In this document: positions 1 through 61,680 of the stretch, piece after piece
Layout of the letters: each line of letters opens with the position of its first letter
Numbering within the stretch: position 1 is the stretch's first letter
Assembly (NCBI GenBank): GCA_964468475.1
Contig: CAYXUL010000004.1
Span: 1,811 to 63,490, forward strand
Source of the DNA: an uncultured Ignavibacteria bacterium
GTDB taxonomy: Bacteria; Zixibacteria; MSB-5A5; CAIYYT01
Length of the DNA: 61,680 bases
Direction of reading: 5' to 3'
Made by a program: the position numbers and the translations under genes
The notes under the pieces: generated by a model
The model's database searches: none
Seen by the model: only the letters and a program-made list of their open reading frames with translations
Told to the model about the DNA's origin: nothing

Positions 1-673
1 CGGGATGATTCTTGTAAGCAACATAGGTGTGGGTCATGCCCAGTGGCAAGAATATGCTGTCACGCATGAAATCACGGTAAGGAACGCCCGCTACATTCTC
101 GATCAAATCAGCGAGCAGGACGTACCCGGAGTTGGAGTAGGAAAAGTCAGAGCCGGGTGTGAAAAGCAGGCTGTCTTGTTGATCCAGCAGCTTGACAATC
201 GTTTCATTGGTCAGTCCCTGGCGCTCCTCTCCAAGGATATCATAGTGGTCCGGAAGCCCTGATGTATGAGTGAGCAGTTGCCTGATGGTAACTGCACCTG
301 CGTACTTGGGTACTTCAGCAAGGTAATTGGATGCAGCATCGTCGAAATCCAACTCCCCGTGATCCTTCAGGATCATAATTCCCATTGCCGTGAATGATTT
401 TGCCAGGGAAGCGAGATAGAACTCAGTCTGAGGCGTTATTGGGCTATTTGTTTCCAGATCGGCCAGCCCGTACGTCTTCTCGAAGATCGTCTTCCCGTCG
501 TGCAAAACCGCAATCACACCTCCGGGTCCATTCGCCGGCCAGGACTCTTCTGCAAGTGAGTCCAGGGCGCGTGCTGGTTCTGCCCTTTGGGCTGCGGTTA
601 CCGTTTGCGCAGAAAGAAGTCCGCAGTGGAGGTAGACTATCACTAGTATTGATGTCAGTATGGCTCGGGACAT
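1..673 (-). CDS. serine hydrolase, beta-lactamase/transpeptidase-like family (C-terminal part lies beyond the window edge)
   Basis: Absent from the ORF track because it is open at the window edge. Reverse-strand translation from ATG at 673 gives MSRAILTSILVIVYLHCGLLSAQ (signal peptide) ... FYLASLAKSF (SxxK) ... FSYSNSGYVLL (YxN). Track ORFs 5..262(+), 394..681(+) and 444..689(-) are other frames of this gene. Confidence 0.75.
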   Translation of the reverse strand, partial: MSRAILTSILVIVYLHCGLLSAQTVTAAQRAEPARALDSLAEESWPANGPGGVIAVLHDGKTIFEKTYGLADLETNSPITPQTEFYLASLAKSFTAMGIMILKDHGELDFDDAASNYLAEVPKYAGAVTIRQLLTHTSGLPDHYDILGEERQGLTNETIVKLLDQQDSLLFTPGSDFSYSNSGYVLLADLIENVAGVPYRDFMRDSIFLPLGMTHTYVAYKNHP

Positions 674-934
674 ATCCTTGACCTTTCATTTGAGTCCAAT
701 CTGGTCTAGGGAAGGTACGAGTATGTCTGCTTCGAGTTGCGCAATAGTGAGCCGCCCGCTCGATTTAGTAGCAGATAATTCAGTTCACGTAGTATTTCTG
801 CCGTTCACGAACCACAACTTAAGCCGGGACCACGACCACGAAACAAATTCTGAGCAATTCCGAGATATCCTGGAGGGATGCCTTGATCCCAAGAGAGCAC
901 GACTAGGTGACAAACTGCAGCAGGACGATTTCCT

Positions 935-1666
935 TCACTCGACTTTCTCAGCCAGCATGATCGCATTCGTTGAAAGACGGCCGACGAGGGGTAGTCTCTT
1001 GGCAAAGAAATCGAATTCGGCGAAGTGGCTTGAAAGTCGTTCACTTCCGGTCAATCGATAGACCAGCGGCGACAACACGTGGAAGCGTGCGCGCTTTTTC
1101 ACGACAAAGCCATTAGCTTCGAGGATTGAGATAATGTACGGCTCCGAGTAGAACCAAAGGGTCACCTCGCGCTTCCCGTACCGGGTGAGCATGCGGCTTT
1201 GGCTGGCACCGTAGCCCTCGCGACCCCAATACTCTGCGCTCTCGCTTCTCTCAAACTCAAGGAGCAGGAGACCGCCCGGTTTGAGAGCACGGGCAGATTC
1301 TTCGATCACTGCAGCCGCGTCACAGTAGTTAATCACCGAACCCACGCAGACGCACATATCAAACGACTGATCCTGGAAGGGAAGCTTCTCGGTATTGCCA
1401 AGGACGGCACCGTTGACGCCGTGAAGCGAGTTGTTAGCCAGGTCAAGGTGAATGTGGCAGGCAGCGGAGATGTCGTAAGAGTTTCCTCCCGAACCCTGGT
1501 TGAGCACGGTTTGCCAGTCTCTGCTGTGTCCATTGCCGGCATAGCGCCGAACATACCGGCGAATGCGGTGATACGTTTTCCGGTGCCATGAGTCTACCCA
1601 GCAGCCGTTGAGGTTGTTGTACTGATCACGGATGGAGTTGATATCAGCGCGAGCTTCTGCACACAC
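935..1666 (-). CDS. class I SAM-dependent methyltransferase
   Basis: 243-aa ORF. VLNQGSGGNS (motif I-like Gly-rich loop), FDMCVCVGSVINY and ALKPGGLLLLEF are typical of the Methyltransf_11/25 fold. Confidence 0.7.
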   Translation of the reverse strand: MCAEARADINSIRDQYNNLNGCWVDSWHRKTYHRIRRYVRRYAGNGHSRDWQTVLNQGSGGNSYDISAACHIHLDLANNSLHGVNGAVLGNTEKLPFQDQSFDMCVCVGSVINYCDAAAVIEESARALKPGGLLLLEFERSESAEYWGREGYGASQSRMLTRYGKREVTLWFYSEPYIISILEANGFVVKKRARFHVLSPLVYRLTGSERLSSHFAEFDFFAKRLPLVGRLSTNAIMLAEKVE

Positions 1667-1928
1667 TGTTTGATCCTGTCTCTATGACGTAAATGTTGAT
1701 CCGAGCCTTCGCGGCGCTGCTGCGCATGCGCGAGCAGAGTCTCCGGCGTTCGGGATTCTCTCGAATAGGCGTGCCCGAACTGTTCCAACCGCGAAGTTCT
1801 TGTACAATGAATTCTATGCAGGAAATTCGATTTTGCCAAGCGAAATTTCGGAGAAAATCGAGCCCTTCGGTCTCAATAAGTAGTGCTTTGTAAATGCGGA
1901 TGAGAGCGTCGCCAAGCCCCCGAGCCTT

Positions 1929-2426
1929 CTACTCGGGGGTTGTGCCGGAGGCAAGATTTTTACTGCGCTCCATCGATTGCAGAGCCAGGTACTTATCACC
2001 GAACTTGTCCATGGCGTCGATTTCGTTGTCGTACTGATCGTAATGGCGTTCTTCGTCGAGCACGAGTTCCTCGAAAATCTTCTTCGATGCTGAATCGGCG
2101 TTGGCGGAACACTCGTTGGCCCACTTATTGTAGTCTTTTGCGCTGCCCTCTTCCATAGACCTTCCTTTTTCCAGCATTTTGCGGACATCGGAGATTGGCT
2201 CGACTTCATTTGCGACACTCATCTTCACATCGCCACCAAGGAAGAGGATACGCTCAGCCAGCTTTTCGACGTGCAGCATCTCCTCGATAGCCGTCTTCTT
2301 GAATAGGGCGGCCAGCAAGTCATATCCCTGGTCATCGCAGAGGAAATGGAAATACATGTACTGGTGAACTGCCGCCAGCTCATCACCGACAGCTTTGTTC
2401 AACAACTCCTGACTTTTTTCGTGCAT
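1929..2426 (-). CDS. bfr: bacterioferritin
   Basis: 165 aa. LNKAVGDELAAVHQYMYFHF, EEMLHVEKLAERILFLGG and LDEERHYDQ are collinear with E. coli Bfr ferroxidase-centre residues, and the heme-ligand Met position is kept. Confidence 0.8.
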   Translation of the reverse strand: MHEKSQELLNKAVGDELAAVHQYMYFHFLCDDQGYDLLAALFKKTAIEEMLHVEKLAERILFLGGDVKMSVANEVEPISDVRKMLEKGRSMEEGSAKDYNKWANECSANADSASKKIFEELVLDEERHYDQYDNEIDAMDKFGDKYLALQSMERSKNLASGTTPE

Positions 2427-2650
2427 CTTATACTCCTTTACGCTCCGACAGCCGGCTCAGCGACTTCTTAAAATGAGTGCAGGCGTCGGCCGGATAAGCC
2501 ATTTACAGCTTCCAATCATGTTGTAAAATTCGTCTTCGTAATCATAGCTAGTCTTGTCCAGCTAGATGAAGACTCTGTTAGGGAGATAAAACGCAGTAAG
2601 CTCGGGAGAAGCAAGCTATTTCGGGAAACCGGATTGCCGCCGTCGGAAAA

Positions 2651-3025
2651 TCAGACTTTCTCCAACGGATCGCGGGAATACTCGCCAAGCATCAGAGGGT
2701 TATCGTCAGGATCGGAAAAAGCGATGAACTTCATGAAACCGGGCGCCTCCATGACCTCACCGGAGAATTCGACACCTCGCGCTTTAAGATCGGCAACGCT
2801 CTTCTCGATATCGGTGGTGCGGAAAATGATAAGCGCGTTTGCGGGATCGCTCTCCTTTAGAGTTTTGCCTCCCGGCGAAACCGTAAAACGAACCGACCCT
2901 GCACGAAATGCAAATGAATTGTCGTGCTCTTCGACGATATCAAAGCCAAGCGTTTCTATATAGAAATCTCTCGCCTTTCCAACTTCCGAGACATTGAGAA
3001 CGATGTGTGCGCATTCCAAGTCCAT
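2651..3025 (-). CDS. VOC (glyoxalase/bleomycin-resistance/dioxygenase) family protein
   Basis: 124 aa. HIVLNVSEVGKARDFYIETLGF ... FSDPDDNPLML is the classic VOC beta-alpha-beta-beta-beta pattern. Confidence 0.75.
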   Translation of the reverse strand: MDLECAHIVLNVSEVGKARDFYIETLGFDIVEEHDNSFAFRAGSVRFTVSPGGKTLKESDPANALIIFRTTDIEKSVADLKARGVEFSGEVMEAPGFMKFIAFSDPDDNPLMLGEYSRDPLEKV

Positions 3026-3072
3026 ATCTTACTCCTTATCGGTTCACGGTGCGTCTGTCTGTGGCGGTTCGC

Positions 3073-3657
3073 TCAAATTTCCCGGTCAGCGAGAACCCGC
3101 TCAATCCGCCGGTCAGGCACCAGCCAGATCAACGCTACCAGAATGTAGATGCCTATTGAGACCCAGTGTTGCCAGAAAGCAAGAACGATGGCGATAGCGT
3201 AGAGGATCGGGGACAATTTGCCTTTCCAGTCGCCCCTGATGGCTCTTTTCAATAGCGAATCGGGCCCTTGCGCAGCAATGATTCGCTGCTGCAGGATGAA
3301 GTAAGCCAGCGCGGCCATAATCAGTACCACGCCATAAACTGCGGTAGGTCGGGGCGCAAACTGGTTTTCTCCCATCCAGCCGGTCACGAAAGGTACCAGC
3401 GAGAGCCAGAACAACAGATGCAAATTCGCCCACAGAATCGGTCCGGTAACCTCGCGGCAAGTGTGCATCATGTGATGATGGTTATTCCAGTAAATAGCGA
3501 GGTAGACGAAGCTCAGGACGTAGCTGAGGAAAACGGGAAGCAGAGGCTTAAGTGCTTCCAGAGAGGCGCCATGCGGCACCTTAAGCTCCAGCACCATGAT
3601 GGTGATAATAATAGCCAGCACGCCGTCGCTGAATGCCTCTAGTCTGTTCTTGCCCAA
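3073..3657 (-). CDS. TMEM175/DUF1211-family membrane protein (putative K+ channel)
   Basis: 194 aa and about 6 TM segments. The N-terminal RLEAFSDGVLAIIITIMVLEL carries the RxxxFSD signature of the family. Confidence 0.75.
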   Translation of the reverse strand: MGKNRLEAFSDGVLAIIITIMVLELKVPHGASLEALKPLLPVFLSYVLSFVYLAIYWNNHHHMMHTCREVTGPILWANLHLLFWLSLVPFVTGWMGENQFAPRPTAVYGVVLIMAALAYFILQQRIIAAQGPDSLLKRAIRGDWKGKLSPILYAIAIVLAFWQHWVSIGIYILVALIWLVPDRRIERVLADREI

Positions 3658-3783
3658 TTGTAACTCAGTCGAATTGATCGTCTAATGTGAACTAAGTAGA
3701 TACCTGTTTAAGTTTACAAATTCAAGTTGCCCAGATCAATGGGAAAGCTCCGGCGCACTCCGAAGGAGCCCGAGCTTGATCTG

Positions 3784-5172
3784 TTAGGCATTCTCCCGAA
3801 GTTTTCCCCGCGCCAGCGAAGCGAAGACTCCTCCCAGGCAGAGCACTGCAAAAACAACGAAGGCTACGTGGAGGCTGCTAACGAAAGCCTCGACGCTCTC
3901 CGGAGTGACTTCCGCTTTCCCGAGATAGAGCGCCATAATGAGCATAACAATTCCCATCGAGAACATCATTCCAACCTGGCGCACCATGCCCAGCATCGCG
4001 CCGGCAACGCCATAGTAGCGACGATCCACTGAACTCATTACTGCATTCGTATTCGGCGACGAGAATAGTCCAAAACCGATTCCCAGCACTACCAGGCAGA
4101 ATATGACATAGACAACCGACGTATCTACGCCCACAAAGACCATGAGGATCAGGGCGACAACGCTGGTCGCCATCCCCAGTGAAGCCAGTGTGCGTGGCTC
4201 GATTCGATCGGACAACTTTCCCGCATACGGTGACAGCGCCGCCTGCAGAATCGGTTGAGCTACCAGGACTGCCCCCGCTATTTCGGGCGAGAACCCCTTG
4301 GCGTTTTGCAGGTAGATGCTCAGCATAAATGCCACCGCAAAGGTCGCCGCGTAGGTGATTAGGGCAGCGAGAATTGAAAATGCGAATACGACGTTGTACC
4401 GAAACAGATCAATGTTAAGTACCGGGCTTTCTACTCGCATCTCGTATGTCACGAATCCGGCCAAACCAATGAGTCCAACAATGAGCAGCACAATCGCCGG
4501 CCCACCGGGCAGGGTGGAAAAGCCGTACATTGCCACTAAGAGCGACACGGCAAGCAGCAGCGAGCCTACCCAGTCGAATCTGCTGCCTTTCGCCTCGGCC
4601 CAATCACCCCTGAGAAGCACCATAGAAATCGTCAGCATGAAAGCGCCCAGCGGTAAATTGAGCCAGAAGATAAAACGCCAACTCAGGCTGCCCGTTATCA
4701 GCCCGCCAATGAACGGTCCGGTCGAGAGACCAAGGTAGACCGCTGCAATTGTCAGCCCGATAGCTTTGCCGCGCTGCTCCGGCGGCACCACTGAGATCAG
4801 GATTGGCATTGCGGTGGCGAAAACCATTGCTGCGCCTAATCCCTGAAAGACTCGATAGACAATTACCGTTGTTCCTGACTGCGCAGTGGCATTCAGCACC
4901 GAAGCAACCGTCAGCACAAAAAGGCCGATGACAAAAATCTTTTTTCGACCGACTATATCTGCCAGGCGGCCGAACGGAACCAGCAGGCTCGCGGCAGCGA
5001 GCAAATAGGCAGTGTTTATCCAGCCGAGAGCCACGGCGCTCAGCCCGAATTCTGAGCCTATGGAGGGCAGGGCGACATTAACCGCGGAAGACATAAATGG
5101 CCCAATGAAGGAGGCGGTAATCGCAACCGTCAGGGCAGCTTTCGTAGATGTATTTCCGTTGGAGTTAGTCAT
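3784..5172 (-). CDS. MFS transporter, DHA2 (EmrB/QacA-like, 14-TMS) type
   Basis: The ORF is hydrophobic throughout. GRLADIVGRKKIF (MFS motif A-like). I moved the start to ATG 5172 (MTNSNGNTS...) because the 42 upstream codons of the track ORF are Cys/Arg-rich and not transporter-like. Confidence 0.85.
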   Translation of the reverse strand: MTNSNGNTSTKAALTVAITASFIGPFMSSAVNVALPSIGSEFGLSAVALGWINTAYLLAAASLLVPFGRLADIVGRKKIFVIGLFVLTVASVLNATAQSGTTVIVYRVFQGLGAAMVFATAMPILISVVPPEQRGKAIGLTIAAVYLGLSTGPFIGGLITGSLSWRFIFWLNLPLGAFMLTISMVLLRGDWAEAKGSRFDWVGSLLLAVSLLVAMYGFSTLPGGPAIVLLIVGLIGLAGFVTYEMRVESPVLNIDLFRYNVVFAFSILAALITYAATFAVAFMLSIYLQNAKGFSPEIAGAVLVAQPILQAALSPYAGKLSDRIEPRTLASLGMATSVVALILMVFVGVDTSVVYVIFCLVVLGIGFGLFSSPNTNAVMSSVDRRYYGVAGAMLGMVRQVGMMFSMGIVMLIMALYLGKAEVTPESVEAFVSSLHVAFVVFAVLCLGGVFASLARGKLRENA

Positions 5173-5443
5173 GTTTCTTGTAATCAATACGATACAAAAC
5201 CAAATGCAATATCGGCACCGGAATTTATAATCACGGGCACATTTCCTCCTGTATGTGGCAGCTTTTGCCTCAGAGACTGATGCCGTCTTCCGAATCATTC
5301 AACTAGGGTCATCTGATAGCGGCATCTGCGCGACGATTACCATCTCCTGGTTAAGTTCTCATGGCGAGATGGCGTAATCAGTATAATATTGGGAAGAAGC
5401 TAAACCTGGGGCTTGGACTCGAAAGATTAAGGTCGAACGGAAA

Positions 5444-8400
5444 ATGGTCGAGAATAAGCAGCAAATATTGTCGCGGCTCATGAAAGAGCGCATTCTCGTG
5501 CTTGACGGTGCGATGGGCACGGCTATTCAAGGCCTCAGGTTGAATGAAGACAACTTCCGAGGCACTCGTTTTATCCATCACCCTGTAGACCTCCTGGGCA
5601 ACAATGACTTGCTTTGCCTGACTCGGCCGGAGGCGATCGCAGAAATTCACCGCGGTTATCTGGAAGCTGGTGCGGACATCATCTCCACGAACACCTTCAA
5701 CGGAACGTCAATCTCCCAATCCGATTATCAGACTGCGAATCTGGCCTACGAGATCAATGTTACCGCAGGCAGGATCGCCAGAAAGATGTGTGATAAATTT
5801 ACGGCGCAGAATCCGAGCAAACCTCGATTCGTAGCCGGCTCTCTTGGACCGACGAACAAAACATGCTCACTCTCTCCCAAAGTCAATGATCCCGGCTTTC
5901 GTAACGTGACTTTCGAGGAAATGCGGGACGCTTACCGCGAACAAGCTCGCGGGCTAATTGACGGCGGCGTTGATATCCTCCTGGTTGAGACGATTTTTGA
6001 TACACTCAATGCCAAGGCTGCCATCTTTGCAATCCAGGAACTGTTCGAAAAACGCAACATCGAGCTGCCGCTGTGGCTTTCGGGCACAATTACCGATGCC
6101 AGCGGCAGGACATTATCGGGGCAAACCACGCACGCCTTCTGGATTTCAATCGAGCATGCGCAGCCACTTATTGTGGGGCTCAACTGTGCGCTTGGAGTGG
6201 AGGCACTACGCCCGTATCTTGAAGAGCTATCCCAGCACGCTGACACTTTTGTCTCTGTCTATCCCAACGCAGGTTTGCCCAACGAATTCGGCGAATATGA
6301 CGACACCCCTGAGTACATGGCGCGCATACTGCGAGATTTTGCCGAGAGCGGCTACGTTAATGTTGTTGGAGGATGTTGCGGGACAACTCCGGCACACATA
6401 AAGTCAATTGCAGAGGCTGTTGCCGGGCTGCCGCCGCGACAACTGCCTGAGAAGTCGCGGCTGCCACACTTCAGCGGGCTCGAGCCACTGGTAATACGTC
6501 CCGATTCACTTTTTGTCAATATCGGCGAACGCACCAATGTCGCGGGTTCCCGTCAGTTCGCTCGACTGATTAAGAATGGTCAATTCGAGGAAGCCCTGGA
6601 AGTTGGACGTCTGCAGGTTGAGAGCGGCGCGCAGATGGTGGATGTCAACATGGACGAAGGTATGCTCGACTCGAAATCCGCCATGGTTACCTTCCTCAAA
6701 CTCATTGCATCGGAGCCCGAAATCGCAAGAGTCCCGATTGTTATCGACTCCTCCAGGTGGGAGGTGATCGAAGCGGGGCTGAAGTGCATCCAGGGTAAAG
6801 GCGTCGTCAATTCGATTTCACTGAAGGATGGGGAGAAAGAATTTCTTCGTCGTGCCAGACTGGTGAGACGTTACGGCGCAGCTGCCATCGTAATGGCATT
6901 TGATGAGGAGGGCCAGGCGGACACTTATGAGCGGAAGACTGCAATCTGCCGCCGCGCGTACAAGCTGCTTACCGAAGATGTCAATTTCCCTCCCGAGGAT
7001 ATCATCTTCGACCCGAATATCTTTGCGGTCGCCACGGGAATCGAGGAGCACGACAAGTATGCGGTAGATTACATCCGCGCCTGCAAAACCATCAAGGAGG
7101 AACTGCCGCATGCTCTGGTTAGCGGCGGTGTCAGCAATCTTTCGTTCTCGTTTCGCGGGAATGATGTCGTCCGCGAGGCGATGCACTCGGTGTTCCTGTA
7201 CCACGCTATCAACGCGGGAATGGACATGGGGATCGTAAATGCAGGGCAGTTGGCTATCTACGACGATATTCCTGCTGACGTGCGGGATTCCGTTGAGGAT
7301 GTCGTTCTCAATCGCCGAGCAGATGCCACTAATCGCCTGCTGGCGATGGCGGAGACGGTGTCAGGAAAAGAAATCAAGAGAGAGAAGGATATCTCCTGGC
7401 GGGAGAAAGACGCAACGGAGAGAATCAAACATGCGCTGGTTCATGGAATTGCGGACTATATCGAAGCGGATGTAATGGAATCGCTGACCGAACTCAACGA
7501 TCCCCTCAAGGTGATCGAGGGACCCATGATGAATGGGATGAATGTTGTTGGCGATCTGTTCGGGTCCGGCAGAATGTTTTTGCCACAGGTGGTGAAATCG
7601 GCACGCGTGATGAAGCGGGGAGTCGCAGTTCTCGAACCATTGATGAAGGAGTCGACCGGCAAAGGCAGCGGCTCGAAGGGTGTCATTCTCCTGGCAACAG
7701 TGAAGGGCGACGTTCACGACATCGGCAAGAACATAGTCGGCGTGGTGCTGAGCTGCAACGGCTATAAGGTGATCGATCTCGGCGTGATGGTACCTGCGCA
7801 GAAGTTGCTTGAGGTGGCGCGTGAACAGAATGCTGACATTATCGGCCTTAGCGGGCTGATCACGCCCTCGCTTGAGGAAATGGTGCATGTTGCCGGCGAG
7901 ATGGAGCGGCAGCAATTTGACGTTCCACTTCTGATCGGTGGTGCTACCACCTCAGATGTTCACACCGCTGTTAAAATTGCACCGACCTACAGCGGTATTT
8001 GTGTTCACGTAATCGATGCCTCACGTGCGGCTCCGGTAGTTGGCCAACTGCTGAACAAGAATAAACGTGCGAAATATGCGGAACGCGTGAGTGAAGCGCA
8101 GGAAGGGCTGCGATCACGGCACGAGCAGACTCAGTCAAGAAAGAGCCTGATAACACTCGAAGAAGCGCGCGCGAACAAGCCGCAGCTTGACTGGAAATCA
8201 TACGTGCCCCCAGAGCCCGCCAGCCCTGGAATCACTTGCATTGATGATTACCCGCTGGCTGAATTGAGAACTTTTATCGACTGGACGCCGTTCTTTCAGG
8301 CCTGGGAATTGTCGGGCACTTATCCGCGTATATTCGAGAGTGAGAAGGTTGGCGAGGAAGCGAGGAAGCTGTTTGATGACGCCCAATTGCTTCTAAATGA

Positions 8401-9157
8401 AATCGTGAAAGATCAGCTCCTGCAGGCACGCGCAATTGTCGGGCTTTATCCAGCCGGCTCGCGAGGCGACGACATTGAAATCTACTCTGACCAAACTAGA
8501 TCAGCCGTTTTGCAGCGCTTCTGCTTTCTGAGACAGCAGCGCCGCCTCTCTACAGGCAGACACAACACGTCGCTGGCTGATTTCATCGCGCCTGCCGATA
8601 CTGGAATTGCTGACTATATCGGTCTATTTGCGGTTTCAGCCGGTTTCGGTGCCGAAAAACTGAATGCTCGCTTTGTGGGCGAGAAGGACGATTATAAAGC
8701 GATCATGGTGAAGGTGCTGGCTGATCGCCTCGCCGAGGCGCTGGCTGAACGGATGCATCAGCTTGTCCGAACTGATTTGTGGGGGTATGCTTCCTCTGAG
8801 CGCCTCGACAATGAGGCGTTGATAGCAGAGAAGTATCAGGGAATTCGCCCGGCGCCGGGATATCCGGCATGTCCGGATCATACGCAGAAAATTGATCTGT
8901 TCCGCCTCCTTGAGGTTTCCGACAAGATCGACATCAAACTGACCGAAAATTGTGCCATGTATCCTAATGCATCGGTGAGTGGCTTCTATCTCTCGCATCC
9001 GCAAGCGCGATATATTCAGATCGGGCGTATCGGGCGCGACCAGGTTGAAGATTATGCGGCGCGCACGGGCATGTCTCTTGCCGAGGCAGAGAGGTGGCTG
9101 GCGCCAAACCTGGCCTATGATCCGGCCGAATACAAGGAGCGACCGGTAAAATCGTGA
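5444..9157 (+). CDS. metH: cobalamin-dependent methionine synthase
   Basis: 1237 aa with the full five-module architecture. Hcy-binding module (GGCCGTTP), pterin-binding module, B12 cap and binding module ([11 protein letters not shown] = DxHxxG) and C-terminal AdoMet reactivation domain ([12 protein letters not shown]). Confidence 0.97.
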
Positions 9158-9195
9158 CAATCCACATTACAGGTCATAGAATGAGGTCTTAACAA

Positions 9196-10158
9196 TTGTT
9201 TGTCATTGAGCATCTTGAACGGGCAACGAGCCCGCTATTCAGCTATGAGATCATCCCGCCCCCGCGCGGCAAGAGTGCCAAGGATATTCTCGATATTGTG
9301 GAGCAGCTGTTGCCCTTTGAGCCGCCCTTTATAGATGTGACTGCCCATGGCGCCGAAGCCACCTACGAGGAACTCGATGACGGCACCATCCGGCGCCGGA
9401 TTCGGAAAAAGCGCCCCGGCACGCTGAGCATCTGCGGTATTATCCAGAACCGCTACAAGATCGACACCGTCCCGCACTTGCTCTGTCATGGTTTCACTAA
9501 AGAGGAAACCGAGGATGCCATGATCGAGTTGAACTACCTTGGCATCCATAACGTTCTGGCGATTCGTGGCGACGAGACCAATCACAACGAAACCAATCAC
9601 AATGTCAGCAAACACAACGGAAACGTGAACGCCTATGCCTCCGATCTGGTAAGGCAGTTGAATGATCTCAAGCGGGGGATCTATCTTGAAGATATCGCCA
9701 ACTCGTCACCGATTGAGTTTTGCATCGGTGTAGGCGGATATCCGGAGAAACATATCGAATCTCCAAATCTCAAGACTGATATTGAGTATCTCAAGCGGAA
9801 AGTCGAGTGTGGCGCTGATTATGTCGTCACGCAAATGTTCTTTGACGCCGATGATTTTATCCGCTTCGAGAGACGGTGTCGCGATGCCGGAATTACAGCG
9901 CCGATTATCCCGGGGCTTAAGATCCTCAACACGAAACGACAGCTTCACAGCCTGCCCAAGAACTTCCACGTCAACATCCCGGAACCCCTTGCCGACGAGG
10001 TGATGGAAAGCCCTGAACGCGCCGTCGAGATTGGCATCGACTGGGGAGTCGCTGAATGCGAGAAGCTCCTCAGCCATGGGGCAAAATGCCTTCATTTCTA
10101 CGTCATGAACGATACTGCCTCTGTCAGTGAGGTGGTCGGACGGTTGCGCAAAGCCTGA
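9196..10158 (+). CDS. metF: methylenetetrahydrofolate reductase
   Basis: 320 aa with a TTG start. FSYEIIPPPRG, TCHG-like LLCHGF, LAIRGD and YPEKH match the MetF TIM-barrel pattern. The gene lies 38 nt downstream of metH. Confidence 0.9.
   Translation: MFVIEHLERATSPLFSYEIIPPPRGKSAKDILDIVEQLLPFEPPFIDVTAHGAEATYEELDDGTIRRRIRKKRPGTLSICGIIQNRYKIDTVPHLLCHGFTKEETEDAMIELNYLGIHNVLAIRGDETNHNETNHNVSKHNGNVNAYASDLVRQLNDLKRGIYLEDIANSSPIEFCIGVGGYPEKHIESPNLKTDIEYLKRKVECGADYVVTQMFFDADDFIRFERRCRDAGITAPIIPGLKILNTKRQLHSLPKNFHVNIPEPLADEVMESPERAVEIGIDWGVAECEKLLSHGAKCLHFYVMNDTASVSEVVGRLRKA
9574..9603 (+). repeat. in-frame 15-bp tandem duplication inside metF
   Basis: GAGACCAATCACAAC / GAAACCAATCACAAT encodes ETNHN-ETNHN, inside a His/Asn-rich loop. 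Confidence 0.8.
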
Positions 10159-10307
10159 ACGACCTCCCGACGAAGCTCTGAAAACTGCCCCAGGCTAATC
10201 CTGGGCAGAAAGACGCGAAAAATCGAGTAAATTGTCTTGACAGGCCATCGCGCATTCCTACCTTACTAAGTAGACTCTGTTATCCAGTATAAAAGAAAGG
10301 ATCCCAC

Positions 10308-13160
10308 ATGCGCTGCGTGTTAACGCTTCTGGCTTGTCTCTTGATGGTGCAAACGAGTTGGGCTACGATTATAAATGTCCCTGTTGACTACGCCTCTATC
10401 AGTCAAGCGGTGGATGTCGCGCTCGATGGTGACACTGTGCTGGTGGCGCCGGGCAATTACACCGACAGGATTGATTTTGGAGTCAAGGGCATAACTCTGC
10501 TGTCAAGCAATGGCCCGGAATATACTCAGCTCACTCCGCAGGCGACAGATTTTCTGATAAACGTCGGTGCTACAGGGAGCATCTCAGCAATGATATCTGG
10601 GTTCTCTGTGTCACAGGGCCGGGCAAGTAACCTCATTAAACTGATGGGCGCAGAGGGCGCTGTAGTCGAGAATAATCGATTTTATGATCTGACAATTGAC
10701 GAGTCACTAATTCTCTGCAACTCATCGAATGTGGTTATCCGAAAGAATGTCTTCGCCTTTAATACTGTGGGTCACGCCTGCATTGGCCTGCTCGGTGATG
10801 AAAATCAAGTCATCAACAATACGTTTTATCATAATCACCGCGGTTTCTATTCTCAAGGAGCGGGCAACATCGCGATCAACAATATCGTTGCCTATAATGA
10901 CGAGTATGGGATCTATGGATCGTTCAATGGTTCGATTGGCGACCTCGACTACAACTGCGTGATCGGAAACTCACCCGACTATGACTATTATGCGAGTGCG
11001 GGACCACACTCGCTGTCCGTAGATCCTCAGTTAGAGTCCCCGGATGCCTACGACTTTTCACTGAGTGCTGACTCACCCTGCATTGACGCGGGAAATCCCG
11101 CGGAAGAGTATCTCGATGAGGATGGCACTCGCTCAGATATTGGCGCCCTATCCTACATTCATCACTACCCGCTTGCAGTGCAAGTGAAGGTCGGAGACCT
11201 GGATTACGATCACGTTCTCGATAGCCTGCCTACCATCTCCTGGCAATTTAACAACAACGACGACCTGCCGCAAACCGCTTGCGAAATCGAGGTCGGTACT
11301 GATTTGGATTTCTCAGTAGCTGAGATGTGGAATAGCGGGGAAATAACTACTTCAGATCACGGAGTCCAATATGCCGGATCACCGCTGCAGAGAAACACTA
11401 TCTATTTTGGGCGCATCCGTGTCAGTGACGAGAATGGCTTCGGTGGATGGACCGTCTTTAGATTCCACCGAAATAGCCTGCCCGAACCCCCCAGCCCGTA
11501 TTCTCCGGAAGCCTTCACCGCACATTCGATTTTGGATGTTGTCCTCGTGGTGACCAACGGAAGCGATGCAGAAGGGGATCCGCGAACCTATGACTTCGTA
11601 GTTTACAGCGATGTTGGATTAACTGACATAGCCGCCGAAATCAGCGGGTTACCAGAAGAGAACTCTGAGACCTCAACTGGCAGGCTTTCCGGGCTGCAAG
11701 GCGACCAGCAATACTGGTGGCGGTGCCGGATCTTCGACGGCTTGGAGTTTTCCGACTGGTCGCAAGTCTCGGCCTTCCAAACGCGAAACCCCAGAACCTA
11801 TCGGGTTCCCAATGACTTTGACTTCATACCGCAAGCCATTGACTTCGCAGTTCACCAGGATACAATCATGGTCGAGCCGGGAGCATACAATGAGCCCATT
11901 GATCTCAAGGGCAAGAGCATTGTGATCAAGTCGGCGCAAGGGCCGGAGGTAACTACTCTCACCACCGCCGGAGCCCATCCGAATACTTTCATCCTGCTGA
12001 ACACCAGCGACGTCGCCAGCGCAGAATTATCCGGTTTTACAATTATCAGCGAGGCCTCTCAATACGGAATCGAAATCCCCGACGGATCACTTGTCAGAAT
12101 TGATAACAACCGTCTCATTGGCGCACGACTCGGAAACGAAGTCATCTGGTCGAAAGGAGCTTCGGTTCTAATCGACCACAACGTTTTCTCGGATTGTTTG
12201 GTGGGCCACGCCTGTATCGGCGTGACCTCCGGCGTAACATCAATAATTAACAATACGTTTTTCAACAATACCGGAGGCTTCTTCTCACAGCTGAACTATA
12301 CAATCGCGAAAAACAACATCATCGATCGATCGAGCAGCTACGGCATCTCGGGCTTCTACTCTTATCTCAACTACAATGATGTTTACGACAACGAGCCCAA
12401 TTTCGCCGGTGGCGCCTTCGCCGGTGGGTACAGCATCTCGCAGGACCCGCTCTTCCGGAATGAACTGGAAGGTGATTTTCAGCTAATGCCGAACTCGCCA
12501 TGTATCGACATGGGTGACCCCATTCCGACGTACAACGATCCCAACGGCACTCGCAACGATATGGGAGCGTATCCCTTTGATGAAATAGCGCCATATCCGT
12601 TCTCACTGCTGGAGCCCCAGAGCCAACTGGACACGCCTTTTACCGACCTACGGCCGACTTTCAGCTGGGAGCCGACCACAACTAACGATTCAACCGATGT
12701 TGTTTACTACACTCTGCAGGTCGCGCCTGATAGTCTTTTCAGCTTTGTCATGGAAGCGGACAGCCTGACCGAAATGACTGCTCAGGCGCCTGAACAGCTC
12801 GATTGGGGAACTCGCTATTGGTGGCGAGTGCTGGCAAGTGGCCCGCTGAATCTGACAACTGCCTCATCGGAGGTGGGTACGTTCCGCACCATGACCCTTG
12901 GGGATGCCAACAACAGCGCACGGCTTGATATTTCCGACGCAGTCTTTCTCATCAACTACGTTTTCGCTAACGGGCCCGCTCCTCAACCGGCGATTGCGGG
13001 CAACCTGAACTGCGACGACAGGATCAACATGTCCGATATCGTATATCTGGTGAATTACATGTTCATCTCCGGTCCGAAACCGTGCTCTGATTGGCCGACG
13101 GCGTCGCCCACAGTTGATAAGCAACAGATAGGAGAGCTCCAGCTTCCGAAGCTGCGTTAG
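10308..13160 (+). CDS. secreted parallel-beta-helix repeat protein, internally duplicated, with FN3-like modules and a C-terminal dockerin-like domain
   Basis: Signal peptide MRCVLTLLACLLMVQTSWA. There are two copies of a ~280-aa module (VPxD...QAxD...DT(V/I)xVxPGxY; NNR...GHACIG...INNTF...SPCIDxGxP...GTRxDxGA). Each copy is followed by FN3-like segments ending in YWWR. The tail is DISDAVFLINYVF / NMSDIVYLVNYMF. Confidence 0.7.
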   Translation: MRCVLTLLACLLMVQTSWATIINVPVDYASISQAVDVALDGDTVLVAPGNYTDRIDFGVKGITLLSSNGPEYTQLTPQATDFLINVGATGSISAMISGFSVSQGRASNLIKLMGAEGAVVENNRFYDLTIDESLILCNSSNVVIRKNVFAFNTVGHACIGLLGDENQVINNTFYHNHRGFYSQGAGNIAINNIVAYNDEYGIYGSFNGSIGDLDYNCVIGNSPDYDYYASAGPHSLSVDPQLESPDAYDFSLSADSPCIDAGNPAEEYLDEDGTRSDIGALSYIHHYPLAVQVKVGDLDYDHVLDSLPTISWQFNNNDDLPQTACEIEVGTDLDFSVAEMWNSGEITTSDHGVQYAGSPLQRNTIYFGRIRVSDENGFGGWTVFRFHRNSLPEPPSPYSPEAFTAHSILDVVLVVTNGSDAEGDPRTYDFVVYSDVGLTDIAAEISGLPEENSETSTGRLSGLQGDQQYWWRCRIFDGLEFSDWSQVSAFQTRNPRTYRVPNDFDFIPQAIDFAVHQDTIMVEPGAYNEPIDLKGKSIVIKSAQGPEVTTLTTAGAHPNTFILLNTSDVASAELSGFTIISEASQYGIEIPDGSLVRIDNNRLIGARLGNEVIWSKGASVLIDHNVFSDCLVGHACIGVTSGVTSIINNTFFNNTGGFFSQLNYTIAKNNIIDRSSSYGISGFYSYLNYNDVYDNEPNFAGGAFAGGYSISQDPLFRNELEGDFQLMPNSPCIDMGDPIPTYNDPNGTRNDMGAYPFDEIAPYPFSLLEPQSQLDTPFTDLRPTFSWEPTTTNDSTDVVYYTLQVAPDSLFSFVMEADSLTEMTAQAPEQLDWGTRYWWRVLASGPLNLTTASSEVGTFRTMTLGDANNSARLDISDAVFLINYVFANGPAPQPAIAGNLNCDDRINMSDIVYLVNYMFISGPKPCSDWPTASPTVDKQQIGELQLPKLR

Positions 13161-13389
13161 AAAATAGAATCCGTGCTATCGAAGCCGGTTGTACGCACGC
13201 GCTCCCCAATTCCGGTTTCATTATCGAGATAACCAGAAATTTCGTATCTCCCAAGTTCAGGGTAACTTCAGTGTTTCCCGAGACTGCTGCAGTCTTATGA
13301 ATCACCTTAACTCCTTAATTTATAAGTAGAAACGTCGATAGTCCAAGAAACGATTGGACAGGTGCTTGTGAAAAAAGTATCTTATTGGT

Positions 13390-14781
13390 ATGATTAAGGT
13401 TTCTGATGCTGCAGATGTAATCAATCCGCTACTGATTCAGCCCGGAAGCGTGATTTACTGTGCGGGAAACGCAGCTACGCCTCAGGTCTTGCTGGAGCAG
13501 CTTGCCGCCGACCTGGCAATCAAGCACGTTGATATGTACGCCGTCTTGCCTCTGGGGGAACGGATCGCGCCTCTCTTTTCCCAGGAGCGCTGCCGCGAGT
13601 TGACGCACAGAGTGATCTTCAATAGCAAGATTACCCGCGAGGCAGTCAATAACGGCTGGGCCTTTTATCATCCGCTGCACCTGTCAGAGATCCCCCGCTA
13701 CGTGCACAGCCACATGCACCCCAATGTCGTGCTGCTATCAGTAAATGGTCCCGACCGCGCCGGAAATTACTCACTGGGTACTACAGTTGAGGGTGTGCTG
13801 ACGGCAATTCAGTACGCCAACAAGCACGGTGGCATCGTGATCGCCGAGCGCAATGAGCGTATGCCGTTTGTGCTGGGCACGACGGTACCGGAGAGTGCCA
13901 TCGATTACATCATCGATGTTGACTATCCACTGCCGGCAAGTCCAGTGCCTGAACCCGACAATGTTGCCAGCCGCATCGGGGAGATTATTGCTTCGCTCTA
14001 CATTCAGGATGGCTCAGGAAATGAGCCTGGGTCGACGCTGCAGTACGGTATCGGAGAGGTACCGGAGGCGGTCACGGATGCCATTTTGAAGAAGGGGGTT
14101 CGAGATTTGTCGATTCACACCGAGTTGCTGGCGGATGCTATGGTGCGGCTCATAACCAAAGGCGTCGTCACCAATCGCTGGAAACAGCATCTCAATTTCT
14201 CAGTTGCTTCGATCTTTCTCGGAGAGACTCAGGAAACGTACGAGTGGCTGCACTACAACAGCTCAGTGCAGAGCCGGCCTTCGAATTATACCAATAGCGT
14301 TTTTAAGATCTCAGAACAGCCACGCATGGTGGCTATCAACAGCGCCATCGGCGTTGATTTGCACGGCAACATCTGGGCCGATTCACTCGACGCGCGCAAG
14401 ATCTATTCGGGGGTCGGCGGGCAATCGGACTTCATTCGTGGTGCGCAATATTCCGAGGGTGGCGTCGCGATTATTGCTTTGAAATCTATGACCAAACAGG
14501 GGATATCCAAGATCGTAGACCGCTGTCCAGCAGGCATTACCACAACCGCAACCCCGTTCGACAAAGTGATCATTGTTACCGAATATGGCGCCCTTGATCC
14601 CCGCGGCCTCAGTTTGGGTGAGAGGGCGGTGGCAATCGCTCATCTGGCGCACCCGAAGGTGCAGGATAACCTGCTTAGAATAATCACCGATAGCTCCGAA
14701 TTCCATAAGCCGGAAACCACCACCGGAAAGACCCCCGGTTTCACCCCTTACGATGAAGCCATCAAGTTCATGAGCGATTGA
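13390..14781 (+). CDS. acetyl-CoA hydrolase/transferase family protein (4-hydroxybutyrate CoA-transferase-like)
   Basis: 463 aa. GVGGQSDFIRGA and LQYGIGEVPEAV are signatures of the AcetylCoA_hydro/transf family. Confidence 0.85.
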   Translation: MIKVSDAADVINPLLIQPGSVIYCAGNAATPQVLLEQLAADLAIKHVDMYAVLPLGERIAPLFSQERCRELTHRVIFNSKITREAVNNGWAFYHPLHLSEIPRYVHSHMHPNVVLLSVNGPDRAGNYSLGTTVEGVLTAIQYANKHGGIVIAERNERMPFVLGTTVPESAIDYIIDVDYPLPASPVPEPDNVASRIGEIIASLYIQDGSGNEPGSTLQYGIGEVPEAVTDAILKKGVRDLSIHTELLADAMVRLITKGVVTNRWKQHLNFSVASIFLGETQETYEWLHYNSSVQSRPSNYTNSVFKISEQPRMVAINSAIGVDLHGNIWADSLDARKIYSGVGGQSDFIRGAQYSEGGVAIIALKSMTKQGISKIVDRCPAGITTTATPFDKVIIVTEYGALDPRGLSLGERAVAIAHLAHPKVQDNLLRIITDSSEFHKPETTTGKTPGFTPYDEAIKFMSD

Positions 14782-14839
14782 CTCTGGGAAGTCTGCGGCT
14801 CTGCCGCTGATTGCAAAGCCATTTCTCTTTCGAAGCGCA

Positions 14840-16087
14840 CTACTGTAGGATAATACGCCAGAGCTTGTCGGCAATAGTCCTGAACGTGAAATCGCGCATT
14901 ACGAGTTTGTGGCCGTTCTCCCCGAATGAGTCCGCCATCCCACGATTCTCAGCCAGTTGCCGGGCCTTGGCGGCCAGGTCACCCTGATCCTCAGGTTCAA
15001 ATGCCAATCCGCACGGTGTTTCATCGATGAAAATACGCTTGGCCTCTCCTTCGACCCCCAGCAACAGTGGTTTCTTCATGACGAGCAGCTCGAATATCTT
15101 GGAAGGAATGGCACCCGTGAACAGCTTATGCCTCGCAAGCGGCACCACTCCCGCATCGATTGCATTGAGAACGTCAGGCATTTCGTTTTTCGGTACAGGA
15201 TTTTCGAACATAACATTTGTGACCCCGATTTTCTCTTTGAGGCGCAGCAACTCTTCGCGACAAGGTCCCGTCCCCAGGAGCAGGAACTTGATTTGCGGCC
15301 GGCCGCTGAGTTGTTGTGCAGCGCGCAATATAGTCTCAAGCTTCTGCGCATGTCCGAGGATTCCCGCATACAGGATGATGAAGTCATCTTCCCCAAAACC
15401 GAACTGACTCCGCCACGCATTTCGCTCGCGGGCCGCATCCTGCGCGCCAGTCTCATCTAAATAGCCCTGATAAAGCTCCATATCAATTCCGTTCGGGAGC
15501 CAGTACACTTCTTCTCTCCCCGTTCGCCGCTTGATGTCATCGACAATGAAATTCGTTTGTCCGGTGATCAGATCAGAATGGCGATAGGCATACATTTCTA
15601 ATTTACCTGCCAATGACAGCACCAAGCGATTGCGCACCAGCCCGAGTTGCCGGGCGCTCTCCGGCCAGAGATCAGAGACATTGAACACCAGTCGAGCACC
15701 GTGCCTCCATTTCAGCAGAATCGCGGTGATCGCTAGCGACAGGGGTGGCGACTCGCAAATAATCAAGTCGCAATGTGGAACTCGGCTCATTCCCAGCAGC
15801 ACAGAACTAAATGTAAAGCTGAGATAGTTCAACATCCTCCGTAATATTGTCAATTTCTGCGAACAATAAACATAACTGCGGTAAACCTCTAACCCGTCCC
15901 TTTCCTCGTGATCGAACCACTTGCCCTCGTACTCCTGGTGCACCTTCATCTCCGGATAGTTAGGCATGGCGGTCAGCACCTTGACGTCTGCACCCTTCTT
16001 CAGCAATCTGACGGCCAAACCGTGCAGTCGATTCTGCGGCGCGCCGATCTCGGGGGGGAAATACTGACTTAGAAACAGAATTCTCAT
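14840..16087 (-). CDS. glycosyltransferase family 4 (WcaI-like)
   Basis: MRILFLSQYFPPEIGAPQNR is the canonical GT4 N-terminus, and there is a C-terminal EX7E-type region (GVEGEAKRIFIDE). The start is moved to ATG 16087. The longer track ORF (to 16363) would overlap the divergent gene starting at 16256. Confidence 0.85.
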   Translation of the reverse strand: MRILFLSQYFPPEIGAPQNRLHGLAVRLLKKGADVKVLTAMPNYPEMKVHQEYEGKWFDHEERDGLEVYRSYVYCSQKLTILRRMLNYLSFTFSSVLLGMSRVPHCDLIICESPPLSLAITAILLKWRHGARLVFNVSDLWPESARQLGLVRNRLVLSLAGKLEMYAYRHSDLITGQTNFIVDDIKRRTGREEVYWLPNGIDMELYQGYLDETGAQDAARERNAWRSQFGFGEDDFIILYAGILGHAQKLETILRAAQQLSGRPQIKFLLLGTGPCREELLRLKEKIGVTNVMFENPVPKNEMPDVLNAIDAGVVPLARHKLFTGAIPSKIFELLVMKKPLLLGVEGEAKRIFIDETPCGLAFEPEDQGDLAAKARQLAENRGMADSFGENGHKLVMRDFTFRTIADKLWRIILQ

Positions 16088-16255
16088 CTTACCACGCGTG
16101 ACTCGGAGAGTTTGCACATAATCACGGCGAATATAAGTTTGTCTGGGGGAAGCGGCAACCAATGCTTCAGCAGGTCGAAGGGAATCAAGTAATGAAACTG
16201 TCAATCTTCGACTCGGAATTTCGTATAATTCGGAACTGAAAGGAACAATCCACCT

Positions 16256-17902
16256 ATGAATGCTGCCGAGCTCTTTGTGAAATGTCTGGAAACCGAGGGC
16301 GTCGAATACGTATTCGGGCTGCCGGGCGAGGAGAACGCACGTCTGATGATGGCGCTCGATCAATCACCGATCAAGTTCGTGCTCACTCGCCACGAGCAGG
16401 GTGCGGCCTTTATGGCTGACTCCTACGGTCGCCTTACCGGCAAGGCGGGAATTTGCCTGGGCACGCTGGGTCCCGGCGCTACCAACCTGATGACCGGTGT
16501 TGCCGACGCCAACCTGGACCGCTCGCCGCTGGTAGTTATCACCGGCCAGGCGGATTTCCGGCGACAACACAAAGAGTCGCACCAGAACATGGATGTGGTC
16601 AGGATGTTTCAGGCGGTGACCAAGTGGGCCTCACCGGTGCTTCACCCCGATACCATTCCCGAAGTTGTCCGCAAGGCCGTCAAGCTGGCTGAAACCGAGA
16701 AACCGGGCGCGTGCCATATCGAGTTGGCCGAAGACATCGCCGCGCAGGAATCAGACTGCAAGCCAATCCCACCCATTCGGGTGCGCCGCGCCGTGCCTGA
16801 CGACAAAATCGTCGATCAGGCAATGGAAGTTCTGCGAAGCGCAAAACGGCCGGTAATTCTGGCGGGTAACGGCGCTATTCGCAAACGTGCCGCCAGGCAA
16901 TTACGCCAGTTTGTTGAGGCGACCGGCATCAGCGTTATTAGCACCTTTATGGGTAAGGGTGCTATCCCGCGCCACTCTGAGCAGTGCTTGTTTACAATCG
17001 GGCTACAATCACAGGATCTGGTTGCCTGTGCGATCGAAGCCGCCGATGTCGTCATCACGCTCGGCTACGATCTGGTCGAGTATCATCCGCGCTTCTGGAA
17101 TGGCAGCATAAACAAGAAGATCATTCACATCGATTTCCTGCCGGCGGAAGTTGATGAACATTATCGCATCGATGTTGAAATTGTCGGTGATCTGGCGCAT
17201 ACGCTCTGGATGTTCAATGAGCGAGTTGCCAGGAAGCCGTTGAGTTTTGATATTCGGCAGCACAAGTCAGTGCGGCAGGGAATGATCGAGGATTTCGAGG
17301 AATACAAAGACGATGACACCAGCGGCGACATCAAACCGCAGAAGGTGCTCTGGGATGTCCGAGAAGCGATGGGTTCGAATGACATCGTGCTCTCTGACGT
17401 CGGCGCTCATAAAATGTGGATCGCGCGCTATTATCACTGCGATGAACCAAACACTTGTCTGATCCCCAATGGTTTCTGCTCAATGGGATTCGCCTTCCCG
17501 GGAGCTATCGCCGCCAAACTGGTACATCCGGAGCGACGAATCCTCGCAATCTGTGGCGACGGGGGATTTTTGATGAACGTTCAGGAAATGGAGACAGCAC
17601 GACGTCTCGGCACCAAAATCGTGGTGATGGTGTGGGTGGACGGAGGATATGGTTTGATTTCGTGGAAACAGGATGCACAGTTCCAGCGCCACTCCAATCT
17701 TTCTTTCGGGAATCCTGACTTTGAAAAGCTGGCGGACTCATTTGGCTGGAAATCGTTCATTGTTGACAAGTCGCGTGATTTGAAGAAGTCTCTTGATAGT
17801 GCATTCACCTGCGATGCTCCGGCCCTCGTAGTGATACCGATTGATTATCGCGAGAACTTGAAGCTGACCGAGCGACTTGGAAAGATTGTTTGCCCCATCT
17901 AG
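16256..17902 (+). CDS. thiamine-diphosphate enzyme, acetolactate synthase (catabolic AlsS-like) large subunit family
   Basis: 548 aa. VFGLPGEEN, LGPGATNL, and a ThDP-binding GDGGF...N motif (ICGDGGFLMNVQE). Confidence 0.85.
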   Translation: MNAAELFVKCLETEGVEYVFGLPGEENARLMMALDQSPIKFVLTRHEQGAAFMADSYGRLTGKAGICLGTLGPGATNLMTGVADANLDRSPLVVITGQADFRRQHKESHQNMDVVRMFQAVTKWASPVLHPDTIPEVVRKAVKLAETEKPGACHIELAEDIAAQESDCKPIPPIRVRRAVPDDKIVDQAMEVLRSAKRPVILAGNGAIRKRAARQLRQFVEATGISVISTFMGKGAIPRHSEQCLFTIGLQSQDLVACAIEAADVVITLGYDLVEYHPRFWNGSINKKIIHIDFLPAEVDEHYRIDVEIVGDLAHTLWMFNERVARKPLSFDIRQHKSVRQGMIEDFEEYKDDDTSGDIKPQKVLWDVREAMGSNDIVLSDVGAHKMWIARYYHCDEPNTCLIPNGFCSMGFAFPGAIAAKLVHPERRILAICGDGGFLMNVQEMETARRLGTKIVVMVWVDGGYGLISWKQDAQFQRHSNLSFGNPDFEKLADSFGWKSFIVDKSRDLKKSLDSAFTCDAPALVVIPIDYRENLKLTERLGKIVCPI

Positions 17903-17953
17903 TCTATAATCCATGCTAACAGGATTCAGAGATTAGCGAAGGAGAAATGAGAA

Positions 17954-19387
17954 ATGCTGAAGGAGAAGTACCCATATTACCTGGCCAACAAACCAGTACA
18001 GGCAAATACCGACCTTGAAGTAACCAATAAGTACACCGGAAAGGTGGCCACGCGTGTCGCAATGGCAGACTCGGGTGCCATTGATGAAGCCATCACTAAG
18101 GCGGAAGCATCCCTCGATAAGATGCGAAAATTGCCCGCCTACAAACGACAGCAGGTACTTTACCATTGCGTCGAGCGCTTTACCGAACGCTTTGATGAAT
18201 TGGCGGAATCGCTGTGCATCGAGGCAGGCAAGCCAATCAGAGACAGCCGTGGCGAAGCTACCCGCCTGATCGACACTTTTCGCATCGCCGCCGAAGAATC
18301 AGTGCGAATCACAGGCGAAGTACTTCCTCTCGATATCTCGGCTCGCGCTCACGGTTACTCAGGTATGTGGAAACGAGTACCAATAGGAGTATGTTCCTTC
18401 ATTTCGCCCTTCAATTTTCCGCTCAATCTGGCAGCTCACAAGGTGGCGCCGGCCCTGGCAGTCGGTTGCCCCTTCGTGCTCAAGCCGGCGAGCCTGACAC
18501 CGATCGGAGCCCTGATAATCGGTGAAGTACTGGCGGAAACAGATTTGCCGGAAGGAGCCTTCTCCATACTGCCGTGTCACCGCGAAGGTGCCGCTCTCTT
18601 TACCGAGGATCCTCGCCCGAAGCTGCTGAGCTTCACGGGATCTCCGGAAGTCGGCTGGCGGCTCAAGGCAAAGGCAGGCAAAAAGAAAGTCATCCTTGAG
18701 CTGGGCGGCAATGCCGGCTGCATCGTCGATGAGGACGCGGATATTGATGACGCTGTCGCGCGCATAATCATCGGCGCTTTCTATCAGTCAGGTCAAAGCT
18801 GCATCAGCGTGCAGCGAATCCTGATACATGAGAGGGTTTATGACCAGTTCAAAGAGAAGCTGGTAGCTGAAACCAAGAAGCTTAAGATGGGTGACCCGAT
18901 GAAAGAAGAGACATTCATCGGACCAATGATCTCGGAAAAGGAAGCGTCGCGACTGCACGGCTGGATCAAATCGGCACTCGATGCCGGAGGCAAACTGCTT
19001 TGCGGCGGCAACCGCGAGGGCACGATGCTGGAAGCGACGTTGCTTGAGGATGTCCCGGCGGATCAGGATCTGTGCGCCCAGGAAGCCTTCGGACCGGCGG
19101 CAATTCTCTCGAAGTTTTCGGATTTTGATGAGGCGCTACGGGTCGTAAATGACAGCAAATTCGGTTTGCAGGCAGGGGTGTTTACGCGCGATCTCTATAA
19201 GGCGCATAAGGCATGGAATGAACTGGAAGTCGGCGGCGTGATAATCGGTGATGTGCCCTCATGGCGCGTCGATCACATGCCGTATGGCGGCGTGAAAGAC
19301 AGCGGCCTGGGACGCGAAGGCATCCGCTGGGCTATTGCTGATATGTCTGAAGAACGACTGATGGTTATTCGCGACAAGGACGCTTAG
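17954..19387 (+). CDS. NAD(P)+-dependent aldehyde dehydrogenase family protein
   Basis: 477 aa. FPLNLAAHKVAPALA, catalytic Glu in ELGGNA and catalytic Cys in GQSCIS. Confidence 0.9.
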   Translation: MLKEKYPYYLANKPVQANTDLEVTNKYTGKVATRVAMADSGAIDEAITKAEASLDKMRKLPAYKRQQVLYHCVERFTERFDELAESLCIEAGKPIRDSRGEATRLIDTFRIAAEESVRITGEVLPLDISARAHGYSGMWKRVPIGVCSFISPFNFPLNLAAHKVAPALAVGCPFVLKPASLTPIGALIIGEVLAETDLPEGAFSILPCHREGAALFTEDPRPKLLSFTGSPEVGWRLKAKAGKKKVILELGGNAGCIVDEDADIDDAVARIIIGAFYQSGQSCISVQRILIHERVYDQFKEKLVAETKKLKMGDPMKEETFIGPMISEKEASRLHGWIKSALDAGGKLLCGGNREGTMLEATLLEDVPADQDLCAQEAFGPAAILSKFSDFDEALRVVNDSKFGLQAGVFTRDLYKAHKAWNELEVGGVIIGDVPSWRVDHMPYGGVKDSGLGREGIRWAIADMSEERLMVIRDKDA

Positions 19388-19395
19388 CCAGCCAG

Positions 19396-19986
19396 CTAGT
19401 GCTCACCTCTTCTGAATACTGCGATGGCATGATAGAGGGCGGTACCGAGCGCTCTGACCGCCTGCTGTCGCTTTTCATCATTCATCGAGCCGTCAGCGGC
19501 GAATTCATCCTTAGCTCTGCGGATTGAAATTTGCTCAGGCAGCACTTTCACCCTGATATTGCTCAAGATCCGGCGATATTCCTGAATAGCGCGCACGCCT
19601 CCCCATTGGCCGGTCGAAGCGGTCATAACAACCGCGAACTTGTCGAGAAAGCACTCCAGGCCCGGTCTTCCCGGCTGCGGACGCGACACCCAGTCAATCG
19701 TATTCTTCCACACTCCCGAAATTGAGCTGTTGTACTCGGGACACGACATCAGCAGACCGTCATTTTCAAGAAACAAATCTCGCAGCTTTACAGCATTTTC
19801 GGGTAGCCCCTGTTCAGTTTCAAGATCGCCATCGTAAAGCGGCAGCCGATACTCCCTGAGATCAATGAGGGTGACTTCGGCGCCTGCTTCGCGGGCACCC
19901 TCGACCGCTATGGAAAGTAGTTGCTTGTTGAATGACGCTTGCCGGGTGCTGCCGGCGAAGGCGAGAATTCTAACCTTATCAGACAT
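19396..19986 (-). CDS. NADPH-dependent FMN reductase family oxidoreductase
   Basis: RILAFAGSTRQASFNKQL and CPEYNSSISGVWKNTIDW are typical of FMN_red. The start is set at ATG 19986 (MSDKVRIL). Confidence 0.8.
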   Translation of the reverse strand: MSDKVRILAFAGSTRQASFNKQLLSIAVEGAREAGAEVTLIDLREYRLPLYDGDLETEQGLPENAVKLRDLFLENDGLLMSCPEYNSSISGVWKNTIDWVSRPQPGRPGLECFLDKFAVVMTASTGQWGGVRAIQEYRRILSNIRVKVLPEQISIRRAKDEFAADGSMNDEKRQQAVRALGTALYHAIAVFRRGEH

Positions 19987-20101
19987 ATCGAGTGAATATC
20001 CTTTCAACCTGCTTTTCGTGATCAGCAAACATGGAGTCTGTCAAGAGATACGAGTTCGAACAGCGCTACTGTTGAGTTGATGCGGTCAGGGCAGGTTCAG
20101 G

Positions 20102-20138
20102 ACAATACAGAAATGTGAAAGCGACAGCGACTTTCACA
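20102..20138 (-). terminator. candidate terminator of the OMP gene
   Basis: On the minus strand, an 8-bp stem TGTGAAAG / CTTTCACA (9-nt loop) is followed by TTTCTGTATTG. It lies ~50 nt after the stop at 20187. Confidence 0.4.
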
Positions 20139-20186
20139 GCCGCTGCCGCATTCGGAATGAAGAACAGGGAAGTGGGTGCTGTTCGT

Positions 20187-20879
20187 TTAGAACATCACTC
20201 CTGCGGAAAGATGAACGGTGAAGTTCTTATAGTCCAGTCCGCTGTGGCCGTCGCTGTCCAGAACCGGAATATCGCCTTTGCCGTTTGCGATAGCATCGGC
20301 AATTTCCTTGTCCGACAGGTCTCTGAACAACTTGGTCAGGCCGATATCGGTACGAAAATCGATGATGAAGCGGGTTGGACCTGAGCCCAGTTCAAGGCCC
20401 GCGCCAATAACGGTACTGAAGTCGTATTTCTGCAGGTTGGCGATTCCAATGGATGAACCGGAAGCGGTGATCGCCGAACTCACCGGCACAGAGATCGCCG
20501 GTCCGACATTAAAGACTGTACTCACGGTTGAGGCGCGGCTGAGTTTTACGCTGACAAGCAATGGGAATTCAGCGTAGTCGACCTTACCGGTTGCATCGAC
20601 ATAGTAACCAACGAACGGATTGTAGACGCTTATTTGCGTCCCTTTCTGCACATACATTGCTTCCGGACGAATGCTGATATTCTCGTTGACGGGGAAGTCA
20701 AGGAACATTCCGCCAATGAAGCCGTTACGGTAACCGGTATTGGCGGCGTCGTTGCCCCAAACTGTTGCGATCGATCCGCCACCCATGATCCCGACTCCGG
20801 CCAGCGCCGGGGCCGCTGCGACTGTCATGAAGGCCAGGGCCATTATCAGGCCTCTGAATTTGTTGTGACTCGTGAACAT
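20187..20879 (-). CDS. outer-membrane beta-barrel (porin-family/OMP_b-brl) protein
   Basis: 230 aa. It has a signal peptide ending in PALA, alternating hydrophobic beta-strand periodicity and a terminal aromatic residue (...LSAGVMF). Confidence 0.7.
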   Translation of the reverse strand: MFTSHNKFRGLIMALAFMTVAAAPALAGVGIMGGGSIATVWGNDAANTGYRNGFIGGMFLDFPVNENISIRPEAMYVQKGTQISVYNPFVGYYVDATGKVDYAEFPLLVSVKLSRASTVSTVFNVGPAISVPVSSAITASGSSIGIANLQKYDFSTVIGAGLELGSGPTRFIIDFRTDIGLTKLFRDLSDKEIADAIANGKGDIPVLDSDGHSGLDYKNFTVHLSAGVMF

Positions 20880-21111
20880 TATTTTCTCCTCGGTTCAGTT
20901 GAGTTTGTTTATTGCTTTCACTCCGGAACGCAGCAAAACTCGACTAAACCGATCACTGTTTTGGGAGATTTTTCGCAAAAACTCTCGCAAATTCGCGCTT
21001 TGATCAGGGAATTATTGGGTTAAATTAACCGATGAAGAGGCTAATCGCGCCTGCTGCACTGACTTACCGAGATTGCTTCCGCGACACCGTCAATCTCTGA
21101 AGAGAGCTAAT

Positions 21112-21690
21112 ATGACTGACAAAGAACTTGCCGAAGTAACGCAACTGCTACAGGATCTCGCCGGGGGCGACCGTAGCGTAGTTGATTCGCTCTTTCCCAT
21201 TGTCTACAGCCAGTTGCGTCGGCAGGCGCAGGGTCAGCTGCGGGGAGAACGCAAGGACCATACGCTCAATGCTACCGCGCTGGTGCATGAAGCCTATCTC
21301 AAGCTAATCGACCAAACACGGGTAGAATGGCAAAACCGCGCTCATTTCTTTGCAATTGCTGCTCAGGCGATGCGTCGTATTCTAATCAACTACGCGAACC
21401 AGCGCCTTGCACAGAAGCGAGGTGGCGGAGCCGTGATTGCCACGTTTGACGAGGGACTTGTTGCACGCGAATCGCGTGCGGAAGAGCTGATTGCGCTGGA
21501 TCAGGCCCTTGAACGCTTGCGCGAACTGAACGAGCGACAAAGCAAGGTCGTTGAGTACCGTTTCTTTGGCGGCCTGACTCAGGAGGAAATTGCTGCAGTG
21601 CTTGATGTCTCTGAGCCTACCGTCCGTCGAGACTGGCGGCTGGCACGAGCCTGGCTAAGCCGTGAACTCAAGGAGCAATTCCCCGAGTGA
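21112..21690 (+). CDS. ECF-type RNA polymerase sigma factor (Sigma70_ECF/PF07638-like)
   Basis: TQLLQDLAGGDRSVVDSLFPIVYSQLRRQAQGQL...HTLNATALVHEAYLKL is the hallmark N-terminus of this ECF clade. Region 4 HTH is LTQEEIAAVLDVSEPTVRRDW. The start is set at ATG 21112. Confidence 0.85.
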   Translation: MTDKELAEVTQLLQDLAGGDRSVVDSLFPIVYSQLRRQAQGQLRGERKDHTLNATALVHEAYLKLIDQTRVEWQNRAHFFAIAAQAMRRILINYANQRLAQKRGGGAVIATFDEGLVARESRAEELIALDQALERLRELNERQSKVVEYRFFGGLTQEEIAAVLDVSEPTVRRDWRLARAWLSRELKEQFPE

Positions 21691-21752
21691 ATTCTCCGAA
21701 GACTCCGCTATCTGAAAACTGATGATCTATCCTAAAATCATATTGCCCGGCT

Positions 21753-24326
21753 ATGGACTCTAAGAAATGGGAATTGGTTCAGGCTATTTTCGATGCCGCC
21801 GCCGAACTGAACCCTGACCAGCGTGAACAATTCCTGAAGCAGCAGTGCGGAAACGATTCTGAGCTTGAGGCGGAAGTAAAATCGTTGCTCGCTGCGGATG
21901 AAAAGCAACACTCTATGCTCGACGGATTGGCGGTGGACTATGTGTCGCCGGTTGAGTCCGTAGAGTACGAGGGACGGCAGATCGGGCCGTACACGCTGGA
22001 GAGACTGATCGGCAGCGGCGGAATGGGACTGGTGTTTCTCGCGTCCCGCGCGGACGGCCAGTTCAAGCGTAGCGTAGCGCTGAAGCTAATCCGTGATGGC
22101 AGCCTCACACAGGAAATCAGGCTCCGTTTTGATGCCGAGCGCCAAATTCTGGCGCGTCTCGATCACCCCAATATCGCAAGGCTCTTTGACGGGGGATTCT
22201 CCGATACTGGCTATCCCTACTTCACGATGGAGTATGTGGACGGCAAACCGATCGATCAATACTGTCGCGAACATAATCTGCCGATTGAGGATCGTCTCAG
22301 CCTCTTCCTGCAAGTCTGTGCCGCGGTTGAGTACGCCCAGAACAAGGCTGTGATTCATCGTGATCTTAAGCCGACAAACATTCTGGTGACGGCAAATCTC
22401 GAAGTTAAACTGCTCGATTTCGGTATCGCCAAGCTGATCGCCGAGGATGCCACGCACGCCATGACCGAGCTTACGCGCACGGGGATGAGGGTGATGACTC
22501 CTGCTTATGCCGCGCCCGAGCAAATCAGGGGAGAAGCCATCTCGGCGGCGACCGATGTCTATTCGCTGGGTGTTATCCTTTACGAGCTGCTTACGGATCA
22601 GCGTCCGTTTCCCACCGGCAACCGCTCTCAGCAGGAACTGGAGCAGGCAATCTGCTCAACAGATCCGATCAAGCCGAGCGTGGCTGTAGTTACCGACACG
22701 CAGAACGTCCTGGCCGGAGAGCGGCCGACTTTCAGCCATGAGCACGATGATACTCTGAACACGCCGATGTTGCACCGACGCAGCCGCAAATTGCGCGGTG
22801 ACCTTGACAATATCTGCCTGATGGCCCTGCGCAAAGAGCCTGAGCGTCGTTACCAGAATGCTACCGAGCTGATTGCCGACATTCAACGACATCGTGATGG
22901 TCTGCCGGTCAAGGCACGAGCATCAACATTCGGATACCGCGCGCAGAAGTTTCTCCGTCGAAACAAGCTCGCTGTAGCCACCGGTGCCGCCGCCGTCCTG
23001 GTCCTGGCCTTCATCATTGGCTTCTATACAATCAAACTTACCGGCGAACGCGATCTGGCGCAACAGGAGAGCCTCAAAGCCACTGCTGTCTCAAATTTTC
23101 TTACGCGGCTGTTTCAGGTTGCCGATCCCGGCCAAACTCGCGGCGAATCAGTAACAGCGCGGGAGCTTCTCGACCAGGGTGTGGAGCGGATCGACTCAGA
23201 TCTCAAGGATCAGCCGGAGATTCGCGCTCAATTGCTCAACGTCATTGGCGGTGTTTACTACAACCTTGGGATGTATGACGAATCGGCACATCTGCTCAAT
23301 CGCAGCGCTGATCTTTACGACAGTCTCGGAGGTAAGACCCTCGCGGAGGTATCGGCCCTTCACAGCATGGCCAATGCAGTCGACGCCGCCGGCAACAGCG
23401 ACTCAGCACTGGTTCTTTTCCGGGTAGCCTTGTCGAAGTTCGCGGCTTTGCCAGAAGATGCTGCGACTTTGCTCGAACAGGCCGGTACCAAAACCGATAT
23501 GGCGGTCATTTACCGGCATCAGGGTGAGTATGCCGCCGCGGAATCGCTCTATCTCCAGGGTTTGGAAGTCAGACGCAAGCAACTCGGGGAGATGAATGAG
23601 GATGTCGCCCACAGCCTGAATCACGTCGGCCGCCTCTATTACAACCAGGGAGAGTATGATCGAGCCAGGCCATATCTTCGGGAAGCGCTCTCGATTCGAG
23701 AGAAGCTGCTGGGACCGCTCAACCCTGCCACCCTGGCCAGCTTTGGAGCGGTAGCCGGTTTGTTCAGCAAACAGGGCGAGGATGATTCTGCGCGCGTATA
23801 CTACGGCAAAGCGTTGGCGGGATTTCTGAAAGTGATGGGACCGGAGCATCCTTATTCAGCGGCGTGTATGAGTTCTTATGGAAGGGCGCTATTTGACGTG
23901 GGGGAGATTGACTCCGCCGAGTACTGGTTGAATCGCGGTCTGGAGGAGTCACACAAACTCTATCCGCCCGAGCATATCAGCCTGTCATATCCATTACTTG
24001 GGCTGGGCGAAGTCTCGATCGCGCGCAAGAAGTATATCGAAGCAGAGGATTATCTGAAGCGCGCGCTGGAGATCAGAAAGGCGAGCCTCCCGGCGGATCA
24101 CGTCGATGTCGCTGCCGTGCAGCTTGACCTTGGGATCGCCTTAATCGGTCAGACGCGCTTTGCCGATGCACGCGATATCCTGGAAACTTGCCTGAATACG
24201 TTTATGACACGACGGGGGCCCGACGATCAGAACACACAAAAGACACTCCATCAACTGGCAATAGTCTATTATCAACTGGGCGAGTCAGGTGAACTCGCCC
24301 GTGTGAGCGATCTTATCAAAGAATAG
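21753..24326 (+). CDS. Ser/Thr protein kinase with one TM segment and a C-terminal TPR array
   Basis: Hanks kinase motifs GSGGMGLVF, VALK, HRDLKPTNILV, DFGIAK and APE. TM segment is LAVATGAAAVLVLAFIIGFY. The last ~400 aa contain repeated TPR-like units (A..L...A..Y...G.Y..A). Confidence 0.9.
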   Translation: MDSKKWELVQAIFDAAAELNPDQREQFLKQQCGNDSELEAEVKSLLAADEKQHSMLDGLAVDYVSPVESVEYEGRQIGPYTLERLIGSGGMGLVFLASRADGQFKRSVALKLIRDGSLTQEIRLRFDAERQILARLDHPNIARLFDGGFSDTGYPYFTMEYVDGKPIDQYCREHNLPIEDRLSLFLQVCAAVEYAQNKAVIHRDLKPTNILVTANLEVKLLDFGIAKLIAEDATHAMTELTRTGMRVMTPAYAAPEQIRGEAISAATDVYSLGVILYELLTDQRPFPTGNRSQQELEQAICSTDPIKPSVAVVTDTQNVLAGERPTFSHEHDDTLNTPMLHRRSRKLRGDLDNICLMALRKEPERRYQNATELIADIQRHRDGLPVKARASTFGYRAQKFLRRNKLAVATGAAAVLVLAFIIGFYTIKLTGERDLAQQESLKATAVSNFLTRLFQVADPGQTRGESVTARELLDQGVERIDSDLKDQPEIRAQLLNVIGGVYYNLGMYDESAHLLNRSADLYDSLGGKTLAEVSALHSMANAVDAAGNSDSALVLFRVALSKFAALPEDAATLLEQAGTKTDMAVIYRHQGEYAAAESLYLQGLEVRRKQLGEMNEDVAHSLNHVGRLYYNQGEYDRARPYLREALSIREKLLGPLNPATLASFGAVAGLFSKQGEDDSARVYYGKALAGFLKVMGPEHPYSAACMSSYGRALFDVGEIDSAEYWLNRGLEESHKLYPPEHISLSYPLLGLGEVSIARKKYIEAEDYLKRALEIRKASLPADHVDVAAVQLDLGIALIGQTRFADARDILETCLNTFMTRRGPDDQNTQKTLHQLAIVYYQLGESGELARVSDLIKE

Positions 24327-24390
24327 AACCTAAGGCTGGCACTTTATCGCCGCTTGACAGGCTGCATTTCGTTCCCGATTCTAAAAGCTT

Positions 24391-25143
24391 ATGTCCAACA
24401 ATAAGGCAGATCGGTACGGAGGAGCGCGCTTCCCGGAAACTCGACATTCCGCGCTGCGTGCGATTAAGAGTGGAGCCGGCAAACAAAAGCGGCTCGCGCT
24501 GGCAGTGATTACTTCAGCCTATTGGCCGGCAGTGTACAAATACCTGCGGTTGCGATGGCATCGCGATCCGGAGTCAGCCGCTGACCTGACACAATCGTTC
24601 TTCTTAAGTGCCCTTGAGAAGGATTACTTCGCTGACTATGACCCCGAGAAAGCGCGATTCCGCACCTTCATTCGACTCTGTGTTGATCGTTATGTGGCCA
24701 AGTTCGACCGCGCTGCGTCAAGGCTGAAGCGCGGTGGTGATGCAGAACATCTCTCGCTGGACTTTGCCGGGATTGAAGCTGAAATGAGTCGAGGTGCCGC
24801 CAACCCTGAATCTCCGGAAGCGTTTTTCGAAGCCGAGTGGATGCGCACACTGCTGGAGTCCTCGATCGAGCAACTCAAGGCGGAGGCCACAGCAAAGGGA
24901 AAGGGAATACCTCTGCAGGTTTTCGAGCAGTACGATCTCGAGCCGGCAGGAGGCGACGAACGTCCAACGTACCGGGATTTGGCGGAACGACACAGCGTCT
25001 CGGTGGAGACAATTACTAATTATCTCGCCGCAATGCGCCGCGACTTCCGACGCATAATCCTGGAACGCCTGCGGGAGATGACGGCAAATGAAGAGGAGTT
25101 TCGTGTGGAGGCGAGAGTCGTCCTGGGGGCAGATCCTGAATGA
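24391..25143 (+). CDS. sigma-70 family (ECF-like) sigma factor
   Basis: Region 2-like DLTQSFFLSALEKDYF...FRTFIRLCVDRYVAKFDR...KRGG. Region 4-like YRDLAERHSVSVETITNYLAAMRRDF. The linker between them is unusually long. Confidence 0.7.
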   Translation: MSNNKADRYGGARFPETRHSALRAIKSGAGKQKRLALAVITSAYWPAVYKYLRLRWHRDPESAADLTQSFFLSALEKDYFADYDPEKARFRTFIRLCVDRYVAKFDRAASRLKRGGDAEHLSLDFAGIEAEMSRGAANPESPEAFFEAEWMRTLLESSIEQLKAEATAKGKGIPLQVFEQYDLEPAGGDERPTYRDLAERHSVSVETITNYLAAMRRDFRRIILERLREMTANEEEFRVEARVVLGADPE

Positions 25144-26216
25144 GTTGGCTTTCAGACGATAGCATGAAGCATCTGCGTTCGGTAGTGGATTTACCCGATC
25201 TTTCCAAAACTCATTACAAGTTAATCGAGAGAATCGCGTCGGGTGGCATGGCAACAGTCTACAAAGCTGAAGACACCCGCCTCAAACGCCCGGTTGCGAT
25301 CAAGGTGCTGAGCAGTACCAACTTCACCGATGAATTCATCGCGCGAATGACGCAGGAAGCTCACCTGATCGCCGAACTCGAACACCCCGGAATTGTCCCG
25401 ATTCACGACCTTGGCACGCTTCCTGATGGACGGGTCTACTACGTGATGAAGCATGTAGAAGGCACCACTCTTGAAGAACTCATTCACCGCGAACCAGAAA
25501 TATCTGTGCGACTGCGAATTTTGCAGAAGGTCATTGAGGCAGTGAGCTTCGCTCATTCGAAGCATATCATCCATCGCGATTTGAAACCCGCAAATATCAT
25601 GATCGGTGCCTTCGGCGAAGTGCTGGTGATGGATTGGGGAATCGCAGCGCAGCTGAATACCGCAGAGAGGCCCCGTCAAACAGCCATTGGGAAGGCAGTC
25701 GATTTCATCATGGAGCATGTCGAGCAGGTACAGCAGCCGGATATTGAAACCGCTCACGGCACCGTGCTGGGAACACCGGCTTTCATGTCGCCGGAGCAGG
25801 CCAGGGGGGAAACCGATGTGATCGATAATCGGTCAGATATCTACTCATTGGGCGCGGTGCTCTATTTTCTCCTCACTGACCAGGCACCGTTTCAGGGTAC
25901 AGATGCAAAAGTAATTGCCGAGCGAGTGCTCATGGGTGACTTTATTCCGCCGCGACAATTGGAACGATCGCTGTCCAAACAGCTTGAGGCAATTTGTTTG
26001 AAAGCAATGTCATTGCAGGCTGCTGATCGCTATCAGCAAGTTTCCGAGCTTGGCAAAGACCTAACAGATTGTCTCGACGGCAAGCCGGTGGCTGCCTATC
26101 GTGAGAATTTCTTCGAGCGCTCCGGCCGCTGGGTCGCCAACAACCAGTTCATTGTCCTTCTACTGGTAGCTTATGTAGTCGTGAGATTTCTCATACTAGT
26201 CCTGATGGGACACTAA
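25140..26216 (+). CDS. Ser/Thr protein kinase, C-terminally membrane-anchored
   Basis: GGMATVYKA, VAIK, HRDLKPANIMI, DWGIA and SPEQ. C-terminal TM is FIVLLLVAYVVVRFLILVLM. The start overlaps the stop of the sigma gene (ATGA). Confidence 0.9.
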   Translation: MSWLSDDSMKHLRSVVDLPDLSKTHYKLIERIASGGMATVYKAEDTRLKRPVAIKVLSSTNFTDEFIARMTQEAHLIAELEHPGIVPIHDLGTLPDGRVYYVMKHVEGTTLEELIHREPEISVRLRILQKVIEAVSFAHSKHIIHRDLKPANIMIGAFGEVLVMDWGIAAQLNTAERPRQTAIGKAVDFIMEHVEQVQQPDIETAHGTVLGTPAFMSPEQARGETDVIDNRSDIYSLGAVLYFLLTDQAPFQGTDAKVIAERVLMGDFIPPRQLERSLSKQLEAICLKAMSLQAADRYQQVSELGKDLTDCLDGKPVAAYRENFFERSGRWVANNQFIVLLLVAYVVVRFLILVLMGH

Positions 26217-26289
26217 AGGATTCTAATCGGGTGGGTAATAGAGTGATAGAGATGCTTGTGGATCTGGAACATGGAAGGAGAGATGCCTG

Positions 26290-26673
26290 ATGTCCAATAT
26301 TTCAAAACCGCTGCTGGGACTGATCCTGGGCGCGATTTTAGGCAGCTTTGACGGCTTATCGAGCTTGGTCTCGGCTCCCGAAGTTGCCCCTATGCTTGCC
26401 AGTATTGTGATTGGGTCGACTATCAAGGGGATGATTGCCGGTGTCATCATCGGCTTTGTAGCCAGGAAGACCGATTCCCTCGCCCTTGGTCTCGCAGTCG
26501 GTTTAGTCGTTGGTCTGGCGCTTGCTTTCGCGGTGGCGGCAATGCCCGCCGACAACCAGGGCACGCACTACTGGCTGGAGATAATGATTCCGGGCTCTCT
26601 GGTAGGGCTGATTCTGGGATACGCTACGCAACGATATGGCAGAAAGCCGGCCCGGCATCAGGTTGGGCAGTAA
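26290..26673 (+). CDS. small Gly/Ala-rich integral membrane protein, unknown function
   Basis: 127 aa with four predicted TM helices. I recognise no family. Confidence 0.5.
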   Translation: MSNISKPLLGLILGAILGSFDGLSSLVSAPEVAPMLASIVIGSTIKGMIAGVIIGFVARKTDSLALGLAVGLVVGLALAFAVAAMPADNQGTHYWLEIMIPGSLVGLILGYATQRYGRKPARHQVGQ

Positions 26674-26725
26674 TCGCACGACAAATCAACAATCCAATAA
26701 CGTGATTTTACAGGAGAAACGACAA

Positions 26726-27076
26726 ATGGCACAGCCGGTAGTACATTGGGAAGTATCAGTAAATGACTATGCCAAAGGCATCGAGTTTTACAGCAAGTTA
26801 TTCAACTGGGATTTTCAGAAATTCGAGGGTGCTGACTACTCAGTCGTAGCGGCAGCGGGCGAGAAGTCTATCGGTGGCGGCATCGGTCCGGTTCAGAAAG
26901 GGCAGAAGCCGACCGTGACTTTCTACGTACAGGTCGACGATTTACAAGCCTATCTCGATAAAGCAGAGAGTCTCGGAGGCAAGACCATCGCACCCCCAAC
27001 TCCGATACCGGGTGTGGGCTCCAGTGCAATGTTTGCCGATCCTGATGGCAATTTGATCGGCCTGTTCAGCAGCTAG
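26726..27076 (+). CDS. VOC/glyoxalase-family protein
   Basis: The start is set at ATG 26726, which is preceded by AGGAGA at 26712-26717. VHWEVSVNDYAKGIEFYSKLFNW ... FADPDGNLIGLF. Confidence 0.75.
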   Translation: MAQPVVHWEVSVNDYAKGIEFYSKLFNWDFQKFEGADYSVVAAAGEKSIGGGIGPVQKGQKPTVTFYVQVDDLQAYLDKAESLGGKTIAPPTPIPGVGSSAMFADPDGNLIGLFSS

Positions 27077-27111
27077 GTCACCTCAGACAGAGAGAATTGT
27101 TTCGTACGACA

Positions 27112-27135
27112 CGGGCAAGGCGCGGTGCCTGCCCG
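27112..27135. terminator. hairpin between convergent genes (possible bidirectional terminator)
   Basis: CGGGCA(A)GGC-gcggt-GCCTGCCCG gives 9 bp with a one-nt bulge. Only a short T run follows. Confidence 0.35.
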
Positions 27136-27137
27136 TT

Positions 27138-27677
27138 TCACTTATCCGGAGGGAAATCTCGCAGAATTTTCTCGACTGCCTTATCGACGTGCTTGCGAGT
27201 TGACTGCGGAGAAGAAATCACTCCGGCTCTCGAACCTCTCCAGATCAACTGTCTTGACCGGGCATCTATAATGTCTATCACCAGTGTTCCCGACTTGTAG
27301 GACCTCTCTGGCAGCCGGCGCTTACCATACCATTTTCGCGGGCCGTAGGAATATCCCCATCTGTGAACGTTGACTTTTCCGTTCTCCCCGCCATGATAGG
27401 CGACCAGCAAATCTGCGCTTGCAGGGTTTTGTTGCCGGAAGCCTTTAGTGGTGAGTTCACGTGTGATCGACGCTTCGATTTGCAAAACCGCGGGAGGGTT
27501 TTGGTCGAGAAGACTATTCGGATTCGCTGTTGGCCTTTCCAGCAGAGCAAAAGAGCGGTAACCGAGGAAATTCGCGACTGGATCTGAGTCGCTGCCTACA
27601 GATGCGGTAGAGCAAGACCAGATTAGTGACGGAATTAGCAGCAGCAATAAAAGCCTGGGATTGAGAGCTGATTTCAA
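27138..27677 (-). CDS. DUF4136-type lipoprotein
   Basis: Signal peptide plus Cys (LIWSC). ADLLVAYHG and GTLVIDIIDARSRQLIWRG match the DUF4136 pattern. Confidence 0.7.
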   Translation of the reverse strand: MKSALNPRLLLLLLIPSLIWSCSTASVGSDSDPVANFLGYRSFALLERPTANPNSLLDQNPPAVLQIEASITRELTTKGFRQQNPASADLLVAYHGGENGKVNVHRWGYSYGPRKWYGKRRLPERSYKSGTLVIDIIDARSRQLIWRGSRAGVISSPQSTRKHVDKAVEKILRDFPPDK

Positions 27678-27780
27678 TGTAATAGCTCCATTTCGATGTC
27701 CGGCTGGCGCTTCAGATCGCGCCGGCAGAGGAAATGCAAATAGTGTTGCATTTTGAACCAGAAAATCTTAAGTCTGAGAT

Positions 27781-27815
27781 AATCCGTCGGTGAGAAACCG
27801 ACGGATTTTTCTTCT
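27781..27815 (+). terminator. orphan Rho-independent terminator (no annotated plus-strand gene upstream)
   Basis: A 10-bp perfect stem AATCCGTCGG / CCGACGGATT with loop TGAGAAA, followed by TTTCTTCT. Confidence 0.6.
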
Positions 27816-28058
27816 AATGAAGTATATCGGCTCCGAATGGGAGCAGACTTATACCAGTAAAGCAATTCCCGGCGTGACGTGTGACGTCAGTGCGAGCTAA
27901 ACAGCGAGGCAATACTGCCGAAACAATACTATGGAAGGTAGAGTTCGGGTTCAGCTATTGCACAGAGGAGTTCATGGACTGCACACCATGTAATGAATCG
28001 AATCACCTCCAAAGATTTGCGCTACCGCAGGACGATAACGCAAACAGGAGGTGTTAAA

Positions 28059-28619
28059 ATGTTAAAATCACTACTCAAACCACACCATCTGCTCACTATT
28101 GCTGTTGCCCTGTTCTGCTTCGCGATGATCTTCACCATGGATGTCAAGGCTGACGACAGCATTACTATCCGCCGCGATTTCCAGGGTGGAAAGCAGTTCA
28201 CCGTCGAGCAGCCAAATTCAATTCTGGCAAAATGGAGCATGGCATTAGATGGTGTTGCCACCGAGTACATTTTGACCTACAAAGGCTTGAGAGGCGCCGA
28301 TTCGATAGACGTCGAGTCGAAAGTAATCGAGCGCACCGTAGCCGGAAAGGTCCTGCGGACAATCAGTACCGATGACAATGTTCTGGCGGTAAACCAGTTC
28401 GGCGACATGATCTATAAGGTTGAATCGCTCACCTTTGCCTTCCGTCAGAATAAAGGCATTCTGACTTATGAGATCCTGTCCGACTGGAGTCGCAGTTACT
28501 CGAACCTGGCTTCCAATGCGCACACGTGCAACCGGGGCCACGAGTACGTCAACAGCGAGGGTGACGGCTGTCCGATCTGCAACGGCGCGGCGCTGGCGGC
28601 CCAGAATCAGGAGAAGTAG
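28059..28619 (+). CDS. hypothetical secreted protein with a C-terminal CxxxH...CxxC knuckle
   Basis: AGGAGG lies 9-10 nt upstream of ATG 28059. Signal peptide MLKSLLKPHHLLTIAVALFCFAMIFTMDVKA. C-terminus HTCNRGHEYVNSEGDGCPICNG. A strong terminator follows. Confidence 0.5.
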   Translation: MLKSLLKPHHLLTIAVALFCFAMIFTMDVKADDSITIRRDFQGGKQFTVEQPNSILAKWSMALDGVATEYILTYKGLRGADSIDVESKVIERTVAGKVLRTISTDDNVLAVNQFGDMIYKVESLTFAFRQNKGILTYEILSDWSRSYSNLASNAHTCNRGHEYVNSEGDGCPICNGAALAAQNQEK

Positions 28620-28711
28620 GAGAGTACTAACCACCGCTACGAAGAATTGACAAATCTCCACATAGGCTGCATACAGAAGTATACCAGTCAAGAAATCAGC
28701 ATTGACCTCAA

Positions 28712-28756
28712 CGCTCCCGTCGACTAAATTCATCGACGGGAGCGATCTTTATTTAC
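28712..28756 (+). terminator. Rho-independent terminator
   Basis: A perfect 12-bp stem CGCTCCCGTCGA / TCGACGGGAGCG with a 9-nt loop, followed by ATCTTTATTT. It is downstream of the 28059..28619 gene and insulates it from the PAAR gene. Confidence 0.7.
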
Positions 28757-28909
28757 GTATAAACTGCAAATCCGATCTGGATAGAAGCGCGGTGCGATTT
28801 ATCCGAACCATCTAAGCACTTATCCGACAAATAGATCGAAATGGTTAAGCGAACGCTAGGGCGCCGTGTATTCCGCCCTAAAGCTAATCAACATAGGTAA
28901 CAAGTAGTT

Positions 28910-30016
28910 ATGGGTAAGCCGGCAGCAAGAGTAGGGGACATGACCAGCCACGGTGGCGTTATCGCCGTAGGATGTCCTACGGTGCTTATTGGGGGAATGC
29001 CAGCCGCCAGGGTCGGCGATATGCACACCTGCCCAATGGTTTCTCCCGGCCCGGTACCACACGTCGGCGGCCCCGTTTCGCTGGGATCGACCGGAGTTCT
29101 TATCGCCAATATGCCCGCCGCGAGAATGGGGGACATGTGTGTCTGCACAGGACCGCCCGACTCAATAGCTGCGGGGTGCCCAACTGTGTTGATCGGCGAA
29201 ACCGGCGCCGGAGGAGGCGCTGGTGGCGGCAGCGGCAGTGCAAAGTCAGTGGCCGCCGGGGAGGCCTCGTCCGACGATTCCACCGCAGCTTCAGAATCCG
29301 GCGGCGGAGATAATGACAGCGATAGTGATGAGGGGCACTTCCTTCATACCGATTTTGTCGATAAGGCCGGATTTCCGATTACCGGCGTCAATTTCAAGCT
29401 GAAGCTCCCCGATGGCTCTGAGTCCTCCGGTCCGATGACCGGCACAGTTAAACAGGACGTCGAAAAAACTGGCAACTACGATATCGAACTTCACGGCGTA
29501 ATCAACGCGCAGTGGTCAAAAGAACGCGCTAAAGTGGGCGATAGCGTGACGATGTCGGCTGAGGCAGTGGGCATAGATGACGGAACGGAAGCTACTCTCG
29601 AACTCAGCGTGTATGACCCGAATTACGCCACGCGTACGATAAAATCGTTCAAAGTCTCGATTAGCGGCGGCAAAGTCCAGCATGATTGGAAAGTAGAGTT
29701 AGATCAGGCTTACTTGCAGATTCAGGATGAGAAATCGGAGTCAGCTAACTATTCATCACCTCTCTTCTTCTTCAAGGTGAAGGCTGGAGAATCCGAAACA
29801 CGTTCCGGTTTTCTTACCATCCTCGACGACTTCGAATTCAATCTAAAGGATAAAGACGGCAATCCGCTGGGGGACAAGAAGTACCGTCTCTACGCTTGCA
29901 CCGGCGAAATCAGGGAGGGCACCCTTGACGGCAACGGACACGCCAAGGAAACCGATGTCCCCGCCGGGCGCGTGCAGGTGTTCGTCGACATCAAAGATGA
30001 AAAATTCAACAACTGA
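28910..30016 (+). CDS. PAAR-domain protein with Gly/Ser/Asp linker and a ~225-aa C-terminal extension of unknown function
   Basis: There are three PAAR repeats, KPAARVGD, MPAARVGD and MPAARMGD, each followed by a Cys/His and CPTVLIG. The linker GETGAGGGAGGGSGS...DNDSDSDEG comes next, then a beta-rich region. Confidence 0.9.
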   Translation: MGKPAARVGDMTSHGGVIAVGCPTVLIGGMPAARVGDMHTCPMVSPGPVPHVGGPVSLGSTGVLIANMPAARMGDMCVCTGPPDSIAAGCPTVLIGETGAGGGAGGGSGSAKSVAAGEASSDDSTAASESGGGDNDSDSDEGHFLHTDFVDKAGFPITGVNFKLKLPDGSESSGPMTGTVKQDVEKTGNYDIELHGVINAQWSKERAKVGDSVTMSAEAVGIDDGTEATLELSVYDPNYATRTIKSFKVSISGGKVQHDWKVELDQAYLQIQDEKSESANYSSPLFFFKVKAGESETRSGFLTILDDFEFNLKDKDGNPLGDKKYRLYACTGEIREGTLDGNGHAKETDVPAGRVQVFVDIKDEKFNN

Positions 30017-30034
30017 TGAAAGGCAAGCGCGCAA

Positions 30035-33000
30035 GTGACTAACGGTGGCACCTCAGGAAATGGTTCGCAGGATATTCAAGCGACATTCAGCAGCCTGCTG
30101 AATCGTGTCGGCGCCACTACGGGCTGCCTTGCCAATATTTGGCACCGATTGATCAATATCGGCTTCATTGAGATGGAGGATGTACTCTTTCATCTCAACA
30201 GTTGCGTGATGATGCCTGCCCGGCCGGAAGGCAAGTCATCTACCCAGGGAGACGAAGACGACGATACTGACCCCGGCGATACCGAGCGTGGCGAAGCCCA
30301 GGCAGCGGTAAGTGGACTCAGTGCGATTGCGCTGGCCTTCAAGCAATTCGAATTCGATGCCGGCACGACTCTGCTGATCGCGGGCCACACCGATACTTCC
30401 GGCGGCGCGAAGATGAACTTCGAGCTTTCAGAGTTGCGAGCGCTCAATGTGCTGTTGCTCATGGAGGGCAATCGTCGCGACTGGGCATTGGGTGCGGCAG
30501 AACGACATCGCATCGAAGATTACCAGCAGATAATGAAATGGATCAAGCACAACACCCGCTGGGGCTGGGATTGTGATCCTGATAAAGTTGATAATATCTG
30601 GGGCGATAAGACCAGCGGTGCGACGCAAAGATTTATCGATGCCTACAATGACTGGGTTGATAGCGGCGATGCGCCCGATGTCGCCGCCAAGATCGCGCCC
30701 GATATGCACAGCCGCATCAGAAACGACGGTCAGCATAAGTGGCCGATGGAAATGTGGCAGGCTGTGTTTGATGTCTATAATGACGAGCTGGCTGCTATCC
30801 TGAGAGTGGATCGAGACGGACTCAATGGCCAATATCGCACCAAGCTGCACTGGGCCAACGACGAGAAGAAATACGTTTCGTGCGGTGAGTCATTTCCCAT
30901 CGACGATGCCGAGCGCGACAATTATCGATCGCAGCAAAATCGTCGCGTGGAGTTGCTGTTCTTTGACGAGGGCGACGCTCCCCCCGTAATCAATTGCCCG
31001 GGACACCGCGACACGGTTCACACTGCCGAAGAGTGCCCGATCTGGCATCATCTTCACTATATCCCGGTCTATATCGATCCGAACGACCTGAACGCAGTCG
31101 GTTACCACTTGAAATTCGTCTACTTTGATCGAGTATATCAGGCGCTTAAACCGGTACCGGAAGGGCTGCAGATAAAAGTATTTGAGAATGGCACTGATGA
31201 AATCAACGCGCGTCTCAGTTACTCGAATGGTGTGTATCTGGTAAAGGTTCAGCAAGATGATTCGCGTACCGATCTACAGTTCACCTTTGAAACCGCCAAC
31301 AAGTGGATCTACTCGGCTGACTCGTCGACTGATCCGGTCATAGTCGAAAAGACTCCTGCAGAAATCGCGGCAATGCCGTTCATCGAGCGCATCAAGTACT
31401 ATGATCTGCCCACAGGCTGGTCGTCCCGCAATTACTGGACTCGTTACGACGGCAACATGAACACCGGCGGCATCTTCCGCGAAGTGATGGAGAACACCAA
31501 ACAGTACAAACCTTTTGGTGGTAATGTCACCAGTTCCAACGCCCCGATGATCTTTTCTCTTGATGACATCGTGCTGTGCGCCAATAATCGTTCGCAGGTG
31601 ATTCGCGATCAGAATTCAGCCGGGGCTTCCTTTCCGGCCGCAAATCCGCTGAACAATAACTCTCGCTACACGCTCTTCCATCTCGACTATTCCACCAACG
31701 AGAGTTACGGCAGCGAGAACAAGAACCTGCGCAAGCTGAAGATCCACAACCCCGATCCGAATCTGCCGCAAACCACAAACACGCAATTTACCCGTAACCA
31801 TATCACGGATGTGCCCGGCAATGCGCGGTTGGTCTATTTCTGTAACGGCTTTTACGATGTCTTCGACAAGCGTACCACCACCGGCGACACCGGGTTCAAT
31901 TTTGCCTCCGGTCATGTCGCCGGAGCCAGAATGGCGCTGCTAAATGACTCCGATATTCACGTCACCGAGCACTTGATTGGCTCTAACGCCGCCAACGTCA
32001 CCGCCGGGTTCTGCTTCAACAATGTTGGCGGTAACTACGATCTGCACTACCTGCACAACTGCGGTGATCTTGATGGCAAGCCATTGGAATACCTCCTCAT
32101 TCACTGGTCGGGGCGCATACAGGCGGACACCACCGCAGGCACGACCGTGACCGCCAACGATGTGACCAACCATCGCAACCCCGGTTTTGCCAACGCCAAC
32201 GAACGGATGAATCGAAAGAACTATCTCTTTGTCAAGGATTCCGGCGGCAATGACATTATTATTCGACCCCACTGGTTCATGGAATACAAGAATAATACCA
32301 ATGGCGGTCAGCATAAGGCGTTGATCACGGTGGTAGATAGCGGCAGCTGGATGTTACCCGCAACGGCGCACTTCCGCAAAGCGGCCTATCAGACCGAGCC
32401 TAACCGTTTTGGGGCTCACGATCCGGATAATACTCGACAAGATACCAACGGCCAGACCAATGAGCCGCTGGCCAACTGCCACGAGATGGGCCACGCACTG
32501 GGTAACGGTGACGAGTATCTTTACAGCGCCAGCGACTCGGCCGGTGCTAGTTGGGGCGGCGTCCCGGCCTATGCCCAGCCCAACACTCCAGAGGGTGGGC
32601 CATACTCCGGAGATACTCTCGCCCTCATGAACAGGAACCGCGCCTGGCGTATGCGGCACTTGTGGAAGTTTGTTTGCTGGCTGCATGATCGCTCCGCCGC
32701 GGGCAGCACACTCCATCCCTTTTTCCATGGAACACGATTTAAAATTACCCTACCCACCACCAGCGGCTCGCCGCACAACTACAGGCTACCCGAAGCCAGC
32801 CGCAACATCTTCCTGCCAACTCGCAAGGGAACCAATATTGACACCGGCGACGATTCGAAGGTTGACCTGATGCTCTTCCGCCTCGGAGATGAGGAGTATG
32901 CTCGTCTGATCAAGTCAGGCATCACCTTCAACGGCATCCTCGCCGTGCGCACCAAATTTGCTGTCAAGTTCATCAATGGTTCAGGGGCGGCAAACCAGTG

Positions 33001-33400
33001 GACGACGGCGCGCAAGCGTTCCTGGGTACAGGCTCTGAATAACGACTACAAGAACATGTGTAACGGCAACGGCGGTAAATTCCGCCTTGAAGCCAGCGGG
33101 GCCAACGATTTCAAGAATGTCTTCGCCTGGTTTGCACCACATTTCAAGGAATACACGGGAGGCGCGCCGGGTGATTCGCATATAAATGTCGAAGTCACTT
33201 ACGATACCGGTGGCGACTTCTCTTCCTCCGGCAACGAGCTGGATGTCAAACGTGACGTAAATAATGCGCGCATCATCCGCTATTGCTGGGGTCTCGACAG
33301 CGGCACCGGAAACCTCACCAAGGACAACTTCACAGCAATCGAAGGTTGGATGGCAAGGGCCGACGTTGCCAACGGCACCTTTGATATGAAGAATCTATGA
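30035..33400 (+). CDS. large leaderless protein with a split OmpA-C-like peptidoglycan-binding domain and a C-terminal HExxHxxGxxD metallopeptidase motif
   Basis: 1121 aa with a GTG start 18 nt after the PAAR stop. LLIAGHTDTSGGAKMNFELSELRA (30371 onward) and NRRVELLFF (30938 onward). HEMGHALGNGD at 32480-32512. No signal peptide is visible. Confidence 0.8.
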   Translation: MTNGGTSGNGSQDIQATFSSLLNRVGATTGCLANIWHRLINIGFIEMEDVLFHLNSCVMMPARPEGKSSTQGDEDDDTDPGDTERGEAQAAVSGLSAIALAFKQFEFDAGTTLLIAGHTDTSGGAKMNFELSELRALNVLLLMEGNRRDWALGAAERHRIEDYQQIMKWIKHNTRWGWDCDPDKVDNIWGDKTSGATQRFIDAYNDWVDSGDAPDVAAKIAPDMHSRIRNDGQHKWPMEMWQAVFDVYNDELAAILRVDRDGLNGQYRTKLHWANDEKKYVSCGESFPIDDAERDNYRSQQNRRVELLFFDEGDAPPVINCPGHRDTVHTAEECPIWHHLHYIPVYIDPNDLNAVGYHLKFVYFDRVYQALKPVPEGLQIKVFENGTDEINARLSYSNGVYLVKVQQDDSRTDLQFTFETANKWIYSADSSTDPVIVEKTPAEIAAMPFIERIKYYDLPTGWSSRNYWTRYDGNMNTGGIFREVMENTKQYKPFGGNVTSSNAPMIFSLDDIVLCANNRSQVIRDQNSAGASFPAANPLNNNSRYTLFHLDYSTNESYGSENKNLRKLKIHNPDPNLPQTTNTQFTRNHITDVPGNARLVYFCNGFYDVFDKRTTTGDTGFNFASGHVAGARMALLNDSDIHVTEHLIGSNAANVTAGFCFNNVGGNYDLHYLHNCGDLDGKPLEYLLIHWSGRIQADTTAGTTVTANDVTNHRNPGFANANERMNRKNYLFVKDSGGNDIIIRPHWFMEYKNNTNGGQHKALITVVDSGSWMLPATAHFRKAAYQTEPNRFGAHDPDNTRQDTNGQTNEPLANCHEMGHALGNGDEYLYSASDSAGASWGGVPAYAQPNTPEGGPYSGDTLALMNRNRAWRMRHLWKFVCWLHDRSAAGSTLHPFFHGTRFKITLPTTSGSPHNYRLPEASRNIFLPTRKGTNIDTGDDSKVDLMLFRLGDEEYARLIKSGITFNGILAVRTKFAVKFINGSGAANQWTTARKRSWVQALNNDYKNMCNGNGGKFRLEASGANDFKNVFAWFAPHFKEYTGGAPGDSHINVEVTYDTGGDFSSSGNELDVKRDVNNARIIRYCWGLDSGTGNLTKDNFTAIEGWMARADVANGTFDMKNL

Positions 33401-33416
33401 TAGAAGGAACTCTACG

Positions 33417-34520
33417 ATGACCGAACTATACAGTCGCTTCTTTGCCAACCCTTTGCGCAACGGGATGATTGATATAGTCTCAGACGCAGTCGGCAAACTC
33501 GCCTGGTCTCGCAAAATCGGCGATATTGAGTCTGATTCGGCGAATGTGCGACTGTTGCTGTCGGGCGAAGACTATGTCATAGCCGATAACCTCTCAGAGT
33601 TGGTGTGTGTGAAGCGAAACGGGGACATTGCCTGGCGGCGACCGTGTTGGTACTCGAGTCAAACCGCATTGCAGGATGGGGTGCTTTATTTCACCGATCC
33701 GGAGCGTAACGACTTCATGCAGGCAGTTGATGCGAACAACTCGGTCACGCGCTCAGGGGAGAGGTTCTGGGGTATGGTCGACAACGCCTACCTGACACTG
33801 TTCGAACCGGGTGCCGATGAGACATTCTGCCAGGTTCAATTGGTGCACGACCCGCACAACGAACCACCGCTGATGATGTGCTATCGCGAGGATCGCTCCA
33901 GCCCGGGAATGCGCTGGTCAGTGGATCTCGAATGCGAGGGCAGCCCGATAATTCCGTTGCTCAACCGCGCTCAGAAGCGACTGGTTACTTCGACGCGAAC
34001 GGAGATCGTTGTACTTGACACTGAATCTGTTATTCCGGAGCCCGCTCCGGCAGCGCGATTTCCGTTTCCACTTCACGAAGCGACCCATTGGGTGAGTTCA
34101 GCCGATGATGGTCGCCTTTTCTGGTGTGGTACCGGTGAGCAGGGCGCAACGCTGGGAATTACTGATTTTGCCGGCGAAATGCAGTGGCGATATGAGAAGG
34201 GACTTGCCGGACGCGCGATTGCACCTCCGGTAGTCGGCAAGGAGTTGATCTGGCTTGTGACCGATCAAGCGGCCTATGCTTTTAAGGACGGAAAGCTGGC
34301 CTGGAAATATGATGCGGGTAAGACGACATTGACCTTCGCTACGGCCGTGGTCAACGACACCCTGTTGCTGTGCGGCATTGACCGGCTCATCCGGCTGGAC
34401 TCCGATGGGCTAACGGAATTTGACCTCAAGTTCGAGGAGCCGCTGTCGGCGCCACCCGTTGTTGATGCTTCCGGACAGATATATATCGCCAGCCGGGGAA
34501 TAATATATGCCTTTGTGTAA
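33417..34520 (+). CDS. hypothetical protein, PQQ/BamB-like beta-propeller repeats suspected
   Basis: 367 aa with no signal peptide. It has recurrent G.(L/I)Y(F/I)...G.L(A)W(K/R) strands (GVLYFTD, GKLAWKYDAG, GQIYIASRGIIYAF). Confidence 0.55.
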   Translation: MTELYSRFFANPLRNGMIDIVSDAVGKLAWSRKIGDIESDSANVRLLLSGEDYVIADNLSELVCVKRNGDIAWRRPCWYSSQTALQDGVLYFTDPERNDFMQAVDANNSVTRSGERFWGMVDNAYLTLFEPGADETFCQVQLVHDPHNEPPLMMCYREDRSSPGMRWSVDLECEGSPIIPLLNRAQKRLVTSTRTEIVVLDTESVIPEPAPAARFPFPLHEATHWVSSADDGRLFWCGTGEQGATLGITDFAGEMQWRYEKGLAGRAIAPPVVGKELIWLVTDQAAYAFKDGKLAWKYDAGKTTLTFATAVVNDTLLLCGIDRLIRLDSDGLTEFDLKFEEPLSAPPVVDASGQIYIASRGIIYAFV

Positions 34521-35364
34521 GCGACCGGGTTGCGTTATCATGATGCTGGCAGGAATGACAATGATGCTTACTGCTGCCTGCAGGCAAGAGGTGGTACCCA
34601 AAGTGGAAGCGTTTAGATTTAGTTTTGGACTAAAATATAGCGTGGTCAGGGATGGGGACTACTGCGCAATTGAGCAGCGCGATATCTGGACCGACTCGCA
34701 GATCGCGCCGCCGGCCGACTTCGACGAAGCGCCGTATATCATGCTGATCAGCAAAAAGGAATGCGCGGCAATCCTGAGTCAGGTAGATGAGATTGACTGG
34801 ACGAAGTATACGGACTTGAGTGATGCTGATTTTGAGACAACGCCACCCGGAATGCAGCATCGCGAGCGACTCTATGTCAAGATTGGCGACGATGTCAAAG
34901 TTGACTGGATCAAGGACTTTCAAAAGCTTCAACCAAGCCTGCGCGAACCACTTGAAGCGACTCAGCAACTCATCGGCAACATAGCGGTCGAGCGTGAAGG
35001 TAAGCTAATACCGCCCGATAGCCTGCAGCTGTCGTTGAGTGTGACGGAGCATGGAACGACGAACAGGTGGAGCGTGACTCGCGAAGGCGGTAAAGATGAA
35101 CTTTCCGCCAATGGCAAGACAGCGGAATTGTCACCCGACAGCTTCAATGATCTCTGGAGTCAAATTCTCGATTTGCGTTTATTCGGTGCTGAGTATGCTC
35201 CCCTCGATTCAACGCAAGAAAAAAATCGAATAGATGAGCTCGCGGTGAATATCAATGGCAAGGAACTGGTCAATTTCAGCTTCAACACACCCTATGAAAA
35301 CCAATCACGGGTCGAGGAACTACACAACCTGTTATCGTTGGCCGCAAAGAATGTGAAGAAATAG
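34507..35364 (+). CDS. hypothetical lipoprotein
   Basis: 285 aa. Lipobox MMLTAAC. It overlaps the previous gene by 14 nt. I recognise no family. Confidence 0.6.
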   Translation: MPLCKRPGCVIMMLAGMTMMLTAACRQEVVPKVEAFRFSFGLKYSVVRDGDYCAIEQRDIWTDSQIAPPADFDEAPYIMLISKKECAAILSQVDEIDWTKYTDLSDADFETTPPGMQHRERLYVKIGDDVKVDWIKDFQKLQPSLREPLEATQQLIGNIAVEREGKLIPPDSLQLSLSVTEHGTTNRWSVTREGGKDELSANGKTAELSPDSFNDLWSQILDLRLFGAEYAPLDSTQEKNRIDELAVNINGKELVNFSFNTPYENQSRVEELHNLLSLAAKNVKK

Positions 35365-35389
35365 CACTAATCAGGATGGAATAGAAGAT

Positions 35390-35815
35390 ATGACGAAAAC
35401 CAACAACAGCTTCAAACTGCAGCTACCGGATGGCTGGGAGGATCGCTCGATCTACACTTTCATGGGCCCGGAAGCTTTCGGCATGCAGCATATGTTGAAT
35501 CTTGTCATCGACGATCAAATCGGTGATCACACACTCGAATCCTTCGCGACGCAACGAGTACAGATGATGAAGGACGCGATGCCGGACGCGACAACCCTCA
35601 AGGAGGGCGAAAGATCACTCGCCAGCGGCATGCCTGTTTACGAGTGGGTGTACAAGACGCATCCCACTGACGACAAAGCTCGCTTCCACAAGACATACTT
35701 CATGATCGTCGGTGGCCGCGGATTCACTTTCAACGCCGTCTTCAGCAAGTCATCGATGAAGACCATCGGCGTGGAAGTGGAAGAGATGGTAAATTCATTT
35801 TTGCCGATGAAGTGA
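35390..35815 (+). CDS. DUF1795/DcrB-superfamily protein (Eag-type effector chaperone-like)
   Basis: 141 aa. The N-terminus FKLQLPDGWEDRSIYTF is the characteristic opening strand pattern of DUF1795 proteins. Size and position at the end of a PAAR island fit this call. Confidence 0.65.
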   Translation: MTKTNNSFKLQLPDGWEDRSIYTFMGPEAFGMQHMLNLVIDDQIGDHTLESFATQRVQMMKDAMPDATTLKEGERSLASGMPVYEWVYKTHPTDDKARFHKTYFMIVGGRGFTFNAVFSKSSMKTIGVEVEEMVNSFLPMK

Positions 35816-35927
35816 CAACTGCGTGGGTTCTTCTTCGAGAGCGCTTCTCAAGAGAACGATTCACGAGCAACAGGGGTCACCACACCGGTTAGGGTGAGCT
35901 ATTACGTTTTCCGAGCCCGTCATATCC

Positions 35928-37157
35928 TCATTTCTTATGACACTGTATGCACAGGTCCATGTCGGGATCAAAGGCTAGATAGTACTCGTGTCCGGAGCCA
36001 TGCATCTTGTGGCAACTGAGGCAGTTCATCGGCTTACCGTTTCTCGGGTCGATTACCTTCTCGCCCATCGGATGTGAATTCTTGTGCGCATCCTCGTGGC
36101 AGGAGTTGCACAGATCGGTCACGTTATCATTAGCTAGGTATCTGGCGTTGTTTGCGCCGTGCGGCGTATGGCAGATTGTGCAATCCTGTCCCGGGTGAGT
36201 GATATATTCCGATTTCTCCTTTGATGGCACATCAGTGAAGTGGCACTTCATGCAGAGGTTCTTCTGGTCAGAACTCAACAGAGTCGAAGCGTTTGACGCG
36301 TGCGGATTGTGACAATTCAGGCACGAGCCGTCCGCCTTCAAATGAAATGAGTACTTGAGATGGCTGCTCTCTTTGATGTCATCGTGACAGCCGTAACAGA
36401 TTTTGTCGACCTCACCGCTAATTGCGAACGAGCCACCGGCGGTAGCGCTCTTCGAATGACAGCTGCCACATTCCCCCGCTTCAAACGGCGGGTGCTGGTT
36501 GGCCATTAGCAATGCGCGATTCTTTGATGAGTGCGGGTCGTGACAGGCAGTGCAGTCAGCTGAGGAGAGATCATAGCCTTTATGAGTCTTCTTAAAGGAT
36601 GCGTCGTTGTCGTGGCAGTCGAAGCAAACCGTCGGCACCGCTTTCTTGAGCAGTCCGGTATACTTTGAGCCGTGCGGGACATGACAGTCTGAACATTCCT
36701 TCGCCTCTACCGGTGGATGCACATTCGCGCGAGCCAGCCACTCTTTCACATTCTCGTGGCAAGATGCGCAGAGTGTTTCCGGTGATTGCTTGAGCACGTG
36801 GTTGAAATCAGAAGCGTGCGGATCGTGACACGAAAGGCACTCACCGTTTGCTACCGGCTGATGTACATTGGCAAGTTCAGTTTGATCCTTTATCTCATCG
36901 TGGCACTGAAAACAAGTTGCCTGAACGCTACTGTTGAGTAATGACGCGTGTCGCGATGCGTGCGGATTGTGACAGTTTGAGCATTCACCAGAGGCGAAAG
37001 CACCGTGCACGTGCTTCTTATTTTGCAGTTCCTGAATATCATCATGGCAGTTATAGCAGACAGCCGGCTGATCAACAGTGACGACTTGCGCGCTACCGAT
37101 ATTAGCGGCGGTCGCGATGAGCCAGAGCGATGCAATAATTAAAATAAAACGTGTCAT
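35928..37157 (-). CDS. multiheme c-type cytochrome, 16 CxxCH motifs (doubled-CxxCH repeat type)
   Basis: 409 aa with a signal peptide. I counted 16 CxxCH. The repeating unit is CxxCHD...VH.P...G.C..CH.PH.S....LL. Confidence 0.95.
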   Translation of the reverse strand: MTRFILIIASLWLIATAANIGSAQVVTVDQPAVCYNCHDDIQELQNKKHVHGAFASGECSNCHNPHASRHASLLNSSVQATCFQCHDEIKDQTELANVHQPVANGECLSCHDPHASDFNHVLKQSPETLCASCHENVKEWLARANVHPPVEAKECSDCHVPHGSKYTGLLKKAVPTVCFDCHDNDASFKKTHKGYDLSSADCTACHDPHSSKNRALLMANQHPPFEAGECGSCHSKSATAGGSFAISGEVDKICYGCHDDIKESSHLKYSFHLKADGSCLNCHNPHASNASTLLSSDQKNLCMKCHFTDVPSKEKSEYITHPGQDCTICHTPHGANNARYLANDNVTDLCNSCHEDAHKNSHPMGEKVIDPRNGKPMNCLSCHKMHGSGHEYYLAFDPDMDLCIQCHKK

Positions 37158-39139
37158 CAGCGATCACCTTCTTTCTTTGCCGGTTCGGTGTGGCAGGCGT
37201 CGCACATCCTCTCAGAGAAAGGTGCGTGGCTGTTGCTGAGCATTAGACCACGATCCTCGGAAGCATGCGGATCGTGGCACTTGCGGCAGTCAATTTGTGA
37301 GCCGGTCAATCCCAGGTGTTTGTCTTTGAAGGCGGAATCATCGCCATCGTGACAGTCGAGGCAGGTTGCCGGAACGTCCTGTATCAGCAGTGAAGCATAT
37401 TCGCTCGAATGGGGCTGGTGACAGGTGCTGCACTCTTCCTCGGCGGGTGGATGCGCCTTATAGTTTGCCATCATCGTGTCAATGTCAACGTGGCAATTAA
37501 GGCAGAGACGTGGCTGTTTATCGAGCAGGAGATTGCCCAGCTTTCCCGAATGAGGCGTATGACATTCGGTGCAATTGCCTTCCTCCACCGGAGCGTGCAT
37601 GCTTGTTGTTGCGGCCGGTTCGACGATGTCATCATGACACGTGCCGCACAGTTCTTTGGGGGTAGCTGTAAGCAGATTTGGCACTTCGCCGGCGTGGACG
37701 ACGTGACAGATATCGCAATTTCTTTCCTTGAAGGGGGGATGCTGAATGATTGCGAGGCTATCGGCGTAGAGATCGCTGTGACATTTTTCGCAGAGATCAT
37801 TCTTTGCCGCGCGTAGCAGTGGAGCCGTCTGTGAAGCGTGCGGATTGTGGCACTCTACACATTGTCCCTGCTTAATCGGCATATGCACGCTCTTCTCGGC
37901 GAGCCAATCCACGCCCTCGTCGTGGCAATCCCCGCAAAGTTCCGACTGGGGCTTCTTGATAAGATTCGCATACTGCGAACCATGTGGTTTATGGCAATCC
38001 GTGCACTCACCGTCAACGAATGGCGGGTGCGTGCTGGGGAAATCCATTGCTTCTGCTTTGTCGTCATGACAGGTGAGGCACAGCTCTTTGCTGTCAGCTA
38101 CCAATAGCATCTTTTTGGCCATGCCATGAGCGTTGTGGCAGGTGCTGCAATCCTCCTCGGCGGGTGCGTGGCGTGATGCCATTACCAGCTCGTCCTGAAC
38201 ATCACTGTGACACTCAAGACAAAGTTGCTTCTCCGGTTCGATCAACAGCGCGTTTTCTTTCGATCCGTGCGGGTTGTGGCAGCTGGTGCAACTGCCCGCC
38301 TCGACTGGTGCGTGGCTACCCTCGGGAGCAACATCAGCCTTGTCGTGGCAGGTCAGACAGAGCGCATCGGCATCATCAGTCAGTTCAAAAGGCGTGGCAG
38401 AGTCGGGCGCATTGTGGCAACTTTCACACTCGCCACCTTCAACGGGCGCGTGTATTGATGCCCGGAACAGGAATTTTGAATCTGATGAGTGCGGCGAATG
38501 GCACTTGCCACAATCCTGATCTTCCAGGGCGTATCCACCGTGCGCCTGCTTGTAGTCGGCTGGTTGATGACAATCGCGGCATAGATCATTAGCAGGCTTC
38601 TTCAGTAAGCCGGCGTATGCACTGCCGTGGACTTCGTGACAGGCAAAGCAGTTGTCCTTCATTGGCTCATGAACAAACTTACCCTCGAATTCCTTGCGAT
38701 CGTGGCAGTCGAAGCATATCTCCGACGCTGTCTTCTTCAGAAGCGCTTCATTATCTGAAGCGTGGGGGTCGTGGCACTTCTCGCAGCGGCCCTGTTTCGC
38801 AGGCGCATGAATGACACTGGCGTCCATGCCCAGTTTGGCCTTATCGTGGCACTCGTAGCAGAGCTGGGCGCCGCTCTCCTTGAGCCGCAGCATTCCTACC
38901 AGTCCATGCGGTTTGTGGCAGGCCACACAGTCTTTGTCGCCGAACGGTTTGTGTTTGTTGGAGCCCGGGAAGTCCTTTACGTCATGACACTCGGTGCAAT
39001 TGCCCTTTGATGAGAAGCGCTTGCCACGTTTGATCTGACCGCTTGCATCCGAAGTAAGGAATATCAGCGTAGCGGCGCAGATGAGCAGCACCAATAGAGG
39101 GAGTGAGTTGCCAACCCATCTGAGCTTACCAGACCACAT
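37157..39139 (-). CDS. multiheme c-type cytochrome, 26 CxxCH motifs (13 tandem diheme units)
   Basis: I counted 26 CxxCH. The start is set at ATG 39139 (MWSGKLRWVGNSLPLLVLLICAATLIF signal/anchor). The stop overlaps the next gene's ATG (TGATG). Confidence 0.95.
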   Translation of the reverse strand: MWSGKLRWVGNSLPLLVLLICAATLIFLTSDASGQIKRGKRFSSKGNCTECHDVKDFPGSNKHKPFGDKDCVACHKPHGLVGMLRLKESGAQLCYECHDKAKLGMDASVIHAPAKQGRCEKCHDPHASDNEALLKKTASEICFDCHDRKEFEGKFVHEPMKDNCFACHEVHGSAYAGLLKKPANDLCRDCHQPADYKQAHGGYALEDQDCGKCHSPHSSDSKFLFRASIHAPVEGGECESCHNAPDSATPFELTDDADALCLTCHDKADVAPEGSHAPVEAGSCTSCHNPHGSKENALLIEPEKQLCLECHSDVQDELVMASRHAPAEEDCSTCHNAHGMAKKMLLVADSKELCLTCHDDKAEAMDFPSTHPPFVDGECTDCHKPHGSQYANLIKKPQSELCGDCHDEGVDWLAEKSVHMPIKQGQCVECHNPHASQTAPLLRAAKNDLCEKCHSDLYADSLAIIQHPPFKERNCDICHVVHAGEVPNLLTATPKELCGTCHDDIVEPAATTSMHAPVEEGNCTECHTPHSGKLGNLLLDKQPRLCLNCHVDIDTMMANYKAHPPAEEECSTCHQPHSSEYASLLIQDVPATCLDCHDGDDSAFKDKHLGLTGSQIDCRKCHDPHASEDRGLMLSNSHAPFSERMCDACHTEPAKKEGDR

Positions 39140-39176
39140 ATCAATATCCTTTCTCACCACTCCCCGAGTCCTTTCC

Positions 39177-40811
39177 CTACCGGCTCTCACCCAGGTAGCG
39201 GTCAATGGCCTTGTCGAAGTAAGTGATCTCAGAGTGATCCTTCAGCACTGCGAGTGCCTTGTCGAGAAGGCTGTTGAATTGGCGTTGAAACATGATCTGC
39301 CGAATTGCGAGTTCGACTTCATCAAGTGACTTGAGTCGGCCCTGCTTCTTGTCAAGCAACCTGAAGATTATCCAGCCATCGGAGGTTGGAAAAGGACGAC
39401 TGGATGCCCCAATTTGCAGGGAGTCGAGATTGTCACGGATTTCCTCCGGAAACGCATTGAGCGTTGTCCAGTCGGTCTTTTCCATCACGCGCGGATCTCC
39501 GGTGACGAAGCGATCAGTCACGTAGTCGAAGTCACTGCCATCCTTAAGCAGTTGATAAGCGCTGTCTGCGCCGGCTTTGTCAGCGATGATGATACTGCGA
39601 AGTTGTAGCTTGCCCGGCTCACGGAAATCATCCTGGTGCTCGTTGTAGTATTTGGTGAATTCATCGCGGTTGAATGTTATCTGCGAGACGACGGTTTCCT
39701 TGAGGTAGATCTCCACCAGGGCGCTATCGCGAGTCTTGTCAAGCGCCGCGACAACTTTCGGGTCATTCTCAAGACCTGCGGCAACCCCTGACTGCAGTAG
39801 CGCCTGCTGTTGCAGCCACTGATCGATTGCTGCAGTCACAAGCGAATCCTTTGGGGCATTGGCGGCGTTCATCGCCAGCCGGGCTGTGGCCAGTCGCAAC
39901 TCGCTGTCAGTGAGCTTGCCGGTCTCACCGATGGTAGCGACGACATCATTGGTACCGATAAGGAATGTTGAATCCAGGACCGCCTCAGCATCAGAAGCAA
40001 TTGCCTTCGCGCGTTCGTTGTTGCGAGTGACTCCCAGTTGCTGCTCCAGGGAATCGACAAACGCCAGCCAATCGGCCTTTTGCTTATTGATTTTAAGCAC
40101 GCTGCGAATGTAGTTTTGCAGAGACGGCAGCTCTGTCTCGTCGGCGGGCGTTACCTGATCTACACGCATGAGCACGTAGGCATCATGGTAGGGAAACGGC
40201 CCGATCAACTGACCTTCTTTGGGGTCAGGCAGGTGAGTCCTCAGTTCATTCTCAATCTCTGCATAGTACATTAAACTGTGCGCGCCGCCCTGATAGCGGT
40301 GCACGTCGACTGAATTGGTCTTTGCGAGACTGTCCATCGGCGCTCCGGCGGCGATCATCTGCCTCAGGGAATCCGCTTTGCTACGGCTCAAAGTCGCAAT
40401 AGTTCTGATCTGAACTTTGAAGTACTTCTTGTCAAAGTAGTCCTTGATCTCGTCGTCGCTGACCTTTTTGTTAAACTTGTAATAGTTTTTCGCAAAACAC
40501 CGCTCGACATTCTTATCGCGTTCCCGCTCCATGAACTTCAGGAACGAGTCTTCGTCGGCCATACCGATAGCATTGGCTTCCTGTATGATGAGCCTGTCAT
40601 TTACGAGCTTATCCACGAGTTTGCGATAGTCAAATTTCATTTTCGAGTTGTTGCTCATAGAATCGTGAATCGTGGAAAAGATATCGTCGACGTCCGTTGT
40701 CGTGATCGAATCGCCGTTGACTACAGCCAGCACCTCCTGCGCCAGCGCTCTGCTACCGTCGACTATGAGCAAACCGAGGAGCAGTGTGAGTAAAATCCTG
40801 AAGCCTTGCAT
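39177..40811 (-). CDS. SurA-like periplasmic chaperone / parvulin-type peptidyl-prolyl isomerase
   Basis: The start is set at ATG 40811 (MQGFRILLTLLLGLLIVDGSRALA). The SurA_N-like opening is VLAVVNGDSITTTDVD. There are two rotamase-like segments (QIRTIATLSRSKADSL..., LQLRSIIIADKAGADSAYQLLKDGSDF). Confidence 0.75.
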   Translation of the reverse strand: MQGFRILLTLLLGLLIVDGSRALAQEVLAVVNGDSITTTDVDDIFSTIHDSMSNNSKMKFDYRKLVDKLVNDRLIIQEANAIGMADEDSFLKFMERERDKNVERCFAKNYYKFNKKVSDDEIKDYFDKKYFKVQIRTIATLSRSKADSLRQMIAAGAPMDSLAKTNSVDVHRYQGGAHSLMYYAEIENELRTHLPDPKEGQLIGPFPYHDAYVLMRVDQVTPADETELPSLQNYIRSVLKINKQKADWLAFVDSLEQQLGVTRNNERAKAIASDAEAVLDSTFLIGTNDVVATIGETGKLTDSELRLATARLAMNAANAPKDSLVTAAIDQWLQQQALLQSGVAAGLENDPKVVAALDKTRDSALVEIYLKETVVSQITFNRDEFTKYYNEHQDDFREPGKLQLRSIIIADKAGADSAYQLLKDGSDFDYVTDRFVTGDPRVMEKTDWTTLNAFPEEIRDNLDSLQIGASSRPFPTSDGWIIFRLLDKKQGRLKSLDEVELAIRQIMFQRQFNSLLDKALAVLKDHSEITYFDKAIDRYLGESR

Positions 40812-40815
40812 TAAT

Positions 40816-41946
40816 CTACCTCTGCACCGTTTCGTGTTGAATAGTCTTGTTGCTGGAGACTCCCGTGCGCCGTTCCCGCACGAGCCGCTTCCACATCGTC
40901 TCCACCAGTGATTGCGTTGTCCTGCCGATTGAATATTCTCTCCCCGAGCCGAACAGGGCGTTGACCGTGGCGCCGTTTCGCTGGTCGTTGACAGCAGAGA
41001 GTACAACTCCGCTCTGGGGGTCGGTGAGACGCAGACTCAAGCCGACTACCGGCCCCGCCTGGGAAACTCGGCCCCGTAACGGCAAGAACTCAAAAACTGT
41101 GCCGCTCACCAAAGCAGTGACATTCAGGCTGTCCGACAGTTCTTTCATGCCAACCTCGGTTGCCGATCCTATATAGAGCTGCCGGCTGCGGGTCAAAATG
41201 CGAGTCACATCACCGGGCTCAGCGACCGGGTATCCCAGCTGCCATACCTCGGCAAGTAGCAGATCTGATACCACGTCGCCCGCGGTCAGATAAAGTGTCG
41301 AATGATCGCAGGGGATTACCGCGAGCTTGCCGCTCTGCAGCAGCTTTCTGGCCTGCTTGCTGACTTTCGGCACTTTGAAGTTTGAGCCGGCGAAATGAGA
41401 ATCAAAATCCTTCATCAGCTCCCGAATTACTCTCGATGTTACTTTGCTCATTGAAGACGTCTCACCAATCCCCAGAAGCCCGCCGTAATCTTCTCCCGCT
41501 GCCGAGACGCACTTGGCCCAAACGACTTCCAGGGAGCGGCAGTCGTAGACCCTCAGGCAGAGTGACAATTCGGGTAGCTCTCCCGGTTGGTAGATTTCGA
41601 TTGCGCCGGTGACAACGAATCTGACACCGAGCCCTTGATTCAGTTCAGACGCTGCCACGGAGTTAACCACTCCCACGAGTCGCAGCCTATTCGAGCGCAT
41701 GAAGTCTCTGAGTGAATCACCGGTAATTAGATTACAGCGTTGCTCCAACTCGGACTTCACCGCGGATTCAACCGAATCGCGGGCTTCATTGAATTCGCTG
41801 TAGTTGGCCAACGGCACCAGCGCAAACCTTGTGGCAGCACTCTCAATTGTTGCTTTGGCCCCGGGGGCAAAAACAAGAATAAATAGAGCACATATCATCA
41901 AGATTGCGCTGTAGTCTCTTAGCATTGTTCTTGTGTCGTCAGCCAT
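40816..41946 (-). CDS. periplasmic/OM-associated protein with two tandem CsgG/LpoB/TolB-N-like domains
   Basis: 376 aa with an N-terminal hydrophobic anchor. Two repeats follow the pattern (F/L)A(L/V)(V/I)P...(spacing)...(V/A)L(V/I).G(T/A)(V/I), matching the neighbouring lipoprotein. Confidence 0.55.
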   Translation of the reverse strand: MADDTRTMLRDYSAILMICALFILVFAPGAKATIESAATRFALVPLANYSEFNEARDSVESAVKSELEQRCNLITGDSLRDFMRSNRLRLVGVVNSVAASELNQGLGVRFVVTGAIEIYQPGELPELSLCLRVYDCRSLEVVWAKCVSAAGEDYGGLLGIGETSSMSKVTSRVIRELMKDFDSHFAGSNFKVPKVSKQARKLLQSGKLAVIPCDHSTLYLTAGDVVSDLLLAEVWQLGYPVAEPGDVTRILTRSRQLYIGSATEVGMKELSDSLNVTALVSGTVFEFLPLRGRVSQAGPVVGLSLRLTDPQSGVVLSAVNDQRNGATVNALFGSGREYSIGRTTQSLVETMWKRLVRERRTGVSSNKTIQHETVQR

Positions 41947-41961
41947 CTTTTGACTTCAGTC

Positions 41962-42585
41962 TCAGTCGATTAGTGTATCGATAGTTTTGCGCACGCAACG
42001 TCGCGCAACTTCGCTATAGGAGCGCTGTTCCGTTCCGAAGAGCGATGACAAAAACGTGCGACTGCCCTCAGTGTCGGTAGCCGACCACACGATTTGTCCT
42101 TCCTCAGTCTCCATCATGCGGACATCGAGAGTTACAACTGTGGCCGGGCCGCCACTCGAGCGATTATTGGTCGACTCATTGACAGTGCCGATAATAAGTG
42201 CCTGCACGCCCAGCGTCTTACCCAGTTCCTTAATCTGATCCACCGTGAGCAGGTCTTTGCGCGGCAGCGTATATTTTCCCAGCGCCTTGATTACTTCTCC
42301 CGGCTCCACAATGTCGAATGCTTCCGCTGCCAGCAACTCTGTCATAAACAAGTGCGTCAGTCGTGGTCCTGCGCCTTGATCATTGGAAAGATTTTCAAAC
42401 GGAACTATCGCGACCCGTTCTACATAGGCGAAATTGTAATCCCGGTTCAGGAACACTGTTGGTTTGACTGTCGAGCAGCCGGAGAGCAAAAGTGCAAAAA
42501 GAACAGCAAGCGAGATGACTGCCGGGAGAGTCGCGTGAACAGTCTTCGCGGTAAGTCGGAGTTGATTCTTAGTAGTGTATTTCAT
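41962..42585 (-). CDS. lipoprotein, DUF799/LpoB/CsgG-like fold suspected
   Basis: Lipobox LLSGC. VAIVPFENLSNDQGAG ... LGVQALIIGTVNE ... VTLDVRMMETEEGQIVWSA is the pattern shared by CsgG, LpoB, PelC-like and TolB-N-like ring lipoproteins. Confidence 0.65.
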   Translation of the reverse strand: MKYTTKNQLRLTAKTVHATLPAVISLAVLFALLLSGCSTVKPTVFLNRDYNFAYVERVAIVPFENLSNDQGAGPRLTHLFMTELLAAEAFDIVEPGEVIKALGKYTLPRKDLLTVDQIKELGKTLGVQALIIGTVNESTNNRSSGGPATVVTLDVRMMETEEGQIVWSATDTEGSRTFLSSLFGTEQRSYSEVARRCVRKTIDTLID

Positions 42586-44696
42586 TAGAATCCCGTCCTG
42601 ATTCCGATCCTGAAGGACATCGTTGAAACTCCACCGGTGCCGGTAAGATCATTTTCTTGAACTGTACCGGTAAGCGTGGTACGACGCGTCAGGCTATAGT
42701 CAATTTGCGCTCCGTAACGCTCAGTACGAGAACCGGCATCGAAACTAAGCAGATAGGCGCTGGCGCTGGTGCTGACTTTTGGAGTCATGCGCCAGGTGAA
42801 GATAAAGTTCTGTGTCAGGCTGCGAACCAGAGCGTCCTCGATACTGTTGATATTGCCGCGCAGTTGCATATTTTCGCTGATCATGTAGGTGAACCCCAGC
42901 AGGTACTCTTTTCTGACGATCAGTCCCACTTCGTTCTCAGTGGTCTCACGGTAGCGATAGCTGGCCTGGCCTTCAAGCCACTGAGTCAGGCTGCCGATCA
43001 GGTAGGCCCGATATGACCAGCTATCCAGCTGTCGCGCGACCTGATTCAGCCTCGTTCGATTCAGTCCCACTTCCTGATTTAACTTCAGTTGAGGAAATAG
43101 ATCCGCACCCGCTCTTACAAAAGCGTTGTAGAACTCTTCCGACCGGAAACTGCTGATATAGTTGGCTCTGGCGTACGCTGAAGCCGTCAAATCGAGAGTT
43201 CTGATCGGAAGATACTCAAGCGAGTACCCTCCCGAGGTCGAGCGGTTTACTTCGATCATTGTGTTCTTGATATCGAGGAGGGCGAGCTCGCCTTGAATGG
43301 TCTGATGAAGATTGTCACTGATCTTATGACGAATGGATGAATTGAAGTAAGCCTCCCTGCGTCCCGGATCCTGCGCATTGCCCGGCTCGTCCCGAAGTGT
43401 GACATTTACATTGGACGACAGGTTACTTGAAAGGTGCACGGTGTTAGTAAGATCGATTTCATGGAAGAAGTTGTCGAGGGACAACTTGCTGGTTTGATTC
43501 ACATGCACAAATGCCTGCATTTCGGTTACAAACACCGAGTCGCTCAAATTGAAGCCGCTATTGACTACCTTGATGTAGCGTGTGGTAGTCTTATCGAATG
43601 AGATTTCATAGCGACTGAAACCGGGGCTGAAAACCGACTGGGCCCTACCCTGGCTTTGCCAGAACACGGCATCCTCCGAAGTAAATACCGTCCAGGCTAC
43701 CGAGTTGTCCGAAGGGACATCTGTGTAGATGTAGAGCATGTCGACGTCGCGCGCCGAACCAAGATCGGCGCCAATATTCCAGCCAGTGTTCCCGTCGCCG
43801 ATATTTATCGGCGGTACCGTTTCGCTGGTAACATCGCCGTCTGCCAAAGCGAGCACCGTATCAAGACCACCGGTCTCAGGCGACTCGTCACGAGCCGCCA
43901 GCCCGGCGAAAATCGGGATTTCACGTGGGATCGAGCCACCTGTCAGGTTCTCGTCCGTCTGTACCCGATAGTCGCCTCGGTAGCTAATCGACGACCGTAC
44001 GCTGCCGCCAATCCAGTTGAGTGATTGCTGTAACCGCAGTGAGTGATGCGTTGTCGAGCTGCGCAACTCGCGGGACCAGTCATCGGTTACGCGTCGTTTG
44101 AATGAATATTGGACCGAGGATCGCAGGGAATTATAGCCCGTCCCCAGTTCCAGAATTTGATCGCGGGTATCACGGTCGCTGCGATCTACCTGATTGTATC
44201 TTTTCTCATACCCCAAGTTGGCCTTCACATAGGGATAATTGGGAACCTGCGACTTGATTGTAACGCTGGCGATTTGCGTAACCAGTTCGATGCTTCGGTC
44301 GTTACTCTTGGTTTCCTGGTACTGACCGAGGCCGGTAACGGAAAAGGCCCGCTGCCGCCAATAGGCTTCAACGCTGGGCTGCAATTCAGAACGCCAGTTG
44401 TTTGGCCCGTCGCTCTGAGTAACGCCCACGTTGTAGTAGCGCAAGGAGGTGCGTCCCAGCAGATTCTTGCTGAATTGTTGCTGCCAGCCCAGCACGTACT
44501 CCTGGTCGAGATTCTCTCGTTTCTGGACATCGGTTTCTGACTGAAAGAAGCCGACTCGCAGCCGTCCCGATAGATTCTGTGAAATCCGTGCTTGTACTGA
44601 ACCGGCAAGAAGGAGGGTGACCGCGAAAGCGGATATGGCAGTGGTAGGCAGTCCCGTCCAAACCTTCTGTCGTTTTACTCGTTTCAATTCTCTCAA
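42585..44696 (-). CDS. large outer-membrane beta-barrel protein with an inserted F5/8-type-C (discoidin)-like domain
   Basis: 703 aa with a TTG start and a signal peptide ending in SVQA. Amphipathic beta-strand periodicity at both ends. C-terminus is ...FRIGIRTGF (terminal Phe). The central insert is residues ~255-398. The stop overlaps the next ATG (TAATG). Confidence 0.8.
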   Translation of the reverse strand: MRELKRVKRQKVWTGLPTTAISAFAVTLLLAGSVQARISQNLSGRLRVGFFQSETDVQKRENLDQEYVLGWQQQFSKNLLGRTSLRYYNVGVTQSDGPNNWRSELQPSVEAYWRQRAFSVTGLGQYQETKSNDRSIELVTQIASVTIKSQVPNYPYVKANLGYEKRYNQVDRSDRDTRDQILELGTGYNSLRSSVQYSFKRRVTDDWSRELRSSTTHHSLRLQQSLNWIGGSVRSSISYRGDYRVQTDENLTGGSIPREIPIFAGLAARDESPETGGLDTVLALADGDVTSETVPPINIGDGNTGWNIGADLGSARDVDMLYIYTDVPSDNSVAWTVFTSEDAVFWQSQGRAQSVFSPGFSRYEISFDKTTTRYIKVVNSGFNLSDSVFVTEMQAFVHVNQTSKLSLDNFFHEIDLTNTVHLSSNLSSNVNVTLRDEPGNAQDPGRREAYFNSSIRHKISDNLHQTIQGELALLDIKNTMIEVNRSTSGGYSLEYLPIRTLDLTASAYARANYISSFRSEEFYNAFVRAGADLFPQLKLNQEVGLNRTRLNQVARQLDSWSYRAYLIGSLTQWLEGQASYRYRETTENEVGLIVRKEYLLGFTYMISENMQLRGNINSIEDALVRSLTQNFIFTWRMTPKVSTSASAYLLSFDAGSRTERYGAQIDYSLTRRTTLTGTVQENDLTGTGGVSTMSFRIGIRTGF

Positions 44697-44712
44697 AAGT
44701 CTCCACTTAACA

Positions 44713-44742
44713 GGGCACCCGACCCGACTGGGTCGGGCGCCT
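44713..44742 (-). other. GC-rich intercistronic stem-loop immediately downstream of the omcS-like gene
   Basis: GGGCACCCGACCC-gact-GGGTCGGGCGCC(T). An 8-bp perfect core is extended by 3-4 bp after one mismatch. It sits in the 111-nt gap before the barrel gene and has no clear U-tract. Confidence 0.5.
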
Positions 44743-44807
44743 GTTTGTGCCCTAAAACGATTTCAAGGTCAGAAGGGCTATAAGATTCGGTAACTTCGGC
44801 TCAGCCG

Positions 44808-45863
44808 TTAGAACGGCATCTCGTCGCCGGCATCCTTCACGTGGCACTTGTTGCACAGTGAGCGCTGGTTCGGGTTGTTGTATGGATCCGGGATCGCATA
44901 CGAACCGGACTCAACTCCATCCTCGTCGAGGAAGGTGACATTCATATCCCAACGGGTAGCGTCGGGAGCTGATGTCGCGTGTGCACGGTGACAGGTGATG
45001 CAGGAAACCTGGCTGCTAGCCGTCGGTCCGGCGGTAGACGTAGTCGTATTGGCCGGGTCTTCAAACGGAACCTCTGCAAGATACGCCGTAGCCTGAGTCC
45101 CACCGGTCTGGTCCACAGTGCCGTTGTACAGGTTATAAGCATTGGCAATAGTGCCGCCTATAGTCACACCGGACGGGTGGATCAGCTTGGTGCCGTTGTT
45201 GTGGAAGTCGCCGTGGCAGTTTCCGCACCACGCACTCATACCACCTTTGTAGGCGGTGTGGCTGGTCTGGCTCTCCGAACCGGAGTTAATGCTGATTCCC
45301 TCGGCATCGGGAGCCGCATTGGTGAAGGAATACAGGCCGTCCTGAACCGAGGCAATGCCATAAAGCAGACGGAAATTGGTGTTTCCGTGCGGGTCGTGGC
45401 AACTGGTGCACTCAAGGTTGGCAGCCGGGAAGGTACCCCCCGGAGCCGTAGTCAGTGTACCATCGGGGCCGGAACCCATGCTGGGAGCGTTGACATTATG
45501 GCCGGCAAAGGAACCTGGAATAGGATTGCTTGCTCCGGCATGGCCGTCGTTAATGTTGTCTTCAGAAAGAAAGACAAAATTACCGCCACCCTTCTCCGGG
45601 GGCGGAGCCAGCGGGTCAGCTCCCCACACGGCACCATGACTGGTGGCATGGCAGGAGAGACACACGTCGGAAGCAGAAGCATACTTCAGCAAATAAGCAT
45701 TGCCGTTCGGGTTAGACGCATCCACTAATGCGCCGTCTTGGCTGTTGTGCATCGTATGACAGCCGCTGCAGTGGGCTACGCCGGCATCGTGGAACCCCAT
45801 CGCTACGCCGCTGAAGAGAATCGGTAGCGAGAGAGCTACTGCGATGATTAGAAGCTTACGCAT
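44808..45863 (-). CDS. omcS: OmcS-family hexaheme c-type cytochrome (candidate filament/nanowire subunit)
   Basis: 351 aa with 6 CxxCH. Blocks are collinear with my recollection of G. sulfurreducens OmcS. These are G|FHDAGVAHCSGCHTMHNS (OmcS FHSGGVAECEGCHTMHNS), TLTTAPGGTFPAANLECTSCHDPHG (OmcS TLTTAPGGTFPANQLHCSSCHDPHG), GMSAWCGNCHGDFHN, GTQATAYLAEVPFED, VSCITCHRAHAT and QRSLCNKCHVKD. Confidence 0.8.
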   Translation of the reverse strand: MRKLLIIAVALSLPILFSGVAMGFHDAGVAHCSGCHTMHNSQDGALVDASNPNGNAYLLKYASASDVCLSCHATSHGAVWGADPLAPPPEKGGGNFVFLSEDNINDGHAGASNPIPGSFAGHNVNAPSMGSGPDGTLTTAPGGTFPAANLECTSCHDPHGNTNFRLLYGIASVQDGLYSFTNAAPDAEGISINSGSESQTSHTAYKGGMSAWCGNCHGDFHNNGTKLIHPSGVTIGGTIANAYNLYNGTVDQTGGTQATAYLAEVPFEDPANTTTSTAGPTASSQVSCITCHRAHATSAPDATRWDMNVTFLDEDGVESGSYAIPDPYNNPNQRSLCNKCHVKDAGDEMPF

Positions 45864-45925
45864 AGTTAAAAAACCTCCGAGATTTACTCACTTAAAAGAG
45901 CTAGAATAAAAGGGGTTAAGCTTGG

Positions 45926-47002
45926 TTAGCGCATCACCTCCTTTGCAGAATTTTCTGGCAGTTGTGGTGGAAGAGAACTTTGAACAGGTCCATTTTCTGA
46001 GGTGCTATCCGGCCCATTCTCCAGCGAATCAAGCCGCTGCCTGATGAAATCCGGTAAGTCACAAACCTGAACGCGATTCATGAAGCGCTGCGAAATATAC
46101 AAACGCCCTTGGTTATCATGATCAATATAGGCAGGATGGTAAAAATCCCCCGGTTTCACTCCCATACCGCCGAACTCGCCCAGGAACTGCCCATTGGTTG
46201 AATAACACACTACTGCAAATCGATGTTTGTCCAGAACGGCAGCGATCTTGTGGTCAATGATCGTTACGTCGCTGGGGAAATTCAGCTCACCCGCCAGGTT
46301 TCCCCGTATTCCGAACGCCCGCACAAACTGGCCGCCTACGTCGTAGACGTAAACCTGTCCGAGCATCGGCGCCGGAAGGTAGAGGTGGTTGCCATCAATC
46401 TCGGGCTGTCCCAATATGGATTCCCTCCTTGACTTCTCGGTCAGGTCTCCCAGGACAGCAAATTGAGATTGGAATTTCCCTTCGGTATTGATCACGACAA
46501 CACTGAGATCAGCCCCGTTGACAACATAGATCAAATCGTTTTCTGAAATATTCATGGAAAGCGGCGCAAACCGGAAGCCCTCCGGAGTGTCGGAGAGTTC
46601 CAGCTGACCCAGCAGAAGTCCGTCATAGTCTACTTTGAAAATATGTGCGCCATCGGCCGTTGTACCGAGAACATAGATGTACCCGCGTGAATCAACTACC
46701 ACCGAGCCCACGTTGCGAAAGACATCTTTGCCGCCAAATTCGAACAGGTAAACACCGGCAGTATCTAAAACAACGACACGATTATTGCCCGGATCTGTCA
46801 CAAAGACTTCGCCGGCGCGCCGGTCAATAAATACATTCTCAGGCCTCAGGAAACCGTTGCCGGCCCCCGGCATCTCCAGCAAGCGCACGAATTCGGTCCT
46901 CACCGACAGGTCATCCCTGCTCTGTGCAAAGCTGGGGGCCGAACAGACAGTAACTGCCAAAAGCAAGGCAGCCACCGAAATGGACAAAGAATCGAGGTCC
47001 AT
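45926..47002 (-). CDS. NHL-repeat beta-propeller protein, secreted
   Basis: The start is set at ATG 47002 (MDLDSLSISVAALLLAVTVCSAPSFAQ). It has repeated NHL-type blades (VFVTDPGNNRVVVLDTAGVYLFEFG, IYVLGT..., LYISQRFMNRVQV). Confidence 0.8.
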   Translation of the reverse strand: MDLDSLSISVAALLLAVTVCSAPSFAQSRDDLSVRTEFVRLLEMPGAGNGFLRPENVFIDRRAGEVFVTDPGNNRVVVLDTAGVYLFEFGGKDVFRNVGSVVVDSRGYIYVLGTTADGAHIFKVDYDGLLLGQLELSDTPEGFRFAPLSMNISENDLIYVVNGADLSVVVINTEGKFQSQFAVLGDLTEKSRRESILGQPEIDGNHLYLPAPMLGQVYVYDVGGQFVRAFGIRGNLAGELNFPSDVTIIDHKIAAVLDKHRFAVVCYSTNGQFLGEFGGMGVKPGDFYHPAYIDHDNQGRLYISQRFMNRVQVCDLPDFIRQRLDSLENGPDSTSENGPVQSSLPPQLPENSAKEVMR

Positions 47003-47094
47003 CCGTGGGCAGAACTTCCGTTGTGTATGATTACTAAGCCAACCCATGCTGTCTGTTAAAAAGTCCTCAAGCGAAACCACCTATTCGCTTTACA

Positions 47095-47112
47095 TAGTGA
47101 ATTGATTCACAA
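47095..47112. promoter_or_regulatory. Rex/CRP-type palindromic operator candidate, TAGTGAA-TTGA-TTCACAA
   Basis: It matches TTGTGAA-N4-TTCACAA at 13 of the 14 arm positions. It lies ~100 nt upstream of ATG 47002 and 95 bp (centre to centre) from the other site. Confidence 0.5.
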
Positions 47113-47189
47113 GGAAAGTTCAAAAAAACAGCAGAACGCCCTAAAAAACTAATCTATAAAGGCTAACGTGGAAATCGCCACCTAACTCG

Positions 47190-47207
47190 TTGTGATTTTT
47201 TTCACAT
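47190..47207. promoter_or_regulatory. Rex/CRP-type palindromic operator candidate, TTGTGAT-TTTT-TTCACAT
   Basis: The core TGTGA-N6-TCACA is perfect (47191-47206). It lies ~196 nt upstream of the NHL/omcS-like operon start (47002, minus strand). Confidence 0.55.
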
Positions 47208-47447
47208 GAGCAGGTAAAGCTTGAGCTGCAAGGCGAGACTATTTTGTACAATGAACTAACCCTGAAATCGACTTATATTCGTTCGGCGATATGATAGACA
47301 ATTAGCTCGGGAAAGCAAGCGAAAAAAAGTACCTTTTTGTATCTTTTTTGGAATTCTGCTTTAATCAGGAATGATTTGTCCCTGTAATTTGCGAAGTTTC
47401 AAGCGCTTCTGTTTTGAAGTCAGGGCGTGTGGAGAGCTGATGAGTCG

Positions 47448-48284
47448 CTACCGACTCGACATTGCGAAGCCGTCCGAGCCATCGTGCCCCATATCGTGGC
47501 AGTCGGTACAAAGGCCTGCTTGAATGCCTTTGCTGAGGAGATACTTCTCTCCTGAAATCAGTGAGTGACACGTTTGGCACTCGATTTTGCCGTCGATCGT
47601 CACGACAGTGCTGGGGATCTGGTCGCGCAGCTTCAGCGTCGAGCCCGGCTTGCGATAGCCAGGGATCAGCTCGATCGAAAATGGGTGAGTTGCTGACACG
47701 TGAAAGCGTGGAAAATCCTCAAGTTGACTGGCATGAGCAGGAAGTCGACCGTCACGATTGTGGCAGGAAAGGCAGAATTCTGACGGGTTTGCTGCAAAAT
47801 TGCCTGTCGTGTCGCTATGGATAATCTCCGCGGCCAGCCTGTGTCCGGGACTGACTTCAGGAGAACTGGAATCACGGTGACAATCGAGACAAATGTCGAC
47901 ACCGCGAATCGCTACCGCAAGCGCTCCGGTGGTCTCGCCGATAACCAGTTTCTCCGGATGATGGAACGAATGGCAGGTCAAACAATTAGCGTTTGCGCCG
48001 GAGTGAAATGGTCCGGATTTTCCCTCGGTCAGGTTGCTGGTCTGGTGACAGCTCAGGCAATCCCTGCTGCTGGGCATGGCACTGAGGTCATCAGCACTCC
48101 CGGACATGCTGGCCTTGCTGGCCTGCATTCGGTGACAGGTACGGCACTCGACAGCGTTGTGCGCAGGAACCGGATTTTCTTCCGCGTCGCCTTCCGGCAG
48201 CCCCCAACCAAAATAGAGAAGCCCGATCATCAAGATCAGAACCGCAGCAGCAACCAGGGAACGAGAATCAAGCTGTAGGCGCAT
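47448..48284 (-). CDS. membrane-anchored heptaheme c-type cytochrome
   Basis: 278 aa. N-terminal TM is SLVAAAVLILMIGLLYFGWGL. I counted 7 CxxCH. Confidence 0.9.
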   Translation of the reverse strand: MRLQLDSRSLVAAAVLILMIGLLYFGWGLPEGDAEENPVPAHNAVECRTCHRMQASKASMSGSADDLSAMPSSRDCLSCHQTSNLTEGKSGPFHSGANANCLTCHSFHHPEKLVIGETTGALAVAIRGVDICLDCHRDSSSPEVSPGHRLAAEIIHSDTTGNFAANPSEFCLSCHNRDGRLPAHASQLEDFPRFHVSATHPFSIELIPGYRKPGSTLKLRDQIPSTVVTIDGKIECQTCHSLISGEKYLLSKGIQAGLCTDCHDMGHDGSDGFAMSSR

Positions 48285-48477
48285 ATTAGGTTTATCGTCA
48301 ACGCCATAAACCGCTATCAGTCTTCACCGATTTTGTCTGTGTCGAAATGAAAAGCACAAGGGGGTGAAATTTGCACACTGCTATGGAATTGAACGGGAGC
48401 TCACAGCCAGGGCGGGTATCGCATTCGCTGTGAAGTTGTGGTGATCGACTCAGGCCATTCCGGCAGCGCAAGGCAAA

Positions 48478-49200
48478 CTATGATTGGTCGCGATCACTTT
48501 CCTGAGCCCCTTCCGGTACGAACTTATATCCGGCTCCCCGCATCGTGAGAATGTACCTGGGGTTGGCAGGGTCGGGTTCGAAAATCTTGCGCAGCCGCAG
48601 GATGAAATTATCAATCGTGCGGGTAGAGGGATAAACATGATACCCCCAGACAGCATCGAGAATCATATCGCGTGAGACGACTTCATTCTCGTGCTCCGAG
48701 AGAAACTTCATCGTCATACATTCCTTCTGCGACAGCTCGGTCTCCCCGCTGGGTCCAACCGCCTGGTAGGTCTTGAAATCCACCCAATTATCGGCAAAGA
48801 CATAGCGCGACTCATCTTTCTCCACCGTGCTGTACCACACTTGTCGTCTGAATATCGCTGCCACCCGCAGCAGCAGTTCCTGCAGATCAAACGGCTTGGT
48901 GAGATAGTCATCGCCGCCGGAAAGGAAGCCTTCAACGCGATCCGATTGCCGATCGCGCGCTGTCAGGAAGAGAATCGGTATTCTTCCGCCGGCTTTACGA
49001 ATTTGGCGGCACACTTCCAGGCCGTCTTTGCCGGGAATCATGATATCCAGGATGATCAAATCGAATTGACCGTCACGATACATTTGCAGCGCTGCGTTAC
49101 CGTCAGTGGCAACCCCAACATCATATCCTTCCGCCTCAAGATTCAATACTAAACCCTCGGCGATATGTTCTTCGTCCTCAACTACCAGAATCTTCTTCAT
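48478..49200 (-). CDS. OmpR/PhoB-family response regulator
   Basis: The start is set at ATG 49200 (MKKILVVEDEEHIAEGL). Receiver Asp is in LIILDIMIPGKDG. The winged-helix end is MRGAGYKFVP. Confidence 0.9.
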   Translation of the reverse strand: MKKILVVEDEEHIAEGLVLNLEAEGYDVGVATDGNAALQMYRDGQFDLIILDIMIPGKDGLEVCRQIRKAGGRIPILFLTARDRQSDRVEGFLSGGDDYLTKPFDLQELLLRVAAIFRRQVWYSTVEKDESRYVFADNWVDFKTYQAVGPSGETELSQKECMTMKFLSEHENEVVSRDMILDAVWGYHVYPSTRTIDNFILRLRKIFEPDPANPRYILTMRGAGYKFVPEGAQESDRDQS

Positions 49201-49225
49201 GTTGTTCTCACAAGTCCTCAGCCGG

Positions 49226-50509
49226 CTAAGCGGCGTTCTCACTCGGCAGTTTAATCACGAAAGTAGTTCCTTTATCTTGCCCCTCCGATTCGATCATCAC
49301 GCTACCCCCATGCTCCCGCACAATCTGCTTGACGAGGAACAAACCGATCCCGGTACCCTTTACCGAACGAGTCTTTTCCTCACCGGTCCGATAGAAGCGT
49401 TCGAACACTTGCTCCTGCTCATGCCGAGCAATACCAACGCCATTGTCGCTGAACCGCAACTCACAGCCGGAATTGGCTCGCTGCAGAGACACTGACAAGC
49501 TCCTGCGTCCCGGTGGAGAATATTTGATGGCATTATCCGCCAGCGCTGTAACTACCCGGCGCAGGGCGTGGTAATCTGTTTTCGCATATATATCGGGTTC
49601 GATGGCTGTAGTCAACTTCAGATCGTACCTTTGAAACATCGGTTTCAGTTCGTCGAGATACTCCTGAAGGTCGGCGCTTAGGTTGGTGCGTACACGTTTC
49701 ATCTTTCGCGACTGCTGGCTCAACCGACCCGCTTCCAGCACGTTGTCAACCAGTCCCTCGAGTCGCTGACAATCTTCAACCATCTTGGGAATGAAAGTCT
49801 TTGATTTCTCTTCAGGAACCCGACCACTCGAAAGCGTTTCCAGGTAAAGTTTGATTGAGGCCACCGGTATCTTCAGCTCATGCGTCACCGCCTGGATGAA
49901 ATTCTCCTGTTGCTGCTTCATTCGCTCGGTCTGTCTCAGAGCGCGGAAAATCATAAATGCGCCCAGCAGCATCAGCAACACGAAGAAGGAACCTTCGGAT
50001 GCAAACATTATTACGTGCCGGTGTGCCTCATCTTCCAGCTTACCGAGTACTTTGGGCCGGAGTTTCAAATCCTGCGGGCTAAACGGGTCATCTTTCAGCT
50101 CACCTCTCAACGCAGATTCATTAACTGCGAGGTCCGGCGCAAACCGCTCAAGCAGGGTCGCTGGATAGTCCCGATCCAGCCACACCAGCGCACTGCCGCC
50201 ATCGATAGTGTTGACATGCAGATACCAGGTCGTGTCGATTTTGCCCACATTCCAGACAACCTCCCCCTCCTTATTCATTACCGTGGCGCCGAGCACCGGG
50301 CGATGAAGCGATTCAGATGACAAATTGGAGGTTCGCAGCCGATCCTGACCGGCGAGATACACAGAATATGTGGGGCGTAGCTCATTGTATTCCTGGTTCA
50401 GGTGGAAGGCTGTGATAGCCGCTGTTTGGCCGGCCTGCTGCTTGTGGAGTTTGAGCTGCTCTTCAGCGGAGTTCACCTGAAAATAAATCCACCACGAAAT
50501 CTGCCCCAT
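49226..50509 (-). CDS. sensor histidine kinase (HisKA + HATPase_c) with a periplasmic sensor domain
   Basis: H-box AVTHELKIPVASI, N-box DNAIKYSP and G-box GTGIGLFLVKQIV. The first TM helix appears to start upstream of the first ATG (see findings). Confidence 0.9.
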   Translation of the reverse strand: MGQISWWIYFQVNSAEEQLKLHKQQAGQTAAITAFHLNQEYNELRPTYSVYLAGQDRLRTSNLSSESLHRPVLGATVMNKEGEVVWNVGKIDTTWYLHVNTIDGGSALVWLDRDYPATLLERFAPDLAVNESALRGELKDDPFSPQDLKLRPKVLGKLEDEAHRHVIMFASEGSFFVLLMLLGAFMIFRALRQTERMKQQQENFIQAVTHELKIPVASIKLYLETLSSGRVPEEKSKTFIPKMVEDCQRLEGLVDNVLEAGRLSQQSRKMKRVRTNLSADLQEYLDELKPMFQRYDLKLTTAIEPDIYAKTDYHALRRVVTALADNAIKYSPPGRRSLSVSLQRANSGCELRFSDNGVGIARHEQEQVFERFYRTGEEKTRSVKGTGIGLFLVKQIVREHGGSVMIESEGQDKGTTFVIKLPSENAA

Positions 50510-50698
50510 GCCGAAGATGGCCAGGGCGAAAAAAATAGCGAGCGCGGAGCCATGCGGCTGTTTCAGTCTGCCAAAGAGTTTTCTGATTACGCACCTCCGC
50601 GGGTGTCAATTGAAATTTCGATGTCGTATCTCGTTCTGGCAAATTCGACTGTAGTGCCAGATGCCAGGGTCATTGCAGACAAGATACCAGGCTGAGAA

Positions 50699-51754
50699 CT
50701 AGATTTCGTCACCATGCGTCTGCGACTGCTCGCCGAGAATTTGCTCTCGTCGTTTTTGGGCGATCGTCTGCAGATCGACCGTGTGATCAAACTCGTCGAC
50801 AATTTCGCGCCCGAGGATTTCTTCCAGCACATCCTCCAGGGTGATCACACCAGAGAGCCCGCCATATTCATCGATCACGACGAACATGTGCTCCCTGCGT
50901 TCGAGAAACATCTTCAATACCCGGTTAAGCCGCCATTTGTCGAGAACAAAATGTACCGGCTTCATTATTTCACTGAGTCGAACATCGTAACGATCCTGAG
51001 CGACTGCGGCCAGGATATCGCGCCTGTGGACAATTCCGCCGATATCCTCGTTGTCCTTAAAATAGACCGGTATGCGGCTGTAACTTACCAATCGTTCATT
51101 CTTTGCGGCATCCGCCACTGTCGAGTCGTGGCTCAACGTGAACAGAACCGTCCGTGGCGTCATCACCTGCCGCACGCGTGCATCGCGCAGTGCCAGGATG
51201 TTTTGAATCACCTCCATTTCATCCTTTTCGATCACGCCGCGACGTAAACCCATCTTGGCCATCACCAGGATCTCCTCGGGCGAAACTTCACCTTCCGTAT
51301 CCTTGCTTTGGAAAAACCTGGTGACGAAACTGGCTCCCCACACAAACGGCATGAATATCCATACCATCACCAGCAGCGGGCGGGCGATTACGGGGGCAAG
51401 CTCGCGCGCGAACACTACGCCCACGGTTTTGGGGATAATCTCAGAGAAGAATAGTATGACAAAGGTGAGCACTCCGGAAAAGATACCCACCCAGGCGCTC
51501 CCCAGAGCCTTGGCGGCAATGGCGCCTGCAATTGCCGCACCGGCGGTGTTGGCGATCGTATTCAGGGTCAAGATAGCGGTGATAGGGCGATTGACCTTCT
51601 TGCGCAGCCTCTTGAGGATTCGCCCGGAGGCATGCTTCTCGTCCGCGAGAGCTTCAACGCGACTGAGCGGCACCGAATAAAGCACCGCCTCGAAGAGCGA
51701 ACACATTGCGGAAATCAGCACTACTGCGACAACGGTACCTATTAATTCTACCAC
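50699..51754 (-). CDS. CNNM/DUF21 transmembrane domain plus CBS-pair protein (CorB/hemolysin family)
   Basis: 351 aa. The DUF21 N-terminus is followed by a CBS pair (VMTPRTVLFTL..., ...VVIDEYGGLSGVITLEDVLEEI). It ends without the CorC_HlyC domain. Confidence 0.85.
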   Translation of the reverse strand: MVELIGTVVAVVLISAMCSLFEAVLYSVPLSRVEALADEKHASGRILKRLRKKVNRPITAILTLNTIANTAGAAIAGAIAAKALGSAWVGIFSGVLTFVILFFSEIIPKTVGVVFARELAPVIARPLLVMVWIFMPFVWGASFVTRFFQSKDTEGEVSPEEILVMAKMGLRRGVIEKDEMEVIQNILALRDARVRQVMTPRTVLFTLSHDSTVADAAKNERLVSYSRIPVYFKDNEDIGGIVHRRDILAAVAQDRYDVRLSEIMKPVHFVLDKWRLNRVLKMFLERREHMFVVIDEYGGLSGVITLEDVLEEILGREIVDEFDHTVDLQTIAQKRREQILGEQSQTHGDEI

Positions 51755-51989
51755 TGGATTTGAATCTCCGCCCCCAGCGCCCTTTGAACCGATATAATTG
51801 ACGGCCTTACTCCGTTTACGAGTATTGTACTATATCTACCGCCTGCGTAGTTCATGACCGCCGGTGAATATACGGGCTGGTCAGGAATAACTCCACATTA
51901 AAAAAGCCCGAGGACCCAGCTTAGCCACAAAACAAAGTTTGCACCGAATTTGTCAGTAACCTATTTTGGAGCCGAGGTAAGCATGTGAC

Positions 51990-52910
51990 ATGCGCGACTT
52001 GAAACGCGAGATAGACCAAAGTCCCGAAATTAACCCTCACGAGGCGATGCGCGCCGGATTGCGGGTCACCTGGTGGGGAATGGCCGTTAACCTCTGCCTT
52101 GCCGCTTTGAAATTCGCCGCAGGTATTCTGGGCAACAGCCAGGCGCTGGTCGCAGATGCTGTGCACTCACTCTCTGATCTGTTCTCCGATGTCGTCGTTC
52201 TGCTCGGTTTGCGTTGGGGACGCAAGGGGGAGGACGCCGATCACCACTACGGTCATGGACGCATCGAAACGCTCAGCACCCTGGTTGTCGGTTTCCTGCT
52301 TATAGCTGTTGGCGTTGGCATCATTTATTCCGCCATTGCTTCGATTTATCATCACGAGTCCTCCCCCCCCGGAGTTCTGGTGCTCCTCGCGGCTCTGGTC
52401 AGTGTCATAGCCAAAGAAGTGCTCTATCGCTACACCATGGCAGTCGGTCGGAGAATCCGCAGCCTGGCTATCGTAGCCAACGCCTGGCACCACCGCTCCG
52501 ATGCTCTCAGCTCTGTTGCTGTGCTCATTGGAGTTGGCGCTGCTTATTTGAATCCCGCCTGGAATATCGCGGATTCGATTGCTGCGATTGTGGTTTCAGG
52601 CTTCATTTTCAAAGTCGGTATATCTCTGACGTGGGGTAGTTTGCGCGAAGTCGTCGACACCGCCCCGGACCGCGAAATTCTTAAGAAGATCGAAGCGAAG
52701 GCATTTGACATCGAAGGTGTCGAGAATGTGCACGACTTGCGTGCTCGCTATTCCGGCTCGGAAATCTTCGTGGAGCTACATATCATTGTGAATCCTGACC
52801 TGACCGTCCGGGAAGGACACGAGATTGCCACCGCAGTAGAAAATCGACTACGCAGCAAAATGCAGGGCGTCACCCGCGTCATTGTCCATGTCGACCCGGA
52901 GATGGACTAG
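51990..52910 (+). CDS. cation diffusion facilitator (CDF) family transporter
   Basis: 306 aa. ALVADAVHSLSDL and NAWHHRSDALSS (HxxxD metal sites in TM2/TM5). The C-terminal cytoplasmic domain ends in VIVHVDP. Confidence 0.9.
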   Translation: MRDLKREIDQSPEINPHEAMRAGLRVTWWGMAVNLCLAALKFAAGILGNSQALVADAVHSLSDLFSDVVVLLGLRWGRKGEDADHHYGHGRIETLSTLVVGFLLIAVGVGIIYSAIASIYHHESSPPGVLVLLAALVSVIAKEVLYRYTMAVGRRIRSLAIVANAWHHRSDALSSVAVLIGVGAAYLNPAWNIADSIAAIVVSGFIFKVGISLTWGSLREVVDTAPDREILKKIEAKAFDIEGVENVHDLRARYSGSEIFVELHIIVNPDLTVREGHEIATAVENRLRSKMQGVTRVIVHVDPEMD

Positions 52911-53160
52911 CACTAACTGGTTGTTCGTCCAACGAAGCCTGGGCTCACAAACACCTCGCCAACAATTAACTCATTCATAACACTACGCTGCATTAAGGTA
53001 ATGACTTAAACGTAGCAGTAACTATAGGCCAGAAAAGTGACTGGGGCTGGTCCCTCCGAGGATGCTTGTGAGCATCTTCATGAAATCCCTCTTCAGCAGA
53101 AACTTATTGTACCGCTAACGTACCGCTAGCAGAAGATCTGAATTATCGCTCGCGTCGGGC

Positions 53161-53511
53161 ATGACCACAGGCTCGGTGAACGAGAACCCGGTTTACGCGG
53201 TGGCGGACCTTGATGGCTGCGGCACGATCCGGTGCAGCATGAACCCGGCGTTCAGTATCAGCTTGTCAGACGCTCCGGCGGATCACCCGTTCTTCGATTC
53301 AGCCGTATACGCAGGCACTTTCAACGGTACTGCTGATTCGTTGAACAACTGGACGGCTCTCTACGCCGCGGGATTCCTGGACGGTGGTTCGGTACCAGAG
53401 CTCCTCTGCGACGACGCAGTCTGTAGTGGTGCTTACTCCTTTGGCGATGCCGTATATATGATTAACTACATCTTCGGAGGCGACCCGGCTCCGAAATGTT
53501 CATGTAGATAG
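53161..53511 (+). CDS. hypothetical; possible remnant of a dockerin-like-tailed secreted protein
   Basis: 116 aa with no signal peptide. The C-terminus FGDAVYMINYIFGGDPAP resembles the tail of the 10308..13160 protein. A 12-codon ORF MKSLFSRNLLYR* at about 53090 looks like a severed leader. Confidence 0.3.
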   Translation: MTTGSVNENPVYAVADLDGCGTIRCSMNPAFSISLSDAPADHPFFDSAVYAGTFNGTADSLNNWTALYAAGFLDGGSVPELLCDDAVCSGAYSFGDAVYMINYIFGGDPAPKCSCR

Positions 53512-53678
53512 CTCGAAAAAGGGGAAAAGACACCTCATCCGACCTTACTTTCCACCTAGAACACCGGTAGCGGCCTCCGGGTGCTACCCGTCTCATTTTG
53601 TGGGGAAGAAACCAACCTAAAATCGCCGGATTTCCGCAAGCAGAATTTGCTTAACGAGTTAACATAATGGGATAAGTT

Positions 53679-53696
53679 TTGTGAAGTATATCACAA
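53679..53696. promoter_or_regulatory. Rex/CRP-type palindromic operator candidate, TTGTGAA-GTAT-ATCACAA
   Basis: TTGTGA-N6-TCACAA is perfect. It lies ~185 nt upstream of the FeS/NrfD/13-heme operon. Confidence 0.55.
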
Positions 53697-53809
53697 TAAC
53701 TGCCGATAAAGAGAATGGGGAAAATCGGACAATGATGCTATTTTATCCTTGACAATTGGAGGTTAAAGTAGCATTAATTGTCTGGATTTGCGGGTGAGTA
53801 GCGGAGACT

Positions 53810-53827
53810 TTGTGAAAAAAATCACAA
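53810..53827. promoter_or_regulatory. Rex/CRP-type palindromic operator candidate, TTGTGAA-AAAA-ATCACAA
   Basis: TTGTGA-N6-TCACAA is perfect, and the 8-bp arms are CTTTGTGA/TCACAAAG. It lies ~55 nt upstream of ATG 53874. Confidence 0.55.
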
Positions 53828-53873
53828 AGTACTCGCTATCCGTTGGAACTATTTTGGAATCGAGGTGAGCATA

Positions 53874-54782
53874 ATGGGTTTCACGCGCAGAGACCTGCTG
53901 AAATGGGCCGCAGTCGGCACGGTGTCGGCGGCTGCCGGTTCCGCTATGGCCGAAGACGACGAATTTGTCGCCAACTGCGACGACAACTACGGTGTACTGG
54001 TAGATACCGTCGTTTGCATTGGTTGTCGCAAATGCGAATGGGCCTGCAATAATGAACACAAATTGAAAAATGCCGATTTGGAGTCTTTTGAGGATAAGTC
54101 GGTATTCGAACACCACCGTCGCCCGACCGACGACGCATATACGGTCGTCAATCGGTTCTGGGCTCCCGAACAGAATGACAAGGCTTATACGATCAAGGTT
54201 CAGTGCATGCACTGCAATTACCCGGCCTGTGTGTCGGCTTGTATCGTGGGGGCGCTTAGCAAGAGCAACATCGGACCTGTGGACTATGATGCCTGGAAAT
54301 GTATCGGCTGCCGCTATTGTATGGTTGCCTGCCCGTTCCAGGTACCGGCCTACGAGTATCAGGAGGCGCTGAAACCCCGGGTACGAAAATGTACTTTCTG
54401 CAAGGAGCGCCTGACCGAAGGTCGTCGCCCCGCCTGTGTATCGATCTGTCCTAACGAAGCTCTTACCTTTGGTACCCGGGATGAACTTATCGAAGTTGCT
54501 CGCGAACGAATCAGGTCGCATCCCGGAAAATACGTTGATCATATTTTCGGTGAGAATGAGATCGGTGGAACCAGCTGGCTTTACCTGGCGGCGACCGATT
54601 TCACAAACACCGAGTTGCCGACTCTCGATTCTGAAAACATCCCTCATCGAACCGAGAGAATACAGCACGGCATCTTCAAATCATTCATCCCGCCAATTGC
54701 TCTTTACGGATTGCTGGGATTGATCATGCAGTCGAAGCCAGACAACGAGGAGAAGGAGGAAGAAGATGTCAGTGCATCATGA
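53874..54782 (+). CDS. Tat-exported 4x[4Fe-4S] ferredoxin subunit (HybA/NrfC/DsrO/PsrB-like)
   Basis: Twin-arginine leader MGFTRRDLLKWAAVGTVSAAAGSAMA. There are four Cys clusters (CIGCRKCEWAC, CMHCNYPACVSAC, CIGCRYCMVACP, CTFC...CVSICP). ATG 53874 is preceded by GAGGTGA. Confidence 0.9.
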   Translation: MGFTRRDLLKWAAVGTVSAAAGSAMAEDDEFVANCDDNYGVLVDTVVCIGCRKCEWACNNEHKLKNADLESFEDKSVFEHHRRPTDDAYTVVNRFWAPEQNDKAYTIKVQCMHCNYPACVSACIVGALSKSNIGPVDYDAWKCIGCRYCMVACPFQVPAYEYQEALKPRVRKCTFCKERLTEGRRPACVSICPNEALTFGTRDELIEVARERIRSHPGKYVDHIFGENEIGGTSWLYLAATDFTNTELPTLDSENIPHRTERIQHGIFKSFIPPIALYGLLGLIMQSKPDNEEKEEEDVSAS

Positions 54783-56019
54783 TATTCCTGCCCCCATCCA
54801 GAAGCCGTTTTTCACCAGAGGAACCCTCATTGTCGCCTTGGTGGCGGCATTAGGTCTCGGGGCTTATATTTATCGGCTCGTATTCGGCCTGCAAAGCGCC
54901 ACCAACCTCAACAATCAATACCCCTGGGGAATCTGGATTGCAATTGATGTGGCATCCGGCGTAGCGCTCGCAGCCGGCGGCTTTACAACTGCGGCGCTGG
55001 CTGACATCTTCCACAAGGAGAGGTATCACGTAATCGTCAGGCCGGCTTTGTTGACTGCAATGTTGGGCTATACATTCGTTGTCATCGGTCTGCTGGCTGA
55101 TCTGGGTCGCTACTATAATGTCTGGCATCCGATGATTCCGACCATGTGGCAGGGCAATTCGGTGCTGTTTGAGGTCGGTATGTGCGTGATGATCTATCTA
55201 ACAGTGCTCTACATCGAGTTCCTGCCGATCGTAGCCGAGCGCTTTGTCGGTCGCGTACACCTTCCCGGGCCGCTCCGGCTACTGAACGGCATCATTGATA
55301 CTTTTCTGAGAGTTTCTCGCAAGTTTCTGGGTCGCTTCATTTCGATCTTCATTATTGCAGGCGTGGTTCTCTCCTGTATGCATCAGTCGTCTCTCGGTAC
55401 GTTGATGGTGATTGCTCCCACCAAGATGCACCCGCTCTGGTACACGAGTTTTTCACCACTCATGTTTCTGCTCTCGGCGATTGCAGTTGGATTTCCGATG
55501 GTAATCTTCGAGTCGATTCTGTCAAGCCGCTCCTTTGGCCTGAAACCGGAGACTGGAGTGCTGGCGTCGATTGCCCGCTATACGCCTTTGCTTCTGGGCG
55601 TCTATCTTGGAGTCAAGATTGTTGATTTGACGATTCGGGAAGCATGGTCCTATGTCCTGGCTTTCGACTACTATTCACTCATGTGGATAGCGGAGATCAT
55701 GCTGGGTGTTGTGATTCCGATCATTATCCTGTCATCCCGGCGTCTCCGCCACAACTTGAACTGGCTGTTTACCAGCGCGGCTCTGGTCATTTTTGGCGTC
55801 GTGTTCAACAGGATCAATGTTTTCCTCGTTGCCTATAAACCACTTTACTCAACCACGACCTATTTCCCCTCGATCTTTGAGCTGGCTGTAACTGCCGGCC
55901 TGATTGCGACCCTGGTCCTCGTTTACAGATTCCTGGTATTGAACTTGCCGGTCATATCTTCCCCCAGAATCGAGAGCGGATCCAGGCCCGAAACCATGAG
56001 TGCTTTCAAGACGGCGTGA
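54766..56019 (+). CDS. NrfD/PsrC-family polytopic membrane subunit (quinone-interacting)
   Basis: 417 aa and about 10 TM helices. WGIWIAIDVASGVALAAGGF is typical of the NrfD family. It overlaps the FeS gene by 17 nt. Confidence 0.9.
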   Translation: MSVHHDIPAPIQKPFFTRGTLIVALVAALGLGAYIYRLVFGLQSATNLNNQYPWGIWIAIDVASGVALAAGGFTTAALADIFHKERYHVIVRPALLTAMLGYTFVVIGLLADLGRYYNVWHPMIPTMWQGNSVLFEVGMCVMIYLTVLYIEFLPIVAERFVGRVHLPGPLRLLNGIIDTFLRVSRKFLGRFISIFIIAGVVLSCMHQSSLGTLMVIAPTKMHPLWYTSFSPLMFLLSAIAVGFPMVIFESILSSRSFGLKPETGVLASIARYTPLLLGVYLGVKIVDLTIREAWSYVLAFDYYSLMWIAEIMLGVVIPIIILSSRRLRHNLNWLFTSAALVIFGVVFNRINVFLVAYKPLYSTTTYFPSIFELAVTAGLIATLVLVYRFLVLNLPVISSPRIESGSRPETMSAFKTA

Positions 56020-56030
56020 GGTGCGCAAAC

Positions 56031-57170
56031 ATGAAGAGAAGACACGTGACATTAACTTTCTTGTTTACAGCGGCAGTCGTGATTTTGCTCTCAGCGGGCG
56101 GCGCCTCCGCGCAGGATCACAAGGATTTTCCCTCGCTCGATTGTACGAAGTGCCACACTTGCAACGATCCTACTATTGACGAACCCTGTCTCAAACCATG
56201 TCCGCGTATTCAATCGGCTCATGAGACGGCCAAGCACAGCCTTACGGAAGCTCCCGACAGCATGCTGCTGAATTCGCTGGAAAATCTTTACGAGCCGGTG
56301 CGTTTTAATCACAAACTGCATGCTTCGATGGCGGAGATGGGCGCCGACTGCGCCACTTGCCATCATTACAGTCCACCTGGTGAAATTCAACCGTGTAGCG
56401 ACTGTCACAGTCAGACGGCTGAGTCAACTGATCTGTCGAAGCCGAACCTGAAGGGTGCCTATCATCGACAGTGCCTCTCCTGCCATCGTGAATGGAGCCA
56501 CGACACCAAGTGTGTTGTCTGCCATATTCCACGCGAAGGCGGTGCCATTGCCGAATCGATTTCCGACCCAACTGACATTATGGGTACCAGGCACCCGGTG
56601 ATCACGGAGCCGGTCAAGAGAGTATACACGACACCTTATAAGCCGGGGCCGATCGTCACTTTCCATCATATGGAGCATATCGAATTGTTCAACCTGCGCT
56701 GCGTAGACTGCCACAAGAAAGAAGATTGCGGCTATTGCCACGATCTTGAGCAGAAGACAATAGTCAAGAAGACACAGGCGCAGGTACATGCCGTTTGCAA
56801 CGATTGCCATGCCGACGATCGTTGTGCTAAATGCCATGACAACCGGGAGCGACCGGCATTTGTTCATGCCGACACCGGGTGGCCCATGAATCGTTTCCAT
56901 CGTGGGCTCGAGTGTCGAGCCTGCCACCCAACCGGTACTCGCATTGCGAAACTCAACACCGACTGCAATGCCTGTCACTCCGGATGGAACGAGACTAATT
57001 TCAGCCATGCAATCACCGGTCTTCTACTCGATGAGACACACTCTGAAATAGAGTGCGAGACTTGCCATCTCAAACGTAACTTCGCGGTCAAACCGGTGTG
57101 CACGGAGTGCCATGATGATGGCCGCACCTACGACGAAACTCCGCCGGGAGAATTTGTCAAGGTGAGATAA
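56031..57170 (+). CDS. periplasmic multiheme c-type cytochrome, 13 CxxCH motifs
   Basis: Signal peptide MKRRHVTLTFLFTAAVVILLSAGGASA. I counted 13 CxxCH. The start is at ATG 56031 (GAGGTG upstream). The GTG at 56016 used by the track is the alternative. Confidence 0.9.
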   Translation: MKRRHVTLTFLFTAAVVILLSAGGASAQDHKDFPSLDCTKCHTCNDPTIDEPCLKPCPRIQSAHETAKHSLTEAPDSMLLNSLENLYEPVRFNHKLHASMAEMGADCATCHHYSPPGEIQPCSDCHSQTAESTDLSKPNLKGAYHRQCLSCHREWSHDTKCVVCHIPREGGAIAESISDPTDIMGTRHPVITEPVKRVYTTPYKPGPIVTFHHMEHIELFNLRCVDCHKKEDCGYCHDLEQKTIVKKTQAQVHAVCNDCHADDRCAKCHDNRERPAFVHADTGWPMNRFHRGLECRACHPTGTRIAKLNTDCNACHSGWNETNFSHAITGLLLDETHSEIECETCHLKRNFAVKPVCTECHDDGRTYDETPPGEFVKVR

Positions 57171-57224
57171 GCGCAAAGTCGGCCATGCAATCGGGCTGAC
57201 TTCGACCTCCTAATGGTTGGTAGT

Positions 57225-57264
57225 GGGCGCCTGCTCAAACGCACAGGCGCCCGCTTCTTTTCTC
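57225..57264 (+). terminator. Rho-independent terminator
   Basis: A perfect 9-bp GC stem GGGCGCCTG / CAGGCGCCC with a 10-nt loop, then GCTTCTTTTCTC. It lies 55 nt after the 13-heme cytochrome stop. Confidence 0.7.
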
Positions 57265-57267
57265 GGA

Positions 57268-57756
57268 TCACTTTCCTTTGCATTTGAAGATGCGCGGAGT
57301 CAGCGCACCGGCGGATTTTCGGTATTCGGTATAGTGAGGAAACTTCTTTGAGAGTAAGCTCTCCTCGAATCGAAGCTTGACGGCATAGAACAGCGCTATC
57401 ACCGCAGCAAGCGCGAAGTTCAACCACTGCGCGTGATAAAGCGCCACCCCCCAGAGCAGCAGAATTACGCTCAGGTAGAGAGGGTGCCGAATCCAGCGAT
57501 AGATTCCGCCAGTTATTAGCTCGGCATCATCGCGAGGCCGGGGGGATGGGTTGATCAGATAGCTGTGATTCTTCCGCCTGTGAGCTGCGATCGCAACCGC
57601 TCCCACTACCAAGCCACCGACGGCCAGCAGACCTGCAGCCAGATCTCTCGCCAGGGATCTACTGGCAGCAGGAGTCAGCAGGACTGCAATCAGAAACGCC
57701 GCAAGTAGTAACCATTGCAGCGACATGAAGAATCCGATCTTCGCGCTCTCCGACAT
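57268..57756 (-). CDS. isoprenylcysteine carboxyl methyltransferase (ICMT/PEMT) family membrane protein
   Basis: LITGGIYRWIRHPLYLSVILLLWG and FEESLLSKKFPHYTEYRK. Confidence 0.8.
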   Translation of the reverse strand: MSESAKIGFFMSLQWLLLAAFLIAVLLTPAASRSLARDLAAGLLAVGGLVVGAVAIAAHRRKNHSYLINPSPRPRDDAELITGGIYRWIRHPLYLSVILLLWGVALYHAQWLNFALAAVIALFYAVKLRFEESLLSKKFPHYTEYRKSAGALTPRIFKCKGK

Positions 57757-57765
57757 TGGCAGCCC

Positions 57766-57999
57766 TTATTTGCGGAAGAAATTGAGAATTACCGTAAGCA
57801 AAATGCTAAGCAGGATTGAGGTGACAATCGGTATATATATCGTCACGTTCTTCTTGCGGATAATCAGATCTCCCGGGAGCTTTCCCAGCAACGGAATTTT
57901 GTCTCCGAACAGGAAAATCACGCCGATAACGATAAAGATCGCCCCGGCAATGATCATGAACTTTCCAAAAGGCTGCACCGCAAACTCTCCAGCTGACAT
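57766..57999 (-). CDS. DUF2905-family small membrane protein
   Basis: 77 aa. LGKLPGDLIIRKKNVTIYIPIVTSILLSILLT matches the DUF2905 pattern. Confidence 0.7.
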   Translation of the reverse strand: MSAGEFAVQPFGKFMIIAGAIFIVIGVIFLFGDKIPLLGKLPGDLIIRKKNVTIYIPIVTSILLSILLTVILNFFRK

Positions 58000-58109
58000 T
58001 CACGCGTATCAACTATACGTGAAACAAGATTGCGTTCTCAATCTATAGCGCAATTTCCCGATTTGAGGACATCATAGCTGCATCGTGAAGCAGAAAGTTT
58101 GCGCCTAGA

Positions 58110-58127
58110 TAGTTAAAAATTTCACAA
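58110..58127. promoter_or_regulatory. weaker Rex-like site, TAGTTAA-AAAT-TTCACAA
   Basis: 12 of 14 arm positions match. It lies ~110 nt upstream of hbd-ackA. Confidence 0.3.
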
Positions 58128-58236
58128 ATTCATTGAGAGGTCGATATTATATACGTATATTCGCGCGTGGAAATTTCAGGCTAATACGACTGCGAGAGTA
58201 TCGTATTCTGACAGAGCTGGAATGAAAGAGGACAAA

Positions 58237-59136
58237 ATGGCTTTGAATAAAATTATCATAATTGGCGCCGGAACGATGGGGCAGGGAATCGCGCGAACCA
58301 TCGCCGAAACCGGCACCGAAGTAATTCTGTGTGACCTGAGTGCGGATATCCTTGAACACTCGCTGCAGTTTCTTTCTGACTCTCTCGACCACGAGATCGA
58401 GAAATGGGGAATTACCGCCTCTGAGAAGAAAGCAATCCTGGCGCGAATCACTACCACAACCGACTATGATGAACTGAAAACTGCCGATCTCGTAATCGAA
58501 GCTGTCGACGAAGATCGCGACAAGAAGCGCAAGTTGTTCGAGCGAATCGACAAGATCTGCCCGCGCGAGACGATCTTCATCTCCAACACGTCGACGATCT
58601 CGATTTCCGATCTGGCTGCGGCCTCTACGCGGCCTCACAAAGTGATCGGCATGCATTTCCTCAATCCGGTTCATAAGGTTCCTCTGGTCGAGTTGGTGCG
58701 AGGTTTGCGCACTTCCGATGAGACGGTGGAATTCACGCGCGAGTTCGCTTCACGACTGAACAAGCGTCCGATCGAAGTCAATGAATATCCCGGCTATGTC
58801 ACTACACGTATCATCGTGCCGCTTCTCAATGAGGCTATGCATGTGCTAATGGAGGGCATCGCGACAGCGGACGATATCGACGCTGCCATGAAGCTGGGAT
58901 TCGGCTTCAACATGGGCCCGCTGGCGTTGGCCGATATGATGGGGCTCGATGAGGTGATGAGCATGATGGAAAATCTGCTGCGCGAGTTATCCGAGCACAA
59001 GTACAATCCCTGCCCGCTGCTTCGTAAGCTGGTGCGTGCTGGACATCTCGGTGTCAAGACAGGTCAGGGTTTTTTCAAGTATGATGCTGAGGGCGTAAAG
59101 ATCGAGGAGGCCGTTCGTGAAAATATTAGTGCTTAA
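58237..59136 (+). CDS. hbd: 3-hydroxybutyryl-CoA dehydrogenase
   Basis: IIIIGAGTMGQGIA Rossmann motif, NTSTISIS, IGMHFLNPV and the C-terminal 3HCDH domain. The start is set at ATG 58237. Confidence 0.9.
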   Translation: MALNKIIIIGAGTMGQGIARTIAETGTEVILCDLSADILEHSLQFLSDSLDHEIEKWGITASEKKAILARITTTTDYDELKTADLVIEAVDEDRDKKRKLFERIDKICPRETIFISNTSTISISDLAAASTRPHKVIGMHFLNPVHKVPLVELVRGLRTSDETVEFTREFASRLNKRPIEVNEYPGYVTTRIIVPLLNEAMHVLMEGIATADDIDAAMKLGFGFNMGPLALADMMGLDEVMSMMENLLRELSEHKYNPCPLLRKLVRAGHLGVKTGQGFFKYDAEGVKIEEAVRENISA

Positions 59137-60313
59137 CTGCGGCTCTTCCTCGGTCAAGTATCAGCTTTTCGAGATGGAGAACCACTTCTGTCTCGCCAAA
59201 GGCACCGTCTCTCGTATTGGCATGTCAGGTGCGGTGCTCAAACACAAACCGCACGACCGGCCGGAAATTACGATTTCTGCGGAAATGCTCGACCATATCG
59301 TAGCAATCGAGCATGTGGTCGCGATCCTGCTGTCACCCAACCACGGCGTGATTAAGGATCGCTCCGAAATCATCGCCGTAGGACATCGCGTGGTTCACGG
59401 CGGCGAACGCTTCACCGAGTCGGCCTTGATCGACGACGATGTTATGCAGGAGTTGCGCAACCTGATAGATCTTGCACCACTCCATAATCCGCATAACATC
59501 ACCGGCATCAAAGCGACGTTGAAGAATCTTCCCGGTGTCCCCAACGTTGCCGTGTTCGATACGGCCTTTCATTATCGCATGCCTGAGCATGCCTACATTT
59601 ATCCCGTCCCTTATGTCCTTTACAAGAAATACCGTATCCGTCGCTACGGCTTTCATGGAATGAACCATCATTATGTCTCGCAGCGTGCCGCGGAGATGCT
59701 GGGCACGACGCGAGATAAATTGAAAATGATTACCTGTCATCTCGGCAACGGCGCGTCAATGTCTGCCGTCGATAACGGCGTCTCGGTCGATACTACGATG
59801 GGTTTCACGCCTCTTGAAGGTCTCATGATGGGCACCCGCTGCGGTGACATCGACCCGGCGATTATCCTCCACATGATTGGGCGCGAAGAGCTGTCGTTGC
59901 ATGAAGCCAACACCATGATGAATAAGCATTCGGGATTGATCGGCGTAAGCGGAGTCTCCTCCGACATGCGCGAAGTCATCGAGGCTAAGGAGGAAGGCAA
60001 CAAGCGCGCTAAGCTGGCGTTCGACATCTACTGCTATCGCGTGAAAAAATACATCGGCGCCTATGCCGCGGCGATGGGCGGTTTAGATGCGGTGGTGTTC
60101 AGCGCCGGTATCGGCGAGAACTCCGCTGAAGTGCGTGCGCAAAGCACTTCTGACCTGCAGTTCCTCGGCATCGATCTCGACGAAAGCAAGAATGCAGACG
60201 CGGTTGGCAAAGAGGCCGTTGTCAGCAAGGATGACTCCCGCGTCAAAGTGATTGTCGTGCCCGCGAACGAAGAACTGGTGATCGCGCTCGATACGATGGA
60301 ACTTGTCGGTTAG
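59117..60313 (+). CDS. ackA: acetate kinase
   Basis: MKILVLNCGSSSVKYQLF, VGHRVVHGG, RYGFHGMNH and CHLGNGASM. The GTG start overlaps the end of hbd by 20 nt. Confidence 0.95.
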   Translation: MKILVLNCGSSSVKYQLFEMENHFCLAKGTVSRIGMSGAVLKHKPHDRPEITISAEMLDHIVAIEHVVAILLSPNHGVIKDRSEIIAVGHRVVHGGERFTESALIDDDVMQELRNLIDLAPLHNPHNITGIKATLKNLPGVPNVAVFDTAFHYRMPEHAYIYPVPYVLYKKYRIRRYGFHGMNHHYVSQRAAEMLGTTRDKLKMITCHLGNGASMSAVDNGVSVDTTMGFTPLEGLMMGTRCGDIDPAIILHMIGREELSLHEANTMMNKHSGLIGVSGVSSDMREVIEAKEEGNKRAKLAFDIYCYRVKKYIGAYAAAMGGLDAVVFSAGIGENSAEVRAQSTSDLQFLGIDLDESKNADAVGKEAVVSKDDSRVKVIVVPANEELVIALDTMELVG

Positions 60314-60395
60314 AACCGACCCTGCCACCGCGCCTGACAATCGCCTTCGCTCAACTATTGCACTCCCGCGTAACGGCAGCTTTATTGTTATATAT

Positions 60396-61142
60396 ATGAC
60401 CTGGTACAAAACCTTCTACACTGAAGCATTCATTCCTGTTGTCGGCTATCCTTCGCCGGAAGAGACTGATCGACAGGTGAATTTTATCGCACGTGCACTC
60501 AAACTTCGCGTGGGAGCGCATGTGCTCGATCTTTGCTGCGGTTTGGGACGGCACGCAAAAGGATTGGCCGCGACTCACGGTCTTTATGTAACCGGGCTCG
60601 ACTTGTCGAAAGAATATCTCGAGCTGGCGCGCACGCGGTTTCGGCATGACAACGTCGAATATGTTGAAGGCGACATGCGTGAGATCGGCATGGTGGGAAA
60701 ATTCGATGCTGTCATCAATATGTTCACTTCCTTCGGTTTCTTCGAGGAAGATGCGGAAAATCAAAAAGTCCTCAATTCCGTCGCCAAAGCATTGAAACCG
60801 GGTGGGCTCTTCCTTCTCGATGTGGAAAACAAATTCTATTTCGTGGCCGTGTCGGTGCTGCGTGATCGCAAATTCAAGGTAGATACCGCACCGGGAGAGT
60901 GGATCGAATGCGAGCACTCCTACGATATGATAAAAGAGCGCGAGAGGATGTCCGCCAACATGTATCGCGAAGGCAACCTCGTCTTCAGAACCGGTTATGA
61001 CATCAGGCTCTACAGCATCTCAGAATTGAGCCAGATGATCGCTAAGGCAGGCATGAAGATTGAAAACATCTGGGGCGATTATGACATGTCGAACTGCGAC
61101 GCGACGAGTCGTCGCGTGATTCTGCTCGCCAGAAAAGCATAG
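60396..61142 (+). CDS. class I SAM-dependent methyltransferase
   Basis: VLDLCCGLGRH (motif I), FDAVINMFTSFGFF and ALKPGGLFLLD. The start is set at ATG 60396. Confidence 0.8.
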   Translation: MTWYKTFYTEAFIPVVGYPSPEETDRQVNFIARALKLRVGAHVLDLCCGLGRHAKGLAATHGLYVTGLDLSKEYLELARTRFRHDNVEYVEGDMREIGMVGKFDAVINMFTSFGFFEEDAENQKVLNSVAKALKPGGLFLLDVENKFYFVAVSVLRDRKFKVDTAPGEWIECEHSYDMIKERERMSANMYREGNLVFRTGYDIRLYSISELSQMIAKAGMKIENIWGDYDMSNCDATSRRVILLARKA

Positions 61143-61192
61143 GGCAGATACCGTCTCTCAAGTCTCCCTGGAACTTGACAATTCCAATAATC

Positions 61193-61672
61193 TCAAAGAC
61201 CAAAGCCTTCGTCGGCAAGTGTTGCACAATGGACAAATGAAGCTGGCTTTAGAAGGCTATTATTGTCGACGATTTCGAAGATTCCGCTGACAAGGAAAGA
61301 GCTGGCCCTACTAGCGATTAAAACTCTGTAAGACTTGTTTTGCATGTGTAGCCAAATGAGGGAGCTGTCGGGGCAGTCATTCACCTGTATCCGCAGGAGA
61401 TTTCTTTCGGGCTCAGAAACGTCGGCGCACCGCGGAGGTACGACAGTAACGGAATCGATGTCGGCCTTGGAGGCGATCTTCAGCTCGTATGTTGCGGCTG
61501 AGACATTTTTGAACCTTGCGATGATCGTTGAGTCTGGTATTCGATTCGGGTTGATCCGAATGTGATCCTTGTACACTTGTGGAAATCGAAGAGGAGACGG
61601 GCTAGAATCAGTTTCTGACTGACCTTCGGTGCGAAGATTATCTGTCTCTATTCTGAGTTGAGATTTGGGCAA
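61193..61672 (-). CDS. hypothetical protein (may extend past the window edge)
   Basis: The support is the ORF alone. There are no recognisable motifs. Confidence 0.3.
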   Translation of the reverse strand: MPKSQLRIETDNLRTEGQSETDSSPSPLRFPQVYKDHIRINPNRIPDSTIIARFKNVSAATYELKIASKADIDSVTVVPPRCADVSEPERNLLRIQVNDCPDSSLIWLHMQNKSYRVLIASRASSFLVSGIFEIVDNNSLLKPASFVHCATLADEGFGL

Positions 61673-61680
61673 AGTCTCAG

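Follow-up and report, generated by a model that had tools for sequence, protein, structure and literature searches.

The palindromes that precede two multihaem cytochrome operons and a fermentation operon in the stretch of DNA analysed here (the window, 61.7 kb) are, as judged from sequence comparison, real and evolutionarily conserved cis-regulatory sites at which a protein binds. They most likely serve as operators of a dimeric global repressor, the NADH/NAD+-sensing regulator Rex, a reading to which we assign a probability of roughly 0.6. The element is therefore best filed as a putative Rex-type operator set. What appears new is the lineage together with the content of the predicted regulon, in which an OmcS-homologue cluster, an Hmc-like module and the hbd-ackA genes would be co-regulated.

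Palindromes and their target operons in the window

Analysis of the window showed two perfect matches to TTGTGA-N6-TCACAA and no others, a distal one at 53679-53696 (TTGTGAAGTATATCACAA) and a proximal one at 53810-53827 (TTGTGAAAAAAATCACAA), 131 bp apart from start to start, both in front of an operon for an iron-sulfur (FeS) protein, an NrfD-type subunit and a 13-haem cytochrome. An earlier note on this DNA had claimed this pair, and both sites were recovered where it had placed them; the mean expectation from dinucleotide shuffles was 0.01 perfect matches, and none of 100 shuffles reached two. The other details given there were also confirmed: in the proximal site the arms can be lengthened to ACTTTGTGA/TCACAAAGT, a TTGACA hexamer lies at 53749-53754, and the distance to the start codon, estimated at about 55 nt, is 55.5 nt from the centre of the proximal site to the ATG.

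When one mismatch was allowed, four sites were observed in the window against 0.07 expected. The additional sites, at 47095-47112 (TAGTGAATTGATTCACAA) and 47190-47207 (TTGTGATTTTTTTCACAT), precede the OmcS-like cluster, so that the motif does recur there as the earlier note had proposed, but each copy carries one mismatch and neither is perfect. A relaxed pattern (TTGTKA-N6-TMACAA, with at most one mismatch) matched exactly five sites in the whole window, all five of them intergenic, the fifth being at 58110-58127. The window sites differ from TTGTGA-N6-TCACAA at 0-2 positions. The sites, the predicted promoters and the target genes are listed in Table 1.

Table 1. Candidate operators, predicted promoters and target genes in the window
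Feature	Position	Strand	Details
Distal (auxiliary) operator, FeS-NrfD-13-haem operon	53679..53696	.	131 bp upstream of the proximal operator; about -97 from the predicted start
Predicted sigma-70-type promoter, FeS-NrfD-13-haem operon	53749..53777	+	-35 TTGACA 53749-53754; 17-nt spacer; -10 CATTAA 53772-53777
Proximal operator, FeS-NrfD-13-haem operon (TTGTGAAAAAAATCACAA)	53810..53827	.	Centre about +34 from the predicted start
FeS-NrfD-13-haem operon	53874..57170	+	Three overlapping reading frames
Tat-signal 4Fe-4S protein	53874-54782	+	Pfam Fer4_11; RRDLLK twin-arginine motif
NrfD-type membrane subunit	54766-56019	+	Pfam NrfD
13-CXXCH cytochrome c, class III	56016-57170	+	Pfam Cytochrom_CIII; 13 CXXCH motifs
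Predicted NHL/OmcS promoter	47291..47318	-	-35 TTGCTT 47318-47313; 16-nt spacer; -10 TATCAT 47296-47291
Distal operator, NHL/OmcS-like cluster (ATGTGAAAAAAATCACAA, minus strand)	47190..47207	-	About +86; 95 bp from the proximal operator
Proximal operator, NHL/OmcS-like cluster (TTGTGAATCAATTCACTA, minus strand)	47095..47112	-	About +181, in the leader
NHL/OmcS-like target cluster	35928..47045	-	11 kb
NHL/beta-propeller protein	45926-47045	-	
OmcS homologue, 6 haems	44808-45863	-	6 CXXCH; PDB 6ef8/6nef, E = 4.1e-43
703-aa protein	42585-44696	-	No Pfam match
CsgG-like protein and two further ORFs		-	Within the NHL/OmcS cluster
609-aa ORF	39177-41006	-	Peptidyl-prolyl isomerase counterpart in L083, L084, L085 and L088
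Two large multihaem cytochromes	37157-39205 and 35928-37157	-	
Weaker operator (TAGTTAAAAATTTCACAA)	58110..58127	.	110 nt upstream of hbd-ackA
hbd-ackA target operon	58237..60313	+	
hbd, 3-hydroxyacyl-CoA dehydrogenase	58237-59136	+	Pfam 3HCDH_N, 3HCDH
ackA, acetate kinase	59117-60313	+	Acetate_kinase on the identical contig

The FeS gene begins at the ATG at 53874, the same start as in a 302-aa gene on an identical public contig, and 46 nt separate this codon from the end of the proximal site. Public contigs with exact copies of window proteins span only 2.7-3.3 kb. The PDB matches of the 13-haem cytochrome are the Desulfovibrio high-molecular-weight (HmcA) and nine-haem cytochromes, and the FeS protein has a homologue that is entered in its source as 'Protein DVU_0535'. 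With a Tat-exported 4Fe-4S subunit, an NrfD subunit and a class III multihaem cytochrome, the operon at 53874-57170 is an Hmc/Nhc-like module, whose three-gene order is kept across many phyla. In the minus-strand cluster, the protein at 44808-45863 combines six CXXCH motifs with homology to Geobacter sulfurreducens OmcS. It is a true OmcS homologue (PDB 6ef8, E = 4e-43), encoded in the operon that the earlier note had called omcS-like.

Conservation of the sites and their placement relative to promoters

For the FeS operon, 80 genome loci carrying FeS orthologues were compared. A proximal-type site with at most two mismatches was present 19-125 nt before the FeS start codon in all ten of the closest loci (L002-L010 and L087). 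For L002-L010 the protein identity is 60-70%, and the DNA flanking the site could not be aligned. In L087 the site is perfect (TTGTGAATTATTTCACAA), and this locus alone has a counterpart of the distal site, TTGTTATATTTTTCACTA, 130 bp upstream of its proximal one. More distant orthologues, among them L011-L013, L022 (a complete Zixibacteria chromosome) and the Ignavibacteria, Melioribacter and Caldithrix loci, had no site. Regulation of this operon is therefore restricted to a clade, outside which orthologues below about 60% identity are without the site.

The gene order of the NHL/OmcS cluster is identical in four other genomes (L083, L084, L085 and L088): histidine kinase, response regulator, 7-haem cytochrome, a gap of 300-500 nt, NHL gene, OmcS-like gene and the rest of the cluster. 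These loci were reached via homologues of the NHL protein, and L086 represents the L085 protein on a second, short contig. Both palindromes are kept in L083, L084, L085/L086 and L088, with a spacing of 93-96 bp at all five loci including the window. Alignment of the five intergenic regions (about 450 nt) revealed extended conserved blocks only at a promoter-like element and at the two palindromes, the proximal operator at 47095 forming a fully conserved block. Within 8 kb on either side of L002-L013, no OmcS cluster was found beside the FeS orthologues. L084 and L087 lie on one 493-kb contig of GCA_964576925.1, so that a second genome has the motif before both cytochrome operons. The shared regulon proposed in the earlier note gains support from this conservation before both the FeS-NrfD-13-haem and the OmcS operons.

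The hbd comparison comprised 80 metagenomic hbd loci, 72 of which had enough upstream sequence; hbd-ackA synteny was seen in 74 of the 80. A related site (at most two mismatches, within 300 nt upstream of hbd) occurred in 43 of the 72 loci, where the background rate is about 0.04 per kb, and the 58110 site recurs at an equal distance from hbd in L089-L092. An unbiased count of dyads in the hbd upstream regions placed TTGT-N8-TCAC among the top dyads. Enumeration of exact palindromes in the same regions recovered no motif, because the hbd sites are asymmetric.

Most of the sites were found downstream of a predicted sigma-70-type promoter, at about +33 for FeS (8 loci), about +12 for many hbd loci, and about +86 and +181 for NHL; all transcription starts and promoters here are predictions from sequence. 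In the FeS orthologues a near-consensus TTGACA-16/17-TAnnAT promoter stands some 60 nt before the palindrome, the TTGACA being 59-62 nt from the site in L002-L005, L008, L009 and L087. Site centres fell at +32.5 to +35.5 in the six scored loci (L002-L005, L008 and L009), and hand placement gave about +34.5 for the window and for L087, both of which have a weaker -10. In the window, this weakness (CATTAA) explains why a consensus promoter scan does not call the promoter. Exceptions were L006, with a centre at +12.5, L007, where the site lies over the -10, and L010, where it lies over the -35 (-42.5).

At the NHL loci, a conserved TTGCyT-16/17-TATmmT element places one site at about +86 to +90 and the other at about +181 to +183 at each of the five. 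Many hbd loci have an A-tract, TTGCCw, 16 nt and TATATT, followed by a site whose centre is at +11.5 to +13.5 and whose end is 17-30 nt short of the ATG. The hbd site of the window is arranged otherwise, its right half doubling as a possible -35 (TTCACA-18-TATTAT) with the centre at about -38.5. In L137 and L167 the site is at about -61; there the site region is common to a divergent gene resembling 4-hydroxybutyryl-CoA dehydratase, as assigned by eye.

Sites that lie downstream of a promoter or close to a start codon point to a repressor operator and not to an activator site. The earlier note had argued that the position of the proximal FeS site suits a repressor, and the orthologues bear this out, with TTGACA-17-TAnnAT about 60 nt upstream, a centre at about +33 and, in L008, a site only 19 nt from the ATG. 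We also considered whether the proximal FeS site might be a class II activator site, given a TATTTT 22 nt downstream of it in the window, and rejected this model because the orthologues have no consistent downstream -10 and because the gaps to the ATG in L008 (19 nt) and L005 (39 nt) are too short for these sites to activate a downstream promoter. With the starts as predicted, no single role other than repression accounts for most of the site positions.

Identity of the regulator

Across 23 sites, positions T2-A6 and T13-C16 are invariant or nearly so, with G5 in 22 of the 23, A7 in 21 and T12 in 13. Position 12 is A in the other ten sites, including both perfect window sites, whereas the Rex consensus has T. 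The spacer is A/T at 130 of 138 positions (94%), in keeping with the W4 centre of Rex operators. The flanks of the motif are not conserved, and their complementarity does not exceed chance. The sites take the form of the 18-bp inverted repeat of a Rex operator, TTGTGAAnnnnTTCACAA, and they also contain the TGTGA-N6-TCACA core of the CRP class. An FNR box (TTGAT-N4-ATCAA) is likewise palindromic and associated with anaerobic respiration genes, but differs in half-site and spacing; none of the sites reads TTGAT-N4-ATCAA, and this candidate was set aside.

Several published Rex operators resemble these sites. The Staphylococcus aureus consensus is TTGTGAAW4TTCACAA, and its sites co-localize with promoters and repress (PMC2883068). 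In Clostridiaceae the motif is TTGTTAANNNNTTAACAA, predicted before thl-crt-hbd (PMC9600882), and the TTGTTA half-sites that are common before hbd in the present loci match it. Thermotoga maritima Rex was crystallized on TTGTGATAAATTTCTCAA (PMC8836258). Like the Rex operators of Gram-positives, Thermotoga and Thermus, the sites described here are 18-bp inverted repeats that share the core and have only A/T at the centre, lie within or just downstream of (predicted) promoters, where they would repress the genes that follow, and occur in multiple copies before some targets. They differ from those operators in that position 12 is often A and in that two of them, at +86 and +181, are a long way downstream.

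The phylum of Caldithrix abyssi is related to that of the window organism. In C. abyssi, which encodes Rex, a candidate site upstream of rex, cTGTGAATCAATTCACAt, shares a 15-nt core with the window site at 47095 (TTGTGAATCAATTCACTA); that site precedes rex-hydABC (Cabys_3675-3679; PMC5317091), which encodes an [FeFe]-hydrogenase, whereas the present ones precede cytochrome operons and hbd-ackA. Respiratory complexes and NADH-linked fermentation are typical contents of a Rex regulon (PMC2883068, PMC5317091). The targets found here are of this kind, being NADH-linked, respiratory or fermentative genes (hbd-ackA, the FeS-NrfD-multihaem module and the multihaem/OmcS cluster).

A regulator gene was sought in the window and in the fetched loci. 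Rex was defined as a winged-helix N-terminal domain (PF06971) followed by a Rossmann domain (PF02629), and the Bacillus subtilis Rex query was validated against PDB 2vt2. Nearly all of the large ORFs in the window were scanned against Pfam, which gave no rex or crp gene, and tblastn with B. subtilis Rex and Escherichia coli CRP returned nothing from the window and 168 loci (about 1.5 Mb). L087 has only a cNMP-binding protein of 146 aa, with no HTH match. Candidates for a locally encoded regulator were discarded, the window ORFs of about 165-250 aa being a methyltransferase, an FMN reductase, an outer-membrane protein, ECF sigma factors and the like; the genes upstream of hbd in the metagenome loci are enzymes or housekeeping genes. 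The OmpR-type two-component pair adjoining the NHL cluster, although syntenic, was rejected as well, since regulators of that family recognize direct repeats.

The principal alternative to Rex is a CRP/FNR-family regulator of the TGTGA-N6-TCACA class (CRP, Desulfovibrio HcpR or S. aureus ArcR), whose ligand would be a nucleotide, haem or a redox signal and which would act mainly as a repressor or in a dual role; we consider it unlikely, though with a real share of the probability. Core and 6-bp spacing are identical to those of the class, as in TGTGA-N6-TCACA for E. coli CRP and TTGTGA-N6-TCACAA for Desulfovibrio HcpR, and the A at position 12 in 10 of 23 sites yields the ATCACA half-site of the E. 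coli CRP consensus. Shewanella CRP controls anaerobic respiration and outer-membrane cytochromes, among them those for extracellular electron transfer (mtr/omcA).

Position bears on this alternative both ways. CRP/FNR regulators mostly activate, from sites centred at -41.5, -61.5 or comparable positions. Some of the present sites, at -38 to -42 or about -61, are placed like class II or class I activator sites, namely those of L010 (-42.5), of hbd in the window (about -38.5) and of L137/L167 (about -61). Most sites, however, are not at a CRP-class activating position (-41.5, -61.5 or -71.5); they lie downstream of the predicted start or 17-30 nt from the start codon, which would be unworkable for an activator. 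The sequences also speak against CRP/FNR, since the TGTTA half-sites tolerated before hbd lose the G required by E. coli CRP and the spacer is nearly pure A/T. The tblastn search found no CRP homologue in the window or the loci, and the 146-aa cNMP-binding protein of L087 was without an HTH match. A Rex operator fits better than a CRP/FNR site because of the 94% A/T spacer, the A at position 7 and the TTGTTA half-sites that are frequent before hbd.

A repressor of another, possibly undescribed, family that uses a TGTGA-W6-TCACA operator in this lineage would be compatible with the failure to find a regulator gene in the window or fetched loci, and with regulation confined to one clade, the orthologues below about 60% identity having no site. 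We regard it as improbable, given that the 18-bp motif, spacer composition, positions and targets all coincide with those of Rex, which makes a convergent operator the less parsimonious explanation.

It is very improbable that the palindromes work as RNA hairpins of the 5' leader, with an effect on stability, processing or translation, instead of as DNA operators. In favour of this reading, most sites would be transcribed from the predicted promoters, the proximal FeS site of the window lies inside a 38-nt extended hairpin (-16.6 kcal/mol, z = -6.2) and the distal NHL site folds well (z = -4.0). Against it, the arms have an invariant sequence in many genomes and before three operons that are unrelated, and compensatory changes are absent. 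The flanks show neither conservation nor more complementarity than chance would give, and the 38-nt stem is peculiar to the window. The proximal NHL hairpin does not outperform shuffled sequences (z = -0.8), and the hairpins are not followed by a U-tract. Finally, the distal FeS site (about -97), the L007 site on the -10 and the L010 site on the -35 would not be transcribed from the predicted promoter.

Rex thus remains the favoured binder. We infer its identity, the response to NADH, the transcription starts and the cooperativity discussed below, and the term 'redox-responsive', which the earlier note had applied to the regulator, would hold by analogy with Rex operators.

Regulon content and a proposed mode of control

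The earlier note had taken the common motif as a reason to treat the two cytochrome operons as one pathway. This does not follow, because an operator of the same type also precedes the fermentation genes hbd-ackA and is conserved there. The quinol-oxidising role and the filament that the note ascribed to the two modules likewise go further than sequence can show. The operator set looks like a global redox-balance regulon and not a pathway-specific switch. As in known Rex regulons, respiratory complexes would be combined with NADH-reoxidizing fermentation genes, including hbd operons; the differences are the host, which is uncultured and Zixibacteria-like, and the targets, an OmcS-homologue cluster and an Hmc-like FeS-NrfD-multihaem module. 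No paper linking a Rex regulon or Rex binding with multihaem cytochromes was found in the literature searched, a keyword search for Rex and extracellular electron transfer gave none on such a link, and none was found that names Zixibacteria together with Rex.

Under a Rex-type mechanism, the repressor would occupy operators over or just downstream of the sigma-70-type promoters when NADH/NAD+ is low, and would block initiation or early elongation. A build-up of NADH, for example when electron acceptors are limiting, would release the repressor from DNA. Three electron outlets would then be derepressed together: the FeS-NrfD-13-haem module, the NHL/OmcS-like extracellular cytochromes and the NADH-consuming hbd-ackA pair. 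The second operator of each cytochrome operon would probably strengthen repression through cooperative binding, the paired FeS operators (131 bp apart) flanking the predicted promoter and those of NHL/OmcS (93-96 bp) being about nine helical turns apart.

A simple block of initiation would not readily be expected from operators as distant from the start as +86 and +181. The fixed geometry of the sites, at +33 in one case and as pairs about nine turns apart in a long leader in the other, may reflect repression by looping or by a roadblock. Tentatively, and at somewhat less than even odds, the OmcS-type system and its FeS-NrfD-multihaem partner would be set by the internal NADH/NAD+ ratio via Rex and not by external acceptors, with fermentation under the same control.

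Beyond Geobacter and Shewanella, the control of genes for extracellular electron transfer is essentially uncharted. The operator common to the three operons offers a concrete hypothesis, that intracellular NADH/NAD+ gates the export of electrons; if true, extracellular electron transfer would form part of a redox-overflow regulon. Should the binder be an ordinary Rex, this would extend the regulon of a well-known sensor and would bring no new mechanism. The position matrix and the promoter architecture provide a practical marker for further regulon members in Zixibacteria genomes.

The organisms that carry these operators are uncultured. Among named homologues most come from Zixibacteria/GN15, and the closest genome loci are labelled Zixibacteria/GN15 or Ignavibacteria. 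Porin-cytochrome operons had been noted earlier in Zixibacteria (PMC7005843).

Local two-component genes and promoter form

Genes for a histidine kinase, an OmpR-type response regulator and a 7-haem cytochrome were found directly 5′ of the NHL/OmcS-like cluster in five of five genomes. The cluster promoter has a weak -35 element (TTGCyT), and 5′ of the promoter lies an A-rich block with spaced TAC motifs, conserved in part. The weak -35, this block and the constant adjacency of the kinase and regulator genes together suggest that the local two-component system serves as an extra activator of the cluster.

Promoters at the metagenomic hbd loci (L089-L168), and upstream of NHL at three of the loci from other genomes (L084, L085, L088), apparently take the form A-tract, cTTGCCw, 16-17 nt, TATAtT. 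The commonest dyad in the hbd upstream regions was AAAA-N5-TTGC. The A-tract, cTTGCCw and TATAtT may make up a promoter signature that is peculiar to this lineage and includes an UP-like element. At L110, L114, L118, L137, L141, L145 and L153, an ORF of 472-488 aa is divergent from hbd; by eye, it looks like a 4-hydroxybutyryl-CoA dehydratase. Since the intergenic region that it has in common with hbd bears the palindrome, this ORF may be a further regulon member.

Surroundings of the FeS operon

The proximal FeS operator is enclosed by an inverted repeat, which as RNA gave a folding energy of -16.6 kcal/mol (z = -6.2); the arm extension around the operator was not kept in orthologues. The 116-aa ORF had no Pfam match, and showed 50% identity to an equally placed ORF at 7240-7503 of L002, an FeS-related locus. 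For the 146-aa protein of L087, an FeS-related locus, cNMP_binding was the sole Pfam hit recorded, an HTH hit being absent, and its gene is followed by response-regulator/SpoIIE phosphatase genes.

Features near the three operons and elsewhere in the window
Feature	Location	Strand	Remarks
PAAR-motif protein, 368 aa	window 28910-35815		first gene of run; coordinates here and in the next three rows are those of the whole run
1121-aa protein	window 28910-35815		second; no Pfam match
PQQ/BamB-like protein	window 28910-35815		third; weak likeness
No-match protein, then DcrB-like protein	window 28910-35815		end of run
Histidine kinase, OmpR-type response regulator, 7-haem cytochrome	window 47448-50509	minus	
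Same three genes	L083-L085, L088, about 6300-9600		
116-aa ORF	window 53161-53511		cysteine-rich C-terminus; just 5′ of FeS operon
Terminator-like hairpin	window 53578-53590		3′ of 116-aa ORF
38-nt inverted repeat	window 53800-53837		arms AGCGGAG-ACTTTGTGA...TCACAAAGT-ACTCGCT
146-aa protein	L087 623-1063		~9 kb upstream of FeS operon, GCA_964576925.1

Near-matches and a further cluster

A two-mismatch match to the motif, TTGGGAGATTTTTCGCAA, occurs at window 20961-20978 between genes for an outer-membrane beta-barrel and an ECF sigma factor. It is without the motif's invariant core bases and is probably a chance match. Near-matches were also present within multihaem cytochrome genes, at 18198-19266 of L083 (an NHL/OmcS-cluster locus) and in the FeS-related locus L051, where eight fall in 17 kb. 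These probably arise from the Cys-His codons (TGT CAC) of CXXCH motifs; if so, such codons would yield false positives in motif scans of cytochrome-rich genomes.

The run of genes at window 28910-35815 may be a cluster for toxin delivery or for surface proteins. In related loci, a DcrB-like gene likewise closes the neighbourhood of the OmcS cluster.
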